Shown here one piece after another: positions 1 to 64,000 of a DNA stretch of 64,000 nt. The notes beneath the pieces are model-generated. The model had not been told where the DNA came from, ran no database searches, and saw only the letters and a list, made by a program, of their open reading frames with translations. The DNA comes from Gemmatimonadota bacterium (GTDB taxonomy: Bacteria; Gemmatimonadota; Gemmatimonadetes; Palauibacterales; Palauibacteraceae). Every line of letters starts with the position of its first letter. Within the stretch, counting starts at the first letter, position 1. The stretch is from contig OY282356.1 of assembly GCA_958295535.1 (NCBI GenBank), positions 2,404,378-2,468,377 on the forward strand, in the 5' to 3' direction. The position numbers were made by a program, and so were the translations under genes.

Positions 1-36
1 CCGCCCGCTCTACCTGACTGACGGTCTCCCTGTCCT

Positions 37-1821
37 CTACCTGATTACGATCTCGTCGATATCGAGGCGAAACGCTCCCAGACCGGGACCGCCCGTCCAG
101 AGGATGCCGCCGAGGCCGGACGCATCCAGGCCCGGGAAGTCGGCGAACCGTAGCGCGAACTCGCGCCACTCCTCCGTCACTTCGAAGGTCTGCGTCGTGG
201 GTATCATGCCCAGACTCTCGCAGAACATCATCACGCGGTATTCGCCCGGCTTGCCCCTGGCCCAGAACACGAGCTCCGAGCCGGCGGAGAGGTCGGCCGT
301 GGCGAAAGCGGCCTCCCCCGGATAGAACATCGCCCCCGCCCAAGGGAAGGCGAAGCCGCCGCCGATCTCGCCCGCAACCGACAGGTAGTGCGCGCTGCCG
401 GCCGCGCCGCCATCCCCTATCTCCACCATCGCCGTCGAATTGCCGCCCCTTATATCGTCGAGCGAGACATCCCATCCGACGCCGTAAGACGCCGACACTT
501 CTCCTTCGTCGAAGTCCGCCACGGGACCTGGAGGAACGGCGGCGGCTGCGACGGGCCTCTCCCGCGCAATCGGAACGCCGCCCTTCCACACGCCCACGAT
601 CGCCCGCGTGCGCGTGATGTCCTCGATAGGGTTGCCGTCGACGAGCACTATATCCGCCCGCAACCCGGGAGCTATCCGGCCGCGGTCGGCGAGGCCGAAC
701 ACCGAAGCCGGCAGGGCCGTCGCAGCCGCCAGCGCCTCTTGCGGCGCGAAGCCGGCCGCGACCAACAGCTCCATCTCCCGGTGCATGCTGGCGCCGTGCG
801 AGGTCCCCGGGTTAGGAGCATCGCTGCCCGCCAGCACTGTCACGCCGGCTTCGTGGAGCGCCCGCACCGTCTCGACCGCGTGCTCGAACGGAAACTCGGC
901 GCTCCGCGCCCCGACTCCGGGGAACACCGAAGTCAGCTGGCTCTTCTCTCCCTCTCCGAGGAACGGTTCGATATCCGGGTCGCCGACCAGGGCGGCGCCG
1001 GAGGCGGTACCGCCCAGACCCTCGAGCACGGTGAGCGTGGGAACGACGAAGATCCCCTGCGCGCGAGCTTCCGCCACGAAGTCCGCCGGGGGCGCGGAGT
1101 CCGAGAAGATGTGAACCAAGCCGTCCACCCCCGCCGCCAGGGCGGTGCGGGCGGCCGACAGTGTCGTGGCGTGGGCCACCGCCAACTTGCCATGCCCCCT
1201 CGCCGCCGCAGCCAGCGCCCGCACGGCCGGAAGACCCAGCGTCGGCGTAGACCGGCCGGCGATCGTGCCGTCCTCGATGACGATCTTGATGAAGTCGGAG
1301 CCCTCCGCGATACGCTCCGCGACCCAACCTTCCGCCTCCTCCGCCTCGACCAGGGTGGGGATCTCGAAACCGTACTGCGTGCCGTGGCCTCCAGGCGCCG
1401 TTGCCAGAGTCCCCGCCGAGACGAGATCGGCGCGGCCGGCCGCCCCGCCGGCCCGCTGCTCCCGTCGCATCTCGTTCGCGTACGTCGTATCCGTGAACAT
1501 GTCGAGGACGGTGGTGGTCCCGAAGACCGGAGCTCTCCAGAGCGCATCGCCCCAGGAATGCGTGTGGGAATCGATGAAGCCCGGGAGAAGCGTCCGCCCT
1601 GTTCCATCGATCGTCATCGCTCCGGCAGGAGCTGCCACCCCGGCGCCGACCGCCTCGATGAGACCGTCCCTGACCACAAGAGTGACGCCATCGATGACGG
1701 TCCGACCGTCGAATACGCGGACGCCGGTGACCGCCCAGGGCTGCTGGGCGTGTCCCGTCTCCGCCATTCCGGCCACGAACAGAACCAAGAGCGACAGCCG
1801 GCCTGCCGAAGTCGCAATCAC
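37..1821 (-). CDS. Secreted amidohydrolase-family metal-dependent hydrolase with an extra C-terminal beta-rich domain. Probable GTG start at 1821 overlaps the upstream stop (GTGA); the ORF track's ATG at 1893 is the alternative.
   Basis: 618-aa ORF with amidohydrolase signatures (FIDSHTHS metal-binding start, HATT, D-containing C-terminal motifs). Signal-peptide-like LSLLVLFVAGMAETGHAQQ begins right after the GTG. The upstream stop at 1818-1820 gives GTGA coupling. Confidence 0.75.
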   Translation of the reverse strand: MIATSAGRLSLLVLFVAGMAETGHAQQPWAVTGVRVFDGRTVIDGVTLVVRDGLIEAVGAGVAAPAGAMTIDGTGRTLLPGFIDSHTHSWGDALWRAPVFGTTTVLDMFTDTTYANEMRREQRAGGAAGRADLVSAGTLATAPGGHGTQYGFEIPTLVEAEEAEGWVAERIAEGSDFIKIVIEDGTIAGRSTPTLGLPAVRALAAAARGHGKLAVAHATTLSAARTALAAGVDGLVHIFSDSAPPADFVAEARAQGIFVVPTLTVLEGLGGTASGAALVGDPDIEPFLGEGEKSQLTSVFPGVGARSAEFPFEHAVETVRALHEAGVTVLAGSDAPNPGTSHGASMHREMELLVAAGFAPQEALAAATALPASVFGLADRGRIAPGLRADIVLVDGNPIEDITRTRAIVGVWKGGVPIARERPVAAAAVPPGPVADFDEGEVSASYGVGWDVSLDDIRGGNSTAMVEIGDGGAAGSAHYLSVAGEIGGGFAFPWAGAMFYPGEAAFATADLSAGSELVFWARGKPGEYRVMMFCESLGMIPTTQTFEVTEEWREFALRFADFPGLDASGLGGILWTGGPGLGAFRLDIDEIVIR

Positions 1822-3767
1822 CGCAAACCCTCTCTCTCTCCGCCAGCAGAAGGCAGTGAACCGGGAATCCGCAAAGCGGGTGGCCGCCGCCAAAGCCCCG
1901 CGGCCTCCCTGGATATCTCGCGGAAGCTAACCGTGCTCCGCAGTGGATCCCAGACCCGCGCGTACGTCAAACTGATCAGGCCCGGCTCCCGCAACCGGAC
2001 AGCCTCTCTCAGATACCGCAGCCCCATGTCGTACTCGCCCAGACCCACGGAGGTCTTCGCCTGTTCGACGTACGGGACCGGCTCGCCAGAGGCCTGGCGC
2101 ACGAGCTGGTCGACTTGCCGGGCCGCCCAGTAGCTCCTCGCCGGATCATCCGCGTCGAAAGCTCCGCGCATCTCCTGCACGCGGCGCCGGTTATCGGGAG
2201 TATCCCCCGATATCTCGTAAATTCCGCTGATTCGGGCCTCCAGGGCTCCGGCCGCGTCATCCGCCAGCAGGAGCGTCTCCTCCAAGCCGGCCCAGGCGGC
2301 ACGGTTCGCCGGTTCGTCGCTCAATACCGCCCGGTAGAGGGTGGCGGCGCCGTCGTGCATCCCTTCGACTGTCAGCCGCCGAGCGGCGCTGATCCTGCCT
2401 AGAATCGTCTCGCGGCCAGCCTCCCCCTCTCGGGGCGAGTCGGCGATTCGCCGCCCGAGCTCGGTGAAGATCCTCACGTAGTCTCGTACGAGGGAATCGG
2501 ATTCGACCAGTGCGGCGTACGCTTCCATCTCCGCTCCCTCCGAATCCGGCAAGAGAGCCAAGACCTCGTCCCAATGACTCTCCATCTCCACCCGGACGGA
2601 GTTCACCTTGTCCTCGGCGCCTCCCAGGGAATCGGCTATCGACAGGTCCTCCCTGATATGCCTTAGCGCGTCGAGAGGATCGGACAACGAGTCTCCCGTC
2701 TGTAACAGCAGCAGCAGTTGGGTGGCGGCCCGCCACGCGTACGCCTGTCCGAAGCCGGGATCGATATCCGCGGACAGGCTAAAGCTCGCGAGCGCGTCGG
2801 CAAGTCCTGCGTCGGCGCTTTCGCCGAACTCCTCGCGCCCCTGCATGAAAGCCATGTACGCCTCTGGATCCACCGGCGGTATCTGCTCCAAGATCCGCTC
2901 CATGCCTTCGTCGTCGGCGGCTACCTCCTCTTCGACCGCGATGGCGATCTCGCGGGCGATCTCCGCTTGCACACGGAAGATGTCCGTCAACTCCCGGTGG
3001 AAGGTCCAGGTCAGCAGGTGAGTGTCGGTGGGAGCGTGCAACAGCTGCAGGCTGATGCGCACGCTGTTGCCTTCGGTCGCCGCGGCTACCGAACCAGTCA
3101 CGATGGCCTGAACCTGCAACTCCTCCGCAACTCTTGGCAGGAGCAGCCTCGTATTCGCGTAGCGTTCGACGGATGTTCTGGAAACCACGCGCAAGCTGGT
3201 AATCCGCGTCAGATGCGTGATGATCTCTTCGTGAAGCTGGCGCGCGAACATGTCGTCGCCATCCGCGAAGTAGGCCAGCGGGAGTACCGCGATGGCCGTA
3301 ACCGGGGCTTCGGGATCCATGTCCGCCGCGGTCAGAACGCCCCGTCCGGGGATGACGGTGCCGGAGGGCGCCGGGTCGCCGCCGGGGCCACCGTCCGAAT
3401 CGGCCCCTGCCGGGACATTTCCATCGCTGATTATGGTGCCGCGGAACCAGAGCGCGGCGAAGGCTACGGACGCCACGGTCACTACCAGCATGGCGATGCG
3501 CGGAGCGCGGGTACCGGCCCCCTGGCGCCCAATGCCTTTCGTACGTTCCAATCCGCTCGAGGTCAGGTCATACACCCAGGCGAAGGCGAGCGCCACCGGA
3601 AAGCCCAAAGCGGCCGCCACGACCACGGACTGGAGCGCCCATCCGGGCGCATCGAAGGCCGGGAGGACGATCTCCCCCAGTTGCAGCACGACAAAGGCGG
3701 CCACCGCGTACACTCCGCCGGCGCGAACGACGCCCCGGCGACGCAGCTCGCGCCAGAAGCGGCTCAA
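1818..3767 (-). CDS. N-terminally membrane-anchored TPR/TolB-like repeat protein, co-transcribed with the amidohydrolase.
   Basis: 649-aa ORF. Its N-terminus (RRGVVRAGGVYAVAAFVVLQLGEIVLP) is a basic stretch plus one TM helix, typical of this family. The remainder is a long helical, TPR-like region. It has a lower-GC promoter region upstream. Confidence 0.6.
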   Translation of the reverse strand: MSRFWRELRRRGVVRAGGVYAVAAFVVLQLGEIVLPAFDAPGWALQSVVVAAALGFPVALAFAWVYDLTSSGLERTKGIGRQGAGTRAPRIAMLVVTVASVAFAALWFRGTIISDGNVPAGADSDGGPGGDPAPSGTVIPGRGVLTAADMDPEAPVTAIAVLPLAYFADGDDMFARQLHEEIITHLTRITSLRVVSRTSVERYANTRLLLPRVAEELQVQAIVTGSVAAATEGNSVRISLQLLHAPTDTHLLTWTFHRELTDIFRVQAEIAREIAIAVEEEVAADDEGMERILEQIPPVDPEAYMAFMQGREEFGESADAGLADALASFSLSADIDPGFGQAYAWRAATQLLLLLQTGDSLSDPLDALRHIREDLSIADSLGGAEDKVNSVRVEMESHWDEVLALLPDSEGAEMEAYAALVESDSLVRDYVRIFTELGRRIADSPREGEAGRETILGRISAARRLTVEGMHDGAATLYRAVLSDEPANRAAWAGLEETLLLADDAAGALEARISGIYEISGDTPDNRRRVQEMRGAFDADDPARSYWAARQVDQLVRQASGEPVPYVEQAKTSVGLGEYDMGLRYLREAVRLREPGLISLTYARVWDPLRSTVSFREISREAAGLWRRPPALRIPGSLPSAGGEREGLR

Positions 3768-3976
3768 CCCCTGCGAGGTTCTATTGCGTGCTTACCCATG
3801 CGGGACAACTATCCATCTGCGGGACAACCTTCCATCCGGCACGGTGGGAGAACGTTCTCGGCAACGAGCTGTACACTGGTCCAAAAGACACCGTCCAAAG
3901 ACACATGGAATCAAGAAAGAAAATCGGGACAAGCAACATCATTCCATTGCTAATCTTAGACAATAGATAGGGCGAG
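3768..3976. promoter_or_regulatory. Divergent promoter region between the TPR protein (-) and the solute-binding protein (+), with a direct repeat TGCGGGACAAC(T/C)-TCCAT x2.
   Basis: AT-richer 200 bp between divergent genes. Repeat visible at about 3797-3840. Confidence 0.3.
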
Positions 3977-5107
3977 ATGGTTCCAGTGGCGACCTTTCAA
4001 CGCAAGACGATCGGCGTGACTGCCGTCCCCCGCGCTCTGGCTGCCGCGGCTTGCGCATTGGCGATGGCGGCCTGCTCGAGCGACCCGGACCGCAAGATGC
4101 TGAGCGTGGTTTCCTGGGGCGGGGCTTACGGACGAGCGCAGGAGATGGCGTGGTTCGAGCCCTTCGCCGAGAGCACCGGCACCGAGGTCTCCATCGACTT
4201 CTTCAACGGCGGCTTGGCCCAGGTGCGCACGCAGGTGAACGCGGGCAACGTCTACTGGGATATCGTCGATCTCGATCTGGCCGATGCGGCGCGCGCCTGC
4301 GATGAGGGACTGCTGGAGGTCATCGATGTCGACATTCTCGCCCCGGCCCCGGACGGAACGCCGGGGATCGACGACTACGATGCGGGAGAGTTGCCCGAGT
4401 GCGGCGTCGGCGTCAGCTATTATGCCGGAGTCGTCGCGTACAACAGGGACTACTACCCGGGCGACAAGCCGGAGACTATCGCCGACTTCTTCGATCTGGA
4501 GAAGTTTCCCGGGCGCCGGGGGATGCAGCGCAACCCGCAGCCCAACTTGGAACGAGCATTGATGGGCGATGGCGTGCCGCTCGATTCGGTGTATGCCGTC
4601 CTGGACACGCCGGAAGGACTGGATCGGGCCTTCCGCAAGCTCGACACCATCAAGGATCAGATAGTGTGGTGGGAAGCGGGGGCGCAGCCGCCTCAGCTGC
4701 TGGCCGATGGAGAGGTGGCGATGACCACGTCGTGGAACGGCCGCATCTTCAACGCCCAAGTCGAAGAGAACCAGCCCTTCGAGATAATGTGGGACGGCGC
4801 GATACTCAGCATGGGACAGTTGACGATCGTGGCCGGATCGAAGAATCTTGAAACGGCCCTCGAGTTTCTGACCTTTGCCACGGTCCCGGAGAACCTGGCC
4901 GGGATATCGCGTTACATCTCTTACGGGCCGATGCGCATATCGGCGAGACAGTTCGTTGGCCGTCACGTCGGAACCGGTGTGGAAATGGCTCCGCACCTGC
5001 CTACCTACCCCGACAACTCGAAGGGGGCGCTGCGCGACGACTGGCAATGGTGGGGACAGCACCGAGACGAGATGAACGAACTCTTCAGCGCCTGGTTGGC
5101 TCGCTAG
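3977..5107 (+). CDS. Periplasmic solute-binding lipoprotein, extracellular SBP family 1 (PotD/PotF polyamine-type).
   Basis: 376 aa. Lipobox-type N-terminus (ALAMAACSS). Typical SBP_bac_1 length and composition (W/Y-rich, VVAYNRDYY). No ABC permease adjacent. Confidence 0.7.
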   Translation: MVPVATFQRKTIGVTAVPRALAAAACALAMAACSSDPDRKMLSVVSWGGAYGRAQEMAWFEPFAESTGTEVSIDFFNGGLAQVRTQVNAGNVYWDIVDLDLADAARACDEGLLEVIDVDILAPAPDGTPGIDDYDAGELPECGVGVSYYAGVVAYNRDYYPGDKPETIADFFDLEKFPGRRGMQRNPQPNLERALMGDGVPLDSVYAVLDTPEGLDRAFRKLDTIKDQIVWWEAGAQPPQLLADGEVAMTTSWNGRIFNAQVEENQPFEIMWDGAILSMGQLTIVAGSKNLETALEFLTFATVPENLAGISRYISYGPMRISARQFVGRHVGTGVEMAPHLPTYPDNSKGALRDDWQWWGQHRDEMNELFSAWLAR

Positions 5108-5170
5108 CCATGAGACTTCAGCGCCTGGTCGGCTCGCTAACCGCGAAACTCTTCAGCGCATGGGCGGCCT
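5078..5170. repeat. About 33-bp tandem repeat x3 (ACTCTTCAGCGCCTGGTTGGCTCGCTAGCC-like) spanning the SBP stop and the PQQ-dehydrogenase start.
   Basis: Three near-identical copies read directly. They encode ELFSAWLAR*, LQRLVGSLA/LQRLVGSLT and KLFSAWAAS in successive copies. Confidence 0.7.
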
Positions 5171-7146
5171 CGCTAGCCGTGAGAGGCCATGTCGTGGCCG
5201 CGTGGTTCGGGGGCGCGGCCACCATTCTGGGAGCGGGGATCTTCGTGCCGGCCGACCGGCTCGAGGCCGTAGCTCAACGAGGCGCCGCGAATGGCGAGTG
5301 GCTGCACTGGGCCGGTGACGCCGGCTCCACCCGGTACGCGCCTCTGGACCAGATCGACGCCTCCAACGTGGCGGACCTGCAAATCGCGTGGCGGTGGCAG
5401 TCCCGCAACTTCGGCCCGACCCCCGAGAGCTACTACCGCGTGACGCCGCTCTACGCGAACGGCATGATCTACGCGACGGCCGGCTTTCGGCGGGCAGCGG
5501 TCGCGATCGACCCGGAGACGGGCGAGACGCTCTGGATGTACCGGCTCGACGAGGGAGAGCGCGGTGGCAACTCTCCGCGGGGCAACTCTGGCCGGGGGGT
5601 CGGCTACTGGAGCGACGGCGACGGCGAGAAGAGAGTCCTGCTGATCACGCCAGGCTACCACATGGTCTCCCTCGATGCCGACACTGGGGTCCCCGACCCC
5701 GCTTTCGGCGAGAACGGGATAGTCGACCTCAAGCTGGGGCTCGGGCGCGAGATCGACTTGGTGGAAGCGCGGATCGGGTCGAGCTCTCCTCCCGTCATCG
5801 TGGGAGATGTCGCCGTCGTCGGGGCGGCGCTGCCCGTCGGCGCGCGTCCACCCACGAAGGAGATGCCTCCCGGCCATGTGCGAGGATTCGATGTGCGGAC
5901 CGGCGAACTCCGGTGGATCTTCCACACTATCCCGCAGCCGGACGATTATGGACACGAGACGTGGGAGGACGACTCCTGGTCGTTCACGGGCAACGCCGCC
6001 GTCTGGGCGCCGTTCACGGCCGATCCCGAACTGGGATACGTATATCTGCCCGTAGAAGCGGGGACGGGCGACTACTACGGCGGGCACCGTCCGGGAGACA
6101 ACCTGTACTCTCAGAGTCTGGTGTGCCTGGACGCGAGGGATGGAAGCATAGTGTGGCACTACCAGACCGTGCGCCACGGGATCTGGGACTTCGATCCGCC
6201 CGCCGCGCCAGTCCTCATGGACATCACGGTGGACGGACGAGACATCCGCGCGGTGGCGCAGGTCACCAAGCAGACGTTCACGTTCACGTTCGACCGGATC
6301 ACGGGGGAGCCTGTCTGGCCGATCGAGGATCGTCCCGTGCCGGCGGGCGACGTGCCCGGCGAGTGGTACGCGCCGACGCAGCCGTTCCCGGTTCTGCCGG
6401 TGCCCTTCGATGTTCAGGGGGTGACGGAAGACGACCTGTTGGATCTGACGCCGGAACTGAAGGCCGAGGCGCTCGAGATCGCGCAGAAGCTGACTCTGGG
6501 TCCGATGTACACGCCTCCCACTCTGATCGAGGAGGGCGGCAACCAGGGTACGCTCGTGATGCCCGGCAGCCTTGGCGGCGCCAACTGGCCGGGAGCGGCG
6601 TACGACCCCGAGACGCAGCGGCTGTTCATCGGTTCCTCCACCCGGCCTTCCGTGATAGGCCTCGTCCATGATCCGGAGTCTTCCAACATGCGGTATATCC
6701 AAGGCCAGGCGCGGGGCGTAGGCGGACCCCGGGGATTGCCTTTGGTCAAGCCGCCGTGGGGGAGGATCACGGCGCTCGACATGAAGACCGGGCAAAAGGC
6801 GTGGACGATCGCGAATGACGACACGCCTTCCTTCATCGCGGAACATCCCGCGCTCGAGGGAGTCTCGGTTCCGCGCACGGGGCGGCAGACCCGGGCCGGC
6901 TTGCTCGCCACCCGAACTCTGCTCTTTGCCGGTACCGGCGGCGGGACGATGTCGGCCAGCCGGACGGGCCTGCTTCGGGCGCACGACAAGGCGACGGGCG
7001 AGATACTGGCGGCGATCGAGCTGCCGTCGCACCAGACCGGGGTGCCGATGACCTACATGCACGGGGGCAGGCAGTACATCGTCGTGGCCGTGGCCGGGCG
7101 GGGCGTGCCCGGGGAGCTGGTCGCGCTCCGGCTTCCCTCCCGCTGA
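5110..7146 (+). CDS. PQQ-dependent dehydrogenase (quinoprotein alcohol/glucose dehydrogenase family), secreted.
   Basis: About 679 aa from the internal ATG. Signal peptide. Repeated W-containing beta-propeller motifs (WRWQS, WHYQT, IWDFD). Length and motifs are typical of the methanol/ethanol PQQ-dehydrogenase family. The ORF-track start at 5047 overlaps the upstream gene. Confidence 0.75.
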   Translation: MRLQRLVGSLTAKLFSAWAASLAVRGHVVAAWFGGAATILGAGIFVPADRLEAVAQRGAANGEWLHWAGDAGSTRYAPLDQIDASNVADLQIAWRWQSRNFGPTPESYYRVTPLYANGMIYATAGFRRAAVAIDPETGETLWMYRLDEGERGGNSPRGNSGRGVGYWSDGDGEKRVLLITPGYHMVSLDADTGVPDPAFGENGIVDLKLGLGREIDLVEARIGSSSPPVIVGDVAVVGAALPVGARPPTKEMPPGHVRGFDVRTGELRWIFHTIPQPDDYGHETWEDDSWSFTGNAAVWAPFTADPELGYVYLPVEAGTGDYYGGHRPGDNLYSQSLVCLDARDGSIVWHYQTVRHGIWDFDPPAAPVLMDITVDGRDIRAVAQVTKQTFTFTFDRITGEPVWPIEDRPVPAGDVPGEWYAPTQPFPVLPVPFDVQGVTEDDLLDLTPELKAEALEIAQKLTLGPMYTPPTLIEEGGNQGTLVMPGSLGGANWPGAAYDPETQRLFIGSSTRPSVIGLVHDPESSNMRYIQGQARGVGGPRGLPLVKPPWGRITALDMKTGQKAWTIANDDTPSFIAEHPALEGVSVPRTGRQTRAGLLATRTLLFAGTGGGTMSASRTGLLRAHDKATGEILAAIELPSHQTGVPMTYMHGGRQYIVVAVAGRGVPGELVALRLPSR

Positions 7147-7293
7147 GAGTCTTCGGACAGTTCTGCCCGAGGGGAGCCTGCCCGACGCCGGACTATGGCC
7201 TCCTGGCCGGCTGAGGGCGTGCCGGCCGAGAGCGTGCCCGTTGAGAGGGCGCCCCGTTGAGAGGGCACCGACTGATAGGGGCCGGCTAAGAGG

Positions 7294-8529
7294 GTGCCGC
7301 CTGTAAAAGTCCTGCGGGGGACGCCATTCCACGAGCGCACCGCCCCGATCTGCCAGACCGAGCAGTGGCGGCGGTGGGCCGGCTACCTCGCCGCCGCCTC
7401 GTACGAGCCTTCCCACGAGCGGGAATACCACGCAATCCGGTCGGCAGCGGCGCTAATCGACGTCTCCCCGCTCTACAAGTACCGCATATCCGGCACCGAT
7501 GCGGCGGCGCTGATGAACCGCGTCGTGACGCGGAATGTGGAGAGGCAGGAGGTAGGCCAGGTCTACTACGCGCCGTGGTGCGACTCCGCCGGCAAGGTGC
7601 GCGACGATGGCACGCTCCAACGGCTCGGCGAGTCGGATTTCCGGCTGACTTCGGCGGCGCCCACTCTCAAGTGGCTGCACGACAGCGCCGGGGGCCTGGA
7701 TGTAGAGCTGGAAGAGGAGAGCGAAGCGCTGGGCGCGCTGGCGCTCCAGGGACCGCTATCGCGGACCATCCTCCAGCAGATTGCCGATGGGGATGTCGAT
7801 GGGCTCCGCTACTTCGGAGTGATGACGGCGAAGGCGGGCGGCGTGCCAGTCACCATCTCGCGCACGGGATACACCGGCGATCTGGGATACGAGATCTGGG
7901 TGGATGCCGGGGATGCCATCGCTCTCTGGGACGCGCTCGTAGACGCGGGGACGCCATTCGGCCTCGCGCCAGCGGGGCTGATCGCCCTCGACATGGCGCG
8001 GGTGGAGGCCGGTCTGCTGCTCGTGGACGTAGACTACATTCCGGCGCACCGAGCGGTCATCGAGGCGCAGAAGTCATCGCCATACGAGCTGGGTCTCGGT
8101 TGGGCGGTAGCGCTGAACGGTTCCAACTACACCGGGCGGGCGGCCCTCCGCGCCGAAGCATCGAGTCCGTCGGAGTGGCGCTTTCGGGGGATAACCGTGA
8201 GCTGGGACTCTCTTGAGCAACTTTACTCAGTAGTACACCTTCCTCCTCAACTTCCTGCAGCGGTTCTCCGGGAGAGTGTCCCCATCTACAGCGGCAGCCG
8301 CCAAGTGGGCTACGCCACCAGCCGCGGATGGTCGCCCACGCTCAAGAGGTATCTGGGACTGGCCCACCTGCAAGCGGATTTTGCGGAGCCGGGCGCCGAA
8401 CTGGAGATCGAAGTCACGGTCGAGCACCGGCGGCAGCGCGCGCGCGCCACCGTGGCGAAGACGCCCTTCTTCGATCCCAGCCGGAAGCGCTCGGCCGCTG
8501 GCGCGCCCACGGAGAAGAAGCGGCGGTGA
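7294..8529 (+). CDS. Aminomethyltransferase-family protein (GcvT/DmdA-like, folate-binding).
   Basis: 411 aa with GcvT-family hallmarks (LIDVSPLYKYRISG, YTGDLGYEIWV, C-terminal barrel). Its stop overlaps the next start (GTGA). Confidence 0.75.
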   Translation: MPPVKVLRGTPFHERTAPICQTEQWRRWAGYLAAASYEPSHEREYHAIRSAAALIDVSPLYKYRISGTDAAALMNRVVTRNVERQEVGQVYYAPWCDSAGKVRDDGTLQRLGESDFRLTSAAPTLKWLHDSAGGLDVELEEESEALGALALQGPLSRTILQQIADGDVDGLRYFGVMTAKAGGVPVTISRTGYTGDLGYEIWVDAGDAIALWDALVDAGTPFGLAPAGLIALDMARVEAGLLLVDVDYIPAHRAVIEAQKSSPYELGLGWAVALNGSNYTGRAALRAEASSPSEWRFRGITVSWDSLEQLYSVVHLPPQLPAAVLRESVPIYSGSRQVGYATSRGWSPTLKRYLGLAHLQADFAEPGAELEIEVTVEHRRQRARATVAKTPFFDPSRKRSAAGAPTEKKRR

Positions 8530-10115
8530 GCAAAGCGAACCAGTACGACGCCATCGTCGTGGGCGGAGGGCACAACGGGCTGATCAATGCGGCGTACTTG
8601 GCCCGGGCCGGACTCCGCGTCGTCGTCCTGGAGCGCCGACACCTCGTCGGCGGAGCCGCGGTCACCGAAGAGATATTCCCAGGATACAAGTACTCGGTGG
8701 CGTCTTACGTCGTGAGCCTGCTCCGTCCGTCCATCATCCGCGATCTGGAGTTGGTGAAGCACGGACTGACGATCCTGCCGCTCGAAAGCACGATCACGCC
8801 CCTTCCCGGCGGCGACTATCTGGGCCGCTGGGCCGATCACGACCAGACGCGCCGCGAACTCTACCGGCACTCGGCCCGGGACGCCGATGCGTACGAGGAC
8901 TTCGGCACATTGATGTTCCAGCTGGCGCGGGCCGTGAAACCCCTGCTCGGCGTCGTCCCGCCCAACGTGGCCTCGCCCGGCCTGCGCGATCTGAGGACCC
9001 TGCTGTCGCTCGGCAAACACGGGCGGAGCCTGAGTCGACAGGAGGTGCACGCGCTATTCAAGCTGATGACGATGAGCGCAGCCGACTTCCTCGACGAATG
9101 GTTCGAGTGCGATCCGCTCAAGGCCACCATGTCGGCCAGCGGCATCATCGGCACCTTCCTGGGACCCCGCTCGCCGGGCACGGCCTACGTCCTTCTCCAC
9201 CACTACATCGGCGAGATCGACGGGGTGTTCCGCGCGTGGGGCTTCGCCAAAGGGGGGAATGGCATGGTCAGCGAGGCGATAGCGTCCTCCGCGCGGTCGC
9301 GCGGGGCCGAAATCCGCACCAACGCCGGCGTGGAGAGCGTTCTCGCGAAGAACGGGAGAGTTCAGGGCGTCGTCCTGGAGGGCGGAGACACGCTGACGGC
9401 GCCAACCATCGTCTCGGGAGTCGATCCGAAACGCACCTTCCTGCAGCTGCTCGACCCCGGCGAGCTGCCGGAGGACTTGACTGCTTCGATCCGGCGCTTC
9501 CGCATCCGCGGATCGTCGGGCAAGGTGAATCTGGCTCTCGGCGAGCTGCCCGAATTCTCATGTTTGCCTGGCCGCGGAGCGCACCACCGCGGAGCCTTCT
9601 CGATCAGCCCGAGCGTGAACTACCTGGAGCGCGCGTACGACGACGCGAAGTACGGCGGATTCTCCAGAAAGCCCTATATGGACATCCTCATCCCGTCGGC
9701 CATCGACCCCGGGATGGCGCCTCCGGGCCGCCACGTGATGTCGATCTTCGTCCAGTACGCCCCGTTCGACATCGAGGGAGGCTGGGACGACGCGAAGCGC
9801 GACGCCTTCGGCGATGCGGTCGTGGACACGCTATCGGAGTACGTGCCGAATCTCCGGGACGCGATCCTTCACCGGCAGGTGCTTACGCCACTGGACATGC
9901 AGGAAGAGATGGGGCTCACCGAAGGCAACATCTTCCACGGGGAGCTCTCGTTGCAGCAGCTCTTCTTCTTCCGTCCGGCGCCGGCATGGTCCGACTACCG
10001 CACGCCCATTCGCGGATTCTACCAGTGCGGGTCGGGGACTCACCCCGGCGGCGGCGTCTGCGGCGCGCCGGGGCGGCTGGCGGCCCGGGAGATCCTGAAG
10101 GACCTGTATAAGTGA
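8526..10115 (+). CDS. FAD/NAD(P)-binding oxidoreductase, phytoene-desaturase (CrtI, COG1233) family, paralog 1.
   Basis: GTG start gives [38 protein letters not shown], a Rossmann GxGxxG fold. About 529 aa. C-terminal motif [13 protein letters not shown]. The upstream frame in the ORF track is run-through. Confidence 0.75.
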   Translation: [529 protein letters not shown]

Positions 10116-11758
10116 CGGCGGACGCGGTCGTCATCGGAGCCGGACACAACGGACTCGTCGCGGGGGCGTATCTGGCCCGGGCCGGGTTGAGGGTCGTCAT
10201 CGTGGAGCGCCGCCGCGCTCCTGGGGGGTGCGCCGCTACGGAGGAGCTGTGGCCCGGCTACCAAGTCGACACCGGGGCGCACAGCCTGGTCGCGATCGAC
10301 AGCCGGGTAGCGCGCGACCTCCGTCTGGCGGATGCCGGGGCCGAGTTCCTCTCTCCCGACCCGTGCATCGTGTCGCCCCAGGAGGGCGGCGGCGCGCTCA
10401 TCCTCGGACACGACGCGGCTCGCACCGCCGGCTGCATACGGCGCTTCTCCGAGCGCGACGCCGCGCGCTGGCCGGAGTTCCTGGCCGCGATGTCCAGGGC
10501 GGCCCGCACCCTCTCGGCGCTCTACGCGACCCTGCCGCCCAAGCTGGCCGTCCCCGGTCGCGGCGAGGTGGGAGAGTTGCTTCGGCTCGCCGTCCGGCTG
10601 GGGCGGACGGGCAGGCGGGATGCCGTCGAACTGCTGCGGCTGATCCCCATGTCGGTCGACGAATTGCTCGGCGAGTGGTTCGGGAGCGACGCCGTCAAAG
10701 GGACCCTCGCCGCGACCGCGATCCGCGGCATCTGCCAGGGGCCGATGGCACCCGGGACAGCGTACATGTTCCTGCACCAGATGGTCGGCGCAGACGGCGT
10801 AGTCGGCCGGCGGCGCCAGCTACGGGGCGGGATGGGAGCGCTGGGCGAAACCTTGCAGCGGATCGCCGAGGCGGCCGGGGCGGAGATACGGCTGGGCCGC
10901 TCCGTGAAGTCGGTCACGGTGGACGACGACGGGCGCGCCACGGGGATCGAACTCGCCTCCGGCAAGCGAATAGCGGCAAGGTACGTCATCTCGGGCGCCG
11001 ACCCCGGCCAGACCCTCCTCGGCATGGTGGACTCCGGCGAGCTGGCCCCGGAATTCTCGCGCGCCCTGACCAACATCAGGTACCGGGGAGTCTGCGCGAA
11101 GGTGCATCTCGCTCTGGCGAGGGCGCCGCGCCTGCGCGGAGTCGACGGCAGCGGCGCGGATGCGGCAAGCCCCTGCGGCTCCGGTGCCGCCGAAGAGGCC
11201 GTGCTGGCAGGCGCGGCGCTAACGATTGCGCCCAGCATCGAGTACGTCGAGCGCGCGTACGATGACGCCAAGTACGGCCGGCCCTCCGAATCGCCGGTGA
11301 TTGACGCCGTGCTGACGACCGCGCTCGACCCCGGCTTGGCGCCCGAAGGCCGCCATGTGCTCTCCGCGCTAGTCCAGTACGCCCCTTTCTCGCTGGCCGA
11401 CGGACAGTGGAACGAAGCGCGCGAGGAAGCGCTGGGAGATGCGGTCGTATCGGCGCTCGCTACCTACGCGCCCGAGTTGCCAAACCTGATCGTGCACCGT
11501 CACGTGCTTGGCCCCGCCGGCCTGGCCAGACGCTTCGCCCTCCCGGAGGGCAACATCTACCACGGCGAAATGACGCTCGACCAAGTCTTCTTCGGACGAC
11601 CGCTTGCAGGCTGGGCCAGATATCGGACGCCGGTCGAGAACCTCTATCTGTGCAGCGCCGGCACGCACCCCGGCGGCGGCCTAGACGGGCGCCCCGGGGC
11701 AGCCGCAGCCGCAAGGATATTGCGGGACCACAAACGCGGACGGCGGCGCAACCGGTAG
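10112..11758 (+). CDS. FAD/NAD(P)-binding oxidoreductase, phytoene-desaturase (CrtI, COG1233) family, paralog 2.
   Basis: 548 aa. [29 protein letters not shown]. Same architecture as the upstream paralog (C-terminal [12 protein letters not shown]). GTGA overlap with the upstream stop. Confidence 0.75.
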   Translation: [548 protein letters not shown]

Positions 11759-11792
11759 GCGGGCCGCCAAGACGGGGGCCGCAAGGGCTTGG

Positions 11793-12773
11793 CTAGCCGA
11801 GCAACTCCTCGACCGCCGCGCGCTCCTCCCGCAGCTCCATGTCCGTCACGGCCATGCGGCTGCGGCTGAAGTCGGTCAACTCCAACCCCTCGACCACCGA
11901 GTAGTCCCCTCCCGCGCACTTCACCGGGTGCGAGTAGACAACTCCCTCCGCCACGCCGTAACGACCCTCGGCGTGGACCGCCATGCTCGTCCAGTCGGCG
12001 GATGGCGTCCCGTTCACCCAGCTTCGCATGTGGTCGATCGCCGCCGATGCCGCAGAAGCGGCCGACGACGCTCCCCGCGCGCCGATAATCTCGGCGCCCC
12101 GCTTCTGCACCCTGGGGATGAAGGATTCTCGATACCAGCTTTCCTCCACCAATCCGGCTGCCGGTTCGCCGGAGACGGTGCAGTGAGAAATGTCCGGATA
12201 CTGCGTCGCCGAGTGATTCCCCCAGATCGTCATGCGCCGGATGTCCCGCGAGTGCGCGCCCGTCTTCCCGGCAAGCTGGCTTAGCGCCCTGTTGTGGTCG
12301 AGCCGCGTCATCGCGGTGAACTGGCGGCGGTCCAGTCCGGGAGCGTTGGCCGACGCGATCAGGCAGTTGGTGTTCGCCGGATTCCCCACCACGAGGACGC
12401 GAACGTCGGGCGAGGCGCTCTCGGAAAGAGCCATGCCCTGCGGACCAAATATCTTTCCGTTGTCGGCCAGCAGATCGCCTCGTTCCATCCCGGCGCCGCG
12501 CGGCTTCGCCCCGACCAGCAGCGCATAGTCGGCTTCGTCGAACCCCTCGTTGGCATTCGATGTGCTTACAACCCCGGCCAGGAGCGGGAAGGCGCAGTCG
12601 TTCAGCTCCATCTCGACGCCCGCCAGCGCACCCAGCGCGGGCGGTATCTCGATCAGTTGAAGCACCACCGGTTGATCCGGCCCAAGCATGTCGCCCGCGG
12701 CGATCCTGAAGGCAAGGGCGTATCCGATGTTTCCCGCCGCTCCGGTGATGGCTATCCGTGATGGTTCAGTCAC
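11793..12773 (-). CDS. mdh: Malate dehydrogenase (NAD-dependent, LDH-like type 2 MDH).
   Basis: 326 aa. N-terminal Rossmann motif [12 protein letters not shown]. Conserved MDH motifs (RLDHNRA, TIWGNHS). Confidence 0.85.
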
Positions 12774-13251
12774 ATTGCTATCCGTGCTCGCTCGGTGATC
12801 CGTAGTTGGTCGGTCGTTATCGCGCTTGGCCAGTCATAGCGCTTGGTCGGTCATAGTCGGTCGCAATGGTCGCAACGACGGTTGCAGGGCACAATATAGC
12901 ACTGCTCCGCTACCCTCATAGTTACGTGACCGGTAAACTCCTGCTGGCACCGGTCGGCAACGGTATTGGCCCCGGCGGGATGCGCTACCGGCCCCGGTCG
13001 GAAATGGCGCGGGCCCCGGCGGGCGACCCCTTGTCCGAACTCCGCCAGCACATGGATCTGTCCGCCGCGCGGGCGTGACGCTACCGGGCCCGCCGACGAT
13101 AGGGATTCTTGGCCGCACGGGCGAGCGCCCCGTCGATTATGGCCAACCGGCGACAGACCTCGGTTGCGCCGTCCGGGACCATCGCTTCCCGGATGGGCGG
13201 CGGAAGAAGAACTTCAGGGCGCGGCATCAGCGAAGAGTGCGGCAACTGGGC

Positions 13252-13323
13252 ACAACGCCAGACGCGGCGCCAAGCACAACGCCAGACGCGGCGCTAGGCA
13301 CAGCGCCAGATGCGGCCCCATAC
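13252..13323. repeat. 24-bp tandem repeat x3 (GCACAACGCCAGACGCGGCGCCAA-like) in the long intergenic region upstream of the symporter operon.
   Basis: Three consecutive near-identical 24-mers read directly. The same intergenic region also contains TCATAGCGCTTGGTCGG x2 near 12825-12860. Confidence 0.6.
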
Positions 13324-13417
13324 GCGGAGAGAATAGCTCATCACACATACCGCTGTTGGCCGACAAGACTCCGAACGAGCCGGACCGGCGAAACCTGCCG
13401 CCCCGGCCTGCCGGGGC

Positions 13418-13924
13418 ATGGCGCTACTACTCGCGCTCGGCGCGATCCTTCTCGCGATGCTCGTTGCCGCAGTCATAGCGGGCGCCGGGCGAGGGGGCCC
13501 GGCTCCGCACCCCGAGTACGGGCCGATGCTGCAAGGCATCGATGGCGGAACCCTGGGCGCTCCCCTCTGGGCGGGCTACGCCGCGGGGATCGCGACCATC
13601 GGCATGATGTGGCTCATGATGAGGATAGGGATGAGGCCCGGCCACTGGATCCACCGCGTGATCACCGGCTGGACGGCCGCGTACATCCTCATCTTCATCT
13701 TTCTAATGCAGTCGTTCGGCGGCTACGCCAGCGGCACGACAGGCACCTTCCTCGGCTTCGCGACCCCCACTGCCTGGCTGGTCTACGGCATCGGTTTCGC
13801 GCCCTGGATTCCCCTGCTGGCCTTGACCCTGTCGTTCGAGAACGCATACGCCGGCCCCGAGGCGGAGGCCCGTTTCCGCGAGATACTAGCGGAGTCCGGG
13901 GCGGCGTCCCGGCCGGACGCCTAG
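13418..13924 (+). CDS. Small polytopic membrane protein, probable small subunit (DUF4212-like) of a sodium:solute symporter.
   Basis: 168 aa, very hydrophobic with 3-4 predicted TM helices. Ends 21 nt before the SSS transporter gene on the same strand. Confidence 0.5.
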   Translation: MALLLALGAILLAMLVAAVIAGAGRGGPAPHPEYGPMLQGIDGGTLGAPLWAGYAAGIATIGMMWLMMRIGMRPGHWIHRVITGWTAAYILIFIFLMQSFGGYASGTTGTFLGFATPTAWLVYGIGFAPWIPLLALTLSFENAYAGPEAEARFREILAESGAASRPDA

Positions 13925-13945
13925 CCGCCGGGAAAGGACGGGCCG

Positions 13946-15436
13946 GTGGAAGCGAATCGGGCGCAGATCGCTCTTCTGGCCATAGTCGGCTACATGCTGC
14001 TCTGTGTCGGCGTCGGACTCTGGTCGCTCGGACGGACGAAATCGACGAAGGACTTCTTCGTCGCCGGGCGACGCTTGGGCGTAGTGGTCACGGCGTTCGC
14101 GATCTTCTCCACCACCATGAGCGGATTCGGTTTCGTCGGCGGCCCCGGGCTCGTGTATTCGATGGGTACCAGCTCGATCTGGATACTCTCCACGATAGTC
14201 TCTTCCAACATCATCGTCCTCGCCCTTGTGGCGAAACGTCTGCGGATGGTGGCGGAGCTTCGAGGCTGCGTATCGCTTCCCGCCGTGGCGGCCGCCCGCT
14301 ACGACTCGCGTTCGGTGCAGGCATGGGTCGCGGTAGTGATCCTGCTGGGCGTGCTGGGCTATCTGGCCACCCAGATACTGGCGATGTCGTTCGTGCTTCA
14401 GAGCGTCCTGGCCGCTGCGGGAGTCTTCCAGGCGCCAAGCCTGGGGCTCTGCGTCGCCATTTCCTGCACGGTGCTGATCTTCTACTCGGTGACCGGCGGG
14501 ATCGTCGCTTCCGTCTACACGGATGTCGTTCAGGGGGCGATCATGATCGTCGCGGCGGTCCTTGTCTTTCTCACCGTTATCGGGACAGTGGACGGCGGCA
14601 TGGCGGAGATCAGCCGAATCGTGGCGCGGGACGACCGGGCGGCGGGCGGACCGTGGGGAACTCTCGGCATGATCGGCGCGCTGTCGTGGTTCTTCGTGTT
14701 CGGCCTGGGCGTGGCCGGACAGCCCCACATCGTCACCAAGTTCATGATGCTCAAGCGATTGGGCGAACTGCGGTACGTGATACCGCTCAGCGTTCTCGCG
14801 TACACGACGACGGCGCTTCTCTGGATCGGCATCGGCTTCGCCATGCGCGCCCTGGTGATCTCCGGAGCGCACCCGCCGCTCGCGGCCCCGGACGCCGCCT
14901 CAGCCGACTTTCTGCAGGCGGTGGCCCACCCCATCCTGGCGGGCGTCGTCTTCGCCGCGCTTCTCGCCGCCATCATGTCGACGGCTGACGCGTTCTTGAA
15001 CATCGGCGCTGCCGCCGTGATGCACGATCTCCCGAACGCGATCCGGGGCCGCTCGCTCCGCAACGAACTCGCCTGGGCCCGCATCGTCACGGCCTTGCTG
15101 GCCATCGCGGCCGCGCTCGTGGCACTCTACTCCGGCGATCTCGTGGCCCTGCTCGGCGCATTCGGCTGGGGCACCTTCGCCGCAGGTCTTGTTCCGGTAA
15201 TCGGGATCGGACTCAACTGGGCCCGGGCGAACGCCGCCGCCGCGAACGTCGCCATCGCAAGCAGCATCATCGTCAACTTCGGGCTCCGGCTAGGGGGCGT
15301 TCGCCTGCCTTACGGGATCGATCACGGCGCCGCCGCCCTGCTGGTCTCGCTCGTCCTCTTTCTTTCTATCTCGTTCTTGTCCAGACCGGCAGCCTCGCGG
15401 ATTCCCCGCGATATCGAGGATGTCATGAGAATCTGA
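13946..15436 (+). CDS. Sodium:solute symporter (SSS family) transporter.
   Basis: 496 aa. Multi-TM. Conserved SSS N-terminal region (KSTKDFFVAGRRLGVVVTAFAIFSTTMSGFGFVGGPGLVY). Confidence 0.8.
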   Translation: MEANRAQIALLAIVGYMLLCVGVGLWSLGRTKSTKDFFVAGRRLGVVVTAFAIFSTTMSGFGFVGGPGLVYSMGTSSIWILSTIVSSNIIVLALVAKRLRMVAELRGCVSLPAVAAARYDSRSVQAWVAVVILLGVLGYLATQILAMSFVLQSVLAAAGVFQAPSLGLCVAISCTVLIFYSVTGGIVASVYTDVVQGAIMIVAAVLVFLTVIGTVDGGMAEISRIVARDDRAAGGPWGTLGMIGALSWFFVFGLGVAGQPHIVTKFMMLKRLGELRYVIPLSVLAYTTTALLWIGIGFAMRALVISGAHPPLAAPDAASADFLQAVAHPILAGVVFAALLAAIMSTADAFLNIGAAAVMHDLPNAIRGRSLRNELAWARIVTALLAIAAALVALYSGDLVALLGAFGWGTFAAGLVPVIGIGLNWARANAAAANVAIASSIIVNFGLRLGGVRLPYGIDHGAAALLVSLVLFLSISFLSRPAASRIPRDIEDVMRI

Positions 15437-15665
15437 AGTCGGGTCGGCCGACATCGATGATCTAACGTGAATCCGGCATCGGCGCCTCGCGAGCACGCAC
15501 ACGCCGCCACGCTCGATGAGGCGTGTGTGGCCAAGCCCGACTCCTTGTGCGCGACACCGGACCGTCGCAACCGTACTATGGTGTGCAGTTTTGAAGTCAT
15601 GATGATGTGCAGTTGACTTCGCGCGCACCCTGCGTCCCGGTCCCCGTAACCTCTGTCCATAGACC

Positions 15666-17150
15666 TTGGAGAGCCTGCCAATGCAAATGTCGAGCGCCGT
15701 CCGAATCCCGAGAATCTCGTCCGCCTTCCGTCCGTTCATAGGCGGATTCGCTCCTCTCTGCGCCGTGCTCGTATCTGGAGCCGCCATTGCCTTCGCGCCC
15801 TGCGGACTCGGCTTCAGACCGCTTGCCGGCTTCGGACCGCTTGCCGAACTCGCCCCCTCCGCCGCCCAGGAACGGTGGTTGGCGATCGAGGGCGGAACAG
15901 TCTTCGACGGCACCGGGGCCATTCACGAGAACGCGACCGTGCTGGTGCGAGACGATCGCATCGAGAAGATCGGGCGGGCAGGCGAGGTAGAAGTCCCGTC
16001 AAGCGCGGAGCGACTAGACGCCACGGGCAAGTTTCTTGCGCCAGGATTCGTCGACTTGCACTTCCACTACTCGCCCGGCGCGCACGCGTCGATCGATGGA
16101 TCGGGTGCGGACTCTTCCCCCGGGCTGCCCCTTCTCTTCCTGGCCAACGGAGTCACGACGCTCCGCGAGATGGGCATTTGGATAGAGGACAACGAGCGCT
16201 GGCTGTCCGAGGTGCGCGACTTGGGGCTTCCCACGCCGCGTCTGTTGTACTCCGGCCCCATTCTGGACGGGACTCGCCCCGCCTACCCCACGCTATCCAG
16301 GGTGTTGCTCGACGAGATGGATGCGCGCGCGGTCGCCAACGAACTCATGGACCAGGGCGCGACATCGTTGAAGGTGTACTTCCGGCTGCCGGCATCGCTG
16401 GCCGGCGCTGTGATAGAAGAGGCGGACAGGAGAAATGTGCCGGTTCACGGGCACCTGGAGATCGTCTCTCCGGGTGACGCGATCCGGCTAGGACTCGACG
16501 GCATCGAGCACACGAGATCGGTAGGGCAGGCGCTGGTCTCGCCGAAGGAGGCGGAGGCGTATCGGCAGGCCGTGCTGCTAGAGAGCGCGCACCGGTCGGA
16601 GGGGGGCTACGAACTGTGGGCCGGCCTGGACCCCCACGGACCGAGGGGAGAAGAGCTCATCCGCCTCATGTTGGAGCGGCAGGTCAATCTCGATGGCACG
16701 CTGGCCGTATTCGAGCCGCCGATGGATTCGGAAGAGCCTGGAGTCGAAGTGCGGTGGGCGGGGATGCGCACCATGGCCGCGTTCACCGTTCGCTACGCCA
16801 AAGCTGGCGGTTCGGTCACCATGGGATCGCACGGCTTGGTGGCGAATGCGCCGCCCGGACTGGCCTTCCAGCGCGAGTTGGAGACGCATGTCGAGGCCGG
16901 GATGACGCCGGCCGAGGCGCTTCTTGCCGCGACCAGAGTCGGCGCGGAGGCGCTGCGGCTGCCCGACCGGGGCACGCTGGTGCATGGCAATCTGGCCGAC
17001 ATCGTTCTCTTCGACGCCAGCCCGCTAGACGACATCGCGAACGCTCGCCTGGTTCATGCCGTTGTCCTGGGCGGCCAAGTGCTGGATCGCGACCGGCTGA
17101 TTGCAGCGGCGGGCGACCTTCAAGCCCGCGAGGCGTCGGGTTCCCGCTGA
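15666..17150 (+). CDS. Amidohydrolase-family metal-dependent hydrolase (secreted), second copy.
   Basis: 494 aa. N-terminal hydrophobic signal-like segment. Amidohydrolase motifs (FVDLHFHY, HGHLE, C-terminal Asp motif). Same layout as the gene at 37-1821. Confidence 0.75.
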   Translation: MESLPMQMSSAVRIPRISSAFRPFIGGFAPLCAVLVSGAAIAFAPCGLGFRPLAGFGPLAELAPSAAQERWLAIEGGTVFDGTGAIHENATVLVRDDRIEKIGRAGEVEVPSSAERLDATGKFLAPGFVDLHFHYSPGAHASIDGSGADSSPGLPLLFLANGVTTLREMGIWIEDNERWLSEVRDLGLPTPRLLYSGPILDGTRPAYPTLSRVLLDEMDARAVANELMDQGATSLKVYFRLPASLAGAVIEEADRRNVPVHGHLEIVSPGDAIRLGLDGIEHTRSVGQALVSPKEAEAYRQAVLLESAHRSEGGYELWAGLDPHGPRGEELIRLMLERQVNLDGTLAVFEPPMDSEEPGVEVRWAGMRTMAAFTVRYAKAGGSVTMGSHGLVANAPPGLAFQRELETHVEAGMTPAEALLAATRVGAEALRLPDRGTLVHGNLADIVLFDASPLDDIANARLVHAVVLGGQVLDRDRLIAAAGDLQAREASGSR

Positions 17151-17369
17151 ACTCAGGCTGTCCGCGACATCAGGCTCCCGCTGACCCTCGGGGTTTCTGC
17201 GACCTCGCAGGCTGCCCGTGCCTCCCAGGCTGCTTGTGACTCTTAGACTTCCTGCGATCCTAGGCTCTCGCTGACGCCGACAATCTCTCTATCGCTTCCT
17301 GCGTTTGCGTTCGTTCTTCCTGCGTCGGTGTTCGTTGCGTAGTACGCTCTTGCAGTCTTTCGGTCCGCT

Positions 17370-18272
17370 TTACCGCGCCGCGCCCAGCAGGTTGGCTCCT
17401 CCAGACCCCGACCCCCCGAAGCTGTACCGCAAGCCGACCGTGAGACCAAGGTAGGAAATGCTGTCCAGGGTGACCGTTGTCGTAAAGGGCGTAGTCCCGT
17501 CCGACTGCACAGGCGCGTGGCTCCGGATAGCGACCCAGCGAGCGTTCTCCGCCTGAACCATGCCCGACCTGGACCAACGGAACTTCGTCACCAGCGCAGT
17601 ATTGCCCGAGAGCGCGAATTCGATGCCGCCGACAGCTTGGTAACCCAGCGCCATGCCCGACACGGAAGCGTTCAGCAAACTCATCGTGCCCTCGGCAGAG
17701 TTCTGCCACTCCAGATCGCCTAAATCGGTCTTGCGCACCCAGCGGCCCATGTAGGTGGCATCCGTTCTTGTGAAACCAACGCCGCCACCTGCAAAGAACC
17801 TCACCGCCGATCCGCTCGTGGAAGCCAGGATGTTCAACCCGAGTTGGCTCGACTCGAAGTTCAGAAGACTTGCGGAGGGCGGATCGACAGTAGACCACTC
17901 GCTCTCCTTTGATTGAAGAGCTGCGTCATCGCTTCCGCCCATTCGCACCATCTGGCCCGGCTGCCTGCGGCGCAGGTACTCCAATTCGACGCGTAGCATC
18001 CCCATGGAGTACCCCAGGCTTACCGCGCCTCCGAAGCCCGTAGCCGCGCCGAATTGATTGGTTACGAAGCGTCCGGCCGTGCCGCCAGTGCATGCGGCGT
18101 CGGTCGGGGCGTCGGCGGCATTCGCGTACAGGAGGCGGTCGCACCGGGTAGGGTAGTTCACGCCGAAGAGGTCGCCGGTCACGCCGCCTGCACGGGCAGC
18201 GCCCAAATCGACGCCTAGGTATAGCTGTCCAGCGGTGTGCGTCGCCGCCCCAAACAAGACGACAAACACCAT
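17370..18272 (-). CDS. Outer-membrane beta-barrel protein (OmpA-like/porin-family barrel).
   Basis: Start taken at MVFVVLFGAATHTAGQ (signal peptide). Alternating amphipathic beta-strand pattern. C-terminal strand LRYSF. Gly/Ser/Thr-rich. The ORF-track start at 18389 is an upstream extension. Confidence 0.6.
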   Translation of the reverse strand: MVFVVLFGAATHTAGQLYLGVDLGAARAGGVTGDLFGVNYPTRCDRLLYANAADAPTDAACTGGTAGRFVTNQFGAATGFGGAVSLGYSMGMLRVELEYLRRRQPGQMVRMGGSDDAALQSKESEWSTVDPPSASLLNFESSQLGLNILASTSGSAVRFFAGGGVGFTRTDATYMGRWVRKTDLGDLEWQNSAEGTMSLLNASVSGMALGYQAVGGIEFALSGNTALVTKFRWSRSGMVQAENARWVAIRSHAPVQSDGTTPFTTTVTLDSISYLGLTVGLRYSFGGSGSGGANLLGAAR

Positions 18273-18424
18273 GAGCGCCGCCCGTATACCTGCTCTCGAC
18301 AAGGTCACTGTTCCACTCCTCCTGGTTACGGATGCCCCCGGCTGACGAGCGAGGGGGCGAAGCCTGCAAGCTACTGATCCCAAAGACATTACGTCTGGCC
18401 TGACCTCAGGCCTTACTTCTTCAG

Positions 18425-18497
18425 AAGCGGGCGACCGGGGTCGAACCGGCGACCTTCAGCTTGGAAGGCTGACGCTCTGCCAACTGAGCTACGCCCG
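18425..18497 (-). tRNA. tRNA-Gly (anticodon TCC).
   Basis: Reverse complement folds as a cloverleaf: GCGGGCG acceptor, TCAGC/GCTGA anticodon stem, loop CTTCCAA, GGTTCGA T-arm. About 73 nt. Confidence 0.8.
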
Positions 18498-18727
18498 CGA
18501 GGGCCTCCATCCCGGAGAGAGAAACTGCGTTACGCGACTGCGCTTCCTAGTCGCAGACGGAGGCTTTGAGCGTGGACAAGTGACACCACCGGGAGCGACA
18601 AGTCAACCTGCCCGACCGCGACTTCGCCGCCCGCCACAGCTCGTTTTCCATACGCTGAGTGGGCCAGTACCGTTGGGTCACAGTCCGACAAGAGGGGCCA
18701 TCACTTTGCTGGGATTCCCAAGTCGAA

Positions 18728-19072
18728 CTACTCCTTGAGTATTTCCGCGAAGGACTTTCCGCTCTTTAACATTCTAATGGCTTCGTCCCTACCTCCGAAG
18801 CTTACCCGCAATTTAACCAATTTGTCCCGTTGGGGTTTTGGAAAGGATTTCGCGACCGCGACAGGCCGCAGACGTACCGACTTGTCCACAGGGGAGAGTA
18901 TCTTACCCGCAAATTGCGCACCCGCCTGCAGCTGCGTCCGCACTTTGCTGGCATCAAGCCTGCTTTTCAGTTCCAGCGGGATGACCATATTCTTCTTATC
19001 GATAACGCACAAGAAGTCGCATTTCTCATCTTGTGGTCCTACGCCTAACTCAGCCAACTCATTACAGTCCAT
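18728..19072 (-). CDS. Hypothetical small protein (114 aa) immediately downstream of the islet ATPase.
   Basis: ORF with balanced, charged composition in a low-GC segment. The antisense ORF at 18735-19172 is Ser/Leu-rich and looks spurious. No recognisable motif. Confidence 0.4.
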   Translation of the reverse strand: MDCNELAELGVGPQDEKCDFLCVIDKKNMVIPLELKSRLDASKVRTQLQAGAQFAGKILSPVDKSVRLRPVAVAKSFPKPQRDKLVKLRVSFGGRDEAIRMLKSGKSFAEILKE

Positions 19073-19178
19073 ATCAATAAGAATGCGCTGTCCCCGCAGG
19101 CCCTCAAATCTAACTTTGCAACCCGACCCCTCGCACTTCTTGGCTACACACGCCTTTGGGATTTTGGATTGAACCCTG

Positions 19179-20858
19179 CTAACCAGACTGTCCAGATCTC
19201 AATCCTTCTATGCGATTCGATATTCGCGCATATTTATTGTATGTATCGATTGCAACATCATTGAATCCAGAGGTGAAATCGCCACAGTCCTTTCCAGAGC
19301 GGAAATCGCCACAATCCTCGTCGAACACGAGCTCCGCTACGCGGGTCCCTCCGGCACTCTCATCGGGTTTGAACAACCACAGCCCTAGCTCTTCGGGGTC
19401 GAGTGCAATATATGCATCATCAATACCTGTTCGCCGATCCTCTGGCAGGTCCGATAGGCGTACAAGGTTGGCCAGCTCATCCACAACCCACTCGCTGTGT
19501 GTCGTGATTACGATGCGGACACCCACGTGCACTGCCCTCGCCAGGAGTTTGACGAACTCCACCTGCATCCCGGGATGAAGGTGAGATTCCGGTTCTTCGA
19601 TGAACAGCACATCGCCAACACGAACAGCATGCCGAAGATAGAGCACAACCGGCGCAAGTTCCGACACCATCGACGACGTATGCATGAGCGGCAGATCGCT
19701 TGTCCGTTCATCTTTCCATTCATCGGGACGATACGAGAATTCGGGATATCCCGTTACGGAATTCCTAGCATGGATAGTGCCGCGCAACACATGGATTTCC
19801 AGCGCCTTGGCAACGTCTTCGATGTCGCCCGATGATTCAGACGTGCGATCTCCCAGTCCAATCAGGATGTCCATGAAGTCGGCAAGCACTCCCGAGACCG
19901 TCGGCAACTGGGGTTCCGGGCTAAATCCTGTACGCGCGGCACTACGGACCAAGGAACGTACGATTACTCTGTGAGCGTGCATGATGCCGGTGCGGCTCGC
20001 CGGCAGGTAGTGCGGCACGCTCACCAGAGGATTGAGCAACTCTGCGCCGCACATATCAGTAAGCATCCCCAATACCTCCCTGGCCAATACCGGCCCTTGC
20101 CGGATAGAGGGGATATCATCGTTGGTCGCGACCAGATACTCGATATGCTTCCGAAACTCCGCGAAGTATCGAACGACCTCGGCTGTTTCAGGCGACCCCG
20201 GATACATAGGAACCGAGCTCGGTACCGAAGCTCCTAGACTGGCACTGTCGCCTTTTGTCGCGTACCGGTACTCGACGATGCCGACATCTGATCCTCCGCG
20301 ACGCTCCGCCACAATCTGGATGCCATCCTTGACCCCGTTACGGATCAAGGTATTGGTCTCTTTGACTCCGAAGCACCGGCGAATTTCAAAATCAAGCTGG
20401 TTATCCAGCCTGCGAACATCTTCGAGCCGACGCCGGACGAGCTTTGCAACGGATTCTGGTAGCGCGGCAGGGTTTCTCTCTCTCTCGTTCATTGTCTGCG
20501 CACTGCCCCTAACCCTCTCCGCCCAGCCGATCACCGCCTCAACATCTTCGGTGGAGATATCCATATCGTCATCCCTTGGATCGTGCTCCGGACCAAAGAT
20601 TGAGCGACTGTGCTGGTAGGGATGGTATCTCCGCGCAGAAATCTTGCCGGAGAAAAATCTGTGCAGCGCGTACATGAGGATCGCCAGGTAAGACTTGCCC
20701 GTGTTGCTGGGGCCAACGAACACGGTCATCGGGCGTAGCTTGATCTTCGCCTCGGCGATTGGGCCGAGGTTGGTGACAGCCAGTTCGAGGTTCTTCGACT
20801 CAGATGGTGCGGTCACTGCTCTTGCCCTGGTCGAGTTAAGGCCGTGATCGGCTGGCAT
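19179..20858 (-). CDS. OLD/ABC-type AAA ATPase (AAA_15/AAA_21-like), possibly with a DUF3696-like C-terminus. Candidate defence-system ATPase.
   Basis: Walker A FVGPSNTGKSY near the N-terminus and Walker B/D-loop LFIEEPESHLHP(…)ITTHSEW in the C-terminal third, which is the split ABC-ATPase layout of OLD, AbiL and Septu PtuA-like proteins. Low-GC coding sequence. The ORF-track start at 21494 would overlap the cupin gene, so an internal ATG at 20858 (alternative 21077) is preferred. Confidence 0.65.
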   Translation of the reverse strand: MPADHGLNSTRARAVTAPSESKNLELAVTNLGPIAEAKIKLRPMTVFVGPSNTGKSYLAILMYALHRFFSGKISARRYHPYQHSRSIFGPEHDPRDDDMDISTEDVEAVIGWAERVRGSAQTMNERERNPAALPESVAKLVRRRLEDVRRLDNQLDFEIRRCFGVKETNTLIRNGVKDGIQIVAERRGGSDVGIVEYRYATKGDSASLGASVPSSVPMYPGSPETAEVVRYFAEFRKHIEYLVATNDDIPSIRQGPVLAREVLGMLTDMCGAELLNPLVSVPHYLPASRTGIMHAHRVIVRSLVRSAARTGFSPEPQLPTVSGVLADFMDILIGLGDRTSESSGDIEDVAKALEIHVLRGTIHARNSVTGYPEFSYRPDEWKDERTSDLPLMHTSSMVSELAPVVLYLRHAVRVGDVLFIEEPESHLHPGMQVEFVKLLARAVHVGVRIVITTHSEWVVDELANLVRLSDLPEDRRTGIDDAYIALDPEELGLWLFKPDESAGGTRVAELVFDEDCGDFRSGKDCGDFTSGFNDVAIDTYNKYARISNRIEGLRSGQSG

Positions 20859-21110
20859 CACGGCCAAGGCCGACCTCCAGTCCGCCGACGCTCCGGTCGA
20901 TTGCCCGCGGGGTTCTGTCGTACGGCGGGGTTCTGTCGCACGGCAGCGTACTGGTTCCAACCAAGAACATGAGGATTCATTATCGTCTTGAACAGTCTGC
21001 CGAGGACTTCCGGTCTCGATTGCGCTCCGATACCGCGCCTTCCTATCGTGGCTTTGCGTGTCTTCGTCGTTCGTCATGCCGAGTGACCCAAGTCTAGCAG
21101 GGGATATCAA

Positions 21111-21467
21111 ATGAGCGTCAAAAACATCTCGGAGTTGGAGCTCGAGCCGGTGGCCGCCGGATCCGGTACGGCGAGGCAAGTCCTGATCGGGCCAGAGGAG
21201 GGCCAGAACTTCGCGTTGCGGCGTTTCGTGATGCAGCCGGGGGGAGGCATGCCGCTGCACACGAACACGGTCGAACACGAGCAGTACGTCCTGCGCGGGC
21301 GGGCGCGGGTGTCGATTGGCGATGCCGTGCACGAGGTGAAGGGGGGCGATGTCGTCTACATTCCGGCGGGCACCCCGCATTCCTACGAGGCGGTCGGCGA
21401 CGGTCCGTTCGAGTTTCTGTGCGCGGTACCTAACAAGCCGGACACGATAGAGATAGTCGAGAGCTGA
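21111..21467 (+). CDS. Cupin-domain protein (118 aa).
   Basis: Two cupin motifs (GGGMPLHTNTVEHEQYVLRG and GDVVYIPAGTPHSYEAVG). Diverges from the ATPase gene. Confidence 0.75.
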   Translation: MSVKNISELELEPVAAGSGTARQVLIGPEEGQNFALRRFVMQPGGGMPLHTNTVEHEQYVLRGRARVSIGDAVHEVKGGDVVYIPAGTPHSYEAVGDGPFEFLCAVPNKPDTIEIVES

Positions 21468-21610
21468 CCGGCGCCGAGCGCCGACCGTCGACAACGCTGG
21501 CCTGCCCCGGCCGTGGCTAGACGATCAAGCTGCCGAGCCCGGCTAACCGTGGCCGGGTCCAAGCACGAACGGACCTCGACCTTGACCGGACGGTCAAGCT
21601 GCCGAACCGG

Positions 21611-22846
21611 TTAGCCGCGGCGGCGGGCCGGTTCGCGCAACCCTTCCGCGACTTTCGCAAACGACTCCGTGACGTCCCGCATCTGATCAGCACCGGCCAG
21701 CAACACCTCGTGCTTGATCCAGACAGTCGTGCGGCAGATCTCTTCGCAGACAGGCAGGCGATCGTGCGGCCGCTGCGCGAACCGGCCCCCACCTGCCGAC
21801 CCGGCCCGGCGGGCGGCCCCCGAGACAAAGCCCTGCCGGTATAGCGGCTTGGTGTAGCCGGGGTGCGCCGGGATGCCCTCCGCCCGCAGCGCCTCGATAA
21901 CCCGCGCCCGCCCCGCCTCCAGAAGCCGTCCCCGCAGCCGGATCATGAAGATGTGACAGCCGTGTCCGGTGATCCGGTCGTCGGCATCCGGGAGCAGCAC
22001 GCCGTCGACCTCGGCGAGTCCGGCCGCGAGCGCCTCCATCGCCTCTCGCCGAACGGCCTGCTCTTCGGGCAGCCTGTCCAGACCGCACAGCAACAGCGCC
22101 GCCTGGCTCTCGGCCATCTGAAGGTTCAGGCCCGTTAGAGGGTGTTCGTGCCGCACCCCTCCCGGCTCGCGGCCGCAGTCCGAATAGGCCTTCGCCCGCC
22201 GGTACGCCTCTTCGTCCGCGGTCAGAACCATGCCGCCCTCGCCAGCGGTCAGGTTCTTGCTCGATTGGAAGCTGAACGCGCCCGCAGCGCCGAAAGCGCC
22301 GACGCCCCGGCCCCGCCAGCTGGCGAGCCAAGCCTGCGCCGCGTCCTCGACCAGCGGAATGCCGTACCGGCGGGCGACCTCGCCGAGGCGGTCCATGTCA
22401 GCCGGGCGTCCCCCGATGTGGACCGGCAAGATGGCGGCCGTGCGCTCCGTGACCGCCTCCTCGACCGCCGCCGGATCCAGATTGTGGGTGCCCCGCTCCA
22501 CATCGGCAAAGACAGGAACGGCGCCGATCGACATCGGGGCTAGCGCCGTCGCCGCGAAGGTGTATGGAGTCGTGACTACTTCGTCGCCCGAGCCAACCCC
22601 GGCGGCCACGAGCGCCGCCTGCAGAGCCATCGTTCCGTTGCAGCATGCCACGCCGTATCGCGCCCCGTGCAACGCCGCGAAGCGCGCTTCGGCTTCCGGA
22701 ACCAGCTTCCCCCCGGCGCCCCACCGCCCGGACCGCAGCACACCTTCCAGCGCACGCTTCTCGGCTTCGCCCCAGCGCGGCCAGGAGGGCCAGGGCTCGC
22801 TGCGCACGGGCGGCCCGCCATCAATCGCCAGCCGGTGCCGCGGCAC
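21611..22846 (-). CDS. DegT/DnrJ/EryC1/StrS-family PLP-dependent sugar aminotransferase.
   Basis: 411 aa. Family motifs (CCNGTMALQAAL, DEVVTTPYTFAATA, FSFQSSKNLTAGEGG with the lysine). Confidence 0.8.
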   Translation of the reverse strand: MPRHRLAIDGGPPVRSEPWPSWPRWGEAEKRALEGVLRSGRWGAGGKLVPEAEARFAALHGARYGVACCNGTMALQAALVAAGVGSGDEVVTTPYTFAATALAPMSIGAVPVFADVERGTHNLDPAAVEEAVTERTAAILPVHIGGRPADMDRLGEVARRYGIPLVEDAAQAWLASWRGRGVGAFGAAGAFSFQSSKNLTAGEGGMVLTADEEAYRRAKAYSDCGREPGGVRHEHPLTGLNLQMAESQAALLLCGLDRLPEEQAVRREAMEALAAGLAEVDGVLLPDADDRITGHGCHIFMIRLRGRLLEAGRARVIEALRAEGIPAHPGYTKPLYRQGFVSGAARRAGSAGGGRFAQRPHDRLPVCEEICRTTVWIKHEVLLAGADQMRDVTESFAKVAEGLREPARRRG

Positions 22847-22855
22847 CAGAAAAGC

Positions 22856-24583
22856 TCAGGGCGACCGGAGCGTCGGGTAGGCAATCCCTAGCTGCTCCAG
22901 ATACGTCTCGTACTTCGTCTCGTCGAAGTAGAACGGCTCGATCAGCGGCCTGAAGCGCGCCATGATGTCGACATTCAGGTCTATCGGAGGAGGGTCGTCC
23001 GCCGTGATAAACGGCTGGTACTGCTGGTCCTTGCCCTGCACCTCCCGAAAGTACGTCCACGCGTCCTCGACGAGATCGGGATCAAGGAAGAGCTTGAGCG
23101 CCGTCCGCGCCAGCACCTTGGCCCCGGCTACCGCCCCTTTATGCGCGATAGGGGTCGCCATCGCGATCGCGTTCGACCAGTGATGACCCTGCAACCCCGG
23201 AATGTTCGACGGGAAGCGCAGGGTCACCGTCGGCACGGTCCAACCGATGTCCCCGATGTCGTCCGATCCGCCGCTCCGCCGGTCGTTCTCGCCCTCCGGC
23301 GGCGTCCCGATGCCATCCAGTTCGGTGTTCAGCCCAGGGGTCGATTCGTTCCCGACCTCGGCCTGGACGGCACGCGCCAGCGCCTGGTCGTCGTCATCCC
23401 ACTCGGGAAGGCCGACATGCTCGATCTGCTCCCACATGGTCTCCGCGATGACCTTGTTGAAGTGCCGCGGAGCCGCCGCGCCCCGCACCCTGTAGGTCAT
23501 CTCGGTGTCCGTCATCAGCGCCGCGCCCTCGGCGATCTTCTTCGCGACATCGTAGTTCCGCAGGATGCCGTCGAAGTCCATCTCGCGAATGTAGTACCAG
23601 ACAGTCGCGATCTGCGGCACGACGTTGGGCTGGTCCCCTCCGTCCGGGATGATGTAGTGGGACCGCTGGTTGGGGTGGAGGTGTTCCCGGCGGAAGTTCC
23701 ACCCGATGTTCATCAGCTCGACCGCATCGAGCGAACTGCGCCCCCGCCACGGCGAACCGGCGCTATGCGCAGCCTCCCCCGAGAAGGCGAACTCGACGGA
23801 GACGAGACCTGTCCCGTTCGCCTGTCCCCAGCTCACGCCGAGGTTGTTCCCCACATGCGTGAAGATCACCAGGTCGATGTCTTCGAAGTAGCCGTCGCGT
23901 ACGAACCACGCCTTGCTCCCGAGCTGCTCTTCGGCGACGCCCGGCCATAGAACCAGAGTCCCTTCGATCCCCTCCTCCCGCATGACCTTCTGAAGGGCGA
24001 GCGCCGCCGTGACGTTCACCGCCTGGCCGGAGTTGTGGCCCTCTCCGTGGCCCGGAGCTCCGGGTACGAGAGGCTCGTGCCACGCCACCCCCGGCTTCTG
24101 GTTCGCCTTCGGAATGCCGTCGATGTCGCTGCCGAACGAAATCACCGGCGATCCCGACCCCCACCGGGCGAACCACGCTGTCGGAATGCCCGCCGAACCC
24201 CGCTCCACTTGCCACCCGTTCTCTTCGAGGATGCCCGTGACGTAAGCGGATGTCTCGAACTCCTGCTGCCCCAGTTCGGAGAACGAGAAGATCTTGTCCA
24301 CCATCACCTGCGCGAGTTTCGCCATCGAGGCTACCTCGGACTCCACCCGGTCCAGCGCCTGTTGGCCGGACAGCGAGCCGGGCACGGAAGCGAGAGCTGC
24401 CGCAATGACGAGGGCGCATGCCGGAGACGCGACGGAAGTCGGAAGCGGCGGCCAGCTCCAGCCTTGCACGCGCGAGCATCTCTTGCTGGCCTTGCTGCTC
24501 CTGCTGGTCGTGCTGCTCTTGCTGGTCGTGCTGCTCTTGCTGGTCGGACATTCCCTGTCGTGCGATGTCTTGAAGAAAAGCAT
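22856..24583 (-). CDS. M20-family metallopeptidase/amidohydrolase (AbgB/aminobenzoyl-glutamate utilisation-like), secreted. Start is uncertain.
   Basis: Conserved M20 metal-binding region (HEPLVPGAPGHGEGHNSG, dimerisation domain). The N-terminus contains a 21-bp tandem repeat. Signal-like ACALVIAAALASVPG. Confidence 0.7.
   Translation of the reverse strand: MLFFKTSHDRECPTSKSSTTSKSSTTSRSSKASKRCSRVQGWSWPPLPTSVASPACALVIAAALASVPGSLSGQQALDRVESEVASMAKLAQVMVDKIFSFSELGQQEFETSAYVTGILEENGWQVERGSAGIPTAWFARWGSGSPVISFGSDIDGIPKANQKPGVAWHEPLVPGAPGHGEGHNSGQAVNVTAALALQKVMREEGIEGTLVLWPGVAEEQLGSKAWFVRDGYFEDIDLVIFTHVGNNLGVSWGQANGTGLVSVEFAFSGEAAHSAGSPWRGRSSLDAVELMNIGWNFRREHLHPNQRSHYIIPDGGDQPNVVPQIATVWYYIREMDFDGILRNYDVAKKIAEGAALMTDTEMTYRVRGAAAPRHFNKVIAETMWEQIEHVGLPEWDDDDQALARAVQAEVGNESTPGLNTELDGIGTPPEGENDRRSGGSDDIGDIGWTVPTVTLRFPSNIPGLQGHHWSNAIAMATPIAHKGAVAGAKVLARTALKLFLDPDLVEDAWTYFREVQGKDQQYQPFITADDPPPIDLNVDIMARFRPLIEPFYFDETKYETYLEQLGIAYPTLRSP
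24484..24546. repeat. 21-bp tandem repeat x3 (TGCTGGTCGTGCTGCTCTTGC) at the 5' end of the M20 peptidase ORF.
   Basis: Read directly. It encodes SKSSTT repeats on the minus strand. The first copy is degenerate. Confidence 0.7.
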
Positions 24584-24665
24584 TGCCGGCCTCTTGGAAA
24601 ATGGTTTGCAGATGCAGCGCGGACTCACCCGGCAGCAGCCGATCAGAGTGGCCCGGAGAGACTGT

Positions 24666-25370
24666 TCAGGACCCAGCGTTGCAAGCGGGCTCGTTCACGC
24701 GCCGGTAGTCCTCGACGAAAACATCCGTCTTCTCCGCCACGGCCGCGAGCACCGGTGCGGACTCTCCACCGTGCACCCCCATGTGCACGGCCTCCCAGGT
24801 AAGCCCGAATCCTGTCTGGCCGCTCCGCTGGTCGAGTACCCACTTGTGAAAGCCGACTCCGACCCTGAACGACGGTCCTGTCACATGAATGTTCACCATC
24901 AGGTGCGCTTCGGGGGATTCGCCAGTCGGCGCAGCATCCGGCGTTGCATCGGGCGCTGTCTCGGCCGGGGCGTGGATGGTGGACAGATCGGATGTGCCAA
25001 GCAGCTGGGCCGCCCGCAGCCTGTCATCCACCAACTGCCGCACGCTTTGTCCGGTCAGGCCCTCCAGCGGCCCAGCGTGATCGGTCAGGTCCTCGAGAGC
25101 GCCACCGGCATCGATATAGGCGAGGGACCCGATCCGTTCGCATTCGTTGAAGAGCTGGAAACGTTCGAGGGCCGATCCCTCCGCCGCCACATGCGCGACC
25201 GCGGATTCCTCCGTCTCGCCGGCTGTCGGGGACTCTGCGGCGGCGGCAACCGGGGACCGACTCCCACCAGCAGTTGGGGACTCGGCGTCGACCGCCGGGG
25301 ACTCGGTGCTGGGCGGAGCGCACGACACAAGGAAGCAAGCTAGAGCGCACAGCCCGCAGGAAGCGGTCAC
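24666..25370 (-). CDS. Secreted lipoprotein of unknown function, paralog A. Non-ATG start is likely.
   Basis: Lipobox-like CALACFLVSCAPP. C-terminal two-thirds align with the neighbouring ORF (RFxLxNxC, SRLRAAxL, WxxGxHGG, FVEDYRRVNEPACN). The ORF-track ATG at 25526 overlaps the upstream gene. Confidence 0.5.
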   Translation of the reverse strand: MTASCGLCALACFLVSCAPPSTESPAVDAESPTAGGSRSPVAAAAESPTAGETEESAVAHVAAEGSALERFQLFNECERIGSLAYIDAGGALEDLTDHAGPLEGLTGQSVRQLVDDRLRAAQLLGTSDLSTIHAPAETAPDATPDAAPTGESPEAHLMVNIHVTGPSFRVGVGFHKWVLDQRSGQTGFGLTWEAVHMGVHGGESAPVLAAVAEKTDVFVEDYRRVNEPACNAGS

Positions 25371-25402
25371 GGTACGCAGCGCTTCGCCGATGATCCAGAC
25401 TC

Positions 25403-25888
25403 CTATCCGCAGGCGTCTTCGTTGATGCGCAAGTACTCCAGCACAAAGTGGTCTAAGCGTTCTGATAGGTTCTGCATTATGAAGCCCGCATCTCCGCCGT
25501 GCATTCCATAACGGCCCCTCTGCCAAGTAACGGCCCTGCCACTTCGTTCAGATGCAGAATCGTATAGGGCCTTATTGAACTGAAGAGTTATGCTGTACGC
25601 GCCTTGTTCGCGGTAGTCCGATACAAGCACCCCGACATTCACATACAGATAGGGAGTCGCGTCAGCATCGTACAGCCGAGCAGCTCGGAGGCGGCTTTCC
25701 GCCAACACTTGTACACGCTCCCTGGTCAGCCCTATCGCGTCTCCCTCTTCAGGAACGTCCGCGACTACAAGGTCTATCTGTGCGCACGCGTTGTATAGTC
25801 GGAACCGGTTGAGCGAGTCGGCTTGCGCCGCTGATCGGCTAGGTAGCGCGACGGCCAAGACAGCAACGATGACGAACACAGTTCGCAT
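25403..25888 (-). CDS. Secreted protein of unknown function, paralog B.
   Basis: Signal peptide MRTVFVIVAVLAVALPSRSAAQA. Shares conserved blocks with paralog A. Ends EYLRINEDACG. Confidence 0.5.
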   Translation of the reverse strand: MRTVFVIVAVLAVALPSRSAAQADSLNRFRLYNACAQIDLVVADVPEEGDAIGLTRERVQVLAESRLRAARLYDADATPYLYVNVGVLVSDYREQGAYSITLQFNKALYDSASERSGRAVTWQRGRYGMHGGDAGFIMQNLSERLDHFVLEYLRINEDACG

Positions 25889-25954
25889 TAGCGCTCCTTC
25901 CAACAGCCGGGCCGGGAAACGACGCAGCCCCGCACGCTCGACCAGCCCGAAAAG

Positions 25955-26039
25955 CGGAGGGGGTGGGATTCGAACCCACGTGGGCTTGTCGCCCGCCGGT
26001 TTTCAAGACCGGTGCATTCAACCGCTCTGCCACCCCTCC
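25955..26039 (-). tRNA. tRNA-Ser (anticodon TGA), long variable arm.
   Basis: Reverse complement GGAGGGGTGGCAGAGCGGTTGAATGC(…)CTTGAAA(…) has a long variable arm and GGTTCGAATCC T-arm. About 85 nt. Confidence 0.75.
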
Positions 26040-26125
26040 ATGCAACCGCTCTGCCACCCCACTTGGCAACCGTCCTGTCACCCTTTTATGGAGATGCGAG
26101 CCGGACATCATCGGCTACGAAAACA

Positions 26126-26198
<73 letters not shown>

Positions 26199-26337
26199 AC
26201 GCCAAGTGGGCCTCGATCGTGCTGTATCGCGAACTCTCCAGCGCGTGGATGCTGCTGCCTTCCACGGCTGGCTATCCGCTGGCTGGCTATCCGCCGCATT
26301 TGCTGGCTACGCCGCTGCACTTCGGGTGATGATCTCA

Positions 26338-26411
26338 TGGGGCGGGAGGGACTCGAACCCCCGACTTCTGCGATGTGAACGCAGCGCTCTAGCCAACTGA
26401 GCTACCGCCCC
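26338..26411 (-). tRNA. tRNA-Val (anticodon CAC).
   Basis: Reverse complement GGGGCGGTAGCTCAGTTGGCTAGAGCGCTGCGTTCACATCGCAG(…)GGTTCGAGTCC(…). Anticodon loop TTCACAT. Confidence 0.7.
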
Positions 26412-26540
26412 TCCTCCACGCGGCCCGCGCCAAGCCGCCGAACCGACTTTACCCTGCCGCCGCTAACCGCGCCACTCCGGAGACCCCCCGCCCGCACTGC
26501 CAACCTCTACACATCGGACGGCTCCAGCCCCTCGCGTCAT

Positions 26541-27545
26541 TCAGTTGCGCCACGGCATGAAGAGCCTGGAAAGAGAATCCACATTGTCCTCGACGAATTC
26601 CCGGAAAGACTTCTCCGTGTTCGCGCGCGTCGAAATGTAACACTGCTGACATGTGTTCTGTTTCGTAAAGCGCTCCAGCATGTCCTCCTGGCGGTCGAAG
26701 TAGGCCATCACCATGGCGCACGGCGTAAGCCGCCCGTCGGGATTGATCACGAGAAAGCGGCGCCCCGCCTGGCAGCCGGGAATCCCCTCCTCCGTCAGAA
26801 AGCGATGGAACTTCCACAGAACGCGCGGCGTGGTGTACACCGGATATCCGGCGCTACGCAGGTCTATTACCTCCTGGATGCTGTCGGCCAGCCCGTCGAG
26901 GCCGTCCCCTTCGATGAGACCGCTCCTGTCCTGCACTCGGAGGTGGGTGTAGACGGAGAAGTTGATCGGGACGCCCCAATCCTTCGCGACCCGCACCATG
27001 TCGCCGATATCCTTGTAGTTCCACGCGGTGATGCAGACGTTGAGAAGGATGTCGTCTTTGTCGTCGCTGGTCCGCGCGATCTCCGGCACCACCCTGGCCA
27101 TCCGGTCGAAGAGGCCGGGGATGCGGCGAAACTCGTCGTGTCGTTCGTCCGGGAAGTCGAGCGACGTGGACAGCTGGTGCATTCCGCTGTCCTTGAGTCT
27201 GAAGAAGCGCTCGGGCGTCAGATTCGACGCGTTAGTAACGACGACCATCCACGGCAGGCCGCCTTTGTTCGTCATCGCATCGACGATGTCGTAGACGTCC
27301 CCGCGCGCCAGCGGCTCGCCTCCCGACGCGTGCGAGACCACGGGCCGAAGCTCCCGGCAGATCGCGGCGTAGTCCTCCGCGCCCAGGCGCTCTTCCTTGA
27401 TCGGTCCGCCCCAGTTGCAGTGCCAGCAGTTTGCGGTACAGGCGTGGGTGATCTCGAATGACACCGAGAGCGGCTTGTCCTGGAATCGGTTCCGGATTCC
27501 GCGCGCCAGCATGCGTACGGCCATCCCCCCAGAAATGTTCGGCAT
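26541..27545 (-). CDS. Radical SAM enzyme with a C-terminal SPASM/twitch-like Cys cluster.
   Basis: CxxxCxxC motif (HACTANCWHC) near the N-terminus. C-terminal CQAGRRFLVINPDGRLTPC(…)CQQC auxiliary-cluster motif. 334 aa. Confidence 0.8.
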   Translation of the reverse strand: MPNISGGMAVRMLARGIRNRFQDKPLSVSFEITHACTANCWHCNWGGPIKEERLGAEDYAAICRELRPVVSHASGGEPLARGDVYDIVDAMTNKGGLPWMVVVTNASNLTPERFFRLKDSGMHQLSTSLDFPDERHDEFRRIPGLFDRMARVVPEIARTSDDKDDILLNVCITAWNYKDIGDMVRVAKDWGVPINFSVYTHLRVQDRSGLIEGDGLDGLADSIQEVIDLRSAGYPVYTTPRVLWKFHRFLTEEGIPGCQAGRRFLVINPDGRLTPCAMVMAYFDRQEDMLERFTKQNTCQQCYISTRANTEKSFREFVEDNVDSLSRLFMPWRN

Positions 27546-27689
27546 CCGTCGCCCTCTCTCTTGACGCTTGTCGCTCGGACCCGGTGGGGGCCCCGCTTAT
27601 CCCGCAGCTTCGACAGTACTACGCGGCCCCGTCTCTATCGGGGGCAGCCCTCTGCCTCTCGGGTGGCCGCTACCGGCCTCGCGCTCCAG

Positions 27690-27960
27690 ACCAACTCCAA
27701 GCCTTGAGCGCCTGAATCACCTGCCAGCCTCGAGCGCCCGGATCAACTTCCAGCCCCTGCGTTCCGGATCAACTTCCAGCTTCGCGCCCCCAGAATCACC
27801 TGCGAGCCGCACGCTCCAGAATCAACTCCAAGCCTTGCGCCTCGGGTCAACTCCCAGCCTTGAGCACCCGGATCAACTCCCAGCCTCGCGCCCCCAGAAT
27901 CACCTGCGAGCCGCACGCTCCAGAATCAACTCCAAGCCTTGCGCCTCGGGTCAACTTCCC
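27690..27960. repeat. Degenerate tandem array, about ten 26-27-bp units (consensus CCAGCCTYGCGCCCCCRGAATCAMCTY), between the radical SAM and DedA genes. It includes a roughly 100-bp segmental duplication.
   Basis: Read directly. Units are contiguous with no unique spacers, so this is not a CRISPR array. The plus-strand ORF across it translates to proline/serine repeats and is probably non-coding. Confidence 0.7.
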
Positions 27961-28739
27961 CGCTGGACAGTCGACTTGCCAGCCCTCCGGGATTTGAACC
28001 GCCTCCAGGCGCCGGGGGCCGCCTTGACCAGATAAAGTCCGAAGATCACCACGACGCTAGCTATCAGGACCCAATTCGGGATGCCGAAAGTCTTGCCGAG
28101 AAGGGCGAGAAGGTAATAGCGGGGATACCGCGCGACCACCAGGGCGGTCAGCCACTTCCACATCGGATAGCGGATCGAGAAGACGAGAAACTTGAATGGG
28201 AAGAAGGGAATCGGCGTAAAGCCGGTGACGATGATGGTGGCGAAGGGCCACCTCATGAAGAGCGCGATGGCTTTGCGGTAGAACTTCTTCTTCTTGTAAG
28301 CCTGGATGTTCTGGAGATTCAGGACGGGGACGAAGACGGCGTGGTCCATTATCCCGGCGGCAACCGTGCCCAAGGTCGCCCACAGCGCCGCCAAGTGGAG
28401 GTCGGCGACTTTTCCGAAGTAGATGAGGACGGGCTCGTGGGGGAAAATCGAGATCGCCGTGTTGGCCGGGATCGAATAGAAGGCCAGAAAGATGTAGCTG
28501 TCTGGCTGGAAGTCCCGGAGCATCAGAATGCCGGTCGTGACGCCGGTCACGATCATCAGAGCGCCCATCACCCACACCAGCGGGCCCAGCTGCGTCTGGC
28601 CGGTCTCTTCCGGTCCGATAGTGTCCGGGATCTCGTGCTCGCCTGTATTATTGCGCTGCAATCGTCCCTCCGGCGTATACTCGTGTATTGGGTAGTCCGG
28701 CCCCGCTTGGTCTCTCTGGTTCGGCTCAGCTCGGGACAT
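27951..28739 (-). CDS. DedA-family (VTT/SNARE-associated domain) integral membrane protein.
   Basis: 262 aa. Multi-TM. Characteristic DedA core (FGKVADLHLAALWATLG(…)RYPMWKWL(…)ARYPRYYLL). Proline-rich cytoplasmic N-terminus. Confidence 0.7.
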   Translation of the reverse strand: MSRAEPNQRDQAGPDYPIHEYTPEGRLQRNNTGEHEIPDTIGPEETGQTQLGPLVWVMGALMIVTGVTTGILMLRDFQPDSYIFLAFYSIPANTAISIFPHEPVLIYFGKVADLHLAALWATLGTVAAGIMDHAVFVPVLNLQNIQAYKKKKFYRKAIALFMRWPFATIIVTGFTPIPFFPFKFLVFSIRYPMWKWLTALVVARYPRYYLLALLGKTFGIPNWVLIASVVVIFGLYLVKAAPGAWRRFKSRRAGKSTVQRGS

Positions 28740-29092
28740 GATGCACGTTAGACTGACCGAGGCGGAGGAGTTCTTGCCGGAGTTGCAAGCCCAAGAGCAG
28801 TGTAAGCTACGCTATTGCTGGGCGCGTAGCTTGCGCCGGTCTCTGGCCGCCGACCGGCGGCGCTCGTGTACGCTTGGCGTGGGGAACGCGCCTGCGGCGG
28901 GAACGCGCCTGCGGCGGGAACGCGCGTGCAGTTTTGGTTGGAGTAGCCTGGATTGGGGTAGTTTGGCCGAGAGAGCGACGCATGGCGGGGAGAGCAACCC
29001 ATGCCGGCCGCGGGCGGAGTAGCGCGAGCTGCCAGCTCGAGAGTCGCGTAAGCCGGACGGTCCGGCAAGCTGGCCGGCCCCGGCGGGAGTTC

Positions 29093-29404
29093 ATGAGGAA
29101 GGTTGCCGTGAAAGAGAAGAGAGCGGGTTGCCCGGAGTGCGGCGAGGCAATCGGAAGCGCCGATCAGACGTGCCAGAAGTGCGGAGCGGCTCTGTCGTAC
29201 GGCCCGGGCGAAGCGGATGTGTGCTGCGCCGTCTGCGAGAGCGCCATGAGCGCGTATGCGGAGAGCTGCCCCGAGTGTGGCGAGACGGGCTACCCGGCGC
29301 TTCGCCCTCGCAAGGGCCGCAAATGGAAGGGGTCGAAGCCGGAGGGGCTGCCGAGAGAGGCATCGGGGCCGGACGCAGCCGCCGGGGGATCCGGGGCCAG
29401 CTGA
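29093..29404 (+). CDS. Small double zinc-ribbon protein.
   Basis: Internal ATG with GGGAG RBS. Four CxxC pairs (CPECG, CQKCG, CAVC, CPECG). Basic C-terminus. The upstream part of the ORF-track frame is probably not translated. Confidence 0.5.
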   Translation: MRKVAVKEKRAGCPECGEAIGSADQTCQKCGAALSYGPGEADVCCAVCESAMSAYAESCPECGETGYPALRPRKGRKWKGSKPEGLPREASGPDAAAGGSGAS

Positions 29405-29497
29405 GGCGCCGGGGAGTCCGCCCGGAGCTTCACGAACCACAACGGCCTGGCCGACGCCGCCGCGCGAGCGGAGACACTGCGTGAGTGGAGACTCCGG

Positions 29498-30394
29498 GTG
29501 AACGGCGGCACGGGCGGGCGGCTCGACCGCACGTTCATCGTCCTCCACGAGCCGCAGGACCTCGTCAACATCGCGCTCGCCATCCGGGCGATGAAGAATC
29601 TGGGCATGTCGCGCCTCCGGCTAGTCGAGCCGGCGGAGTTCGACCCATGGCGTATCGGCGGGATCGCTCACGACACCCAGGACATCGTCGACCGCGTGGA
29701 GCTGTTCGACGACCTGCCGGCCGCCCTGGCCGACGCCAGCTACGTCCTGGGGGCGACGGCCCGACGCCGTTCGGCGCGCCACGACTGGTGGAGTCCGGCG
29801 GAGGCGGCGGAGGAGCTCGTTCCTCGCGAGGAACCGCTGGCCGTCGTCTTCGGCAGAGAGGACCGGGGCCTGTCGAACGACGCCCTCGACCTGTGCCACG
29901 GTCTCGTATGCATCCCCGCCAACCCCGACCACAGCTCGATGAACCTGGCCCACGCGGCCGTCATCATCATGTACGAACTTCGGAAGGTGGCGCTGGGACC
30001 CGCCCGGCAGAGCTCGCGCGACATCGCCTACAAGAAACGTCGACAGTCTCCTCCCGCCCAACACCGGGAGCTCGAGGCATTCTTCGACAAGTGGCAGCGG
30101 GCCATGGAAGAGATCGGACTGTTCCACGGGATCGATCCGGTTCCGAAGATGCGCAGCTTCCGAAAGATTTTTCAGAGAGCGAAGCTCGACCGCCGAGAAA
30201 TCGGCCTTCTGCTGGCCACGGCCTACGAAGTGCTGCACTTCGGGGAGAGAGAGAAGAAGAGGGCCGCCGACCGGGCGAGCCTTGCCACCCTTGGTCCGGG
30301 CGCGGGCCGCGTCGTGGACGAGCAGTCGTCCTCTGGCGGCGAAGCCCCGGATTCCGATCCTGGCTCAGATTCGGCTTCGCAACCTCGTCACTAG
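29498..30394 (+). CDS. trmJ: SpoU-family tRNA 2'-O-methyltransferase, TrmJ-like.
   Basis: N-terminus (IVLHEPQDLVNIALAIRAMKNLGMSRLRLVEP) and SPOUT knot motifs (VFGREDRGLSNDALDLCH, IPANPDHSSMNLAHAAVIIMYEL) match TrmJ. GTG start. Confidence 0.7.
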   Translation: MNGGTGGRLDRTFIVLHEPQDLVNIALAIRAMKNLGMSRLRLVEPAEFDPWRIGGIAHDTQDIVDRVELFDDLPAALADASYVLGATARRRSARHDWWSPAEAAEELVPREEPLAVVFGREDRGLSNDALDLCHGLVCIPANPDHSSMNLAHAAVIIMYELRKVALGPARQSSRDIAYKKRRQSPPAQHRELEAFFDKWQRAMEEIGLFHGIDPVPKMRSFRKIFQRAKLDRREIGLLLATAYEVLHFGEREKKRAADRASLATLGPGAGRVVDEQSSSGGEAPDSDPGSDSASQPRH

Positions 30395-31879
30395 GTCTTC
30401 GTTCGACTTCGTCTGACGCATCAGACTCAGGACTTCCTGCATGGCGTCGACCGACGGGTAGCTACTCAACTCTCGCCGCATCGCGCGGGAGACGGCCAGC
30501 TCGTTTTCCTCGAGCAACCGCTCTTCGCGCCGCGTCGCGCTCGAGTTGAGGTCGATCGCGGGGAAGATGCGGCGATCCGAAAGTTCGCGGTCAAGCACAA
30601 GCTCGCTGTTGCCCGTCCCTTTGAATTCCTCGAAGATCACTTGGTCCATTCGCGACCCGGTATCCACCAGCGCAGTCGCGATGATCGTCAGCGAGCCGCC
30701 TCCCTTGCTGGCCGGAACGGAGCGGGCGCTCCCGAAAAAGCGCTTCGGCTTCTCGAGCGAGTTGGCGTCGATTCCTCCGGTCAGAGTTCGTCCGCTCCCC
30801 TCCTCGATGATGTTGTACGCGCGAGCCAAACGGGTTATCGAATCCAGAATCAGAACCACGTCCTCTCCCATCTCGGCCAGCCGCCGGGCCCGCTCGAGGG
30901 TGATCTCGGCGACCTGCGTGTGGCGCAGCGCGGGATAGTCGAAGCTTGACGCGGCGACTTCGCCTATGCCGATGGACTCCATCTCCGTCACCTCTTCCGG
31001 GCGTTCGTCCACGAGGAGGATGAAGATCTTGCAGTCGGCGTGATTGCAGGCGATGCCCTTGGCGATGGATTGCAACACCATCGTCTTGCCGGCTTTGGCG
31101 GGCGCGACTATCAGGGCGCGCTGGCCCGTCCCCAGCGGGCATACGAGGTCGATGATCCGGTTGGTGTAGTCGGGCTCGTTGTTGCGTTCCAGATCGCATT
31201 CCAGCCGTAGACGGCGGTCCGGGTGTTGAGCGCTCAGCCGGCTGAATTGTCGTCTATGTCCCAACTCTCCCGGCGGTTGGCCGTTCACGGAGTGGAGGTG
31301 TTTCAGAGGCGGGCTCTTGCCGGGGCGCGGCGGGCGGCCCGGCTGGCCGCATATCTCGTCCCCGGTCCGCAGATCGTACCGCCCCACGATCTTCGGGCTG
31401 ACGTAGATGTCGTCATCGCTCGGGGTGTAGCTGGCGTACCGGCGGCGCACAAAGCCTGTCCCCGTGGCTAGCCGTTCGAGAAGACCGAGGTACGCATCCT
31501 TCGGCGCATCGGGCATATCTTGCGCCGGCGGCGCACCCGGGGCCGGCGACATCGACGGCGGCGGTTGACCCCCGGCTTGGCGCCGATTGCGCGGGCGACG
31601 GCGATTGCGGTTCTTGCCGCGCCCCGGCGCCCGCCCGGCGCCCGGGTTCTTTCTGGCGCGAGGCCGACCCTTTCCGCCGCGAGGCGGGCCGCGACGGGAG
31701 TTGGCGCTACCCGATCCCTTGCCCCCGCCGGAGCGGTTGCCGCCGGAGCCGCTGCCGCCGCCCTGGCCCTGCCTGCCGGCCGAGCGATTGCCGCCGGAAC
31801 GACTTTGCTTGCCGCCGGGGCCGCGACCGCTGGTCCGGCCACGCTCGCCGCTACCGTGGCCACGCGTCTGGCCGGTCAA
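30365..31879 (-). CDS. rho: Transcription termination factor Rho, with an N-terminal Arg/Gly-rich low-complexity extension of about 110 aa.
   Basis: OB-fold RNA-binding region (DIYVSPKIVGRYDLRTGDEICG), Walker A (PAKAGKTMVLQSIA), Walker B (FILLVDERPEEVTEM) and the C-terminal RecA-like core are all present. The N-terminus is RG/RGG-rich. Confidence 0.85.
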   Translation of the reverse strand: MTGQTRGHGSGERGRTSGRGPGGKQSRSGGNRSAGRQGQGGGSGSGGNRSGGGKGSGSANSRRGPPRGGKGRPRARKNPGAGRAPGRGKNRNRRRPRNRRQAGGQPPPSMSPAPGAPPAQDMPDAPKDAYLGLLERLATGTGFVRRRYASYTPSDDDIYVSPKIVGRYDLRTGDEICGQPGRPPRPGKSPPLKHLHSVNGQPPGELGHRRQFSRLSAQHPDRRLRLECDLERNNEPDYTNRIIDLVCPLGTGQRALIVAPAKAGKTMVLQSIAKGIACNHADCKIFILLVDERPEEVTEMESIGIGEVAASSFDYPALRHTQVAEITLERARRLAEMGEDVVLILDSITRLARAYNIIEEGSGRTLTGGIDANSLEKPKRFFGSARSVPASKGGGSLTIIATALVDTGSRMDQVIFEEFKGTGNSELVLDRELSDRRIFPAIDLNSSATRREERLLEENELAVSRAMRRELSSYPSVDAMQEVLSLMRQTKSNEDLVTRLRSRI

Positions 31880-32258
31880 AATGTCTGGTTCGTCAAAGTA
31901 AGTTCAGAGGGTGGCAACAATCTTGTAGGTGATGCGAAGCTTTGGCTTCATAGCGCGCGCGCATGTCTTCAAGCCGGCAACCGGGGATAGTGCGGCCCAA
32001 GGAGTCCGCCCAGGAATCGTAGCGCATGCCCTCAATGTGCGCAGCAATCTCATCGAGGGAGCACCGGCATCTCATCGAGGGAACACCGGAACTTGACCGG
32101 CGAGGCGCATTCGCCAACACGGAAAACGCGCATGCCGAATGTTTTGTATACTAATATCCGTCCCCAGATGCTAGTTGAGTCCGTATTGGGCGGCTACTCG
32201 TCTGGCTGGCCCGCTTCGGGCAGGCTTGTCCGTTCACCGTACGATTGAGAGAATTCCG
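31880..32258. promoter_or_regulatory. Divergent leader/promoter region between rho (-) and the cupredoxin gene (+). Contains a direct repeat ATCTCATCGAGGGARCACCGG x2 at about 32046-32095.
   Basis: Repeat read directly. The roughly 380-bp leader is consistent with known Rho autoregulatory leaders. Confidence 0.3.
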
Positions 32259-32960
32259 ACCATGATTCAAACGCTTCTTGCCAGAACGGCCACTGCGGCC
32301 GCTACGCCAACGGCGCCGAGCCGTCATCTCAACCGGTTATCGCGCCGCCGCTCGCTCCGCGCCATCGCAACGACGGCCGCGGTAGCGGCCGGCACCATCA
32401 TCTCAGGTTGTGGCGGTGGCGACAATGGCGCGGACGCCAATGCCGACACGCCAGCCCCCGCCGCCGCAACGCCGCCCGCCGCAACGCCCGACGAACCATC
32501 GTCCAACCTTGTCCAGGTGGAGTGGATCACCGTCGATCAAGCGGCGCAGACGGTGACGATCGACTTGGTAGCGGGAGAAACTGCCGCCAATAACCGCTGG
32601 AACTTCAACGGGTACTCAAACGGAGAAGCCACGGTCGTCGTACCAGCAGGATACGCCGTGACCCTCAACTTCGAGAACCGCGACCCGATCAACTACCACA
32701 GCGTCGGAGTGCTGGAGCGCGCAGCCAGCTATCCCGCGATCTTCACCGATCCGGTGCCCGTATTCGACGGAGCCATCACAACCAACGCCACCTCGATGAC
32801 AGAGTCCACACCGCCAGCCGACGGCAGCGAAACGATCGCCTTTACCGCTTCGTCTGCCGGAGAGTTCGCTCTCGTGTGCCCAGTGCCGGCCCACGCTGTT
32901 ACCGGAATGTGGATCGGCTTCTCCGTTTCGGAGGCGGGAGAGGCTGGACTGCGAACATAA
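32259..32960 (+). CDS. Type 1 (blue) copper cupredoxin-domain lipoprotein, probably Tat-exported.
   Basis: Tat-like SRRRSLRA followed by lipobox IISGCGG. C-terminal ligand motif CPVPAHAVTGM (Cys-x-Pro-x-x-His-x4-Met) plus an upstream His. Confidence 0.6.
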   Translation, partial: TMIQTLLARTATAAATPTAPSRHLNRLSRRRSLRAIATTAAVAAGTIISGCGGGDNGADANADTPAPAAATPPAATPDEPSSNLVQVEWITVDQAAQTVTIDLVAGETAANNRWNFNGYSNGEATVVVPAGYAVTLNFENRDPINYHSVGVLERAASYPAIFTDPVPVFDGAITTNATSMTESTPPADGSETIAFTASSAGEFALVCPVPAHAVTGMWIGFSVSEAGEAGLRT

Positions 32961-33088
32961 CCAAGCCGGCGTGAAACGGCACTACCGGGCATCGCCGGAC
33001 GGGGCAAGCTGCCGCCCGTCCGCCAAAGGCGCCCGTCTGTCGCAAGCGACCGGCTGCCACGGGCGACAAGACCCGCCGTGAGGCGACC

Positions 33089-34018
33089 ATGGTGGAGATG
33101 ATGCGGCGTACGCTTCTCTGGGCGTCCACGAATCCGTGGCTCTCTCAGCGTCTCCCGGAGCGCGACTTCGTTCGCCGTGCCGTGCGCAGATTCATGCCCG
33201 GCGAGACTCTTGAAGAGGCGTTGAGAGAGGCGGCCCGGCTGCGGAGCGCCGGGATCCCGGCGCTGGTCACCTTGCTCGGGGAGAATGCCAGGACGGCCGA
33301 GGAGACGCGCGAGATCGTCGCCGAGTACGTGCAGGCCATGGACAGGGCGTCCGAAATCGGGCTGGACATCGAAGTCTCTACCAAACTGACCCAGCTGGGC
33401 CTGGATATCGACGAGTCGCTCGCGCTCGACAATGTCCGGCAACTCGCCGCGAGCGCCGAAGGCCGGAGCACCCTCTGGATCGACATGGAGGGAACGCCGT
33501 ACACGGATGTCACGCTTTCTATCTTCCGCGCGGTCAGGCGGCAACGCGAGAATGTCGGCATCTGCCTGCAATCCTATCTGCGGCGCACGGCGGATGACAT
33601 TGAAGCGCTGATCGAGCTGGGTCCCCGAATCCGGCTTGTGAAGGGGGCGTATTCCGAGTCGCCCAGGCTTGCATTCCCCGCCAAGAGCGACGTCGACGCG
33701 AGCTACGTGGCTCTGTCGCGGCGGCTCATGGATCACCTAGCCGATGGAGGAGACGGCTTCCTGGGACTGGGCACGCACGACCCGGCAATGATCAAACCGC
33801 TATCGGAGTACGCGAAGAAGTCGGGGCTGGATCGCCGGCGCTACGAAGTCGAGATGCTATACGGGATCGGGCGCCGCGAGCAGGAGAGACTGGTCCGCGA
33901 CGGGATTCCTCTTCGCGTGCTGATCAGCTACGGAGCGGAGTGGTTCCCGTGGTACATGCGCAGGTTGGCGGAGCGTCCGGCCAATGTATTGTTCGTCGCC
34001 CGGAGCATGCTCAGGTAG
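33089..34018 (+). CDS. Proline dehydrogenase (monofunctional PRODH/PutA-type).
   Basis: 309 aa. Conserved PRODH TIM-barrel motifs (LVTLLGE, IDMEG, QSYLRR, RLVKGAY). The antisense ORF at 32729-33736 is rejected. Confidence 0.8.
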   Translation: MVEMMRRTLLWASTNPWLSQRLPERDFVRRAVRRFMPGETLEEALREAARLRSAGIPALVTLLGENARTAEETREIVAEYVQAMDRASEIGLDIEVSTKLTQLGLDIDESLALDNVRQLAASAEGRSTLWIDMEGTPYTDVTLSIFRAVRRQRENVGICLQSYLRRTADDIEALIELGPRIRLVKGAYSESPRLAFPAKSDVDASYVALSRRLMDHLADGGDGFLGLGTHDPAMIKPLSEYAKKSGLDRRRYEVEMLYGIGRREQERLVRDGIPLRVLISYGAEWFPWYMRRLAERPANVLFVARSMLR

Positions 34019-34074
34019 AACCGGCGGATCCGGCGCGCGCGCAGTCTCGGACGGCATCCGCATGCCGCCCTCGT

Positions 34075-35385
34075 TCAGATTGCGGTGGCCGCGGGCGCCG
34101 TCGCCACCAAGCGCCCCGCCCGTCCCCCGAGAGTCGCCGTGAAGCGGTCTCCGGGAGCGCACCCTCCGGCAACCTCTACGCGCAGGTAGTCTCCGGTGAC
34201 GCCGACAATCCGCTCATCCCTCCCCTCGGCGACTATGTCCGCAACCTGCCCCACCCGCTTCCCCTGGTAGTCCTCCCCCTTTTGGATAGCCATTTCTCGG
34301 AGCGTTCGGGACCGCGCCGCGGCAATGTCTCCCGTGACCATGCCGGGCAGGTCTGCAGCCGCCGTTCCGCTTCGCACCGAATAGGGGAACACATGCAGAT
34401 ACGTGTACGGAAGCTCCTCGACGAGCGCCCTCGTCTCCTCGAACTCTTCGCTCCCCTCGCCAGGGAAGCCGACGATGATGTCGGCGCCAAGGCCGAAGTC
34501 GCCGAGGCGTTCCGCGATGGCGAGAACCCGGCTGCGGTACGCCTCTCGCGTATGCCACCGCCGCATGAGCCGAAGAATGCGATTCGATCCGCTCTGCATC
34601 GGCACATGCAGGTGCGGCGCCAAGCGTCCTTCCGAGTCGGCCAACAGATCGACGAGCAGGTCGTCGATCTCGGTCGCTTCGATGGAAGAGAGACGGATGC
34701 GGGCGGGGACCTCTTCGAGCAACATCTCGCACAGCGAGGCCAGCGTGACCCCGGCGCCGAGATCATGGCCGTAGTGGCCGATATGAATGCCGGTCAGCAC
34801 GAGTTCCGGGTGCGCGCGCGCCAGGACGGCGGCTTCGGCAACCACCTCGCCGGGCGGGCGCGACACCGAAGCTCCGCGAGCGATCCGGGTCGCGCAGAAC
34901 GAGCACTTCCTGTCGCAACCGTCTTGTATCTTGAGCCACGCGCGGGTCCCTCGGGCGTTGCGCTGCAACGGCGCGTTCGCCAAGCCGGCTCCAACGATGC
35001 CGCCGCTGGCCAAGCCGGTTCCCGCGCTGCCGTCGCCGGCAAGGCCCGAGAGTTGTTGCGCCACGGCTGTGGCATCGTGTCCGGGCACGACCCCGTCGAC
35101 ACCCTCCAGCGTGCGATACTCGGCCTCGCGGAATGCCGCCGAACAGCCTGCAACGACGATCCGCAAACTCGGATGGCGGCGCCGGAGACGGCGCACCAGC
35201 CGCCTGGCGTTGGCATCGGCCTGGTTGGTCACGGTGCAGCTGTTGATGACCGCGACATCCGCCGAACACGCTTCGGGCGCCGTCCTGGCTCCCTTCGCTT
35301 CAAGCTCCTGGCGGATGCGCTCCGTATCGTACTGGTTCGCCTTGCACCCGAAGGTGTGGAACCAGACGGATGGCTTGTCGCTCAC
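34075..35385 (-). CDS. MiaB-like radical SAM methylthiotransferase (MtaB/RimO family) with a TRAM domain.
   Basis: N-terminal MTTase Cys triad (FGCKANQYD, INSCTV, AGC), radical SAM CSFC(…)C cluster and a C-terminal TRAM-like domain. 436 aa. Confidence 0.8.
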   Translation of the reverse strand: MSDKPSVWFHTFGCKANQYDTERIRQELEAKGARTAPEACSADVAVINSCTVTNQADANARRLVRRLRRRHPSLRIVVAGCSAAFREAEYRTLEGVDGVVPGHDATAVAQQLSGLAGDGSAGTGLASGGIVGAGLANAPLQRNARGTRAWLKIQDGCDRKCSFCATRIARGASVSRPPGEVVAEAAVLARAHPELVLTGIHIGHYGHDLGAGVTLASLCEMLLEEVPARIRLSSIEATEIDDLLVDLLADSEGRLAPHLHVPMQSGSNRILRLMRRWHTREAYRSRVLAIAERLGDFGLGADIIVGFPGEGSEEFEETRALVEELPYTYLHVFPYSVRSGTAAADLPGMVTGDIAAARSRTLREMAIQKGEDYQGKRVGQVADIVAEGRDERIVGVTGDYLRVEVAGGCAPGDRFTATLGGRAGRLVATAPAATAI

Positions 35386-35671
35386 CTTCTACCGTTTCTC
35401 GGCATCGCCATTTCTCGTGTCCTTACGCCTAGCCGTCCGGACCTGTTCGCCATCTGGAACCAACCTGCCACTAGTGAGTATCCTTACTACTTGGTTATTG
35501 TAGCTTGATGATGCACCATTGGTAGTTGGTGATGCACCATTGCAATCCGGATCCGGCGCTCCGGTGTGGATAAGTTGGCACGGGGGTTGCGGAAACTTCG
35601 CCAGTATTGTGGTGGCCGCTCGCGCCGGACAAGACACCCCCGTGCGAACATAGCTCGAGAGGAGTCCGCTT

Positions 35672-36082
35672 ATGTCGCTAAGGTACAAAGTGTCCAGAGT
35701 CCTGGCCGCCATGACGATCGTGGTGGTGGTCGCGGGTTGCGGGGACAATACTCCGGTTGCCCCGGTAGACCCGTTCGAGAATCCATCCACTATCCGGGTG
35801 GTCAACGCCCTTAACGGGCCGGTGCTCTTCTTCTACGCGCGTACGTGCGGCACGCAGGCTTGGGGCGATGACCTTCTCCCGCTTGATCCCGAGGAGGGAA
35901 CGATACAGCCAGGGTCCACCAAGGAGTTTACGGTCGAGGCCGGCTGTTACGACCTGTGGGCCAGGCATCTGGAGACCATCGAACCCGGGCCGCTCGTCGA
36001 CAAGAGAGAATTCGACCAGCAGACATCTCAGGTCACAGCGCTGGTTTGGGTCTTGGCTGCGGAACCCACCACGCCGAGCTGA
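35672..36082 (+). CDS. Small lipoprotein of unknown function.
   Basis: GAGAGGAG RBS. Signal peptide with lipobox VVAGCG. 136 aa. Confidence 0.55.
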   Translation: MSLRYKVSRVLAAMTIVVVVAGCGDNTPVAPVDPFENPSTIRVVNALNGPVLFFYARTCGTQAWGDDLLPLDPEEGTIQPGSTKEFTVEAGCYDLWARHLETIEPGPLVDKREFDQQTSQVTALVWVLAAEPTTPS

Positions 36083-36134
36083 CACGAGTAACGAGAGAGC
36101 AGGCTCTGCAAGGAGCTATGGAGGAAGGGGCGAT

Positions 36135-37169
36135 ATGAACGACCGGCTCGCTGAAGTTGCGGAGGCCTTAGGGGCCAACGGCAAGGGGATCCTGGCTGCC
36201 GACGAGAGTTCGGGCACGATCGAGAAGCGCTTCGATGGCATAGGCGTCGAGTCGACGGAAGCCAACCGGCGCGACTACCGGGAGATGTTGTTCCGCGCGA
36301 CAGATGCCCTCCGCAATCACATCTCGGGCGTCATCCTGTTCGACGAAACTCTCAGGCAGTCGGCCGTGGACGGCGCTCCGCTGGTAGACATCCTTTCCGG
36401 TGCGGGGGCCATACCGGGCATCAAGATCGACTCGGGCGCGAAGGAGCTGGCCGGGGCGCCCGGCGAGACGGTGACGGAGGGGTTGGACGGCCTGCGAGGA
36501 CGCCTTTCGGAGTATTACTCGCTGGGGGCGCGCTTCACCAAGTGGCGGGCGGTCATCGACATCGGGCGCGGGGGCGACCGTTCGATCCCGAGCCGGTACT
36601 GCATAGCGGCGAACGCCCATGCGCTCGGACGCATGGCCGCGCTCAGCCAGGAGCAGGGGCTGGTTCCGATCGTCGAACCGGAGGTGCTGATGGACGGCGA
36701 CCACGACATCGATCGCTGTTTCGAAGTCACGGAAGCCACGCTCGAGCAGGTCTACGCGGAGCTCTTCCTGCAGCGGGTATTCCTCGAAGGTTCGGTGCTG
36801 AAGCCCAATATGGTCCTTTCGGGCAAGCTGTGCGCCGACCGAGCCGGGGTCGAAGAGGTGGCGGAGAAGACGGTTGGCTGTCTCAAGCGTGCCGTTCCTT
36901 CGGCCGTGCCGAGCGTCGTCTTCCTCTCCGGCGGCCAGTCGGATATCGAGGCGACGGCGCATCTGAACGCGATGAACGCCGGCTACGATACCCCGTGGAA
37001 TCTGAGCTTCTCCTACGGACGGGCGTTGCAGGCCGCCCCGCTGCAGGCTTGGCGCGGAGCGCAAGCCAACAGGTCCACCGGTCAGGCTGCATTTGCGCAC
37101 CGCGCGCGCATGAACGGTCTCGCGGCATTGGGCAGGTGGTCGATGGAGTTGGAAGAGAAGGCGGCCTGA
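36135..37169 (+). CDS. fba: Fructose-bisphosphate aldolase, class I.
   Basis: Starts at the internal ATG with GGAGGAAGGGG RBS. Class I FBA motifs (ILAADESSGT, VVFLSGGQS, Schiff-base lysine region LEGSVLKPNMV). Confidence 0.8.
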   Translation: MNDRLAEVAEALGANGKGILAADESSGTIEKRFDGIGVESTEANRRDYREMLFRATDALRNHISGVILFDETLRQSAVDGAPLVDILSGAGAIPGIKIDSGAKELAGAPGETVTEGLDGLRGRLSEYYSLGARFTKWRAVIDIGRGGDRSIPSRYCIAANAHALGRMAALSQEQGLVPIVEPEVLMDGDHDIDRCFEVTEATLEQVYAELFLQRVFLEGSVLKPNMVLSGKLCADRAGVEEVAEKTVGCLKRAVPSAVPSVVFLSGGQSDIEATAHLNAMNAGYDTPWNLSFSYGRALQAAPLQAWRGAQANRSTGQAAFAHRARMNGLAALGRWSMELEEKAA

Positions 37170-37217
37170 CGGCGAGAGCCCGCACGGCAGCGGGGAGCTA
37201 GGCCGACACGGGCAATC

Positions 37218-38597
37218 TCAGGATGACCAGATCGCGCGCATAGCCTCCATGTAACTCGCGTCGATCTCGGAGGTGGCGGCTTTTCCGGGCCGCCCGGCGA
37301 GAACGCCGCGCTCGGCCATTCGCTGCCCTCCGACATAGACGGCCTCGATATCGCGGTCGTCGCCGCCGACCAGCCACGCGTCCATCGCGCTCTCCAGCGA
37401 ATGGCCGAGCAGGTGTGGGCCGTTCGCGTCGAGCACGACCAGGTCGGCCCGGCAACCCGGTTCGATCCGTCCGGTCGGAACCGGGTTGCCGGGCCAGCCG
37501 CCTGTCGCGCCGCCGCCCCCAGCCGCCAGCCAAGCCCACGCATCCGGCGCCGTGCCGATGTCCGCGGCCAAGCGGGCGCGGCGGCGATCGCGCAGCCGCT
37601 GTCCGTACTCCAGCTGGCGGACTTCCTCTATCGGCGAAATGCGGACGTTGGCATCCGATCCGATCGCGGCCGCGCCACCCTCGCGCATATGCTCGCGCAC
37701 CGGGAAGACGCCGTCCCCCAGATACGCCTCCGTAAGCGGCGTCAACACGACCTTCGCCCCGCTGCGGCGCAGCCGGACGCGCTCCGCGCTAGTCGCGTGC
37801 GTGGCGTGCACCAAGCTCCAGCGGGGACCCAGCTCGACCGTATCCGCCAGCAGATCGATCGGCGTTCGTCCCAACACGGCCCGGCACCTCTCGACCTCCC
37901 GCTCCTGCTCGCTGATGTGGATGTGGAGGGGCGCGTCCGGACCCAGCGCTTCATCCACGCCCGCCACGACTTCCGCTATCTCGGAGGGTGGCGCGGCCCG
38001 GAGCGAGTGCGCCGCCGCGCCGGCCACTTTGTCGCCGAGCGCCTGAAGGGTTTCGAGGAAGCTGTCCACCGAATCGTGGACGAAGCGGCGCTGCGCCGGT
38101 AGCGCGTCCGCGCCGCCGAAGCCCGATGTCCGGTAGTACACGGGAAGCAGCGAGAGCGGGAGGCCGATGTCGCCCGCCGCTGCAACTATCGCATCGGCGC
38201 TTTCGCTCGCTAACCCGGCGCCGGTGGAGCCGCTCCGGCCGTCTCCATGCAGATGGTGCAGGTAATGAAACTCGGCCACATGAGTGAATCCCGCGCAGAG
38301 CATCTTCGCGTAGCAGCGGCGGGCGACCGCGAACAGCCGGTCCGGAGCGACAGATCCCGCCAGCCGGTACATCGCTTCGCGCCAGCCCCAGAACGAGTCC
38401 TCTCCGCCTATGGCCTCCCCGAAGCCGCCCAGCGCATGTTGAAAGCTGTGGGAGTGGGCGTTCGGCATCCCCGGGATCGCGAGGAAGCCGTCGTACGGCC
38501 CCCGCCCGGCACGGATGGCGGCAATCGTCCCGTCGGCGGCTATGTCGATCGCGCGGTCTCGCTCGAGGCCGCTCGTGCTCAGGACTCCCCTGAACAT
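37218..38597 (-). CDS. Formimidoylglutamate deiminase-like amidohydrolase (HutF family).
   Basis: Start at MFRGV. Amidohydrolase core with PNAHSHSFQ metal-binding motif, typical of HutF/guanine-deaminase-like enzymes. About 460 aa. The upstream ORF-track extension is Arg/Pro-rich run-through. Confidence 0.65.
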   Translation of the reverse strand: MFRGVLSTSGLERDRAIDIAADGTIAAIRAGRGPYDGFLAIPGMPNAHSHSFQHALGGFGEAIGGEDSFWGWREAMYRLAGSVAPDRLFAVARRCYAKMLCAGFTHVAEFHYLHHLHGDGRSGSTGAGLASESADAIVAAAGDIGLPLSLLPVYYRTSGFGGADALPAQRRFVHDSVDSFLETLQALGDKVAGAAAHSLRAAPPSEIAEVVAGVDEALGPDAPLHIHISEQEREVERCRAVLGRTPIDLLADTVELGPRWSLVHATHATSAERVRLRRSGAKVVLTPLTEAYLGDGVFPVREHMREGGAAAIGSDANVRISPIEEVRQLEYGQRLRDRRRARLAADIGTAPDAWAWLAAGGGGATGGWPGNPVPTGRIEPGCRADLVVLDANGPHLLGHSLESAMDAWLVGGDDRDIEAVYVGGQRMAERGVLAGRPGKAATSEIDASYMEAMRAIWSS

Positions 38598-38917
38598 TAG
38601 CGTAGTGGTCGCCGTACCTGTAGAAGTCACAGCTTCGAGAATATCAGTAGACCGTGCCGGGCGGATAGCATCGGACCTGCCGGGAGGGTTCGGATAGCGG
38701 CGGCCCGATCCTGCGCGGCCGGAGCAATGCCAAGCCGCGTGCCCCGGGCCATGTCCCGGCGCTCGGCTGGACTGACCGATGCCGCCGGTTTGACCCGGGA
38801 CGGTCGAGAACCGGAACGGATACACTTTTGCCGAGAGATGCGAACCTGAAGCAGTTGCACGCACAGCACGCTCCAGCAGGTCGTCGGCCGCCCGGAGGCC
38901 ACCGGCGAGACCGGAGC

Positions 38918-41900
38918 ATGTCCTCCGCCCCGCCCCGCCGGCGGGAGCCGCCGCCGGTGCCGCTCGCCGGTCGGCCGCCGGATCGCGCGCCGGCGTACGC
39001 CCGCCTCGCGCCGGCACGGGCTTCATCCGGGCTGGAGGGGATCGCTTCCGGACTAGTCGCCGTCGCTCTCGTGCTGGCAGGCGCGGCCTTCGGGCTGACG
39101 ACCGGCGCGCACCCCCTCTCCGCCACGCAGGGCATCACGACGGCAGCCGCGTCGGGACGCGTAGCGGACCAGGACGGACAGCCCGTGGCAGGCGCGCAGA
39201 TAGACCTCCGCCACGCGAACACCGGCGCGGCGTACGCCACCGCTAGCGACGAAGAAGGGCGCTTCAACTTCGCCAACCTTCGGCCCGGCGGCCCTTACAC
39301 GCTCACGGTGGCGCGGATCGGCCTCCGGACCGTTTCCCGCGAAGGGCTGTTCCTCAGCATCGGACAGCGCCTACGCCTCGAGATCGAACTCTCCAGCGCC
39401 GCCCTCCCTCTGCCGGAGCTGGCTGTGCGCGTAGACATGGACCCCGAATTCGATGAAGCCCGGATGGGCACGGCGAAGCTGGTCGACCGGGAGGCGTTGG
39501 AGCGCCTGCCCACGATCACGAGAGACTTCACGGACTTCGCCAAGCTCGCGCCTCTGGTGGCGGTGGATGAAGATGGGGCTTCGGTGGCCGGTTCGAATAT
39601 CCGATTCAACAGCATCCAGATCGACGGAGCCCTGAATCAGGATGTCTTCGGCCTCTCGCCCACGGGCGTCGCCGGCGGACAGTCGCGGGGACGACTGATT
39701 CCCCTGTCGGCGATCGAACAGCTCCAGATCCTCATAGCGCCGTACGATGTTCGGCAGTCGGGCTTCACCGGAGGCGTTCTGAACGCAGTCACCCGTACCG
39801 GTACCAACGACTTCCAGGCTTCCGCGTTCACCTTCTTCCGCAACGAGGCTCTCGCCGGCGACGCGCTGATCGGCGGAGTCGCCCGCGAACCGGGCGATCT
39901 CGACAACTTGTACGCGGGATTCGACGTTAGCGGCCCCATCGCGCGCGACCGGGTGCACTTCTTCGTCGCGGGCGAGGTGGAGCGGCGGGCGCGGACCCCG
40001 GATGGTTTCACGGTCGGCGTCGACGAACCCCTCAGGACGCAGCTGGACGCCGACTCGGTCGCCCGGTTGTCCGGCCTGCTGGCAGGCTACGGAGCGGAAG
40101 CCGGCGAGGCGGGGCTCTACACTCTCAATAACAACCTCGCGAATCTGTTCGCGCGCATCGATGCCCGCATCGACGATGACAACTCGTTGATGCTGCGGTA
40201 CAACATGGCTCTTGCCGGTGACGATCCGGCCCCGAACAGGCTGCCGGGCGACGCCTACGAGCTGTCGTCGAACGGAACTCGCCGGAACTCTCGCAACCAC
40301 TCGGTCGTGGGCCAGTGGTTGGCGACCCTCGGACCGTCTCTGTCAAACGATCTGACGATCAACGCGCAGATACTTCGCGACCGGGAACGGCCCAACGCGG
40401 CATTCCCCCGCATCGAGGTGACGCTGGAGGGAGGCCCCGACGGGAGCGGATACCGGCGCCGCGTGCGGGCGGGCTCGAACTTCTTCGGACAGGACAGCGA
40501 CCTGGCTCAGGACGTACTGCAGATTTCGAATGCTCTCACTTTGTCCCTCGGGAACAACCACCTCACGGTGGGGGCCGGCCTGGATCGCTTCGCCATACGG
40601 CGCGACTATCTGCCGGGCGGGCTCGGGAGCTACACCTTCAACTCGGTCAAAGACATAGCGGCGAACGCGCCATCGGAGTACACGGTCAACTTGCCGCTTT
40701 CGGACGATGCGGCCACAACCCGCTTCGTGGTGAACCAGCTCTCTGCCTTCGTCCAGGACGAGGTGTCGGTCGGAGAGGCGCTGAACCTCAGATTGGGCGT
40801 GCGGATGGACCTTCCGCTGAGGCCCGGACCGCCCCCGGACAACCCGGCCGTGCGAAGCTCCTTCGGAGTCGGCACGAACCAACTTCCCGGAGGGAATCCC
40901 CTCTTCTCGCCGCGCGCAGGCTTCAACCTCAGGCTCGGGGCGAACAAAGAGGTGCAGATCAGAGGGGGAGCGGGGCTATTCACCGGGCGGCCACCCTTCG
41001 CCTGGCTCGCGAACGCCTATCAGAACAGCGGTCTCACTTCTGCTTTTCTCACCTGTCGGCGACGGAATATCGGAGTGCCCGATCCGGAGATCGTGCCGGC
41101 CTTCGATCCAAAGTCGCCAACTCCAACCTCCTGTGCCGACGGCGCCGGCGCTAGCTCCGCGCTCCCCGTGATAACGGTTTTCGATCCGGACTTCCGCTTT
41201 CCGCAAGACTTCAAGACATCCCTTGCGGTGGACCAGCGCCTCCCGGCGGGGTTCGTGCTCTCGCTCGAAGGCGTCTACACCAAGGCGGTCAACCAGATAG
41301 GCCTGCAGGACCTGAACATCGGACCGGTCGTTCCCCTCGGCGACCGGACACCGGAGAACGGCTTCACCGATGGCTTCGGCTACGGAATCCGCGAGACCTT
41401 CGCCGATGCCGGAGACGGGAGCGAGTTCGTCGATCCGCCGCCGGGCAGCGGACCCGGCGAGCGGGAGCCGATCTTCTTCCCGCGGCGGGTCGATGAGGCG
41501 TTCGGACAGGTGATCAAGGTCGGCAACCGCACGGCGAACTTCGCTTATGCGCTGAGCGTTAGGCTTCGCAAGCGCTTCGGCGCCTGGCTGTCCGCCGAGG
41601 CCGGCTACGCGTACAACCGTTCGGCAGATGTGAGAAGTCTCGTTTCGCTCGACGCAGTGGCGAACTTCGGCTTTACGGCGATCGAAGGAGACCCCAACAA
41701 CCCCACTCGCCAACCCTCGCTCTTCGACCGTCCGCACAAGCTCCTGGCGACAGCGGCGGCGCGGCTGCCGAAGAAGCTGGGAGGCGGCGAGCTGTCGCTT
41801 GTGTACGTGGGGCAGTCGGGCAGGCCGTACTCCTACGTCTACGCGGACGACATCAATGGCGACGCCTATCCCGGACTGGGGCAGGCGGCCTCCCTCGCCA

Positions 41901-42403
41901 ACGACCTGATCTTCGTGACAGATGGAGTGTTCGACTTCCCCGACGCGAACAGGTCGCCCGTCAGCGGGCTGCTCTTCGAACAGCTCGTCTTGCGCGAGCG
42001 GTGCTTGAGCGGAAGCAGGCAACGGATTCTGCACCGCAACGCCTGCCGCACGCCTTGGTCTCACCAGCTCGACCTTCGGATCAGGCAGGAAGTCGCCGTT
42101 GGCGGCGCGCAGGTGGCTTTCATGATCGACGTGCTGAACTTCGTCAATCTGTTCAACAACTCTTGGGGACATGTCCAGACGGTGAACCCGGTGGTCCAGC
42201 TGCTCGCCGTGGAGAACCGGGTGGAGGATGACGCGGAGCCCAACAGCGTCCTCCCCGAGGCGGACGATCCCCTGGGGGCGCGCTACGCCGGAGCACTCCG
42301 AAAGAGCGATACGGGAGGAGTCGCGGCGGCCGTTCCGTACGTGCCTCGCATCGGGGCCTCCCAGTGGCAGGCGCAGCTCGGGATCGAGATACGTTTCCGC
42401 TAG
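38918..42403 (+). CDS. TonB-dependent outer-membrane receptor with an N-terminal carboxypeptidase-regulatory-like domain.
   Basis: Signal peptide. CarbopepD_reg-like segment (GRVADQDGQPVAGAQIDLRH(…)RFNFANLRPGGPYTLTV). Plug and long beta-barrel. C-terminal aromatic residue (IEIRFR). Start is uncertain. Confidence 0.75.
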   Translation: MSSAPPRRREPPPVPLAGRPPDRAPAYARLAPARASSGLEGIASGLVAVALVLAGAAFGLTTGAHPLSATQGITTAAASGRVADQDGQPVAGAQIDLRHANTGAAYATASDEEGRFNFANLRPGGPYTLTVARIGLRTVSREGLFLSIGQRLRLEIELSSAALPLPELAVRVDMDPEFDEARMGTAKLVDREALERLPTITRDFTDFAKLAPLVAVDEDGASVAGSNIRFNSIQIDGALNQDVFGLSPTGVAGGQSRGRLIPLSAIEQLQILIAPYDVRQSGFTGGVLNAVTRTGTNDFQASAFTFFRNEALAGDALIGGVAREPGDLDNLYAGFDVSGPIARDRVHFFVAGEVERRARTPDGFTVGVDEPLRTQLDADSVARLSGLLAGYGAEAGEAGLYTLNNNLANLFARIDARIDDDNSLMLRYNMALAGDDPAPNRLPGDAYELSSNGTRRNSRNHSVVGQWLATLGPSLSNDLTINAQILRDRERPNAAFPRIEVTLEGGPDGSGYRRRVRAGSNFFGQDSDLAQDVLQISNALTLSLGNNHLTVGAGLDRFAIRRDYLPGGLGSYTFNSVKDIAANAPSEYTVNLPLSDDAATTRFVVNQLSAFVQDEVSVGEALNLRLGVRMDLPLRPGPPPDNPAVRSSFGVGTNQLPGGNPLFSPRAGFNLRLGANKEVQIRGGAGLFTGRPPFAWLANAYQNSGLTSAFLTCRRRNIGVPDPEIVPAFDPKSPTPTSCADGAGASSALPVITVFDPDFRFPQDFKTSLAVDQRLPAGFVLSLEGVYTKAVNQIGLQDLNIGPVVPLGDRTPENGFTDGFGYGIRETFADAGDGSEFVDPPPGSGPGEREPIFFPRRVDEAFGQVIKVGNRTANFAYALSVRLRKRFGAWLSAEAGYAYNRSADVRSLVSLDAVANFGFTAIEGDPNNPTRQPSLFDRPHKLLATAAARLPKKLGGGELSLVYVGQSGRPYSYVYADDINGDAYPGLGQAASLANDLIFVTDGVFDFPDANRSPVSGLLFEQLVLRERCLSGSRQRILHRNACRTPWSHQLDLRIRQEVAVGGAQVAFMIDVLNFVNLFNNSWGHVQTVNPVVQLLAVENRVEDDAEPNSVLPEADDPLGARYAGALRKSDTGGVAAAVPYVPRIGASQWQAQLGIEIRFR

Positions 42404-42665
42404 CTTCTGCCGCAGTTTCGGCGGCGGCGACCGACAGGAGCGCGCGGCGCCCTGGACCGCGATGCGTTGCCGCCAGTGTCCGCGCCGGGTTCGCCGACGG
42501 CGACCGGCAGGAGCGGGCTTGGCTGCAGACCGCAATGCGCGGCCGGTAGCTTGTTGTCGCCAACCGGCATTACATTCGTTGTCCAAATTCCATCGTCTCG
42601 CGCCCAGAGTCGCCGCTCGGCGGCGCCCGGCGACAAAACCACACTTCTCGGAAAATCAGAGAGCC

Positions 42666-45260
42666 ATGCGATCACATCGTCCGACTATCGACACCAATCC
42701 CCACTCATTCTCGACGACTCCCCGCCGGCCGGGGAGCGTCCGGCCCGCAAGCTTCGCGGCGGCGCTGGCCGCATTCGCCCTGGCGGCGGGAGCGACCGCT
42801 TCCGTCGAGGCGCAAACGAACTCTCGAGGGCCGACGTTGACAGGAACGTCGTTGGCGGACCCGCTGCGGACGGCCCCGGCCGACGTTCATCCGGCGGCAT
42901 CCGCCAGTGCCGGCGGCATGATCGGATTCGGCACCGCCGCGGTCGTCGCGGGCGACCTGATATTCGTGTCGCGGCCCGGCGAATTCGCTCTGTTCCCCAT
43001 GCCCGGATCCGGACCGGGCAGCGTGCACGTGTTTCGGCGTGGAGCGAATAGCTGGACAGAGGTCGGCGTGGTAACCGCCCCCGGGGGCGAGTACGGAGAC
43101 GGCTTCGGACAGGCGCTGGCCGCGCAGCCCGGCTTGTTGGTGGTGGGCGCGCCAGGCGAAGACGAAGGGCGCGGAGCGATATACGTCTTTGTCGGCATGG
43201 GCAATTCGTGGGACTTCATGGAACGCATTCAACCTCCGGACGCCATGCCGGGCGACGCATTCGGATCGTCTGTGGCCGTTGGCGGCGATGGGACGTTCGG
43301 AGTCATCGGCGCCCCCGGCCGTGGAGCGAGCGGCTCCGTCTTTGGCTACTTCATGAGCAACTACGGCATGGAGAGAACCGAGATTACCGGATCCGACGCC
43401 CCGGCGGATGCCCGCTTTGGAGCCTCGCTGAGTCTGGAGGGGAACTTGGTTCTCATAGGGGCGCCCGGACCGTTCTCCCTGGGCTCTTTCGGCCAACCCG
43501 CCCCGCCTCAACCGGGGGTCGGCTATGTGTTCCAGCGTAGCGGAAACGACTTTGAGGAAGTCGCGCGGCTGACCCAGGCCGGGGGGATGGTCCTGGGCGC
43601 ATCGGTCGCGATGGCGGGTGGAGAAGCGCTCATCGGATCGCCATTTGGCGCACAGGGGATGGGCGCCGTCTACCGGTTCGCAGCCGATGATGCGGGCGAG
43701 TGGTCGCATACCGGGGAAGTCGGGGGGACGGGCGGCCGGACTCCGGGCACGCTCTTCGGCTACTCGGTGGGGCTGGCCGGCGAGCGGCTCGTGGTGGGCG
43801 CTCCAGGTGCGGGCCAGGGCATGGGCGGGGCCCACGTCTACGCCATGGGAGAAGATGGCGAGTGGAGCGAGGAGACTGCGCTGAACGCCGAGATAACCGG
43901 CCTCATCGGATTCATGGGCAACTCGGTCGCAGGCGGAGATGGCTTCGCCGTGGTGGGCGCCCCCGGCGCAGCCTTCTTCGAGGGAGTCGGGTACGTATTC
44001 GAGCGTGGCAGCGACGGCGTCTGGAGCGAGGCGCATCCGATCCACGAAGCGGTGTCGGGACCGCGAGCGGTGACCGGCGGCGAGCAGCGTTGTCCCGAAG
44101 AAGGAGAGGTCGCCGGCTTCCCCTGCTCGGAGATCGAGCTCCTGTCGTTTCTCCCCACGACCGAGGTGGGAGGCGCGCGCGGAATCATGGTCAGCGACAT
44201 CTGGGGGTGGGTGGATCCGCAGACGGGCCGCGAATACGCGATCCTGGGCCGGTTCGACGGAACTTCGTTCATCGATGTGACGGACGCCGAGAACCCGGTC
44301 TATCTCGGCAACCTTCCTCTCACGGAGGGGGCCTCGCCCAACCTGTGGCGTGACATGAAGGTCTACGACGATCACGTCTTCGTGGTGGCGGACAACGCCG
44401 GGCAGCACGGACTTCAGGTGTTCGATCTCGCAAAGTTGCGAGATGTCGCGTCGGCCCCGGTCGTGTTCGACGAGGACGCCCACTACTCGGAATTCGCCTC
44501 GGCGCACAACATCGTGATCAACGAGGAGTCCGGCTTCGCCTATGTCGTCGGGGCCAGTGGCGGAGGCGAGACGTGCGGAGGCGCCCTCCACATGGTCGAC
44601 ATTCGCGATCCCCGGAATCCGTCGTTTGCCGGATGCTACTCGGATCCCGCCACCGGACAAAACGGTCCGGGCTACACTCACGACGCTCAGTGCGTCATGT
44701 ACAGCGGTCCCGACGAGGATTACGCGGGCCGGGAAATCTGCTTCAACGCCAGCGAGACGGCGCTCGGAATCGGCGACGTCACCGACAAGGATAACCCTGT
44801 GCCGGTCGCCAGCGCCTCGTATCCCAACGTTGCGTACTCGCACCAGGGCTGGCTGACGGAGGACCAGCGATACTTCTATCTGAACGACGAGCTGGACGAA
44901 CTGCAGGGCGGGACCAGCGGGACCCGCACCCTCGTATGGGACGTGCAAGACCTCGATGATCCCATCCTGGCGCGGGAGTTCGTCCAGGACAACGCGGCCT
45001 CGGATCACAACTTGTACGTCCGGGGCAACTACATGTACCAGTCGAACTACGTCAGCGGGCTGCGAGTCTTCGATATCTCGGACCCGGAGAATCCGGCCCC
45101 GGCGGGGTTCTTCGACACGGTAGCAGGCAGCCCGGATGTCGCCGGTTTCGCGGGATCGTGGAGCAACTACCCGTTCTTCCCGTCCGGGAACATCGTCGTG
45201 TCCAGCATGAGGGAAGGACTGTTCGTGCTCAAGCTGCGTCGCGAGGAACTGGTTCCCTGA
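42666..45260 (+). CDS. Secreted beta-propeller protein with an N-terminal FG-GAP repeat domain fused to a C-terminal LVIVD-repeat/choice-of-anchor-B-like domain.
   Basis: Signal peptide from the internal ATG. At least six repeats of the form hhhGAPG(…)G(…)hYVF (FG-GAP). The C-terminal 400 aa carry paired Cys, W/Y-rich repeats and the ending GLFVLKLRR. Confidence 0.6.
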   Translation: MRSHRPTIDTNPHSFSTTPRRPGSVRPASFAAALAAFALAAGATASVEAQTNSRGPTLTGTSLADPLRTAPADVHPAASASAGGMIGFGTAAVVAGDLIFVSRPGEFALFPMPGSGPGSVHVFRRGANSWTEVGVVTAPGGEYGDGFGQALAAQPGLLVVGAPGEDEGRGAIYVFVGMGNSWDFMERIQPPDAMPGDAFGSSVAVGGDGTFGVIGAPGRGASGSVFGYFMSNYGMERTEITGSDAPADARFGASLSLEGNLVLIGAPGPFSLGSFGQPAPPQPGVGYVFQRSGNDFEEVARLTQAGGMVLGASVAMAGGEALIGSPFGAQGMGAVYRFAADDAGEWSHTGEVGGTGGRTPGTLFGYSVGLAGERLVVGAPGAGQGMGGAHVYAMGEDGEWSEETALNAEITGLIGFMGNSVAGGDGFAVVGAPGAAFFEGVGYVFERGSDGVWSEAHPIHEAVSGPRAVTGGEQRCPEEGEVAGFPCSEIELLSFLPTTEVGGARGIMVSDIWGWVDPQTGREYAILGRFDGTSFIDVTDAENPVYLGNLPLTEGASPNLWRDMKVYDDHVFVVADNAGQHGLQVFDLAKLRDVASAPVVFDEDAHYSEFASAHNIVINEESGFAYVVGASGGGETCGGALHMVDIRDPRNPSFAGCYSDPATGQNGPGYTHDAQCVMYSGPDEDYAGREICFNASETALGIGDVTDKDNPVPVASASYPNVAYSHQGWLTEDQRYFYLNDELDELQGGTSGTRTLVWDVQDLDDPILAREFVQDNAASDHNLYVRGNYMYQSNYVSGLRVFDISDPENPAPAGFFDTVAGSPDVAGFAGSWSNYPFFPSGNIVVSSMREGLFVLKLRREELVP

Positions 45261-45541
45261 CACCCTGACCGACTTGCCGGGCAGCGCTGGTCTCGGGATA
45301 CGGCCAGCGCTGTCCGGGCTCGCTTCCCCGGACTCGCTTCCAATGTGGTACAGCGTGGTACAGCTACGGCCGTGGCGCAGCTACGGCGGGCGCGGCTTTC
45401 CCTTTCGCCGCTAGCTCGCCTCCTTCCGCTGCGAGCTCGGGGAGCCGCGCACGAAGGGCAGGGGCTAAACTGGCAGCATGGAGTTTGACTGGCAGACGGG
45501 GCACTCTCGCAGGCGGGCGGCGGGCCGCTAGCTCTCCCCCG

Positions 45542-47023
45542 CTAGCTTCCCGCCCGCTGGCGTCGCGCGACGCGGCGAAACGCCAGCGAGGCCAGAAGGC
45601 CCACGACCCCGAACGCCACCACGACGGCGAACACATGCTGGTGGCCGGCAACGCCCGGAGAGCGGTCCAGCAGGACGCCCATCAGCGGCCCCATGAAGAT
45701 GTCGGGGGTGAAGCCCGCGACCGAGACGATGCCCGTGGCGCTACCCGTGAATGCCAGCGGCACCGCGCCTTCCGCGAGCAGGGCGAAGTAGACTCCGCGC
45801 AGCGCATAGATGCCGGCGCTCGCCATCGCGATCGTGACGATGAGCATCCATGCAGGTCCTGGAGTCAGAACCCCGACGGCAATCAGCCCGCAGCTAACGA
45901 TGAGCGCCGCGAAGCTCAGCACGACCACCCGCGACGCATCGATCCTGTCGCCGAGAAATCCCGCGGCCGCAGCTGCCACCGCCCGAATCCATAGCGACAT
46001 GGCGCCGATTCCCGACGCGGCGACATCGCCGTAACCAAGGGCATCGCGCGCCAGGAGGGAAAAGTCGTCGGTCGCCTTGTAGGCTGTGTAGGAGCAGACG
46101 ACTATCACGCCTTGCAGCCAGACGGTCGGCATCCTCATGGCTGCCATCACGCCGCGGAGGGCGGGCCACCGCCCGCCGGCGGCCGGCGTAGAGTCCCGAG
46201 GCCGATGACCTGCCGCTGTCTCCGCCGGGACGGACGGCGAAGGGAGCGCCGCGCCGGCGGGCGCCGCGCCCTGACGCTGGCGATCCAGGGGCGGGGCGGC
46301 ACCGGATTGCGCCACCGGCCTGTTGTCCGGGATGATTATCCACACCGCGGCCGCGCCAGCCAGCGTCAGCGCCGTAAAGACCCAGATGACCGCGCGAAAC
46401 GCGCTCTCTCGCTCTTCGGGCGTAGAAGCGGAGGCATCGCCCGGGAGCAGCAACGCGAAGACCGCGACGGCGAGCGAAGCGACCAGGGCTCCGATGAGAC
46501 CGCGGCCGCCGTCCAGCAACCCGTACGCCCTCCCCTGCATCGAAGCCCCGCCCCACTCGCGCGCCGCCCGAATCATCGCCGCCCAGAACAGCAGGATCGA
46601 AGTGCACCCCCAGAACGCCCAGAGGACGTTCATGGCGCCGGGGGAAGGGATGCCGGCCAGGACGATGCCGCCCGACCCGGTGGCCAGAAGCGCGGCGGCC
46701 ATCAGCCGACGTGCCGGGTACCGGTCCGCCAGCGGCCCGCCCGCCAAGTAGGAGACCATGGCCACGATCCCGTACAGCGAGAATGCCGTCCCGAGCTCCA
46801 GATTCGTGATGCCGAACACTTCGAGCATGGTGGGACGGAATACGCGGGCGACTACGAACGGGAGCAGAAAGGCGCCCTCCCCCGCAACCATCAGGATCAG
46901 GATGATGAGACTGCGCCGCCCAGCTCTCTCCCGCTGCGTCAAGGAATCACATGGTCCCGATACCGTACGTTCGGCCCGTGCCGTCAGCGGTCCGGCCGGT
47001 CCGGGCCCGCGCCACTCCCCCAA
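45542..47023 (-). CDS. MFS transporter. Start is uncertain.
   Basis: 12-TM-like hydrophobicity. MFS loop motif (GGPLADRYPARR). Central hydrophilic loop. The ORF-track start overlaps the upstream gene by 40 nt. Confidence 0.65.
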   Translation of the reverse strand: MGEWRGPGPAGPLTARAERTVSGPCDSLTQRERAGRRSLIILILMVAGEGAFLLPFVVARVFRPTMLEVFGITNLELGTAFSLYGIVAMVSYLAGGPLADRYPARRLMAAALLATGSGGIVLAGIPSPGAMNVLWAFWGCTSILLFWAAMIRAAREWGGASMQGRAYGLLDGGRGLIGALVASLAVAVFALLLPGDASASTPEERESAFRAVIWVFTALTLAGAAAVWIIIPDNRPVAQSGAAPPLDRQRQGAAPAGAALPSPSVPAETAAGHRPRDSTPAAGGRWPALRGVMAAMRMPTVWLQGVIVVCSYTAYKATDDFSLLARDALGYGDVAASGIGAMSLWIRAVAAAAAGFLGDRIDASRVVVLSFAALIVSCGLIAVGVLTPGPAWMLIVTIAMASAGIYALRGVYFALLAEGAVPLAFTGSATGIVSVAGFTPDIFMGPLMGVLLDRSPGVAGHQHVFAVVVAFGVVGLLASLAFRRVARRQRAGS

Positions 47024-47889
47024 CTGCGCGCTTCGACGCGCTCGAGAGGCGTCATTTGACGGCTCGGACGCAACGCTTGCCGCTCCGCCAGATCGAACCA
47101 GTCGCCCGGGGCTAGAAAGTAGAACCGGCCACCGTTGTCGAGCGTGCTGGCATGGTCGTAGATCGCCACATACGACTCTCCGACCACTTCAAAACGGTCG
47201 TCCTGCACGACGATTGCGGTGTTCTCGTCTATCCCGATGCCTAGGAGCTCCGGCTTTGCTTCGACTATCTCGATCAGGTCGAAGTGACGATTTCTCTGAA
47301 GGAGATGCTGGTCGATAGCCGTATTCCGGAGAAAACCGAACCCCTCTTCGTGATCGCCCATCATTATCGTGTTCGTGCGCGTATCCCCCCGGGCCAGGTA
47401 CGACCCCTGGATCGTGGCGCCGGCCGAAGAGCCGCCGATGACGCCGCCACGGTCCAGCAACGCCCAGAGCTCCTCCTCGGTACGCGTACCGAGGTACGAG
47501 TCGGCAATGCGCCATTGCCGTCCCCCCGTGAACCAGACGCCATCCGCCTTCTGGATTGCCTCCACGAACGCATCGCTGTTCGCTTCATCGCGGTCGTCCG
47601 TGTGGCGCAGCGTCAGGTTGCGGACGCCCGCCGCGTGGAAAGGCGCCAGACCGCCGAACGACATGTCGTACCTGTCGCGCCCCGCAGCCGTCGGGATGAC
47701 CACGATGCTGGCGGCGGGGCCGCCGGCTAACTGCACGAAGCGATCCACGATCTCCTGGCTGCGCATCGCGCCCCCTACGATGACTAGAGATCCGTTGGCG
47801 GGGCCGACTTCCTGGCCTGTTCCCGCGAGCGGCGCAGCCACCAGAAGCACTCCTGTCACGGCCATCGCGCGCATCGTTATGCTTCTCAT
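46984..47889 (-). CDS. cphB: Cyanophycinase (peptidase S51), secreted.
   Basis: Signal peptide. S51 motifs (LVIVGGAM, VWFTGGRQ, GGSSAGA with the nucleophilic Ser, His/Glu triad context). Confidence 0.7.
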   Translation of the reverse strand: MRSITMRAMAVTGVLLVAAPLAGTGQEVGPANGSLVIVGGAMRSQEIVDRFVQLAGGPAASIVVIPTAAGRDRYDMSFGGLAPFHAAGVRNLTLRHTDDRDEANSDAFVEAIQKADGVWFTGGRQWRIADSYLGTRTEEELWALLDRGGVIGGSSAGATIQGSYLARGDTRTNTIMMGDHEEGFGFLRNTAIDQHLLQRNRHFDLIEIVEAKPELLGIGIDENTAIVVQDDRFEVVGESYVAIYDHASTLDNGGRFYFLAPGDWFDLAERQALRPSRQMTPLERVEARSWGSGAGPDRPDR

Positions 47890-47910
47890 TCGCCTAGTTC
47901 CTTGTTCAGG

Positions 47911-48450
47911 TCAGCACTGGTCTCGCCGGAAATCCGCCGGGCGGCACGTAAAGCCCCACTCCTGCCACAGACCGCTCCCGGCCGCCTTGGCGGACGCCTC
48001 TGCCTCGCGAATCTCCTGCTCGTAGAGCCGGTTCGGCGGAATCACGTAGGCCAGGGCGTATCCGCTCGCGACCATGTGCTCGTTGAGCAGGCCGGCGCCC
48101 GGCAGGTGAAGGTGGGCAAGGTCGCGCCCGAAGACATCGCGGCGCGATACATCGTACTCCACGCGGATAGTCGTGCCGATGGGCGCCACCCTCAGCAGCT
48201 CTTGCCTGGAACGCTCGCCCCAAGGCTCCTGGGCGATCTCCGGGGCGTCGATCGACAGCAAGCGTATCTCGCGACCATCCGCGCACCGTATGGAGTCGCC
48301 GTCGGTCACGACGGAGAGCCGGCATTGAGCGCTGAGCGACGGAGGAGGGGGCGGGGGCGGCGGAGCCACCGACTGCCCTCCGCAGCTGGTGGCCACGAGG
48401 CAGACGCCCGCAGCTACGAGGCAGGCGCCGGCAGCCGTCACGATGGACAT
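47911..48450 (-). CDS. Thermonuclease (staphylococcal nuclease/SNase-like) lipoprotein.
   Basis: Lipoprotein signal MSIVTAAGACLVAAGVCLVATSCGG. Poly-Pro linker. SNase core (VTDGDSIRC(…)IRLLSIDAPE(…)GRDLAHL). The upstream ORF-track extension is Ala/Ser/Pro-rich run-through. Confidence 0.7.
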   Translation of the reverse strand: MSIVTAAGACLVAAGVCLVATSCGGQSVAPPPPPPPPSLSAQCRLSVVTDGDSIRCADGREIRLLSIDAPEIAQEPWGERSRQELLRVAPIGTTIRVEYDVSRRDVFGRDLAHLHLPGAGLLNEHMVASGYALAYVIPPNRLYEQEIREAEASAKAAGSGLWQEWGFTCRPADFRRDQC

Positions 48451-48682
48451 GGCGCGACTGGCTATCGCTTGCGGCCCCGACTTTGCGGAAAGATGAACGC
48501 TGTCCGGTTGGCGCAACTGCTTGCTGGGGGCGATGGCTCGCTGCCTTGCGGTGATAACTTGTCGGGATCGGCCTCTACGGCGAATATCGACGCCGGAGGG
48601 TTGGAATTCAACAGACTCTGGCGCGCTTCCCGCTTTGTCTGGATGGTTCCCCGAATCTGTTCCTTGAATTTGGAGGGTTCTC

Positions 48683-49297
48683 ATGCGATGGAATCGGATA
48701 GACGCACCGCTGCGCCCGGCGCACGTGACGATGGCGATGACACTTCTCTTCCTGTCGGGTTGCGGAGGAGATGCGGAGGATGAAGGCGCCGCCGGCGAAG
48801 CCGCCGCCGAGGAGAGCATGGGCGATGCCCACGGAGATGCGGCCGATGCCGATGGGGCAGCCGATGCGGGGGCCGCCGGACCCACGCCCATCCGCGAAGA
48901 GGAGTTCGCGGAGGAGCTCGGGATCGACCTCGACGAGATGGAAGAGCGCGAGAGCGGACTGTTCGTTCAGGTGCTGGAGGAAGGCAGTGGGCCGGCAGTC
49001 GCTCACGGCGACCAAGTAGGCGTCCACTATACGCTCTGGCTGACGGATGGACGCAAGGTTGACTCGAGCCTTGACGGCAATCCGCCAGAGCCTCTTCTCG
49101 CGGTTATCGGGTCGCCTGGCTGGATAAGGGGCTGGGTCGAGGGCGTCACCGGGATGAGGTTGGGCGAGCGGCGGAAGTTGGCGCTTCCTTCGGAACTCGG
49201 ATACGGGGCCGCGGGCCAGGCGCCCGATATCGCGCCGCACAGCATCCTCGTTTTCGAAGTCGAACTGGTTGAACATGTGCCTGCCGGAGAGGGCTGA
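48683..49297 (+). CDS. FKBP-type peptidyl-prolyl cis-trans isomerase, lipoprotein.
   Basis: Lipobox LLFLSGCGG. Acidic linker. FKBP domain (GDQVGVHYTLWLTDGRKVDSS(…)GWVEGVTGMRLGERRKLALPSELGYG). Confidence 0.75.
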   Translation: MRWNRIDAPLRPAHVTMAMTLLFLSGCGGDAEDEGAAGEAAAEESMGDAHGDAADADGAADAGAAGPTPIREEEFAEELGIDLDEMEERESGLFVQVLEEGSGPAVAHGDQVGVHYTLWLTDGRKVDSSLDGNPPEPLLAVIGSPGWIRGWVEGVTGMRLGERRKLALPSELGYGAAGQAPDIAPHSILVFEVELVEHVPAGEG

Positions 49298-49303
49298 CGT
49301 TAG

Positions 49304-50104
49304 GTGGCTGCGTATGTTCGCTATGCGCCTCGGAGCGGGGCCGAGGGCGATGCGGGGCGCTGGGGCGTCGTCGTGAACGAATCTGTCGTGGCCGACCTCG
49401 CGGCGCCTCCATTCGAAGAGGAAATCCGCACGGGCCGGTCGACGCCGCTTGACGAAGTAGAGCTGCTTGCCCCGGCGACGCCGTCCAAGGTGATCGCGGT
49501 CGGACTGAACTTCCGCAGCCATCTCGGCGGCCGGGACGAGCCGACCGAACCCGGACTCTTCGCCAAGCTTCCATCGGCAGTCATAGGTCCCGGCGAAGCG
49601 ATCGTCTTCCCCGCAGGCGCAGAAGCGGTGCACGCCGAGGGAGAGATCGTCGTCGTGATCGGCCGGACCACCCGTCGCGTGGGGATATCCGACGCGCCGA
49701 GCCGCATCTTCGGCGTGACGGCGGGCAACGATGTGAGCGAACGTCGTTGGCAGCGCGACGACTTGCAGTGGCTTCGCGCGAAGGCGAGCGATTCGTTCGG
49801 TCCGCTCGGGCCGAGGATCGTAACCGGCTCCGACTACACCGGACTAATGGTGGAAACGCGCATCAACGGGAAGGTCATCCAATCCGGAAACAACCGCGAT
49901 CTTATCTTTGGCATCCCCGAGATCGTCGCGTACGCGAGCCGCTACTTCACCCTGTACCCGGGGGATGTGATCTACACGGGGACCCCCGGCACGACGGCAG
50001 CTCTCTCTCCGGGCGACCTTGTCGAGGTCGAAGTCGAGGGCGTAGGCGTGCTGGCCAACCACGTGGAGGGGCCGAGCGGCCACGTCGGGCCGCATGATGC
50101 CTGA
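49304..50104 (+). CDS. Fumarylacetoacetate hydrolase (FAH)-family protein.
   Basis: 266 aa. FAH-fold motifs (KVIAVGLNFRSH, EGEIVVVIG, GDVIYTGTPGT). Confidence 0.8.
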   Translation: MAAYVRYAPRSGAEGDAGRWGVVVNESVVADLAAPPFEEEIRTGRSTPLDEVELLAPATPSKVIAVGLNFRSHLGGRDEPTEPGLFAKLPSAVIGPGEAIVFPAGAEAVHAEGEIVVVIGRTTRRVGISDAPSRIFGVTAGNDVSERRWQRDDLQWLRAKASDSFGPLGPRIVTGSDYTGLMVETRINGKVIQSGNNRDLIFGIPEIVAYASRYFTLYPGDVIYTGTPGTTAALSPGDLVEVEVEGVGVLANHVEGPSGHVGPHDA

Positions 50105-53100
50105 CATGCAGCGGTCGCCGAAGCTCTGGGCCGGGTCGTGCGCCGCCGCTGCGCTCGCGATCTCATTCATGGCCGCGGCCAGCCTTGGCGAGGCCGGCGC
50201 TGCCGCGAGCCTTCCAGTCGCGGCAGACGATCGAGCGCCGCCGCCGGCATCCGCTCCGGTCGCGCTGGAAGCGACGGCCCCTGCGCAGTCGTCCGGACGG
50301 CCGGACCGGCTCTCCCCAGGCGCTCGGACCACAGCCGGACAGCGAGCGGATACCGAGCAGTCGTCCGGACGACCGGAGCGACTGTCCCCAGCCCGCGCAG
50401 TTGACATGCCCTTGCAAGAGACCGCGGATTTGGTGTCGGTCTTCGAGCCAGGGCGGCTGCTGCTCGATACGAACGGCGACGGCGTGCCGGACTTGGTGAA
50501 CGCCGCGCTCGTCCTGGGAGACGATCCCACGCCTGCCGCGCTCGCGGCGGCGGCCGAGATCTCCGCGCGGCTGGGCTTCGAGACCATGGCGATGGACTTG
50601 CCGCTGTCCCGCGCGCCGGAGGGGCAACAGCTGGGGATCGCCGCCGGGCGCGCAGGGCTCGCGGCCGCCGGTCTGCAATCTCCGGGCATCGATCCTCTCT
50701 CGCTCGACTCGGGCGAGGGAGCGGTTGTCGTGAGGGAGGACGGGGAGCGCAGTTGGATCCTGGTGGTCGGGGGCGATGACGATGGGCTGCTGGCGGCCGC
50801 TCGCCTGTTCGCGGGAGTGCTGCCGCACACGCGCACGTTGCAGACGGCAAAGCTGGAGGAGGTGCGGGACGACATTGCCGCTGTGCTCGAGGAGGGCGGC
50901 ATCTCGGGTGCGCGTGTGCGGCTGACCCAGGCGCGGACGCGGAGCGGTCAGCCGGGCGTGGGGCGCGTCGTCGCGGAGATCGAGGTGGCCGTCGCGGAGC
51001 TGGACAGTGCCGCGACTCTCCTGCGGGCGGCGGCTGACGCGCCCCCCGCCGGCGATGCTAACCCAGCCGGTGCGGACCCTGTCGGCGATGCGGACGAAGC
51101 TGGCGCGGACGAGGCTGGCGCGGATGAGGAGCAGGCAGAAGCCGAAGAATCCGTCGGCGCCGAGCAGGACGAGGACGATGCCGCGGCCGACGAGAAGCGG
51201 CAGCCGTTCGCCTATCCCGGACTGGAGTCGGTCGAAGCGCGGCTGGCGGGCGGGGCCACCGTGCGCATCGCCGGGCGCGCCCCGCCGGATCGTCCCGGTC
51301 CGGTGCCGGGCCGGCCAGGCGGCGGCGCAAAGAGCGGCATGGACCTGTCGAATCTGTACACATCGGATGGACTGCTCGGAGGCGGCCTTATCCCGACCCG
51401 GGTGGATGCGATGCTCGCTCCCGGCGCGGAAGGCAGCGCCGGCCTGCCGGATCTAGCGGCCCGGCTCGGGCTCGAGTCCACCGGCCTCGTCATCCCCTTC
51501 GCCAAACCCGCCTCGTCGATCGACCGGCCCGGCAGCCAGCCGACGCTCGTACTCACGGGGACCGACAATCCGCTGACGCGACAGCTTGCCGACAGTTCCC
51601 GGATCGACTTGGAGGCGCTGGAGCCCGGCGAAGGACTCGTCCAGGTCGTTCCGAAGGCGTTCGGCGGCAAACCGGCGCTCGTGGTGGCTGGCGCGGACGC
51701 CGCCGGGGCGGAGCTCGCGCTCGGCCGTCTCGCTCGCACATTTCCACACCTGTCGGAGCGCGGAGCGGACCGCCCCACGATCGACGATGTCGAGCGCGAG
51801 CTCTGGGACGCTCTGTCCGGGCACTCGCCCGTGGGCCAAGCGGCGATCGGCCTCTACAAGCTCGGACGCATCGCCGACAAGCTCGCCGAGCGCCAGATCG
51901 TCCGCGCCAGCGTCCTGATGTCGGTCGAGAAAGCCGACCCGCAGCTGGAAGCGTACCTCCGCGACCGGGCCGCCGGCGCCCTCGGGCTACCGAACGTCAG
52001 CGTCACGATCGACGACCGCGATGTTCGGCGGGCGGCGACCATCTTCTCCGACACCCTGTCCCTGCCCTCCGAAGTCGAGAGCTTCCGCGAACTGATCCGC
52101 AGCCGCGTGCTCCCGGCAGCCGGCTCCGCCGGCCCCATCCGCGTCGAAGCCCGCCTCAGCGAACCCCCCGAGATTCGCCGCCAGCTGGAGCGAGAGACCC
52201 GCTCCGCCATCCTCCAGGCCGGCGCGTCGCCGGAGGATGTCGAAGTCCGCATCCTCTCGGCCTTCAAACAAGGATATTCCTGGCTGGAAGAGGTTGTCCT
52301 CCCCCAACTCCAAGGCCGCAGCGACATCGGAGAAGTCGTCATCCGCTTCCGGCGCAACGATCCGCCCCCGGAGTGGCCCCAGCAGGCGATACACACGCCG
52401 GTGAGGTGGCTGCACGAGATCTTCCCCATCGACGAGGCCATGGCGAAGCGACTCGGCCTGCCCCTGGAACGGATTCGCTTCGAGCAGACCGCCGCCGGCC
52501 CGGTCTACGGGGTAGCCGCCTTCGACACCGCGGGCGCCGAGATTCTCGCCGGAGACTTCGACCCCCGTTGGGTGCTCCGCCCCTACTTCGACCGCTTTCG
52601 GGACTATGAACAGGTACGGGTGACCACAGGCTGGCTCCGAGCCACAGCCGGGGACCGCATGCTGGCCGACGAGCGCATCGTAACGGACCCCGAAGCGTTC
52701 TGGGATCATTATCAGAGCAAGACGCTCCCCGCCATCTACGACTACGTCATGGAGCTCCACGACGGGCTTCCATCCGGAGGAAGCGCCGATGCGCCGTACT
52801 TCGGCGAGTTGAGAGTGCAGCTGGCGATGAGCGAACCCAACTACCGTCTCGGCATCGACAACGAGATTCACGCCCCGATGGACGCGCTTCACGAAGAAGT
52901 CTACTTCGGCACGATCGAATTCTTCGATCTCCTGGGACGGAACTCCAGAGGGCAGGGACTGACCTTCCCCGGACGGATAATCCCGGTGATGCTGCCCAGG
53001 GCCGACGGAGCGGCGGCCGAACTCCAGACCAGCTTCACCGGCTTCGCGACATCCCGGCCCGCCGTCGTCGTGGTCGCCGAGGATTCCGCCGGGGTCGCCG

Positions 53101-54689
53101 ACACTCTCCGGATGGACATCCCCAAGACCAGCCTGGAGCGGCCTTCCGCGAAGCTGGCTCTGCTCAGAGCCGCCGATCCTGAGCTGGCGCACTTGGCTCT
53201 GCGGGTTCGGGTCGACACCGATGCCGATGCGCGCGACAGCCTCCTGACGTACGCGCCGCCCCGCCAAGTGGACCGAAGCATGGTCTCCGCCGAGCAGGTG
53301 GCCACGACCATCCGGGAAATAGAAGAGCTGCGGGCCAACGGACTCTACGCTTCCGCGCTGGCCCACCCGGGCCTCGGCTCGCTCGAAGTGTGGGCCGAAT
53401 GGAGCCACGAGCAGGATCCCGACTCCCGCCGCACCGCAACCCTGGCAGCCAACGGCGCCCCCGACAGCCTCCCCGAGTGGCGCTCTCTCCTGCCGGAGGG
53501 GTGGAGCTACGACGGAGAGCGCCTCGTGCAGTGGGAGACTCCGATTCCTCCTTCGGAAGGACACGAGATCCTCGCGAAGATGGCCGCGACATTCGACGAA
53601 GCGACGATGTACAAAGTTGGCGACTCCTATCTCGGCAAGGAGATATGGGCGCTCGACCTCATGCCCCCGGTACGAGCCTCTCACTGGTCCCGGACAAAGG
53701 CGACCGCCTACAAGCCGACGATCGTCTACTCCGCGCGCCAGCATGCGAACGAAGTCTCGTCTACCAGCCATGTGCTCCGGCACGCCGAACTGCTTCTAAC
53801 GGACCCCGAGCAGCGGGACAAGCTCGACAAGGTCAACGTCATAGTCCACCCCTTCACGAACCCCGACGGCGCCCGGCTGGCATACGATCTCTTCCAGATC
53901 ACGCCGGACTTCATCCTCCACGCGGGATATCTGGGTTCCCTCGGCATGGACGCGACGTCAGGCTCCCGCGACGACCACCCGATCTACCCGGAAGCGCCCG
54001 TGCGCAACCGCATCTGGCGCAGCTGGCTTCCCGACATCTTCCTGAATCCGCACGGCTATCCTTCGCACCAGGTCGTCCAGCTCTTCAGCGAATACACCGG
54101 TCTGGTCAGGCGCGGCCGGGTGACCGAACGCAACTGGGGATTCAACAAGGGTTGGTTCATGCCCGGCTTCGGATACGTCGACAGTCCCGACCTGCCGCGG
54201 CACAAGGATGCGGCCTTCAAGATCCTCGACTACATCACGCGCGGGATCAACTCCAATCGCGATGTCTTCGAGATGAACCAGCGCAGCTACGAACGCTACC
54301 GCCGCTACGGGGTCGAGTACGACCCCGATGTCTTTCGACTGCCGATGACCGACAGCGTGCTCATTCAGCTGCCGTTGAAGGGTTCCAGCGGAGAGGGTGG
54401 CGGATACGACTCCCGAATCACTATCTGGAGCGGCACGACGGAGGCCCCGGACGAGACGGCGTACGGCCCGTGGATGGAGCTCGTCGCGAAGGCCGGTCTG
54501 TCGTGGGACCAGGCGCTGCTCGACTACCTTTACGATGGCGAACACGAGGTGAAGCGCTCGGGCTCATCCTTCTTCGGCGGGGTAACGCTGGGGATAAGCC
54601 GGCAGAGGCCGCCTGAAGCGGAGGAAGCCGACCCGGAAAATGGCGACCCGGAAGACGAAGAGACCAACATCAGCCAACGAGGAATCTGA
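50094..54689 (+). CDS. Very large secreted multidomain protein (1531 aa) with a C-terminal M14-family zinc carboxypeptidase-like domain.
   Basis: Signal peptide. Internal tandem repeat (QSSGRPDRLSPGA x2). Acidic D/E/A low-complexity stretch. C-terminal region has M14 hallmarks (SARQHANEVSS with H-x-x-E zinc ligands, HPFTNPDG, LNPHGYP third His). The stop overlaps the next start (TGATG). Confidence 0.65.
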   Translation: MMPDMQRSPKLWAGSCAAAALAISFMAAASLGEAGAAASLPVAADDRAPPPASAPVALEATAPAQSSGRPDRLSPGARTTAGQRADTEQSSGRPERLSPARAVDMPLQETADLVSVFEPGRLLLDTNGDGVPDLVNAALVLGDDPTPAALAAAAEISARLGFETMAMDLPLSRAPEGQQLGIAAGRAGLAAAGLQSPGIDPLSLDSGEGAVVVREDGERSWILVVGGDDDGLLAAARLFAGVLPHTRTLQTAKLEEVRDDIAAVLEEGGISGARVRLTQARTRSGQPGVGRVVAEIEVAVAELDSAATLLRAAADAPPAGDANPAGADPVGDADEAGADEAGADEEQAEAEESVGAEQDEDDAAADEKRQPFAYPGLESVEARLAGGATVRIAGRAPPDRPGPVPGRPGGGAKSGMDLSNLYTSDGLLGGGLIPTRVDAMLAPGAEGSAGLPDLAARLGLESTGLVIPFAKPASSIDRPGSQPTLVLTGTDNPLTRQLADSSRIDLEALEPGEGLVQVVPKAFGGKPALVVAGADAAGAELALGRLARTFPHLSERGADRPTIDDVERELWDALSGHSPVGQAAIGLYKLGRIADKLAERQIVRASVLMSVEKADPQLEAYLRDRAAGALGLPNVSVTIDDRDVRRAATIFSDTLSLPSEVESFRELIRSRVLPAAGSAGPIRVEARLSEPPEIRRQLERETRSAILQAGASPEDVEVRILSAFKQGYSWLEEVVLPQLQGRSDIGEVVIRFRRNDPPPEWPQQAIHTPVRWLHEIFPIDEAMAKRLGLPLERIRFEQTAAGPVYGVAAFDTAGAEILAGDFDPRWVLRPYFDRFRDYEQVRVTTGWLRATAGDRMLADERIVTDPEAFWDHYQSKTLPAIYDYVMELHDGLPSGGSADAPYFGELRVQLAMSEPNYRLGIDNEIHAPMDALHEEVYFGTIEFFDLLGRNSRGQGLTFPGRIIPVMLPRADGAAAELQTSFTGFATSRPAVVVVAEDSAGVADTLRMDIPKTSLERPSAKLALLRAADPELAHLALRVRVDTDADARDSLLTYAPPRQVDRSMVSAEQVATTIREIEELRANGLYASALAHPGLGSLEVWAEWSHEQDPDSRRTATLAANGAPDSLPEWRSLLPEGWSYDGERLVQWETPIPPSEGHEILAKMAATFDEATMYKVGDSYLGKEIWALDLMPPVRASHWSRTKATAYKPTIVYSARQHANEVSSTSHVLRHAELLLTDPEQRDKLDKVNVIVHPFTNPDGARLAYDLFQITPDFILHAGYLGSLGMDATSGSRDDHPIYPEAPVRNRIWRSWLPDIFLNPHGYPSHQVVQLFSEYTGLVRRGRVTERNWGFNKGWFMPGFGYVDSPDLPRHKDAAFKILDYITRGINSNRDVFEMNQRSYERYRRYGVEYDPDVFRLPMTDSVLIQLPLKGSSGEGGGYDSRITIWSGTTEAPDETAYGPWMELVAKAGLSWDQALLDYLYDGEHEVKRSGSSFFGGVTLGISRQRPPEAEEADPENGDPEDEETNISQRGI

Positions 54690-55453
54690 TGCAGATACCA
54701 TTCAAGGCACCACCGCCCGATCCAAGCGCGACCGGCATCGAACGAGTCGTTCGGCGTCCGATCCGGCGACTGCTGGCCAGGGCGTGCGGCTTCGCGATCA
54801 TGCTCGGCGGATTCGCGCCCGTAGGCGGACCAGCGCTATTCGGGGGGCCGGAGGCCGGCGGACCATCTCCGCTCGGGGGGCCAGGGGCCGGCGCTCCAGC
54901 CTCGAGCGTCGCCACCCTTCTTGCCTATGTGGAGTTCGGCGTCGTGACGTTGTACGCGGGTGGGGCGTTACACGCGCAGGAGGAAGAGGAGGGCGAGCAG
55001 GAGCAGGGAGAGGAAGAAGAAGCCGTGGACGAGACGGCCGAAGCGGATTCGACCGTCACCACGACCCAGGGAGTGTTCAGCGAGGAGCAGGCGGCTCGCG
55101 GCGAGGAAATCTTCTGGACGATCTGCTCGGAGTGTCACTTCGAGGAAGATTTCGGGGGACCGTTCATTCAGTCGTGGGCCAGCGTCACCGTCAAGGATCT
55201 CCTTGACGAAATCATCGCCACCATGCCCGAGGACAACCCCGGGGGAATGCCCCTGCAAGAGTACATCGACGTCATCACCTACCTGTTCAAGATCAACGGG
55301 ATGCCCGCGGGCGAAGACGAACTGACCGAGGAAGAGCTCGACGCGGTCAAGATCGACTACGACCCGGACGCCGGTGGCGATCCTCCGCCGGAAGGCGACC
55401 CCGAATCGGAAGACGGCTCGGAGCCAGCGGACAGCCCCGGTACCGGGAGGTGA
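54689..55453 (+). CDS. Mono-haem c-type cytochrome with acidic low-complexity flanks.
   Basis: Single CSECH (CxxCH) motif with a downstream Met candidate (MPEDNPGGMPLQEYID). N-terminal hydrophobic segment. E/D-rich regions. ATG overlaps the upstream stop. Confidence 0.55.
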   Translation: MQIPFKAPPPDPSATGIERVVRRPIRRLLARACGFAIMLGGFAPVGGPALFGGPEAGGPSPLGGPGAGAPASSVATLLAYVEFGVVTLYAGGALHAQEEEEGEQEQGEEEEAVDETAEADSTVTTTQGVFSEEQAARGEEIFWTICSECHFEEDFGGPFIQSWASVTVKDLLDEIIATMPEDNPGGMPLQEYIDVITYLFKINGMPAGEDELTEEELDAVKIDYDPDAGGDPPPEGDPESEDGSEPADSPGTGR

Positions 55454-55552
55454 CCGGGACCCGCTAGCTCGGGCGGCAGTTGCCGCCGCCGTCGGGGGAA
55501 GGGGTCGAGCGACAACTAGCGAAACATCGCGACGATGCGGACGCCGGTCCGC

Positions 55553-57319
55553 TCAGGCCTTGGCCGCCCGCAGCCGGTTGATCGCGGCCGCGCCTTCCAG
55601 CAGCAGCCATATCTCTAGGACGAAGATCGCGCCCCCCAGCACCAACAGATGCCAGTCATTGTTCCCGGAGTACCCCGCGAGGTTCACGATCATCGCCCAT
55701 GTGGTCATGACGAGAAGGAACGACATCGGGATAAGCGTTATCCAGTACGGGCGCTTCTTCCGCATCAGGTAGAGCGACACGATCAGCAGAGTCAGGCCGG
55801 CCAGCAGCTGGTTCGTGGTTCCGAACAGAGGCCATAGCGTCATGCCGCCGGCGCCACGGTCGACCGACAGCGCCAGCAAAGCGCAGCTGACGACGGCAAC
55901 GGCTGTGGCAACCCACCGGTTCTGCAGCGGCTTCACGTTGTACTCCGCGCCCAGCTCGCCGATGATGTAGCGCTGAAGCCGGACCGCGGTATCCAGCGTC
56001 GTCGCGGCGAAGCAGATCACGACGACCGAAGCGAAGATCTCGGCGACCCCCGCCGGGATCCCGAGCCCGCCCGCGATGGCTCCGACACCCTTGACGAAGG
56101 CCACCGTGGCGCCGGTGGTCGCCGCGGAGAAGCTGCCGTAGTGTTCCTGCCAGAGGGCCAATCCCGCCACCGGACCCGCATCCTGAGAAAGATAGATCGC
56201 GAATCCGGCCGTGCACGCGATGATCGAAGTGACCGCCAGAGTTCCCTCGCCCACCGCCCCTCCGTACCCCACGTAGCGGGCGTCCGGCTCCCTGGACAAT
56301 TGCTTCGATGACGTGCCGGATCCGACGAGACCGTGAAAGCCGCTAATCGCCCCGCAGGCGATCGTTATGAACAGAAGCGGCAGCCACGACGGCGTGTCCG
56401 ACGGAAGATTCGGGTTGACCGCCGGCGCCACGACCTCGGGGTTCGCGACCAGAACGCCCACGCCGATGATCGCCAGCGCCACGAACAGCTGGTGGCCATT
56501 CACGTAGTCCCTGGGCTGGAGGAGCAGCCAGACGGGAAGCACCGATGCGATGAACGTGTACGCGAAGAGAACGACTATCCAGCCGACCCTCCGCCCGTCC
56601 GCCTCCGCCGCGGCTCCTGCCGCCCCCGCGTCTCCGCCCGCAGCCGCCAGTTGGGCTTCGGTGGGGCCGAACCCGATCAGGTCGGGCATCGTGAACGGCA
56701 TGTCCTGGCCGAACCAGATGAGGACATAGAGCGTAGCCAGCGCCCCCAGGGATGGAAGCAGTATCCCCGCCCCCGTTCGGTATATGAGAAAGCCCACCAC
56801 CAGCGCCACGACGAGCGACCCCCAGACGGGCACGACCGCGCCGGGGTTGGCCATGAACAGATTGGAGATGATCACGGCGAACACCGCGTTCACCATCAGA
56901 AGGAGGAAGAAGATGATGAGAAGGAAGAGCACGCGGGCGCGCTTGCCCAGGATCGACTCGGTCAGAGTGCCGATCGACCGCCCTTTGTGGCGGGTGGAGA
57001 TCCACAGGGCGGCGAAGTCGTGCACGGCGCCGGCGAAGACAGTACCGAAGACAACCCACAGGAAGGCCGGCAGCCACCCCCAGATTACGGCGATCGCCGG
57101 TCCGACGATCGGCGCGGCGCCTGCCACCGATGTGAAGTGGTGCCCGAAGAGGACATGCTTGTTGGTGGGCACGTAGTCCACTCCGTCGCGGAACTCGTGC
57201 GCGGGCGTCACGAAGTCCGGGTCCAGCTTGAACACCTTGCCGGCGATGAAGCGGGAGTAGATCAGCACTCCCGTGACGAAAGCAAGCAACCCCACTAGCA
57301 ACAGGACTATCGCGCTCAT
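55553..57319 (-). CDS. cstA: Carbon starvation protein A (CstA-family peptide/pyruvate transporter).
   Basis: Start at MSAIVLLL. Highly conserved CstA N-terminal block (HHFTSVAGAAPIVGP(…)GWLPAFLWVVFGTVFAGAVHDF). Multi-TM. About 589 aa. Confidence 0.85.
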   Translation of the reverse strand: MSAIVLLLVGLLAFVTGVLIYSRFIAGKVFKLDPDFVTPAHEFRDGVDYVPTNKHVLFGHHFTSVAGAAPIVGPAIAVIWGWLPAFLWVVFGTVFAGAVHDFAALWISTRHKGRSIGTLTESILGKRARVLFLLIIFFLLLMVNAVFAVIISNLFMANPGAVVPVWGSLVVALVVGFLIYRTGAGILLPSLGALATLYVLIWFGQDMPFTMPDLIGFGPTEAQLAAAGGDAGAAGAAAEADGRRVGWIVVLFAYTFIASVLPVWLLLQPRDYVNGHQLFVALAIIGVGVLVANPEVVAPAVNPNLPSDTPSWLPLLFITIACGAISGFHGLVGSGTSSKQLSREPDARYVGYGGAVGEGTLAVTSIIACTAGFAIYLSQDAGPVAGLALWQEHYGSFSAATTGATVAFVKGVGAIAGGLGIPAGVAEIFASVVVICFAATTLDTAVRLQRYIIGELGAEYNVKPLQNRWVATAVAVVSCALLALSVDRGAGGMTLWPLFGTTNQLLAGLTLLIVSLYLMRKKRPYWITLIPMSFLLVMTTWAMIVNLAGYSGNNDWHLLVLGGAIFVLEIWLLLEGAAAINRLRAAKA

Positions 57320-58539
57320 CGCATGACCTCGGTCGAAGTTTCGTGAACCGGAATGCGTCTCAGGGCGTCGGCCCCTACCGGATCTGTCTCTTGGAGCGTG
57401 ACGCGCAGTAGTGGCCAATCTCCCAGCGTCTCGGAGATTCTCGCAAGGTAGCCGGCTTCGCGCTCCCGCCGCGCCGCCATGAAAGGATCGTCCGGCGAAG
57501 CCGAAGCGGCCTCTGGTTCTCCGTCATCGCCAGTGTCTCCTGCGGGAGCGTCGCCCGCAGCCGAGGCGGGGACGCCGACCGCAGCCGGGGCGGGGGTGTC
57601 GATCGCAGCCGGATCAGCAGTAGTGCCCGATGCCGGAGCAGGGGTATCGCCCGCAGCCGGATCAGCAGTAGCGCCCGATGCCGGAAGCACCTTGTTGACG
57701 ACCACCGCGCCGATCGGAATGCCGTTCCGGGCGAGCGCCTCGACGGCCTTCTCCGTCTCCCAGATCGGGAGCCGCTCGGGGGTCACGACGAAGACGAAAG
57801 CCGTCTGCTCCGAGTCGGCGAGCACCCGGCGGGCGCGGTCGAACCGGCTGCGGCGCTCTTCCAACGCCTGAAGCAGCGGGTCGTCGCGCGGAATCTCGTT
57901 CGTGTCGGTGCCGGCCACGTTGTTCCACATCCGGGATATGGCGCCGACCTTCTCCCTCCGCTTGATGAGTCCGCCGATCCAGGCGGACATCGACTCGGGC
58001 AGGGCGAGCAGGCGCAGAGTCTGGCCAGTAGGCGCAGTGTCGAAGACGATCCGGTCGTACTCCTCGGCCTCGTCTTCCAGTATGCGCGTGAACCGGTCGA
58101 AGAGAGCCGCTTCGGCCGCGCCCGGCGACACACGGGCGATGTCGATCTGCCGGTAGACCTCCCCCAGCAGGCGCGGCGGCGCGGCGGAGGCGACACGCGA
58201 CTTGACGGCTTCGATATAGGCGTCCGCCTCGCGCTCCGGATCGATCTCCATCGCCGAGCAGCCCGGGGCCACCGGGCGCGGCCGGCCGTCGAGCCTCGTC
58301 TGGAGAATGTCCGACGTAGAGTGGGCCGGATCGGTAGACACGAGCAGCGTCTTGTAGCCCTCTCTCCCCTCGCCCCTCCGGCCCGCCAGTCGAAGAGCGG
58401 CCGCCGACGCGATCGTCGTCTTCCCTACGCCGCCCTTGCCGCCGAAGAAGAGGATGCGGCGGTCGGGGAAGGGAAATCTGTTCAGCAACAGCGAAATCCC
58501 CCCTCTGGCGGGCGCTCCATCCCCACACGCCGATGCCAT
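57316..58539 (-). CDS. ArsA/GET3-family P-loop ATPase (anion-transporting ATPase-like), coupled to cstA by an ATGA overlap.
   Basis: Deviant Walker A ILFFGGKGGVGKTT. DTAPTG A-motif. C-terminal insertion with a 48-bp tandem repeat encoding ASGATADPAAGDTPAP x2. Start taken at MASAC. Confidence 0.7.
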   Translation of the reverse strand: MASACGDGAPARGGISLLLNRFPFPDRRILFFGGKGGVGKTTIASAAALRLAGRRGEGREGYKTLLVSTDPAHSTSDILQTRLDGRPRPVAPGCSAMEIDPEREADAYIEAVKSRVASAAPPRLLGEVYRQIDIARVSPGAAEAALFDRFTRILEDEAEEYDRIVFDTAPTGQTLRLLALPESMSAWIGGLIKRREKVGAISRMWNNVAGTDTNEIPRDDPLLQALEERRSRFDRARRVLADSEQTAFVFVVTPERLPIWETEKAVEALARNGIPIGAVVVNKVLPASGATADPAAGDTPAPASGTTADPAAIDTPAPAAVGVPASAAGDAPAGDTGDDGEPEAASASPDDPFMAARREREAGYLARISETLGDWPLLRVTLQETDPVGADALRRIPVHETSTEVMR

Positions 58540-58790
58540 TCGTGAAACTCCTCGATGAGCGACGGATAGAGCTCGAGCATGTAGAAGTGCACCGGATTCG
58601 GCACGCCCAGCAGATCCGAGAAGCCGGCCAGCATGAACATGTCGTGCTGCCGCAGGTACTCCCGGTGAATCGCGGAGCGGTACGGGGCGATGTAGAGACC
58701 CTCGTAGATGTCTCTCGCCTCGCTGAGCCATCTGCGCCAGCGGGGTGTCCGGGTCGGGGCGCCCCCATCGTCTGCGGACGCGTCGGGAAG
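58482..58790 (-). CDS. Hypothetical small protein upstream of the ArsA-like gene. Start is undefined, possibly non-ATG.
   Basis: Conserved-looking aromatic-rich segment (YEGLYIAPYRSAIHREYLRQHDMFMLAGFSDLLGVPNPVHFYMLELYPSLIEEFHEWH). The 5' part of the ORF-track frame overlaps the upstream gene. Confidence 0.3.
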   Translation of the reverse strand, partial: LPDASADDGGAPTRTPRWRRWLSEARDIYEGLYIAPYRSAIHREYLRQHDMFMLAGFSDLLGVPNPVHFYMLELYPSLIEEFHEWHRRVGMERPPEGGFRCC

Positions 58791-58801
58791 CGTTCGGCGG
58801 G

Positions 58802-60004
58802 TCAACCTCCCGACTGCCGCCGCTCCCACGCCCTCACGCGAGGAATAGCTTCGTCGAACACCCGCTCGTAGTTGAGGCGTTCCACCTGCGCCCGGGTCTG
58901 GGCATCGAGCCGCTCCCACAGCGGAGCGTACACTTCATGATTGGCCACGTACGACTCCCAGCTCGCCGGGGCCACGGCGTCGGTTCCAAAGAGGAAGCGC
59001 GTCGGATGCCTCGCTATCAGGGCGGCCCACTCATCGCTGCTCGCGGGGTCGCCGACGATGTACTTCGCGACTTCATCCCACGAGATATCCATAAAGACGT
59101 GCGAGAGGCGCGGATCGGACAGCATGCGATCGAGCAGGTCGACATGGCCTTCGCCGGGCGCCACGAACCGGCCTAGTCCCGTATGCGCCCAGATGATGCT
59201 GGTCCCGGGATGAGTAGCGAACAGTCGCATCAGATCGTCGAAGTGATCGGGCGGCTCGGCCGGACGCACATTGTCGATGTCGCAGTGGAGGATGACGACC
59301 AAGCCGATCTCCTCGGCCGCCTCGAGGATGCGCCCCAGCGAAGGATTGCGGAGACTCGGCGCGTGCCCGGAGATCTTGGAGGACACGAACTCCTTGTGAA
59401 TGCTGAACTCGCCGATGCCCGCGAAAACTCCGGGGAACGTCAGCAACACGCGCTTGATGTGGCTGGCGGCGTACATGTCCGCCGGGTTGAATCCCGTGAT
59501 CATCGGATCGATGCGCCGCTGGCCGGCGTCGGACAGCGCCAGGTACTCCTGGGCTATTGCCGCGTCCACGAAAGAGTAGTAGTAGAGCGGAGCGTTCGAG
59601 CGCAGATAGTAGTCCGGGGCCCGGTCCCCCGAAACGAAGTAGTCCCACTTCTGTTGCAGGGGAATGCCGAACATGGCCACCCGGCCCACCCGGTCATCCA
59701 CCATGTCCAGGTACTCCTGCGCGGTAATGCCCTCCTGAATGTAGTTCAGCAGGTGAAAGTGGGAGTCGTTGAAGAGCGGCTCGGCGGCAGGCCGCGACTC
59801 CGGGACGACTAGCGCCGGCTCGGACGCGGAGCCGCTGGCAGCCAACGATGCGGCCGACGATAAAGAAGGGGAGGAAACGGAAGACGAGGAGGCGGCAGGC
59901 GACGACAAAGCAATGGAAGAAGCGGAAGGGGAGGAAACGGAAACAGACGCTGGGTGCGCAGACCGCCCCGCGCCACAACCAGCCAACGCCAGCACGGCGA
60001 TCAT
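58802..60004 (-). CDS. Amidohydrolase-2 (TIM-barrel metal-dependent hydrolase, PF04909-like) lipoprotein with a Ser/Ala-rich linker.
   Basis: Lipoprotein signal MIAVLALAGCGAG. About 45 aa of S/A/P low complexity. Amidohydro_2 motifs (FNDSHFHLLNY, ILHCDID, WAHTG, FGTD). Confidence 0.65.
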   Translation of the reverse strand: MIAVLALAGCGAGRSAHPASVSVSSPSASSIALSSPAASSSSVSSPSLSSAASLAASGSASEPALVVPESRPAAEPLFNDSHFHLLNYIQEGITAQEYLDMVDDRVGRVAMFGIPLQQKWDYFVSGDRAPDYYLRSNAPLYYYSFVDAAIAQEYLALSDAGQRRIDPMITGFNPADMYAASHIKRVLLTFPGVFAGIGEFSIHKEFVSSKISGHAPSLRNPSLGRILEAAEEIGLVVILHCDIDNVRPAEPPDHFDDLMRLFATHPGTSIIWAHTGLGRFVAPGEGHVDLLDRMLSDPRLSHVFMDISWDEVAKYIVGDPASSDEWAALIARHPTRFLFGTDAVAPASWESYVANHEVYAPLWERLDAQTRAQVERLNYERVFDEAIPRVRAWERRQSGG

Positions 60005-60203
60005 CGCGCCGCCGGCCGCAAGCGAGTTACGGCAAGCCCAACGCAGCGACTTCACGGCAAGTCCATCACATCGAATCCTTCGCCTGTTCTCGCGGAGGGG
60101 ACAAATCGGATACGCGGCCAAATGTCGGATAACCGGTACTAGGCGGCAAGGAGCGCTACCTGGCTGCCGGCTGAACTAGCGGCGTAGGTCGTCCTGCCGC
60201 CGC

Positions 60204-61034
60204 CTACCGGGCTTCCCCTGCCTCCGGGCCTCCGCCACGATCCCGTTCTCCACGCCGCCGGAAGGGCATGGCAAGCATTCCGCGCAGCGTCCCCCACTCC
60301 GACCGGGCCACATTCTCGAGACCGAGGCGCAGGCTGCCGGGCTCGGCCCGAAGGCGAAAGCTCCCGAACAGGCGATCCCAGAACGAAAAGATGCTGGAGT
60401 AGTTGGAATCCGTCTCGGGCCGGTAGTCCGAATGGTGCACCCAGTGCATCCGTGGCGTCACGATGAGCCAGCGCAGACACCTGTCGGCCCTTGCCGGCAT
60501 CCGAACATTGCTGTGGTGGAAGAGAATGACCGGGAGGAGGATCGTCTCGTAGACCAGAAGCTCTCCGATCGTCAAGCCCAGCAGCGGCAACACGGCCAGC
60601 CGCACTGTGGAGGAGAGCACGACTTCCCCCGTATGGAAGCGGAGTCCGGAGCTGGCATCCAACTCCGCATCCGCATGGTGCACGGCGTGAAAGCGCCACA
60701 GAAGAGGGACCCTGTGGTTGAGCCGGTGCCAAGCGTATTGCCAAGCGTCGAAGATGATGACCGCCAGGACCACGCGTGCCAGCGACGGCACGTCGACGAG
60801 GTTGAGCAATCCGATCCCGGCGCGGGCGGCGCCCTCCGTAACGAATAGAGTGGCTGCTGCGAAGATGACCGCCGTTATCGCGGCGTTCCCCACTCCGAGC
60901 GCGGCGTTGCGGATGCTGTGCCGAAGGTGATCGCTGCGCCCCTCGAACATCGGGATGGCGCTCTCGGCCAGCCACAGGATGGCTAAGGCGGCCGCGGCGC
61001 CGGCGCCCTTGAAGATCTGGAGGTCATCGAACAT
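60204..61034 (-). CDS. Fatty acid hydroxylase/sterol desaturase superfamily membrane protein.
   Basis: Three His boxes (HRLNH, HAVHHAD, HWVHHSD). 4 TM helices. 276 aa. Confidence 0.75.
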   Translation of the reverse strand: MFDDLQIFKGAGAAAALAILWLAESAIPMFEGRSDHLRHSIRNAALGVGNAAITAVIFAAATLFVTEGAARAGIGLLNLVDVPSLARVVLAVIIFDAWQYAWHRLNHRVPLLWRFHAVHHADAELDASSGLRFHTGEVVLSSTVRLAVLPLLGLTIGELLVYETILLPVILFHHSNVRMPARADRCLRWLIVTPRMHWVHHSDYRPETDSNYSSIFSFWDRLFGSFRLRAEPGSLRLGLENVARSEWGTLRGMLAMPFRRRGERDRGGGPEAGEAR

Positions 61035-61160
61035 GGATGCTCCAACCGCCGGAGCGGCGTCTCGCCTTCACCGCCGGCCGATTCCGAGGCGCGGAAAATG
61101 CCGGGGTCGGTCACGTCCGCCCGGGCGACTCTCGGTAGCCGGGCGCTCCCGGCACGTGCG

Positions 61161-61943
61161 TTACCGGGGCAGAGTCAGAACTTGGCCGGGATAGATCTTG
61201 TTCCCGCGGAGGTTGTTGGCAGAGCGGATTTGGGGCACTGTCGTCGCGTGCCGCCTGGCTATCCCCCAGAGCGAGTCGCCGGGTTGCACCTGGTACTTCC
61301 CCCCCGTCGCGCTTGCACGACGCTCGACATAGGCAGCGTACTGGCGCGGAAAGAGCACCACGTGATAGTGCGGCGGCCGACGTTCGTACGTCGCTTCCAG
61401 CACCCCCGCACCCTCCAGCTGCAACAACGTGCTTTCGAGCCAACCTCGGCACCTGGAGTTCGGACGGCGAAGGTCCAACGCCATCCCGGTGGGGTGCACG
61501 GACCTGGCCGATGCGTTCCTGGGCTGGCGGTTCTGCGGCCGCGTCAGACTCGTCACCACCAGCTGCTCGCCGCAACCCCTTCTGTACTGCGCCGCGAGAC
61601 GCTGAATGAAGAGCTTCACCTCGGGACGCGCGTAGGGGAAGGAAAGGTTATTGAGCCGGAAGTCTCGCGAGTCCCTCACGCGCACGAGATAGCCCGCATT
61701 GACGAAGCGCTCTAGCTGTGCCGCGTTGGCGATATACGTGAAGTCGTGCTCCCGGGCGACCTGGTTCTGCTTGTCGAGGGAGCGAGTGGAGCCGCGGAGA
61801 CTCTGCGCGGCAGCCGGGGATAGCTCCGCAAGACCTGCGACGGAGAAGACGGCAACACCAACCGCTAACGGAATAGAACTTGCGACACCCCGTTTGAAAG
61901 TCGATCCAGTATTCACGATAGACCTCCCCGCACCAATTTCCAC
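61161..61943 (-). CDS. LysM-domain protein (C-terminal LysM, N-terminal uncharacterised domain).
   Basis: C-terminal YQVQPGDSLWGIARRHATTVPQIRSANNL(…)IYPGQVLTLP matches LysM. N-terminal signal-like region. Start is uncertain. Confidence 0.55.
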   Translation of the reverse strand: MEIGAGRSIVNTGSTFKRGVASSIPLAVGVAVFSVAGLAELSPAAAQSLRGSTRSLDKQNQVAREHDFTYIANAAQLERFVNAGYLVRVRDSRDFRLNNLSFPYARPEVKLFIQRLAAQYRRGCGEQLVVTSLTRPQNRQPRNASARSVHPTGMALDLRRPNSRCRGWLESTLLQLEGAGVLEATYERRPPHYHVVLFPRQYAAYVERRASATGGKYQVQPGDSLWGIARRHATTVPQIRSANNLRGNKIYPGQVLTLPR

Positions 61944-62036
61944 GCTGTCGAGAATAGGCGCATAATCATACGCCGCCTGGGATAAGGGAGCAAATTTTGG
62001 CGCCTGGGGTGTCTGGCCGCCCGATTCTTGGCGATC

Positions 62037-63002
62037 CTACGACCTTGATGATCCCGCACCGGCGCCCGACTCGGTTCGCCGAATGCCGAAGAACGACTCC
62101 CGCTGAACGAGGGCGCGGCGCACCCTCTCCGGGTCTGCGCGGGTGAACCGGATACGAGCGCCTGGGCGCGCCTGGGCCAGCGCGTCCAACGCGAGCGGGT
62201 CGACGCTCCCGAGCTTCGGGTAGCCGCCGATCGTCGGCCGGTCGCGCATGAACACGAGCGTGGTCCCGTCGCCCGTGACCTGAACCGTGCCGTCGACGAA
62301 TGGCACGGAGTCCAGCTCCCGCGGCCCGGACGTCAGGGCCGGGCCTGCCAGCCGGCTCGCAATTCGATCGCTCGCCGCATCCAATGTCCACTCCGCCTGG
62401 AATACGCGTTCCCGGTCCACGGCCGAGAAGTCGAGCCACTCGAAGGCGGTGATCAGAGGCAGCGCCACGAGTTTGGCCACGGGCGGCACGAGGCTGGCAG
62501 GCACCTGCCGCAGCCGGGTTCTCCGGTCGGGATCCCTCCAGCGAAGCTCTTCGCCGGGCCGCAGAGCGTTGCCCAGCCAGCCCGGCAGTTCATCGCGCAG
62601 CACGGCGGAGGCGGAGCCGAAGGCCCGTGGGGCTTCGAGCCCGCCCGGGAGCGCCAGATACGCTCGCATCCCGGATGAGCTGTAACCGAGGCGAAGCAGC
62701 TGGCCGGGCCGGGCGCGGATCGCCCGCCAACTTCCCGTCTCCCGGCCATCCAGTTTGGCGGCGCAATCCGCGCCCGCCAGCGCGAAGACGGTCTCGGCGA
62801 GGAAGCGCAGCGCGAAGCCGCCCAGGGTGATCTCGAGCACGGGAGCCGCCGGATCGTTTCCGAGCATCCGGTTGGCCCAGAGGCAGGCGCGCTGGTCCAT
62901 GGCGCCTCCGGGCGTGAGCCCGGCGCGCCGTCCCCGCTGCCTTCCGAGGTCTTGCACCGTGCACAACGGGCCGGGGTTGTCGACGACGCCGTGCGGCTTC
63001 AC
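62037..63002 (-). CDS. pxpC: 5-oxoprolinase subunit C (PxpC; biotin-dependent carboxyltransferase/allophanate hydrolase subunit 2 family).
   Basis: GTG start gives VKPHGVVDNPGPLCTVQDLGR, matching the PxpC N-terminus. GTGA overlap with the pxpB stop. The ORF-track upstream extension is run-through. Confidence 0.7.
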   Translation of the reverse strand: MKPHGVVDNPGPLCTVQDLGRQRGRRAGLTPGGAMDQRACLWANRMLGNDPAAPVLEITLGGFALRFLAETVFALAGADCAAKLDGRETGSWRAIRARPGQLLRLGYSSSGMRAYLALPGGLEAPRAFGSASAVLRDELPGWLGNALRPGEELRWRDPDRRTRLRQVPASLVPPVAKLVALPLITAFEWLDFSAVDRERVFQAEWTLDAASDRIASRLAGPALTSGPRELDSVPFVDGTVQVTGDGTTLVFMRDRPTIGGYPKLGSVDPLALDALAQARPGARIRFTRADPERVRRALVQRESFFGIRRTESGAGAGSSRS

Positions 63003-63697
63003 CGGCACGCGGCAGCGAACTCCTTCGGCCCGATCTGACGAAAGGCGACGCGCGCGCCGGGCGTGAACCGAGCTGTCCGCTCGGCCGCATCCGCAAACAG
63101 CGCGGAGGGCACGCGGCCTATGAGCTGCCACCCGCCCGGGCTGTCCGCCGGATATACGCCGGTTCGCCGGTCGGCGATGCCGACCGATCCGGCGGCGACG
63201 CGCCGCCGCGGCGACGGCCGGCGCGGGGCGGCGATCCGTTCGTCCACATCTCCCAGATAGGCGAAGCCTGGCGCGAAGCCGGTGGCAAGCACGGTGTAGG
63301 TCCTGCCGCAGTGGAGCCCCACCGCCTCCTCGACCGACAGCCCCGCGCCGGCCGCCCAGCTCTCCAAGTCCGGTCCCAGCTCCCTGTCGTAGCAGACCGG
63401 CAGCACTACGCTATCGCCCTCGGCGGGCACAGGGGGCTTGCCTCGCAGACACGCCGCCGCGGCGGCCCGCAGCGTCTTCTCGACCTCGTCTGGCTCCCAT
63501 GTCGCGGGAGACCCTTCGACGAGCAAGCGGTTGAAGGCGGGGATCGTAGCGCGCACATCGACCATGCTGTCGCGCACGAGCCGTTCGAGCGTCAGGACGC
63601 GGGCTATCCCGTGCCGGTCCGCGGCTACCGGAAGCGTGACCAGCGCGCTCGCAGGTCCGGGGAAGGCGACGGTCGCGACTTCCGAACCGGTGGTCAC
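62999..63697 (-). CDS. pxpB: 5-oxoprolinase subunit B (PxpB; KipI/allophanate hydrolase subunit 1 family).
   Basis: Cyclophilin-like KipI fold motifs (VCYDRELGPDL, GFAPGFAYLG, SPGGWQLIG). Probable GTG start at 63697 overlapping the pxpA stop. Confidence 0.7.
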   Translation of the reverse strand: MTTGSEVATVAFPGPASALVTLPVAADRHGIARVLTLERLVRDSMVDVRATIPAFNRLLVEGSPATWEPDEVEKTLRAAAAACLRGKPPVPAEGDSVVLPVCYDRELGPDLESWAAGAGLSVEEAVGLHCGRTYTVLATGFAPGFAYLGDVDERIAAPRRPSPRRRVAAGSVGIADRRTGVYPADSPGGWQLIGRVPSALFADAAERTARFTPGARVAFRQIGPKEFAAACR

Positions 63698-64000
63698 GTC
63701 CTGCGCGGCACAACTTCGCGGATGCGGCCCAACACTTTCGTAGCCGATGGATTGTCGCCGTGTACGCAAAGCGTCTCGGCGGCCACCGCCACGCGGCCCT
63801 CGGCCGTCTCGGCGAATCCCCGCAGCAGATGCCCGACGTGAGCCGCCACCGCGCCTGGATCCGTGAGAACGGCTCCCTCGACCGAGCGAGGTTGCAGCCG
63901 TCCGTCCCCCGCGTACGCGCGGTCGGCGAAAGCCTCGAAGACCAGCTTCAGTCCGGTGTGCGCAAGCATCTTCGCATATCGCTCCCGCTCCGGCGTCGCC
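63694..64000 (-). CDS. pxpA: 5-oxoprolinase subunit A (PxpA/LamB-YcsF family), C-terminal fragment. The gene continues beyond the window end.
   Basis: C-terminal LamB/YcsF signature (TLCVHGDNP). The ORF-track Met at 63969 is an artefact of truncation. Confidence 0.55.
   Translation of the reverse strand, partial: ATPERERYAKMLAHTGLKLVFEAFADRAYAGDGRLQPRSVEGAVLTDPGAVAAHVGHLLRGFAETAEGRVAVAAETLCVHGDNPSATKVLGRIREVVPRRT

Follow-up and report, generated by a model that had tools for sequence, protein, structure and literature searches.

An AT-rich islet between a cupin gene and tRNA-Gly is probably a horizontally acquired WonAB-like ATPase–nuclease phage-defence module

The window analyzed here, a 64-kb stretch of DNA, contains a small islet between a cupin gene and tRNA-Gly that is, in our judgment, probably a horizontally acquired WonAB-like ATPase–nuclease phage-defence module (Table 1). 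An earlier note on this DNA had proposed a two-gene defence module at this position, and the conserved linkage of the two genes, the homology of their products to WonAB and the defence-island contexts of related loci all point in the same direction. The note had also considered that the pair matched no named system; however, the islet is a divergent member of the known WonAB/PD-T4-4 kind, with the PADLOC candidate PDC-M47 as a further relative, and not a new kind.

Table 1. Features of the islet and its edges (positions in the window).
Feature	Coordinates	Strand	Basis and remarks
tRNA-Gly(TCC)	18426..18498	-	ARAGORN and Rfam; edge of the insertion site, outside the module
Spacer, nuclease stop to tRNA 5' end (229 nt)	18499..18727	-	Hypervariable relative to L001
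Putative PD-(D/E)xK nuclease, restriction fold, WonB-like (155 aa)	18728..19195	-	Proposed CTG start at 19195-19193
OLD-clade ABC ATPase, WonA-like (545 aa)	19179..20816	-	GTG start at 20816; Pfam, PADLOC, family alignment
27-nt tandem duplication in the ATPase C-terminal extension	19266..19318	-	Repeat search, family alignment
Non-coding region upstream of the operon (294 nt)	20817..21110	-	Divergent from the cupin gene
Cupin gene	21111..21467	+	Pfam Cupin_2, 1.3e-17; other edge of the insertion site, outside the module

That the islet is AT-rich relative to its flanks, as originally described, was confirmed by compositional analysis. The GC content of positions 18499-21100 is 0.559 (55.9%) vs. 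0.664 ± 0.018 in all other 2.6-kb segments of the window (z = -5.9), and the same interval is both the GC minimum of the 64 kb and its top tetranucleotide outlier. The suggestion of horizontal acquisition was borne out by two syntenic contigs from sponge metagenomes, L088 and L090, in which orthologs of the cupin gene (78-79% identity) are situated ~110 nt from a tRNA-Gly that is 100% identical to that of the window. As only ~110 nt are present at the same site in these relatives, the islet represents an insertion, the boundaries of which are approximate because the intergenic DNA has diverged from that of the two empty sites. The nearest relatives of the window that we found are likewise in sponge metagenomes. 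L001, a 98% relative, matches the window at 100% identity in both tRNA and cupin gene, whereas the spacer between nuclease and tRNA has 73.5% identity with indels. An 18-nt tandem direct repeat upstream of the operon (20907-20942) is a possible regulatory site, and the upstream region yielded no consensus sigma-70 promoter.

Integrative elements that target tRNA genes usually insert on the 3' side of the tRNA. In the window the insertion is on the 5' side of tRNA-Gly. Neither an att-like direct repeat of the tRNA flanking the islet nor an integrase or transposase was found, leading us to reject a classical tRNA-integrating element. Adjacency to the tRNA had been counted as a trait supporting an acquired element, but it does not characterize the family, as a tRNA was directly beside the pair in none of 60 other loci scanned.

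The larger protein had been described as an OLD/ABC-type ATPase with Walker A and B motifs, and this identification stands (Pfam AAA_15, 1e-22; AAA_21, 7e-12). The gene is real, although its product is slightly shorter than the ~560 residues first estimated, and its GTG start agrees with the N-termini of homologs. The protein has the motifs GPSNTGKS (Walker A), FIEEPE (Walker B) and TTHSEW (H-loop), a large insert at approximately residues 56-310 and a C-terminal extension at approximately residues 446-545. In a full-length alignment of 27 family members, including the window, K41 of Walker A, R275 in a YLPAxRTG motif, the signature-like motif SSMVSE (residues 381-386), E407/E408 of Walker B and H440 of the H-loop are invariant. 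The AF2 model (pLDDT 79) has its closest structural matches in Septu PtuA, the nearest solved structure, and Rad50, and the sole PDB sequence match is to the OLD nuclease 6p74. A proposed DUF3696-like tail was not substantiated: there is no match to Pfam DUF3696 at E<=1, and plasmid proteins annotated as DUF3696 match the ATPase by tblastn only over the Walker B lobe. Within the C-terminal extension, the tandem duplication adds 9 residues (CGDFRSGKD-CGDFTSG) inside an otherwise conserved FGGFRSGFD motif; it is an insertion relative to all 26 aligned homologs, and the duplicated segment is modeled with low pLDDT (residues 511-516).

The second gene is co-oriented with the ATPase gene and overlaps its stop by 17 nt. 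It has no ATG, GTG or TTG start, and the CTG that we propose as its start is preceded by AAGGA and then 7 nt. Since a CTG start with a Shine-Dalgarno sequence is common to eight loci of one clade, we regard it as conserved, not as damage to the gene. The 114-residue open reading frame first noticed here (ATG at 19072) is an N-terminally truncated call, which would lack the Cys module as well as three strands of the core. The AF2 model of the 155-residue protein (pLDDT 94.5) has a restriction-endonuclease fold, with a predicted catalytic site that is intact (D60/E75-x-K77, plus Q88). The statement that no nuclease was recognizable can thus be revised, as the small protein is itself a predicted PD-(D/E)xK nuclease on the basis of its AF2 fold and its hhalign match to WonB (see below), and the suggestion that it might be the effector is supported by the modeled fold and the intact D...ExK motif. 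Among 52 relatives of the nuclease, E75 is invariant and K77 is Lys in 41 and Thr in 10; because the Thr substitution of this catalytic Lys characterizes a large sister subfamily, the chemistry may differ within the family. Cys16, Cys21, Cys26 and Cys59 are conserved and present in the window nuclease; Cys145, a Cys in 50 of the 52 relatives, is Ser in the window, and position 63, usually Phe, is Cys. The replacement of Cys145 and the 9-residue duplication in the ATPase are oddities of the window lineage that could impair function.

No Pfam family covers the nuclease, and scans of its 114- and 155-residue forms against Pfam, NCBIfam and PADLOC produced no significant match; it took family-level scans and profile-profile comparison to reveal its homology. 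By this approach, both proteins of the islet are profile-level homologs of WonA and WonB, the components of a two-gene system of the Vibrio cholerae WASA-1 prophage (Adams et al., 2025, PMC12137116). The ATPase aligned by hhalign with five WonA/OLD-ABC sequences taken from the supplement of that study at a probability of 99% (E 6.4e-18, 176 columns), and the aligned part, residues 312-511, includes Walker B, the H-loop and the C-terminal extension. The nuclease aligned with WonB/Novel REase at 89% (E 2e-6), with the CD, ELK and Q motifs in register. The organization of the two systems is also alike: in each, an OLD-clade ABC ATPase with a C-terminal extension is followed by a nuclease gene, and the nucleases are similar in size (~140-170 residues), have N-terminal cysteines and have C-D ... 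E-L-K-G ... Q in the same register. K77 of the window nuclease falls at the Lys position of the E-L-K motif of WonB-family proteins, which is K71 in the WonB homolog of E. coli; in V. cholerae, the WonB substitution K71A abolishes defence, as do mutations of the WonA ATPase (PMC12137116). WonA residues that have been mutated are K34, R182, E300 and H333 (PMC12137116), and the window ATPase has a residue for each (K41, R275, E407/E408 and H440). E300 corresponds to E408 in Walker B of the window ATPase, and we infer from the likeness of their motifs (FIPAxRS in WonA, YLPAxRTG in the window) that R275 is the counterpart of R182.

Several differences separate the window pair from WonAB. ATPases of the window family are ~100-200 residues longer (505-550 residues vs. 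roughly 330-450 for the WonA type) because their insert is much larger. In window-type nucleases the C-x4-C-x4-C module at the N-terminus is longer and a C-terminal Cys is conserved, and the CTG start of the small gene in the window's clade is unlike WonAB. In addition, WonAB is prophage-borne, whereas the window family is chromosomal in uncultured bacteria, with no carriage by phages or prophages seen: a scan of IMG/VR gave no match, and searches of plasmid and phage collections returned distant partial matches to the ATPase only, none of them full-length. Wider operons of the type "OLD-ABC ATPase + novel REase" were reportedly described by Krishnan and colleagues in 2020.

Profile searches further indicate that the islet proteins are distant relatives of PD-T4-4, an E. 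coli system recovered by functional selection for defence against phages (Vassallo et al., 2022, PMC9519451), and of PDC-M47, a candidate two-gene system of PADLOC-DB v2. As in the window, PD-T4-4 has a P-loop/ABC ATPase and a PD-(D/E)xK partner directly downstream, and the order of its CD, (D/E)xK and QL motifs is the same as in the window nuclease family by hhalign. The best PADLOC match of the window ATPase is PD-T4-4_A (2.4e-32), followed by PDC-M47A (2.9e-28, partial) and AriA (1.8e-22). The likeness to both PD-T4-4_A and PDC-M47A is confined to the conserved ATPase lobes. The PD-T4-4_A match is split into two stretches, the better of which spans residues 373-473 of a 559-residue query, and alignment is limited to the Walker A and Walker B/H-loop regions (89 columns by hhalign). 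For comparison, a true PD-T4-4 pair, from an E. marmotae plasmid (locus L084), matches its own models at 1e-262 and 3e-108, the former (1.3e-262) over positions 1-482. The PD-T4-4 B protein is also larger, at 190-209 residues vs. 155, and the window nuclease had no match to PD-T4-4_B models at E<=1; 3 of its 52 relatives did (best 5.2e-6). With neither a full-length match to the A component nor a match to the B component, the window pair is not PD-T4-4 proper. The window nuclease was below detection with every PADLOC B-component model, including that of PDC-M47B, which was matched partially and weakly by 32 of the 52 relatives (best 2.5e-7), the matches spanning both Cys module and catalytic core. 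As PD-T4-4_B also matches PDC-M47B, this model bridges the families.

Septu, PARIS, Gabija and P2 OLD belong to the same broad ABC ATPase clade and share the logic in which a sensor ATPase governs an effector nuclease, and the PtuA, AriA, GajA and Old HMMs match the Walker B/H-loop lobe of the window ATPase. Their effectors differ from the stand-alone PD-(D/E)xK protein predicted in the window: Septu PtuB is an HNH protein, PARIS AriB is a DUF4435 TOPRIM protein, and GajA and OLD have a fused TOPRIM domain that is absent from the window proteins. Pfam and PADLOC searches of both window proteins for TOPRIM, DUF4435 and HNH gave no match, and with no such partner or domain, the pair was not assigned to any of these systems.

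We identified at least 589 loci of this family in GTDB species representatives. The homologous loci are mostly in metagenome-assembled genomes of several phyla, with several from sponge-associated taxa. The nuclease gene is directly downstream of the ATPase gene, on the same strand and with an overlap or a gap of a few nt, in 82 of 83 loci.

The window copy could be a remnant of such an acquired module that is decaying or no longer active, as might be argued from the Ser at position 145 and Cys at position 63, from the 9-residue duplication that breaks the FGGFRSG motif of the C-terminal extension, and from the small gene having no ATG, GTG or TTG start. Decay has occurred elsewhere in the family: L007, L019, L030, L037 and the first copy of L027 have a frameshift or truncation in the nuclease, and the ATPase of L014 is an orphan. 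However, we consider a remnant improbable. The window and L001, two diverged strains, have both open reading frames undamaged, no catalytic or nucleotide-binding residue has been lost, and the ratios of synonymous to non-synonymous changes (9:10 and 7:8) correspond to a rough dN/dS of ~0.4, which is not neutral; nor is the CTG a sign of decay, given that eight loci share it together with a Shine-Dalgarno sequence.

The contexts of the related loci raise a second alternative, which is that the pair is an accessory sensor-effector of an Hma-type (DUF499/DUF1156/PLD-helicase) or restriction-modification system and has been orphaned in the window. Genes for both DUF499 and DUF1156 are within 6 kb of the pair in 14 distinct loci, and in four of these systems (L009, L022, L029, and L043) the pair is exactly between the two. 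Some loci have BREX genes (PglZ, BrxL) or MmeI-type enzymes and a PLD-helicase as neighbors, with the pair directly abutting the MmeI-type genes in places, and in others it is beside a type II restriction-modification pair, an HNH gene, or PIN or HepT toxin-antitoxin genes. Nevertheless, an accessory role seems quite unlikely, as roughly 60 of 84 loci have no Hma-type or restriction-modification neighbors and in L170 and the window the pair is surrounded by housekeeping genes. Furthermore, genes embedded in Hma systems have been found to be autonomous defence systems (Payne et al., 10.1101/2024.01.29.577857), and WonAB, for which both genes are required, is alone necessary and sufficient for defence (PMC12137116).

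A toxin-antitoxin-like addiction cassette, in which the nuclease would be a selfish toxin and the ATPase its antidote with no role in phage defence, would account for a small, mobile, two-gene unit with a nuclease that is likely toxic, and the pair often has PIN, HepT or HipA toxin-antitoxin genes as neighbors. We think this very unlikely, because toxicity of the WonAB nuclease requires the ATPase and its ATPase activity, the opposite of what is expected of an antitoxin (PMC12137116), and both validated relatives protect against phages. Lastly, a housekeeping SMC, RecF or RecN-type repair ATPase with conserved synteny, to which the ABC ATPase fold and the structural match to Rad50 might point, can be given next to no credence, as the gene is missing at the syntenic site in L088 and L090, its composition is foreign to the window, its neighborhood varies from locus to locus, and no NCBIfam housekeeping model came near its cut-off.

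Under the favored explanation, a WonAB-like defence module, the mode of action can be sketched by analogy. [quoted passage not shown] By analogy, the window ATPase would dimerize around ATP and hold the nuclease inactive on its C-terminal extensions; the variable insert regions would sense a phage-derived cue, upon which the nuclease would be switched on in an ATPase-dependent manner and would cleave host nucleic acid, aborting the infection. Translation-related RNA is a more likely target than bulk DNA, given that WonB stops translation without degrading DNA and that PD-T4-4 cleaved no DNA substrate in vitro (10.1101/2025.07.10.664194). The weak, conserved CTG, translationally coupled to the ATPase gene, may keep the toxic nuclease sub-stoichiometric, an idea that fits the toxicity of WonB only when it is in excess of WonA (PMC12137116).

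We also entertain, more tentatively, the possibility that the window pair represents a distinct WonAB-like clade that is exchanged between phyla by bacteria for which metagenomes are the only record, sponge-associated taxa included, and is marked by an enlarged insert, a Cys cluster and, in one sub-clade, the CTG start. The enlarged sensing insert of the ATPase could then respond to a different phage trigger, and we propose that the Cys cluster (C16, C21, C26, C145, and possibly C59) clamps the termini of the nuclease and binds Zn or an iron-sulfur cluster, and that the CTG start is obligatory in the sub-clade and throttles nuclease dosage. If such a clade exists, these microbiomes would have in it a major defence component that has so far escaped annotation.

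The effector gene is routinely missed or truncated by gene callers, a consequence of its CTG start, its overlap with the ATPase gene and its having no Pfam family, and standard defence finders therefore probably miss the system here. Set beside the empty sites, the islet illustrates in compact form how a 2.6-kb defence cassette can move in nature with no integrase, and a CTG-throttled nuclease is a testable idea as to how autoimmunity may be avoided. More broadly, the family to which the islet belongs extends defence of the WonAB/PD-T4-4 type to a large and very divergent clade in many phyla of uncultured bacteria.

The islet at 18499-21100 stands out in composition, its GC content of 55.9% against a mean of 66.4±1.8% for all other 2.6-kb windows in the 64 kb (z = -5.9) making it both the lowest in GC among windows of that size and the strongest tetranucleotide outlier in the 64-kb sequence. 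Its minus strand carries a long open reading frame and then a smaller one, features that far exceed chance composition. The GC, ORF and tRNA calls (see the table below) thus bear out the earlier note's description of an AT-richer islet with an ATPase gene and a small ORF beside tRNA-Gly, and comparison with the flanks confirmed the GC and k-mer anomaly. The second-lowest GC stretch in the window (25401-28002, 62.5%) contains a cluster of three tRNA genes.

Features of the islet and its surroundings (window coordinates)
Feature	Position	Strand	Remarks
tRNA-Gly(TCC)	18426-18498	-	ARAGORN and Rfam
Nuclease, 155 aa	18728-19195	-	start CTG 19195 (codon at 19193-19195); 17-nt overlap with ATPase gene
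ATPase, 545 aa	19179-20816	-	start GTG 20816
Cupin gene	21111-21467	+	divergent from ATPase ORF
27-nt tandem duplication	19266-19318		within ATPase gene
18-nt tandem direct repeat	20907-20942		GCGGGGTTCTGTCGTACG twice, 94% identical; 90-125 nt upstream of ATPase start
339-aa protein	17370-18389		just past tRNA-Gly
Three tRNA genes	25954-26411		Ser-TGA, Gly-CCC, Val-CAC

Relatives were sought through the neighbouring DegT-type aminotransferase, which led to two syntenic contigs, L088 (LXNI01000002.1, Sarcotragus foetidus metagenome) and L090 (LXNJ01001123.1, Petrosia ficiformis metagenome). These share with the window DegT (64-68% amino acid identity), cupin (78-79%) and an identical tRNA-Gly(TCC), and L088 also has the amidohydrolase (78%). 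The distance from the cupin start to the tRNA 5′ end is ~110 nt in both contigs vs. 2612 nt in the window, and neither an ATPase nor a nuclease gene is present at their syntenic site. This comparison of presence and absence, which the earlier note had proposed, identifies the islet as an insertion on the 5′ side of tRNA-Gly. No integrase and no flanking direct repeats were found at the islet, and its exact borders are blurred because the intergenic DNA has diverged from that of L088 and L090. The tRNA adjacency on which the earlier note had drawn is real at this islet but is not a property of the family, since none of 60 other loci scanned has a tRNA directly beside the gene pair. The 339-aa protein encoded just past the tRNA looks like an outer-membrane beta-barrel; no counterpart was detected at the syntenic site of L088, where the 3′ side of tRNA-Gly (L088 12744-16500) is occupied instead by a HipA-like kinase ORF, a PIN-like fragment and a transporter. 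The tRNA neighbourhood is therefore variable on both sides, and we consider this tRNA-Gly locus a variable hotspot.

The gene model of the smaller ORF required correction. It had been listed as 114 aa from an ATG at 19072, a size that does not hold, because the frame runs on without a stop until 19199-19201 and homologues conserve the residues that precede this ATG (…LVSRVQSKIPKACVAKKCEGSGCKVRFEGLRGQRILID-MDC…). At 80 loci the partner gene encodes a protein of ~155-160 aa; its start is usually an ATG or GTG, at M-x-x-L-V, that abuts or overlaps the ATPase stop. In the window, its 98% relative L001 and six further loci (L002-L006 and L008), no ATG, GTG or TTG precedes the conserved N-terminal part; all eight share a CTG that aligns with the homologues' Met start to within one residue, with a Shine-Dalgarno-like GGAGG, GGAGA or AAGGA 6-8 nt in front of it, and we therefore placed the start at this CTG. 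As a consequence of the CTG start, gene callers in this clade cut the nuclease to 94, 103, 114 or 130 aa, or missed it altogether.

The small protein is a nuclease. In its AF2 model (60 homologues used; pLDDT 94.5, pTM 0.90), D60 opens one core strand and E75-L-K77 closes the following one. All 52 relatives compared keep E75 and Q88, 51 keep D60, and position 77 is Lys in 41 and Thr in 10. A large subfamily of the nuclease (alignments A2 and A3), well represented among protein-database homologues (54/60 sequences in A3), has E-L-T in place of E-L-K, so not every family member has the canonical catalytic lysine. The 52 relatives also have five conserved cysteines (C16, C21, C26, C59, and C145), which form a putative metal-binding cluster. 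At position 145, Cys in 50/52 relatives, the window (18761-18763) and L001 have Ser, and at position 63, Phe in 49/52, both have Cys (19007-19009 in the window); these could be a compensatory swap within the cluster. The family comprises ~1330 clusters at 50% identity, and searches of Pfam and the PDB returned no model and no sequence relative for it, respectively.

The ATPase start was set at GTG because full-length homologues begin MTAPSE..NLEL. The protein has Walker A (GPSNTGKS), Walker B (FIEEPESHLHP) and H-loop (TTHSEW) motifs and matches Pfam AAA_15 (1e-22) and AAA_21 (7e-12); the DUF3696-like tail suggested earlier found no Pfam match. PADLOC models PD-T4-4_A (2.4e-32), PDC-M47A (2.9e-28), AriA (1.8e-22) and NsnB matched best, followed by GajA, Old, PtuA and HEC-01A/02A, whose matches are limited to the Walker B/H-loop lobe, and no NCBIfam model came near its cut-off. 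The family is large, ~5000 of the candidates scored having passed; the best 120 of these have 42-53% identity (one 98%) over ~96% of the length. Walker A, YLPAxRTG, SSMVSE, IEEPE and TTHSEW are invariant in the family alignment. The sole PDB sequence match is the OLD nuclease 6p74, and in structure the AF2 model (pLDDT 79) most resembles PtuA of Septu/retron complexes and Rad50. The 18-nt repeat upstream of the gene may be an operator or regulatory site.

Two-gene systems of similar make-up have been described. PD-T4-4 consists of a P-loop ATPase and a PD-(D/E)xK nuclease (PMC10952713; 10.1101/2025.07.10.664194), and V. cholerae WonAB of an OLD-ABC ATPase and a variant PD-(D/E)xK nuclease, which its authors link to PD-T4-4 and to the "OLD-ABC ATPase + novel REase" operons of Krishnan et al. 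(PMC12137116). Profile-profile comparison with the WonA/WonB and OLD-ABC/Novel REase sequences from the supplement of PMC12137116 aligned the window ATPase family with WonA (probability 99%, E 6.4e-18, 176 columns) over a stretch that begins at the signature motif and takes in much of the C-terminal extension, and the nuclease family with WonB/Novel REase (probability 89%, E 2.1e-6), where the C-D, E-L-K-G and Q motifs line up. Both components are thus homologous to the WonAB group, of which the window pair is a divergent subfamily. A bona fide PD-T4-4 pair, carried by an Escherichia marmotae plasmid (L084), scores 1e-262 and 3e-108 with the PADLOC models; its ATPase aligns with the window family in the C-lobe alone, and its nuclease only weakly. 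PDC-M47B matches 32/52 nuclease relatives and PD-T4-4_B 3/52, and the window nuclease itself matches neither; in the strict, model-passing sense the window pair is not a PD-T4-4 member and probably not a PDC-M47 one.

In 82/83 loci the ATPase gene is followed immediately by the nuclease gene in the same orientation. Several loci (L007, L019, L030, and L037) have frameshifted or truncated nuclease genes, L027 (5995-9895) has two tandem copies of the system with the first nuclease truncated or decayed, and in L014 (5974-7569) the ATPase is an orphan with an MFS transporter gene after it, from which we conclude that the family undergoes duplication and decay. Some Latescibacterota genomes hold two separate copies (L020 and L045 in OZ253501.1; L026 and L077 in OZ241986.1). 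Scanning the genomes of GTDB species representatives gave at least 589 loci, the best 80 of which are almost all from metagenome-assembled genomes of Dehalococcoidia, Poribacteria, Latescibacterota, Caldilineaceae, Gammaproteobacteria, Vicinamibacteria, Nitrospinota, Thermodesulfobacteriota and Poriferihabitaceae. Several of these are, judging by their names, presumably sponge-associated lineages, and the nearest syntenic relatives, L088 and L090, come from sponge metagenomes.

Other defence genes neighbour the pair in a number of loci. L002 has the BREX genes PglZ and BrxL, and both L002 and L003 an MmeI-type enzyme and a PLD-helicase near the pair. DUF499 and DUF1156 genes occur within 6 kb in 14 distinct loci, with the pair exactly between them in L009, L022, L029 and L043 and also embedded in DUF499/DUF1156 (PLD-helicase) systems in L012, L035, L038, L048, L070, L071, L074, L075 and L087; from the domain names, we take these to be Hma-type (helicase-methylase-ATPase) systems. 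Payne et al. (10.1101/2024.01.29.577857) showed that the genes found inside Hma systems usually act as defence systems in their own right. Elsewhere the adjoining genes encode a type II restriction-modification pair, an HNH protein, or toxin-antitoxin components (PIN and HepT).

Neither ORF is disrupted in the window or in L001. The two strains differ at one position in 5 kb of the right flank (21300-26400) and by 1-2% in the islet and left flank, with hypervariable intergenic patches at ~15300-15600, 17100-17400 and 18600-18900 (13200-26800 compared). The divergence shifts sharply at the cupin-side edge of the islet, suggesting a recombination boundary. Synonymous to non-synonymous differences are 9:10 in the ATPase and 7:8 in the nuclease, which suggests moderate constraint on both genes (a rough dN/dS of ~0.4 from two strains). 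The 27-nt duplication, which inserts 9 aa into the conserved FGGFRSGFD motif near the C-terminus of the ATPase, is missing from all 26 aligned homologues and appears to be common to the window and L001 (544 aa). Together with C145S, this change to a conserved motif leaves room for impaired function.

For WonAB both genes are required, and Walker, H-loop and nuclease (K71A) mutants lose defence; WonB is unstable, has the dimerised C-terminal extensions of WonA as its predicted docking site, and is toxic on overproduction only with active WonA present, and DNA stays intact while translation stops (PMC12137116). PD-T4-4 cleaved no DNA substrate in vitro (10.1101/2025.07.10.664194). The composition, fold, motifs, two-gene linkage, homology and insertion of the window module are computational results; we infer by analogy that it works like WonAB: an ATP-dependent ATPase dimer would sense infection via its variable inserts and then turn on the bound PD-(D/E)xK nuclease, whose target would probably be RNA of the translation apparatus, and the infection would be aborted. 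With its CTG start coupled to the end of the ATPase gene, the nuclease would stay scarce compared with the ATPase.

With these corrections, the insertion, linkage and WonAB homology support the earlier note's main interpretation of a horizontally acquired two-gene defence module, and the window pair is a divergent representative of an already known type of defence system. Worth following are the breadth of the clade across phyla, its CTG-initiated nuclease, which is systematically mis-annotated, and the Cys cluster, which may bind metal.

Follow-up and report, generated by a model that had tools for sequence, protein, structure and literature searches.

A probable minisatellite in the spacer of a conserved VTT-radical SAM gene pair of Candidatus Palauibacter

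The locus and its tandem array

The window, by which we mean the whole 64-kb stretch of DNA that was analysed, comes from a sponge-associated species of the genus Candidatus Palauibacter (Gemmatimonadota). It contains a gene for a membrane protein with a VTT domain (DedA superfamily), followed in the same direction by a gene for a radical SAM enzyme (rSAM), and the 405-bp spacer between the two harbors a tandem array (Table 1). The surroundings agree with a preliminary description of the locus, which had reported a cluster of three tRNAs and, on the opposite strand about 350 bp upstream of the DedA gene, an ORF for a double zinc-ribbon protein: the tRNAs are Val-cac, Gly-ccc and Ser-tga, all on the minus strand, and the zinc-ribbon ORF lies 353 bp from the VTT start.

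Table 1. Features of the VTT-rSAM locus, in positions of the window
Feature	Position	Strand	Basis or remark
VTT-domain (DedA superfamily, YqaA/COG1238-like) membrane protein gene, 262 aa	27951..28739	minus	ORF, PF09335
Radical SAM gene, 334 aa	26541..27545	minus	PF04055
Tandem array, 11 units of 25-27 bp	27670..27959	minus	TRF and manual parsing
Unit 4 (GTTGATCCGGGTGCTCAAGGCTGGGA), 26 bp	27852..27877	minus	present in the window, missing from the same-species contig L081
Unique, non-repeated rSAM leader, 124 nt	27546..27669	minus	sequence
tRNA-Val (cac)	26338..26411	minus	place after the rSAM gene kept in relatives
tRNA-Gly (ccc)	26126..26198	minus	
tRNA-Ser (tga)	25954..26039	minus	about 2 kb further downstream in other Palauibacter
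Double zinc-ribbon protein gene, 103 aa	29093..29404	plus	PF12773, E 5e-7; divergent from the VTT gene

The same description had spoken of about ten repeats of 26-27 bp that fill the whole of the roughly 400 bp upstream of the rSAM gene. The repeats are real and lie where they were said to lie, but there are 11 of them, measuring 25-27 bp, and they span about 290 of the 405 bp, as the 124 nt next to the rSAM gene are unique. Manual parsing along the minus strand, from 27955 to 27670, gives units of 25, 26, 27, 26, 25, 26, 27, 26, 26, 26 and ~26 bp, and the VTT stop codon TGA (27953..27951) sits within the first of them. TRF describes the array with a period of 26 bp (10.3 copies at 27676-27944) and, in addition, with a higher-order period of 104 bp, corresponding to four units (27734-27956, 2.2 copies, 90% matches, score 367); the 92-nt blocks 27764-27855 and 27868-27959 are 97% identical to each other. 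On the minus strand, the unit consensus reads G(T/G)TGAYYC-nGGnGCGn-nRGGCTKGRA. The array is far beyond chance: with up to one mismatch, the motif GGCTKGNAGKTGAYYC occurs nine times in the window, always within the array and on the minus strand, compared with 0.10 occurrences expected from shuffles, and this search found no further copy of the unit in the 64 kb outside the array. The transcribed strand is G-rich (GC skew of -0.31 on the plus strand). As had been stated before, the array is not a CRISPR, since its units are contiguous and without spacers. The unique leader contains a Shine-Dalgarno-like GAGGG (27556..27552) 6 nt ahead of the rSAM ATG and has no similarity to any relative locus.

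Three further small tandem duplications are found near the array, at 26015-26083, 26266-26294 and 28882-28929, and the window contains 4.4 tandem-repeat loci per 10 kb, as opposed to 1.5 in other Palauibacter loci. The repeat density and the flanking duplications are signs of a duplication-prone genome. Large arrays are rare in the phylum sample, with five of a period of at least 12 bp and at least five copies in 835 kb. One long ORF also crosses the array, on the plus strand (27568-28035, 155 aa); it is antisense to the 3' end of the VTT gene and was rejected by a GC3/GC2 codon-position filter, which was applied to the ORFs of 14-42 kb.

Variation and origin of the array

The comparison within the species involves two genomes, that of the window and that of contig L081, which was found via an rSAM protein identical to that of the window. 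The flanking features of the two are 98.7-100% identical and the rSAM leaders 99.2%, whereas the array is only 95.3% identical, with 12 mismatches in 255 aligned positions compared with 37 in 6737 positions of the flanks. This excess is significant against all flanks (Fisher p = 1.2e-7) as well as against the non-coding flanks only (p = 1.3e-4), and it means that the array has diverged within the species about nine times as much as its surroundings. Furthermore, L081 has 10 units where the window has 11, the difference being a single clean 26-column gap at unit 4 in the MAFFT alignment. One unit fewer and a lower identity together indicate the behavior of a copy-number-variable repeat (VNTR). 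Units 2 and 6 of the window are identical, but their counterparts in L081 differ at five positions, which points to ongoing homogenization.

For the comparison with other species, we used 80 other Gemmatimonadota loci. In 73 of these, the rSAM gene is immediately preceded by a co-directional VTT gene, and the 71 spacers that could be measured range from -14 to +135 bp. In most Palauibacter, the rSAM start follows the VTT stop after just 4 bp, with a junction that reads ...GGAGGGGTTGATCGGATG, and in many other Gemmatimonadota the stop and the start seem to overlap; both arrangements would fit translational coupling. The conserved neighbors of the pair are rho, a SpoU methylase gene, the zinc-ribbon gene and tRNAs; a zinc-ribbon homolog is present in 71 of the 80 loci, in nearly all cases directly upstream of the VTT gene and on the opposite strand.

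The array itself has no counterpart in these loci: the unit pattern matches none of the 80, and blastn with the spacer returned nothing from any of them and nothing from plasmids and phages. A three-anchor pattern scan yielded 39 metagenome stretches, all of which turned out to be unrelated tandem repeats that merely contain GAGTTGAYYC. An 18-mer of the unit also occurs in one locus (L085), which however belongs to a contig of 43% GC with a different repeat unit, and we judged the match to be a coincidence. By eye only, the ancestral junction resembles the unit (AAGCGTTGGAGGGGTTGATCGG versus AAGGCTTGGAGTTGATCCGG), and one may conjecture that the unit descended from the ancestral junction of VTT stop and Shine-Dalgarno site; with an nhmmer profile of the units, however, the VTT-rSAM junction does not rise above background in any locus.

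With a probability of about 0.8, we therefore consider the array to be a minisatellite (VNTR) of recent, lineage-specific origin that occupies the spacer of a conserved operon of two genes. It is fast-changing, duplicated spacer DNA between genes that are directly adjacent in the other species compared, and we see in it an ordinary kind of feature, neither RNA element nor coding sequence. The other species examined have no array, it varies in the closest relative, and the gene content is unchanged, a pattern that the preliminary description had itself named as speaking against its reading. The array would have started at the VTT stop codon and grown by slippage or unequal recombination of the ~26-bp unit, and a 104-bp block of four units may later have been duplicated, or converted, in a recent event. 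Its sole plausible effect would be on expression. At a distance of 405 nt from the VTT gene, the rSAM gene must use its own Shine-Dalgarno site (GAGGG), but the two genes are probably still on one transcript. Most likely, the array is neutral or mildly modulating, although the fact that both strains have kept it may point to some benefit.

Three other readings assign the array a more definite role. One of them is a translational relay, as described for MIRUs, which couple an internal ORF to the neighboring gene with a -4 overlap (PMC12548453). In this case, a chain of mini-ORFs would carry ribosomes onward from the stop codon of VTT in the direction of rSAM, keeping the two genes coupled despite the insertion. 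Beyond this precedent, the VTT stop TGA indeed overlaps a TTG, four mini-ORFs follow via NTGA overlaps (TTGA or GTGA), each is preceded by a GGAG-like or GGAA-like motif, and L081 has the same property. However, the chain ends at a TAG (27672..27670) that still lies 124 nt short of the rSAM ATG, with no overlapping start after it, and the ORF lengths and peptides differ between the strains (35/35/9/16 aa in the window, 13/22/9/18/9/16 aa in L081). The NTGA chain is moreover automatic, because within the ten regular units stop codons occur nowhere but in G(T/G)TGA; as for the GGAG motifs, they directly touch the start codon, which leaves no spacing for a Shine-Dalgarno role. We thus hold a relay to be improbable.

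An internal promoter or operator within the array, through which rSAM would be expressed independently of VTT as in senX3-regX3, appears decidedly improbable. Independent downstream expression has been reported in mycobacteria for the MIRU-containing senX3-regX3 spacer (PMC4213456), each unit of the array contains a TTGAY that resembles a -35 hexamer, and the 405-nt spacer does away with the coupling that relatives display. Yet the TTGAY motifs are not followed by a -10-like element, and the region 26300-29200 contains no sigma-70-like sites compared with 0.4 expected, under a consensus that may not fit Gemmatimonadota. In addition, the relatives manage without any spacer, and the copy number differs between strains.

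A functional RNA is highly unlikely in our view, be it a structured leader, an attenuator or a riboswitch for rSAM, or a GGA-rich sponge of the CsrB/RsmZ type. The array is placed directly upstream of a gene and, by our own count, has about 12 GGA motifs in the 290 nt of its transcribed strand. Nevertheless, the regulatory leader, attenuator or small RNA envisaged in the preliminary description finds no footing here, with no excess of folding over shuffles, no covariation and no Rfam match: the minimum free energy of 27530-27990 has z-scores of -0.35 (sense) and +1.98 (antisense) against shuffles, and the per-unit consensus fold reaches -0.96 kcal/mol with no compensatory pairs. At E-values up to 1, Rfam gives nothing in 27546-27960, and over 25000-30000 it gives only the three tRNAs and weak matches overlapping them. 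Terminator-like matches are at chance level (2 compared with 1.8 expected). Lastly, the array is missing in every other species examined that has the same operon, and it diverges fast within its own.

The array as a minisatellite carries little weight, being one more intergenic VNTR. It could be of use as a strain-typing marker for the sponge-associated Palauibacter species, and it amounts to an experiment of nature on two genes that are normally adjacent and here stand 405 nt apart.

The VTT protein, the radical SAM enzyme and their pairing

The upstream gene had been described as a DedA/VTT-type membrane protein, and this assignment holds at the level of its family: all 28 of 28 members match PF09335 (best E 2.7e-10), although the protein of the window remains below the cut-off of 33.9 bits with 24 bits (E 5.7e-5). 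In the source annotations, its relatives appear as 'VTT domain-containing protein' or, in those from JGI, as 'membrane protein YqaA'. The AF2 model is all-helical (pLDDT 81), and Foldseek found no significant PDB match for it, with no solved DedA fold among the structures compared. The COG1238 subfamily of DedA proteins has no known function; transport of uncharged or positively charged lipids has been suggested for it (PMC10127716). About 99% of its proteins are described as single-domain, and a link to radical SAM enzymes is not mentioned there (PMC10127716).

For the downstream gene, the radical SAM assignment and the C-terminal auxiliary Cys cluster proposed earlier are both supported. The protein matches PF04055 (E 2.5e-12), its CxxxCxxC motif (C36/C40/C43) is invariant in 21 sequences, and the only invariant cysteines in its C-terminal part are the four of C258-x17-C276-x22-C299-x2-C302. 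A full SPASM domain has a seven-Cys motif and two auxiliary clusters; the twitch domain, its truncated form, has cysteines on either side of a β-hairpin plus a CxxC, and one [4Fe-4S] cluster. The pattern of C258, C276, C299 and C302 fits the latter, within an AF2 model (pLDDT 78.8) that is poor over residues 296-313. Four rather than seven cysteines lead us to expect one auxiliary cluster, and the sequence suggests that it is twitch-like. The designation as a SPASM enzyme, by contrast, had to be dropped, as the protein scores below the cut-off with both PF13186 (14.8 bits versus 21.5) and TIGR04085 (18.8 versus 27, covering only positions 1-34 of the 93 of the profile).

The enzyme matches no characterized family. 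All NCBIfam equivalogs compared (AhbD, NirJ, PqqE, MftC, MoaA, anSME, HpnH and Tes) are far below their cut-offs, the best being AhbD with 76 bits versus 500. The best fold matches in the PDB, found with Foldseek, are BlsE, SkfB, PqqE, SuiB and MoaA at a TM score of ~0.55, led by BlsE (7vob; E 5.6e-13 by fold and 1e-12 by sequence); of these, BlsE, SkfB and MoaA are twitch enzymes. Across NCBIfam, a PDB sequence search, AF2 with Foldseek and PADLOC, the similarity of rSAM is of a generic twitch/SPASM kind only. Prokaryotic viperin (pVip) was considered and rejected, because its match is confined to the radical SAM core (residues 28-185, 28.5 bits) and does not extend over the full length; PADLOC yields no match for either the VTT or the zinc-ribbon protein. 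The rSAM family is small: at 50% identity it comprises 51 clusters among 1.8 billion representatives, with matches taken at E up to 1e-30.

The resemblance of the fold to RiPP maturases, SkfB, SuiB and PqqE among others, and the presence of small ORFs in the array might be taken to indicate a RiPP-like system, with the gene for the precursor peptide located within the array or close to it. We give this reading almost no credence, and the hidden small precursor suggested in the preliminary description does not emerge from the data. The mini-ORFs of the array are not conserved even within the species, between the window and L081, and the 4-bp or apparently overlapping junction of most relatives leaves no room for a precursor gene there. 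In the enzyme, the CxxxCxxC motif comes after a stretch of only ~25 residues, Pfam detects no PqqD/RRE domain, and the SPASM assignment falls short. Finally, its neighbors are of the housekeeping kind (rho, SpoU methylase, tRNAs), with no protease or exporter among them.

The proposal that rSAM and DedA act as a functional pair, on the other hand, gains in strength. Besides their adjacent, co-directional arrangement in 73 of the 80 Gemmatimonadota loci, one metagenomic protein (P0123) is a fusion of the orthologs of both, with 43% identity to the VTT protein of the window (E 3e-55) and 42% to its rSAM (E 9e-90); its VTT part exceeds the PF09335 cut-off with 40.9 bits. Since the synteny is conserved and a fusion protein exists, we regard the two genes as a real module. 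More distant rSAM homologs, with 37-43% identity and found for instance in Poribacteria, have no VTT neighbor, the fusion aside, and a literature search for a link between radical SAM and DedA proteins in Gemmatimonadota returned nothing relevant.

Most likely, the pair would constitute a radical SAM system that is anchored to the membrane and active there. A membrane lipid may be its substrate, as the known role of the DedA superfamily would suggest by analogy. A more far-reaching version, in which VTT and rSAM form an obligate membrane-anchored enzyme that modifies a membrane lipid or a polyprenyl carrier by an as yet undescribed radical reaction, is speculative and rather doubtful. If true, it would provide the first function for a member of the COG1238 DedA subfamily, and the VNTR would be a natural variant that uncouples the stoichiometry of VTT and rSAM. 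Independently of this, a small radical SAM family tied to a DedA-superfamily protein, by synteny across the sampled Gemmatimonadota and by one gene fusion, is more useful than the array and offers a testable handle on the COG1238 subfamily.

Relation to known systems

With BlsE, SkfB, PqqE, SuiB, MoaA and anSME, rSAM shares a radical SAM core in the form of a partial TIM barrel and, after it, a Cys-rich domain at the C-terminus, which opens with a C-x12-G-x4-C hairpin as in twitch/SPASM enzymes. It differs from these enzymes in its low similarity (TM ~0.55, 14-21% identity) and in having four rather than seven cysteines, and none of the six features an obligate VTT membrane partner. The VTT protein resembles COG1238/YqaA proteins in its domain and in the name YqaA given to its relatives, a placement in the subfamily that is one by name; it differs from them in being paired with an rSAM gene, to which it is fused in one case.

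As regards the array, CRISPRs likewise contain short direct repeats of comparable length outside coding sequence, but the units found here are contiguous, degenerate and without a palindromic core, and there are no cas genes nearby. The sponge RNAs CsrB and RsmZ also present repeated GGA-containing motifs over a few hundred nucleotides of RNA; by contrast, the array lacks GGA-presenting hairpins and a promoter or terminator of its own, is confined to one species and has no Rfam match.

The array most resembles the mycobacterial MIRUs (MIRU-VNTR). MIRU units are 46-101 bp long, as opposed to 26 bp here. Further differences are that dispersed copies of the unit were found neither in the 64-kb window nor in the 80 relative loci, that its mini-ORF chain stops short of the downstream start codon, and that it has no sequence relationship with MIRUs and belongs to another phylum. 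Even so, it shares with the MIRU of senX3-regX3 the tandem arrangement of units of tens of bp in a spacer between co-directional operon genes, the start at a gene boundary, the mini-ORFs with overlapping stop and start (NTGA) and a copy number that varies between strains, 10 versus 11 units in our case and 2-3 in the senX3-regX3 spacer (PMC4213456). In its head-to-tail degenerate units, its higher-order repeat, its fast divergence and its gain or loss of whole units, the array is like bacterial minisatellites or VNTRs in general, from which nothing essential sets it apart beyond its being large for the phylum sample.

The VTT–radical SAM gene pair

In 73 of 80 genome loci with a relative of the radical SAM (rSAM) gene, the gene for the VTT membrane protein, a member of the DedA superfamily, lies immediately upstream and on the same strand. 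A zinc-ribbon gene (71 loci), a SpoU methylase gene (59) and rho (49) accompany the pair in the arrangement seen in the window, and of the 22 loci checked, most carry tRNA-Val and tRNA-Gly after the rSAM gene. The nearest proteins belong to Candidatus Palauibacter and other Gemmatimonadota, and the locus is a conserved block of the core genome rather than an accessory cluster. The zinc-ribbon ORF, which had been placed on the opposite strand about 350 bp from the DedA gene, is indeed divergent from the VTT gene and located 353 bp upstream of it.

Features of the locus and of the compared loci (window coordinates unless a locus is named)
Feature	Coordinates	Strand	Remarks
VTT membrane protein gene	28739..27951	minus	262 aa
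Tandem array	27959..27670	minus	
Spacer	27950..27546	minus	405 nt
Radical SAM gene	27545..26541	minus	334 aa
tRNA-Val(cac), tRNA-Gly(ccc), tRNA-Ser(tga)		minus	in this order after the rSAM gene
Double zinc-ribbon gene	29093-29404	plus	103 aa; PF12773, E 5e-7
Tandem repeat, 17-bp unit x2.8	28882-28929		divergent VTT/zinc-ribbon promoter region
Tandem repeat, 15-bp unit x2	26266-26294		between tRNA-Val and tRNA-Gly
Tandem repeat, 18-bp unit x3.7	24480-24546		near 5' end of long ORF 22856..24628
~2-kb tRNA gap in L001, L004, L007, L013	tRNA-Gly about 7240-7310, tRNA-Ser about 9180-9610		other Palauibacter loci
P0123 fusion ORF	L122 445-2151		Ga0186781_1168439; then RtcB and cation-efflux gene

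The two genes are also found fused, in the 568-aa metagenomic protein P0123 (JGI 3300017613). It shares 43% identity with the window's VTT protein over residues 10-199 (E 3e-55) and 42% with the window's rSAM protein over residues 236-559 (E 9e-90); both parts are recognized by Pfam, as a VTT_dom (40.9 bits, over the cut-off) and a Radical_SAM domain. P0123 is the sole fusion among the 150 best representatives and, as a single sequence, may conceivably still be a frameshift artefact; other rSAM homologs of 37-43% identity, for instance from Poribacteria, are standalone and have varied neighbors. Together, synteny and fusion support the view that the two proteins are physical or functional partners, and the pairing named in the preliminary description is thereby upheld. 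Since DedA and VTT proteins have roles in flipping lipids (PMC10127716, PMC10193950, PMC8386813), we infer that the substrate of the pair may be a membrane lipid. The wider interest of the locus is limited to this uncharacterised VTT–radical SAM module.

The window's membrane protein is a weak match to the VTT domain (24 bits; cut-off 33.9), and all 28 orthologs tested match this domain, with a best E of 2.7e-10. Its relatives are named 'VTT domain-containing protein' or 'membrane protein YqaA' in their sources, YqaA (COG1238) being a DedA subfamily of unknown function (PMC10127716). Its putative partner, proposed to be an rSAM/SPASM enzyme, has the core of a radical SAM enzyme (PF04055, E 2.5e-12), but the SPASM part of the assignment did not hold: PF13186 scores 14.8 bits, under its cut-off of 21.5, and TIGR04085 scores 18.8 against 27, with coverage limited to the first third of its profile. 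The cysteines invariant among 21 family members (C36/C40/C43, C171, C258, C276, C299 and C302) fit a single, twitch-like auxiliary cluster. The AF2 model (pLDDT 78.8) resembles BlsE, SkfB, PqqE, SuiB and MoaA most closely, with TM scores of about 0.55, consistent with a sequence search of the PDB. No NCBIfam equivalog is approached (the top one, AhbD, reaches 76 of 500 bits), and PADLOC returned only a weak viperin-core match for the locus. The family is small, with 51 clusters at E up to 1e-30 among 1.8 billion representatives. A RiPP-like system, also considered earlier, finds no support, and its features are absent: in most relatives a precursor gene would not fit, and there is no RRE, protease or exporter.

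Further short tandem duplications lie around the locus. On the 5' side of tRNA-Ser (26039..25954), TRF reports a period of 24 with 2.7 copies (26015-26083, minus strand), the first ~24 nt of the gene (GGAGGGGTGGCAGAGCGGTTG...) being preceded by two more degenerate tandem copies; this duplication could stem from slippage or be the scar of a tRNA-targeting element. In locus L002, a 48-bp unit present 5.5 times (9486-9754) contains the tRNA-Ser 3' half (GGGTTCGAATCCCACCCCCTCC), near the tRNA-Ser site as placed from the closely related L001 (9189-9274), and could be the trace of repeated att-like duplications caused by integrations. The gap between tRNA-Gly and tRNA-Ser is 86 bp in the window, compared with ~2 kb in other Palauibacter; an insertion or deletion adjoining tRNA-Ser distinguishes these lineages.

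A tandem array in an otherwise short junction

The distance from the VTT stop to the rSAM start could be measured in 71 loci, where it lies between -14 and +135 bp. For three loci the values were meaningless, as ORF extension overran the stop; two of these, L015 and L016, have a clear 4-bp junction like the others. In most Palauibacter the junction reads GGAGGGGTTGATCGGATG, that is, a Shine-Dalgarno (SD)-like motif, the stop TGA, four bases and ATG. The two genes apparently overlap in many Gemmatimonadota outside this genus, with an estimate of -7 that rests on an extrapolated rSAM start. Short or overlapping junctions of this kind are a translational-coupling architecture (PMC12548453). The spacer of the window is unique among the species compared: neither the array unit nor any spacer-like sequence was found in any of the 80 loci. 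Four loci (L020, L021, L023 and L026) share a conserved GC-rich motif of their own, CCGCTCG.CGG...GGCCG(C/G)GGGCGGTTCGATACATGGGG, some 50-90 nt 5' of the rSAM start; it may form a stem-loop and is absent from the window and other Palauibacter loci.

The degenerate tandem array noted between the DedA and rSAM genes is real. TRF finds a 26-bp period with 10.3 copies (27676-27944) and a higher-order period of 104 bp (90% matches), reflected in two 92-nt blocks spaced 104 bp apart with 97% identity. On the transcribed strand, which is G-rich (plus-strand GC skew -0.31), we parsed 11 units of 25-27 bp, each opening with G(T/G)TGA. The unit motif occurs nine times in the window, always within the array, against an expected 0.10. 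The repeats do not fill the whole spacer, as had been assumed: the VTT stop codon sits inside the first unit, and the 124 nt before the rSAM start are unrepeated, with an SD-like GAGGG 6 nt 5' of the ATG.

Locus L085 (JAAUYG010092915.1, 43% GC) carries a 25-bp unit (GGGCTTGGAGTTGATTCTGTTAGTT) 26 times at 2345-3004. The 18-mer GGCTTGGAGTTGATTCTG is common to this unit and to units 2 and 6 of the window, a match that extends 7 nt further than the search pattern required. The base composition of L085 differs and it probably belongs to another organism; we think that the match is a coincidence. A 155-aa ORF on the plus strand (27568-28035) runs antisense across the whole array into the VTT 3' end. 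It was rejected by the GC3/GC2 codon-position filter of the gene calling and is treated as a by-product of a C-rich, stop-poor strand.

Strain variation and origin of the array

Using the exact rSAM protein, we retrieved L081, a 3.05-Mb contig (ERZ19489113 s124.ptg000131l) from a different strain of the same species, and compared it over 23541-30560. Identity is 98.7% on the rho/SpoU/zinc-ribbon side, 99.2% in both the VTT gene and the unique leader, 99.7% in the rSAM gene, 99.3% in the tRNA region and 100% downstream, but 95.3% in the array (12 mismatches in 255 aligned positions), where one clean 26-bp gap corresponds to window unit 4. This excess of substitutions is significant against all flanks (Fisher p = 1.2e-7) and against non-coding flanks alone (p = 1.3e-4). 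The comparison shows that the array is older than the split of the two strains and younger than the species. Whole units are gained or lost, and the sequence drifts about nine times faster than that around it, which is how a VNTR behaves. Window units 2 and 6 are identical and their L081 counterparts differ at five positions, which indicates that the window lineage recently underwent duplication or gene conversion here.

Small tandem duplications are unusually dense in the window, at 4.4 per 10 kb, about three times the 1.5 of the orthologous loci in other Palauibacter; the remaining Gemmatimonadota have 1.15. The array most likely arose when a ~26-bp segment at the VTT 3' end expanded by slippage or unequal recombination; co-transcription would have been retained, and the rSAM gene would now start from its own SD site in place of coupling. 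Inspection by eye suggested that the unit descended from the ancestral stop/SD junction, but an unbiased profile scan gave no support for this.

Comparison with known repeat systems

The array had been proposed to act as a structured leader, attenuator or small RNA, and the RNA analyses do not bear this out. It folds no better than shuffled sequences on the sense strand (z = -0.35) and worse on the antisense strand (z = +1.98). The consensus fold of the aligned units has five pairs at -0.96 kcal/mol and no compensatory changes, Rfam gave no match in the array at E up to 1, a sigma-70 scan found no site, and two terminator-like hairpins are at chance level. On the coding side, all stop codons of the ten regular units on the transcribed strand sit in G(T/G)TGA, so that each mini-ORF stop overlaps a TTG or GTG. 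The resulting chain runs from the VTT stop through 35, 35, 9 and 16 aa to a TAG that is still 124 nt short of the rSAM ATG; that of L081 comprises 13, 22, 9, 18, 9 and 16 aa with different peptides. The peptides are not conserved and the chain does not extend to the rSAM gene; in our view it is a side effect of the unit's birth at a TTGA stop.

The array is not a CRISPR, as already recognized, because it lacks spacers; nor is it a CsrB-like RNA, as it has no hairpins, transcription signals of its own or conservation. Its closest analogs are the mycobacterial MIRU-VNTRs, tandem units in operon spacers whose ORFs are coupled to the neighboring gene by a -4 overlap and whose copy number varies between strains, for instance at senX3-regX3 (PMC12548453, PMC4213456). 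Compared with these, the array is built of shorter units and shows no sign of dispersal, and its relay falls short of the downstream gene; it is an ordinary strain-variable minisatellite.

Follow-up and report, generated by a model that had tools for sequence, protein, structure and literature searches.

The giant reading frame and its domains

The window, by which we mean the whole 64,000-nucleotide stretch analysed, is part of a Palauibacter-like Gemmatimonadota genome and carries on its forward strand at 50094-54689 a reading frame of 1531 aa that is predicted to encode an exported, multi-domain M14-like zinc hydrolase (hereafter the giant). The initial annotation had reported this frame, and it was found in both the ORF list and the translation; with 55-80% identity across the 80 loci fetched, it lies far beyond chance. 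On its 5' side is a gene for a FAH-family hydrolase (49304-50104, + strand; Pfam PF01557), the product of which is cytoplasmic and the stop codon of which (50102-50104) abuts or overlaps the giant start. On its 3' side is a gene for a mono-haem class I c-type cytochrome of 254 aa (54689-55453, + strand), followed by a convergent gene for the transporter CstA (55553-57418, - strand; PF02554, E 3.6e-144).

Three ATG codons (50094, 50097 and 50106) are candidate starts for the giant, and the signal peptide is kept with each of them; the public gene call P0001, which is 99% identical to the giant, begins at M105, so that the signal peptide is lost. The N-terminal region (50094-50204, + strand; MMPDMQRSPKLWAGSCAAAALAISFMAAASLGEAGA) has a charged n-region (MQRSPK) and then a hydrophobic core with Kyte-Doolittle values of 1.3-1.9 across residues 11-30, and a signal peptide is therefore predicted, as had been claimed from the first reading. 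A signal-like segment was found at the same place, immediately ahead of the conserved core, in the relatives aligned (n = 20). The giant has a pI of 4.8, and its mature part is cysteine-free in 21 of 21 sequences, save one stray residue.

Near the N-terminus a repeat search detected a 35-nt sequence that occurs twice with a spacing of 72 nt (50285-50391, + strand; QSSGRP[DE]RLSP), lying in a lineage-specific insert of about 70 aa that is unique to this genome and missing from all 20 aligned relatives. The internal repeat of 25-aa units described in the initial annotation is thus real, but its period is 24 aa (72 nt) and it comprises just two copies. The Asp/Glu/Ala low-complexity segment described at the same time was located at about residues 323-370 (51060-51203, + strand) by TRF, alignment and pLDDT. 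TRF placed a 15-nt tandem repeat within this acidic linker, at 51090-51129; the linker varies among relatives in both length and sequence, and its pLDDT is below 50.

Two homologous alpha/beta domains could be assigned, at about residues 110-245 and 415-552. The first (50415-50828, + strand), which is preceded by a DTNGDGVPD motif, is of the S-layer-anchor, BcsB or GH115-N-terminal type according to Pfam, Foldseek and hhalign, and gave a weak Pfam match to BcsB over residues 135-240. The second (51339-51749, + strand) matched Pfam S_layer_C (PF05124) over residues 468-546 with a marginal score (24.4 bits; cut-off 23.9), and 21 of 21 close relatives also matched this profile. This domain resembles the Methanococcus voltae S-layer anchoring domain (PDB 9fsa) in sequence (E 0.0077 with a single sequence, 7e-4 with a profile) and in fold (Foldseek E 1.4e-4, TM 0.67 on the target), and domain 1 is its paralogue: comparison of the two by hhalign gave a probability of 95.5% (E 1.5e-8), which indicates a duplication. 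Foldseek matches for the N-terminal domains included 9fsa, the N-termini of GH115, GH67 and GH84 enzymes, and BcsB. With both domains assigned, about 570 aa remain, and the earlier figure of about 1000 unassigned aa was too high.

These 570 aa (about residues 560-1130; 51771-53483, + strand), delimited by conservation and family searches, form a middle region marked by the motifs SAFKQGYSWL, RWLHEIFPIDE, VTTGW, TDPEAFWDHYQ and SEPNYRLGIDNEIH..ALHEE. Searches of Pfam, NCBIfam and the PDB returned no match to it. The region is nevertheless folded confidently in the model, with mean pLDDT values for 10-residue blocks mostly of 80-95 over residues 560-750 and of 50-93 beyond, and it is kept even in relatives at 23-30% identity.

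The M14-like domain and its active site

The C-terminal domain (53568-54623, + strand) was predicted to be an M14-like zinc hydrolase from its Pfam match, its fold and its invariant residues. The PF00246 match scored 51.2 bits (cut-off 21.6, E 1.8e-13) and covered only positions 4-106 of the 286 in the profile, that is, just its first third, in which respect the giant differs from the M14 metallocarboxypeptidases (CPA/B/T); it recurred in 21 of 21 close relatives and in 18 of 18 distant ones. In fold, the domain matches CPA/CPB over its N-terminal half (Foldseek E 3e-4), whereas sequence searches of the PDB with the giant detected no solved M14 structure. The motifs QHANE, NPDG, NPHGYPSH and TTEAPDE were all present and invariant among relatives, so that the M14-like module recognised at the outset from QHANE and NPDG was upheld. 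As in the M14 metallocarboxypeptidases, there is an HxxE...H zinc motif (QHANE, NPHG), an NPDG motif and, following a predicted beta-strand, a conserved Glu (TTEAPDE). The residues concerned are H1217 (53742-53744), E1220 (53751-53753), H1320 (54051-54053) and E1450 (54441-54443), all on the + strand, and these four, together with N1256/D1258/G1259 and H1276, are invariant in a broad alignment that extends down to 23% identity. The characterised M14 enzymes have nothing like the conserved N-terminal region of 1100 aa at the end of which this domain is placed.

An hhalign comparison with a bovine CPA sequence entered by hand placed H69, E72 and H196 onto H1217, E1220 and H1320. In this alignment N144 fell on T1288 and R145 on S1289, and the segment corresponding to R127 (ITPDFILHAGY) contained no Arg; the giant positions aligned to the carboxylate and carbonyl anchors of CPA lack conservation across the broad family. 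The invariant E1450 follows a predicted strand, and the residue-level alignments stop short of it. Confidence in the model is low over the C-terminal half of the domain (pLDDT 20-50), so that E1450 is a candidate counterpart of Glu270 by virtue of its motif position and invariance; about 130 residues separate it from the third zinc ligand, unlike in CPA, where the interval is about 74.

A check of the M14 catalytic residues proposed in the initial annotation had a divided outcome: the zinc ligands H1217/E1220/H1320 and a likely catalytic Glu, E1450, are invariant, but equivalents of R127, N144 and R145, which in CPA anchor the free C-terminal carboxylate of a substrate, are absent. Since the His-Glu-His site and the probable general-base Glu are kept while Arg127, Asn144 and Arg145 are lost, the domain is probably an active metallohydrolase and probably not a classical enzyme of the carboxypeptidase A/B type; loss of these three residues could mean that peptidase activity has been altered or lost. 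That neither the zinc ligands nor the presumed catalytic Glu vary even at 23% identity disfavours the suggestion of a non-catalytic M14-like scaffold.

Family, gene neighbourhood and possible roles of the giant

The giant is a member of a large family that is uncharacterised and for which the only annotation is 'M14 family metallopeptidase'. There were 209 close matches (homologues 62-99% identical), relatives are carried by 241 species genomes, and the family amounts to 1132 clusters at 50% identity (E<=1e-3). Full-length relatives at 23-30% identity include a Clostridium protein (WP_346901619.1), which like several other distant full-length relatives in the broad alignment has no signal peptide. 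Because of these members, processing of nutrients outside the cytoplasm cannot be a function common to the entire family.

In Gemmatimonadota no other neighbour is linked to the giant as widely as CstA (synteny table, L016 layout): of the 80 best related loci, 24 have CstA within 6 kb of the giant, and 10 have the order ArsA>CstA>giant on a single strand. Outside Gemmatimonadota six loci were sampled for an uptake-system context, which varied. A SusC/SusD pair lies directly 5' of the relatives in L088 and L090, and a TonB-type outer-membrane barrel directly 5' of that in L089; the distant full-length relatives concerned are P0199 and P0195 for the SusC/SusD pair and P0181 for the barrel. The Clostridium relative has a DUF969/DUF979 membrane pair directly 3'. 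More generally, the gene 3' of the giant varies by clade (DUF4399, an ECF sigma factor and others). By analogy with the enzymes encoded in the SusC/SusD-type (TonB-dependent) nutrient utilisation loci of Bacteroidota, the giant may work as an exported degradative enzyme that feeds a transporter. The window differs from such loci in having no SusC/SusD pair adjacent to the giant; the nearest transporter genes are an MFS gene upstream and the convergent CstA, 100 nt beyond the cytochrome.

A related possibility is that the giant trims the stem peptides of peptidoglycan, in the manner of M14-type gamma-D-Glu-DAP peptidases or MpaA, for remodelling or recycling and not for nutrient capture. Such a role would accord with an M14-like zinc site that has no classical carboxypeptidase A specificity residues, with N-terminal domains that resemble a cell-wall anchoring fold, and with a family that has both exported and cytoplasmic members, as murein-recycling enzymes do. 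We consider it unlikely, as neither the neighbourhood nor the synteny table contained murein synthesis or recycling genes conserved beside the giant, the neighbouring SusC/SusD, TonB-type barrel and CstA genes suggest that substrates are taken up from outside, and PDB sequence searches picked up neither MpaA nor any characterised M14C enzyme.

The match of domain 2 to S_layer_C and to the fold of the M. voltae anchoring domain, taken with the low pI, the large size, the signal peptide and the absence of mature cysteine, might also indicate a mainly structural surface-layer or envelope protein, in which the M14-like domain would be a binding or accessory module. S-layer proteins usually diverge faster than this family does, which retains 55-80% identity over an order-level group and keeps its zinc and catalytic residues invariant down to 23% identity. 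In addition, the S_layer_C score is barely over its cut-off, the alpha/beta fold occurs equally in glycoside hydrolase N-termini and BcsB, and, unlike the M. voltae protein, the giant is bacterial, carries an enzyme domain and has relatives, that of Clostridium among them, that are not exported. A primarily structural role is thus improbable.

The cytochrome and its linkage to the giant

The product of the 3' gene matched PF13442 (33.6 bits, cut-off 27) and has a single haem motif, CSECH, at residues 146-150 (55124-55138, + strand), with a distal Met179 (55223-55225, + strand) in the motif TMPE. Residues C146, C149 and H150 and the stretch T178-M179-P180-E181 are invariant in 16 sequences, in keeping with the predicted haem binding. 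The mature protein is very acidic (47 D+E against 5 K+R, pI ~4.05), and the initial description of an acidic mono-haem cytochrome c was correct at the level of the gene. The cytochrome domain, of about 90 aa, is preceded by a long N-terminus with an acidic linker and followed by an acidic C-tail of 30 aa. The family is small (55 homologous clusters) and confined to Palauibacter-like genomes; the domain is 54-78% identical in 17 loci, which places the reading frame far beyond chance. In its single CxxCH, TMPE Met, domain length and hydrophobic leader it resembles the small class I cytochromes c (Cytochrome_CBB3; bc1-complex subunit, PSII c550, Rhodothermus-type), and weak profile matches to 7q21_C and 8wb4_V were obtained. 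It differs from these in its acidity and acidic C-tail, and in an additional segment of about 65 aa in its N-terminal part, derived partly from a 33-nt tandem repeat (2.3 copies; 54824-54900, + strand; TRF), the Gly/Pro-rich product of which is missing from all homologues.

Cytochromes c must be exported to the periplasm for haem attachment. The start of the window's copy, MQIP, corresponds to the MHIS start of the homologues. Its N-terminus is atypically long, with hydrophobic segments at residues 26-45 and 66-90 that end in ALHAQ as the leaders of the homologues do; a hydrophobic leader was seen in every family member aligned. Palauibacterales have genes for complex IV and for N-oxide respiration (PMC10469786). 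Judged by its sequence, the protein is probably an ordinary exported electron carrier that would serve, in the periplasm, the aerobic or N-oxide respiratory chains of these organisms.

The giant stop and the cytochrome start overlap in the sequence TGATG, as was first pointed out in the initial annotation, which had gone on to suggest a peptidase-cytochrome complex or system. The distribution of the two genes speaks against this. A cytochrome homologue lies 3' of the giant in 17 of the 80 best related loci, namely all those of the Palauibacter clade and L046; in the other 63 there is none within 6 kb of the giant, and none is present with the distant relatives (Clostridium, SusC/SusD loci). 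Conversely, a diverged cytochrome homologue adjoins CstA-ArsA-DUF7990 in L083, a locus that has no giant in the vicinity. Within the Palauibacter clade the adjacency, on the same strand, is perfectly conserved, but so is the entire block FKBP-FAH-giant-cyt-(DinB)-CstA-ArsA (16 loci), most of which is kept in L046 (FKBP-giant-cyt-CstA-ArsA, without FAH and DinB). Because the whole block is syntenic, the adjacency is indistinguishable from inherited gene order.

The two genes are probably co-transcribed in this lineage, and very probably so in the window. Overlap of stop and start is limited to this genome and L001 (TGATG) and, independently, L046 (ATGA), and its occurrence in two lineages together with the conserved adjacency is compatible with some selection for co-expression. 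One might therefore suppose that the Palauibacter cytochrome was recruited as a co-translated partner of the giant, for example as a redox-dependent regulator or as a docked electron carrier, the more so as both products are predicted to be exported and both have gained acidic low-complexity extensions in this genome. Such a pairing is improbable in our view: besides its restriction to one clade with equally conserved flanking genes, the cytochrome frame begins 4-84 nt past the giant stop in the other Palauibacter loci, and the gene for the cytoplasmic FAH protein is packed just as tightly on the 5' side. The giant also has no haem motif or recognisable redox domain, and as its mature part has no cysteine it would offer no thiol chemistry to a redox partner. 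A cytochrome captured behind the giant, translationally coupled in two sublineages and now a dedicated partner, for example through redox-gating or electrostatic docking, would be the first zinc-hydrolase/c-type-cytochrome pair, but is very improbable. A remote possibility, independent of any such pairing, is that the conserved core of 570 aa acts as a further module of an undescribed kind, either catalytic or substrate-binding. Given the narrow lineage in which the genes are co-located, the pairing is most likely a lineage-specific gene order and not a conserved functional module, and the two are most likely ordinary neighbours, not a new peptidase-redox machine; we infer that their products form no physical complex.

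We favour, with moderate confidence, an exported and probably active zinc hydrolase for the processing of peptide-type nutrients; the gene packed behind it would encode an unrelated electron carrier of the periplasm. The giant would be a Sec-exported, cysteine-free protein with its domains in the order alpha/beta domain 1, acidic disordered linker, alpha/beta domain 2, conserved core and M14-like domain. As the family adjoins uptake machinery across phyla, it would act outside the cytoplasm, cutting a peptide or a polymer that contains peptide, so that the cleavage products could be imported.

Gene models and the two proteins predicted to be exported

Both gene descriptions in the initial annotation were right, and the giant is an M14-like metallohydrolase of a known but uncharacterised kind. 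The ORF list places the giant at 50094..54689 (+, 1531 aa) and the CxxCH cytochrome at 54689..55453 (+, 254 aa), as had been proposed, and the TGATG junction at which they meet was confirmed in the sequence. The nearest relatives of the two proteins are 99-100% identical and are found on ~3-Mb metagenomic contigs (database proteins P0001 and P0121), and the next nearest, at 74-80% identity, come from Candidatus Palauibacter, a group of sponge- and marine-associated Gemmatimonadota.

The giant was said to carry a signal peptide, and a charged n-region followed by a hydrophobic core at its N-terminus is consistent with this prediction. In the public database, the gene called for P0001 (99% identical) begins at M105 (position 10001 of the fetched locus L001, equivalent to 50406 in the window), which leaves out the signal peptide as well as the repeat insert. 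We rejected this start for the giant, as it removes a signal peptide common to all relatives, and it probably represents a mis-called start codon. The sensible gene model is the long ORF, with its start at 50094, 50097 or 50106, because a signal-like N-terminus lies directly ahead of the conserved core (which opens with DL..LF..G.LV.DTNGD.VPD) in all 20 of the relatives aligned. In the same alignment, the 70-aa repeat-bearing insert behind the signal peptide was unique to the window's genome. The internal repeat of the giant consists of two 35-nt copies with 72-nt spacing, giving a period of 24 aa and not the 25 aa originally reported, and the Asp/Glu/Ala segment was recovered as a linker at ~residues 323-370, containing a 15-nt tandem repeat. 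Three short-repeat expansions (50285-50391, 35 nt x2; 51090-51129, 15 nt x2.7; 54824-54900, 33 nt x2.3) have in fact added low-complexity segments to both exported proteins; all three inserts are restricted to the window's genome and its 99%-identical twin, and the relatives have none of them. The mature giant (>1400 aa) is cysteine-free in essentially all of 21 sequences (the window's and those of 20 relatives), and no haem or redox motif was found in it. A scan for promoter and terminator consensus sequences returned nothing meaningful.

The downstream gene encodes a class I cytochrome c of the ordinary type, with CSECH at residues 146-150 and a PF13442 match over the cut-off; its mature 157 aa are extremely acidic (47 D+E versus 5 K+R). 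Alignment of the family, which is small (55 clusters), showed that the CxxCH and TMPE (Met179) motifs are invariant and that in all members a hydrophobic leader with ..AQ at its end precedes an acidic linker; profile matches to solved cytochromes were weak and of the expected class. The window's protein also carries ~65 extra N-terminal residues, derived partly from the 33-nt tandem repeat, and an acidic C-tail, neither of which is present in homologues. By default its role would be that of a periplasmic electron carrier, because Palauibacterales are described as facultatively aerobic, equipped with complex IV and capable of N-oxide respiration (PMC10469786). At locus L082 the cytochrome is a tandem two-domain form of 274 aa, with two extra ~195-aa ORFs behind it; P0122-P0124 are tandem two-domain forms as well.

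Domain structure and predicted active site of the giant

Among 21 close and 18 distant family members, Pfam searches identified only M14, S_layer_C and a weak BcsB match, and NCBIfam gave no match to the giant. The C-terminal M14 module was recovered well above threshold (51.2 bits against a cut-off of 21.6), although the match is confined to positions 4-106 of the 286 in the profile. When the PDB was searched by sequence with the complete giant, the M14 region alone and the family profile, no M14 structure came up; the searches gave only 9fsa, the Methanococcus voltae S-layer cell-wall anchoring domain, and spurious TAL-effector repeats. At the level of predicted fold, the first half of the C-terminal domain matches carboxypeptidases A/B (E 3e-4), and the second half was modelled poorly.

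The N-terminal part contains two alpha/beta domains, at ~residues 110-245 and ~415-552, which are homologous to one another (hhalign probability 95.5%, E 1.5e-8) and are separated by the acidic linker, which is disordered in the model and variable among relatives. The second of these scores just over the cut-off for S_layer_C and is the source of the 9fsa sequence match. In a Foldseek search of the PDB, the AlphaFold model built for residues 100-700 (mean pLDDT 75) matched this M. voltae domain (E 1.4e-4; TM 0.67 relative to the target), the N-terminal domains of GH115, GH67 and GH84 enzymes, and BcsB. Behind them lies a strongly conserved core of ~570 aa (~residues 560-1130), which folds confidently in structure prediction and had no match in Pfam, NCBIfam or PDB.

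The initial annotation had left open that the M14-like module might be a non-catalytic scaffold. Across 18 aligned family members, the most distant of them at 23% identity, the residues invariant within the C-terminal 460 aa were S1199, K1202, H1217, E1220, S1222, T1224, N1256, D1258, G1259 and H1276, together with G1284, P1313, D1314, H1320, G1321, F1331, Y1334, E1450, D1453 and R1503. A profile-to-sequence alignment with bovine carboxypeptidase A (CPA) gave a residue mapping that should be taken as a lead more than as a test. H69, E72 and H196 of CPA align to H1217, E1220 and H1320, whereas N144 and R145 align to T1288 and S1289, and the giant has no arginine at the position of R127. From its invariance and its position (TTEAPDE, behind a predicted strand), E1450 is likely to be the counterpart of Glu270. 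With the zinc-site residues and the likely catalytic E1450 invariant, a scaffold is disfavoured. Since the zinc ligands and E1450 are kept and the equivalents of R127, N144 and R145 are missing, the domain looks like an active zinc hydrolase without the classical M14 grip on a free C-terminal carboxylate; the giant family differs from classical M14 carboxypeptidases in having a zinc site without their specificity residues.

Linkage between the giant and the cytochrome

The presumed co-expression of the two genes had been taken as a hint of a peptidase-redox complex. One genome per species was scanned, 241 of which had a giant relative, and the best 80 of the 241 loci were fetched and inspected. 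A cytochrome homologue lay directly downstream of the giant in 17 of the 80, comprising every locus of the group with the highest giant identity (74-80% in the species scan, 78-81% in the synteny comparison; the Palauibacter clade) plus locus L046; in the other 63 there was none within 6 kb on either side. Conversely, the diverged cytochrome P0173 (locus L083) adjoins CstA-ArsA-DUF7990, and the 8 kb fetched to each side of it contain no giant. The linkage breaks down in both directions, and the proposed complex is without comparative support.

Within the Palauibacter clade, the whole block SNase-FKBP-FAH-giant-cyt-(DinB)-CstA-ArsA is syntenic, so that the giant-cytochrome adjacency is no more informative than shared ancestry. 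The cytochromes of these loci are 151-165 aa and their ORFs start 4-84 nt past the giant's stop; in the window they overlap because the acidic C-tail of this giant is longer and reaches the cytochrome start, a conserved 'M[HQ]I[SP]'. An independent ATGA overlap is found in L046. The upstream FAH gene codes for a cytoplasmic enzyme and stops 1 nt short of the ATG at 50106; tight packing is the local rule and not the mark of a partnership. Co-transcription of giant and cytochrome is likely. What occupies the slot after the giant varies by clade: the cytochrome, a DUF4399 protein, an ECF sigma factor, a protein of metallo-beta-lactamase fold, others again, or no conserved gene. The idea of a small secreted partner always lying behind the giant was rejected, as the downstream gene differs by clade. 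The peptidase-cytochrome system does not hold up, and the original reason for interest is therefore mostly gone.

Of the 80 loci, 26 have the secreted DUF4399 protein (~149 aa, with an HHH motif) behind the giant, where Palauibacter has the cytochrome; in 21 of these no more than 270 nt separate its gene from the end of the giant match, and the gene is ~100 nt past the giant's stop in L011, L012, L014, L031, L033 and others. In some Palauibacter loci the cytochrome is followed by a large ORF of double-Cache type (L042, 10857-13406; L052, 10567-13344).

Family breadth and association with uptake systems

When residues 332-1531 of the giant were used for an exhaustive search, the clusters found (50% identity) numbered 1132 at E<=1e-3; at E<=1e-30 there were 439. 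Many are full-length, at 1000-1450 aa. Among the relatives is a Clostridium protein that bears no other name than 'M14 family metallopeptidase', and no description of the family was found in the literature on the domain combination or on M14 in Gemmatimonadota. Several distant relatives begin directly at the conserved core without a signal peptide, and so the family, judged on sequence, is not exclusively extracytoplasmic. Giants 67-80% identical to those of Gemmatimonadota occur at loci filed under other phyla (L027 and L037, titled Gammaproteobacteria; L054, titled Acidimicrobiia, which also has the same cytochrome and synteny); this filing most likely reflects metagenome binning errors. At L082 (3515-10026) the giant is split into ORFs of 463 and 967 aa, by a frameshift or a real split, and P0002 (2579 aa) joins M14 and Cache domains in one database protein, probably through fusion of gene calls.

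In Gemmatimonadota, the CstA transporter and the ArsA-like ATPase are the giant's most widely shared neighbour. They are convergent with the giant in the Palauibacter clade and L046, and in ten other loci they are in tandem upstream of it on the same strand, as in L016 (ArsA 2935-3975, CstA 4037-5809, then the giant). The DUF7990/ArsA-like ATPase/CstA block is itself conserved across the phylum (window 55553-59100 (-); L016 2935-5809; L083 8554-11750). Outside the phylum, two giant relatives directly follow SusC/SusD pairs, at one of which there is FecR/STN signalling, with DUF2891 and a hydantoinase/oxoprolinase-type gene following; another directly follows a CarboxypepD_reg/OMP beta-barrel protein, and the Clostridium relative is followed by a DUF969/DUF979 membrane pair. 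Because uptake systems recur in these neighbourhoods, we infer that the giant may ready a peptide-type substrate for import. The window also contains a 1010-aa FG-GAP-repeat ORF (42228-45260 (+)), before which L001 shows a CarboxypepD_reg/OMP beta-barrel (TonB-type) gene (region upstream to ~38900); with the nearby MFS, S51 peptidase and CstA genes, this region seems rich in genes for uptake and peptide handling.

The remaining interest lies in the conserved core, which has no family assignment, and in the recurrent link to uptake systems. No member of this very large and strongly conserved family (>1000 clusters from several phyla; proteins of 1000-1450 aa) has been characterised, and the family recurs beside CstA, SusC/SusD, TonB-type barrels and DUF969/DUF979. 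Its substrate, once found, would close a gap in the annotation of marine and sponge-associated Gemmatimonadota, of Bacteroidota and of gut Clostridia.
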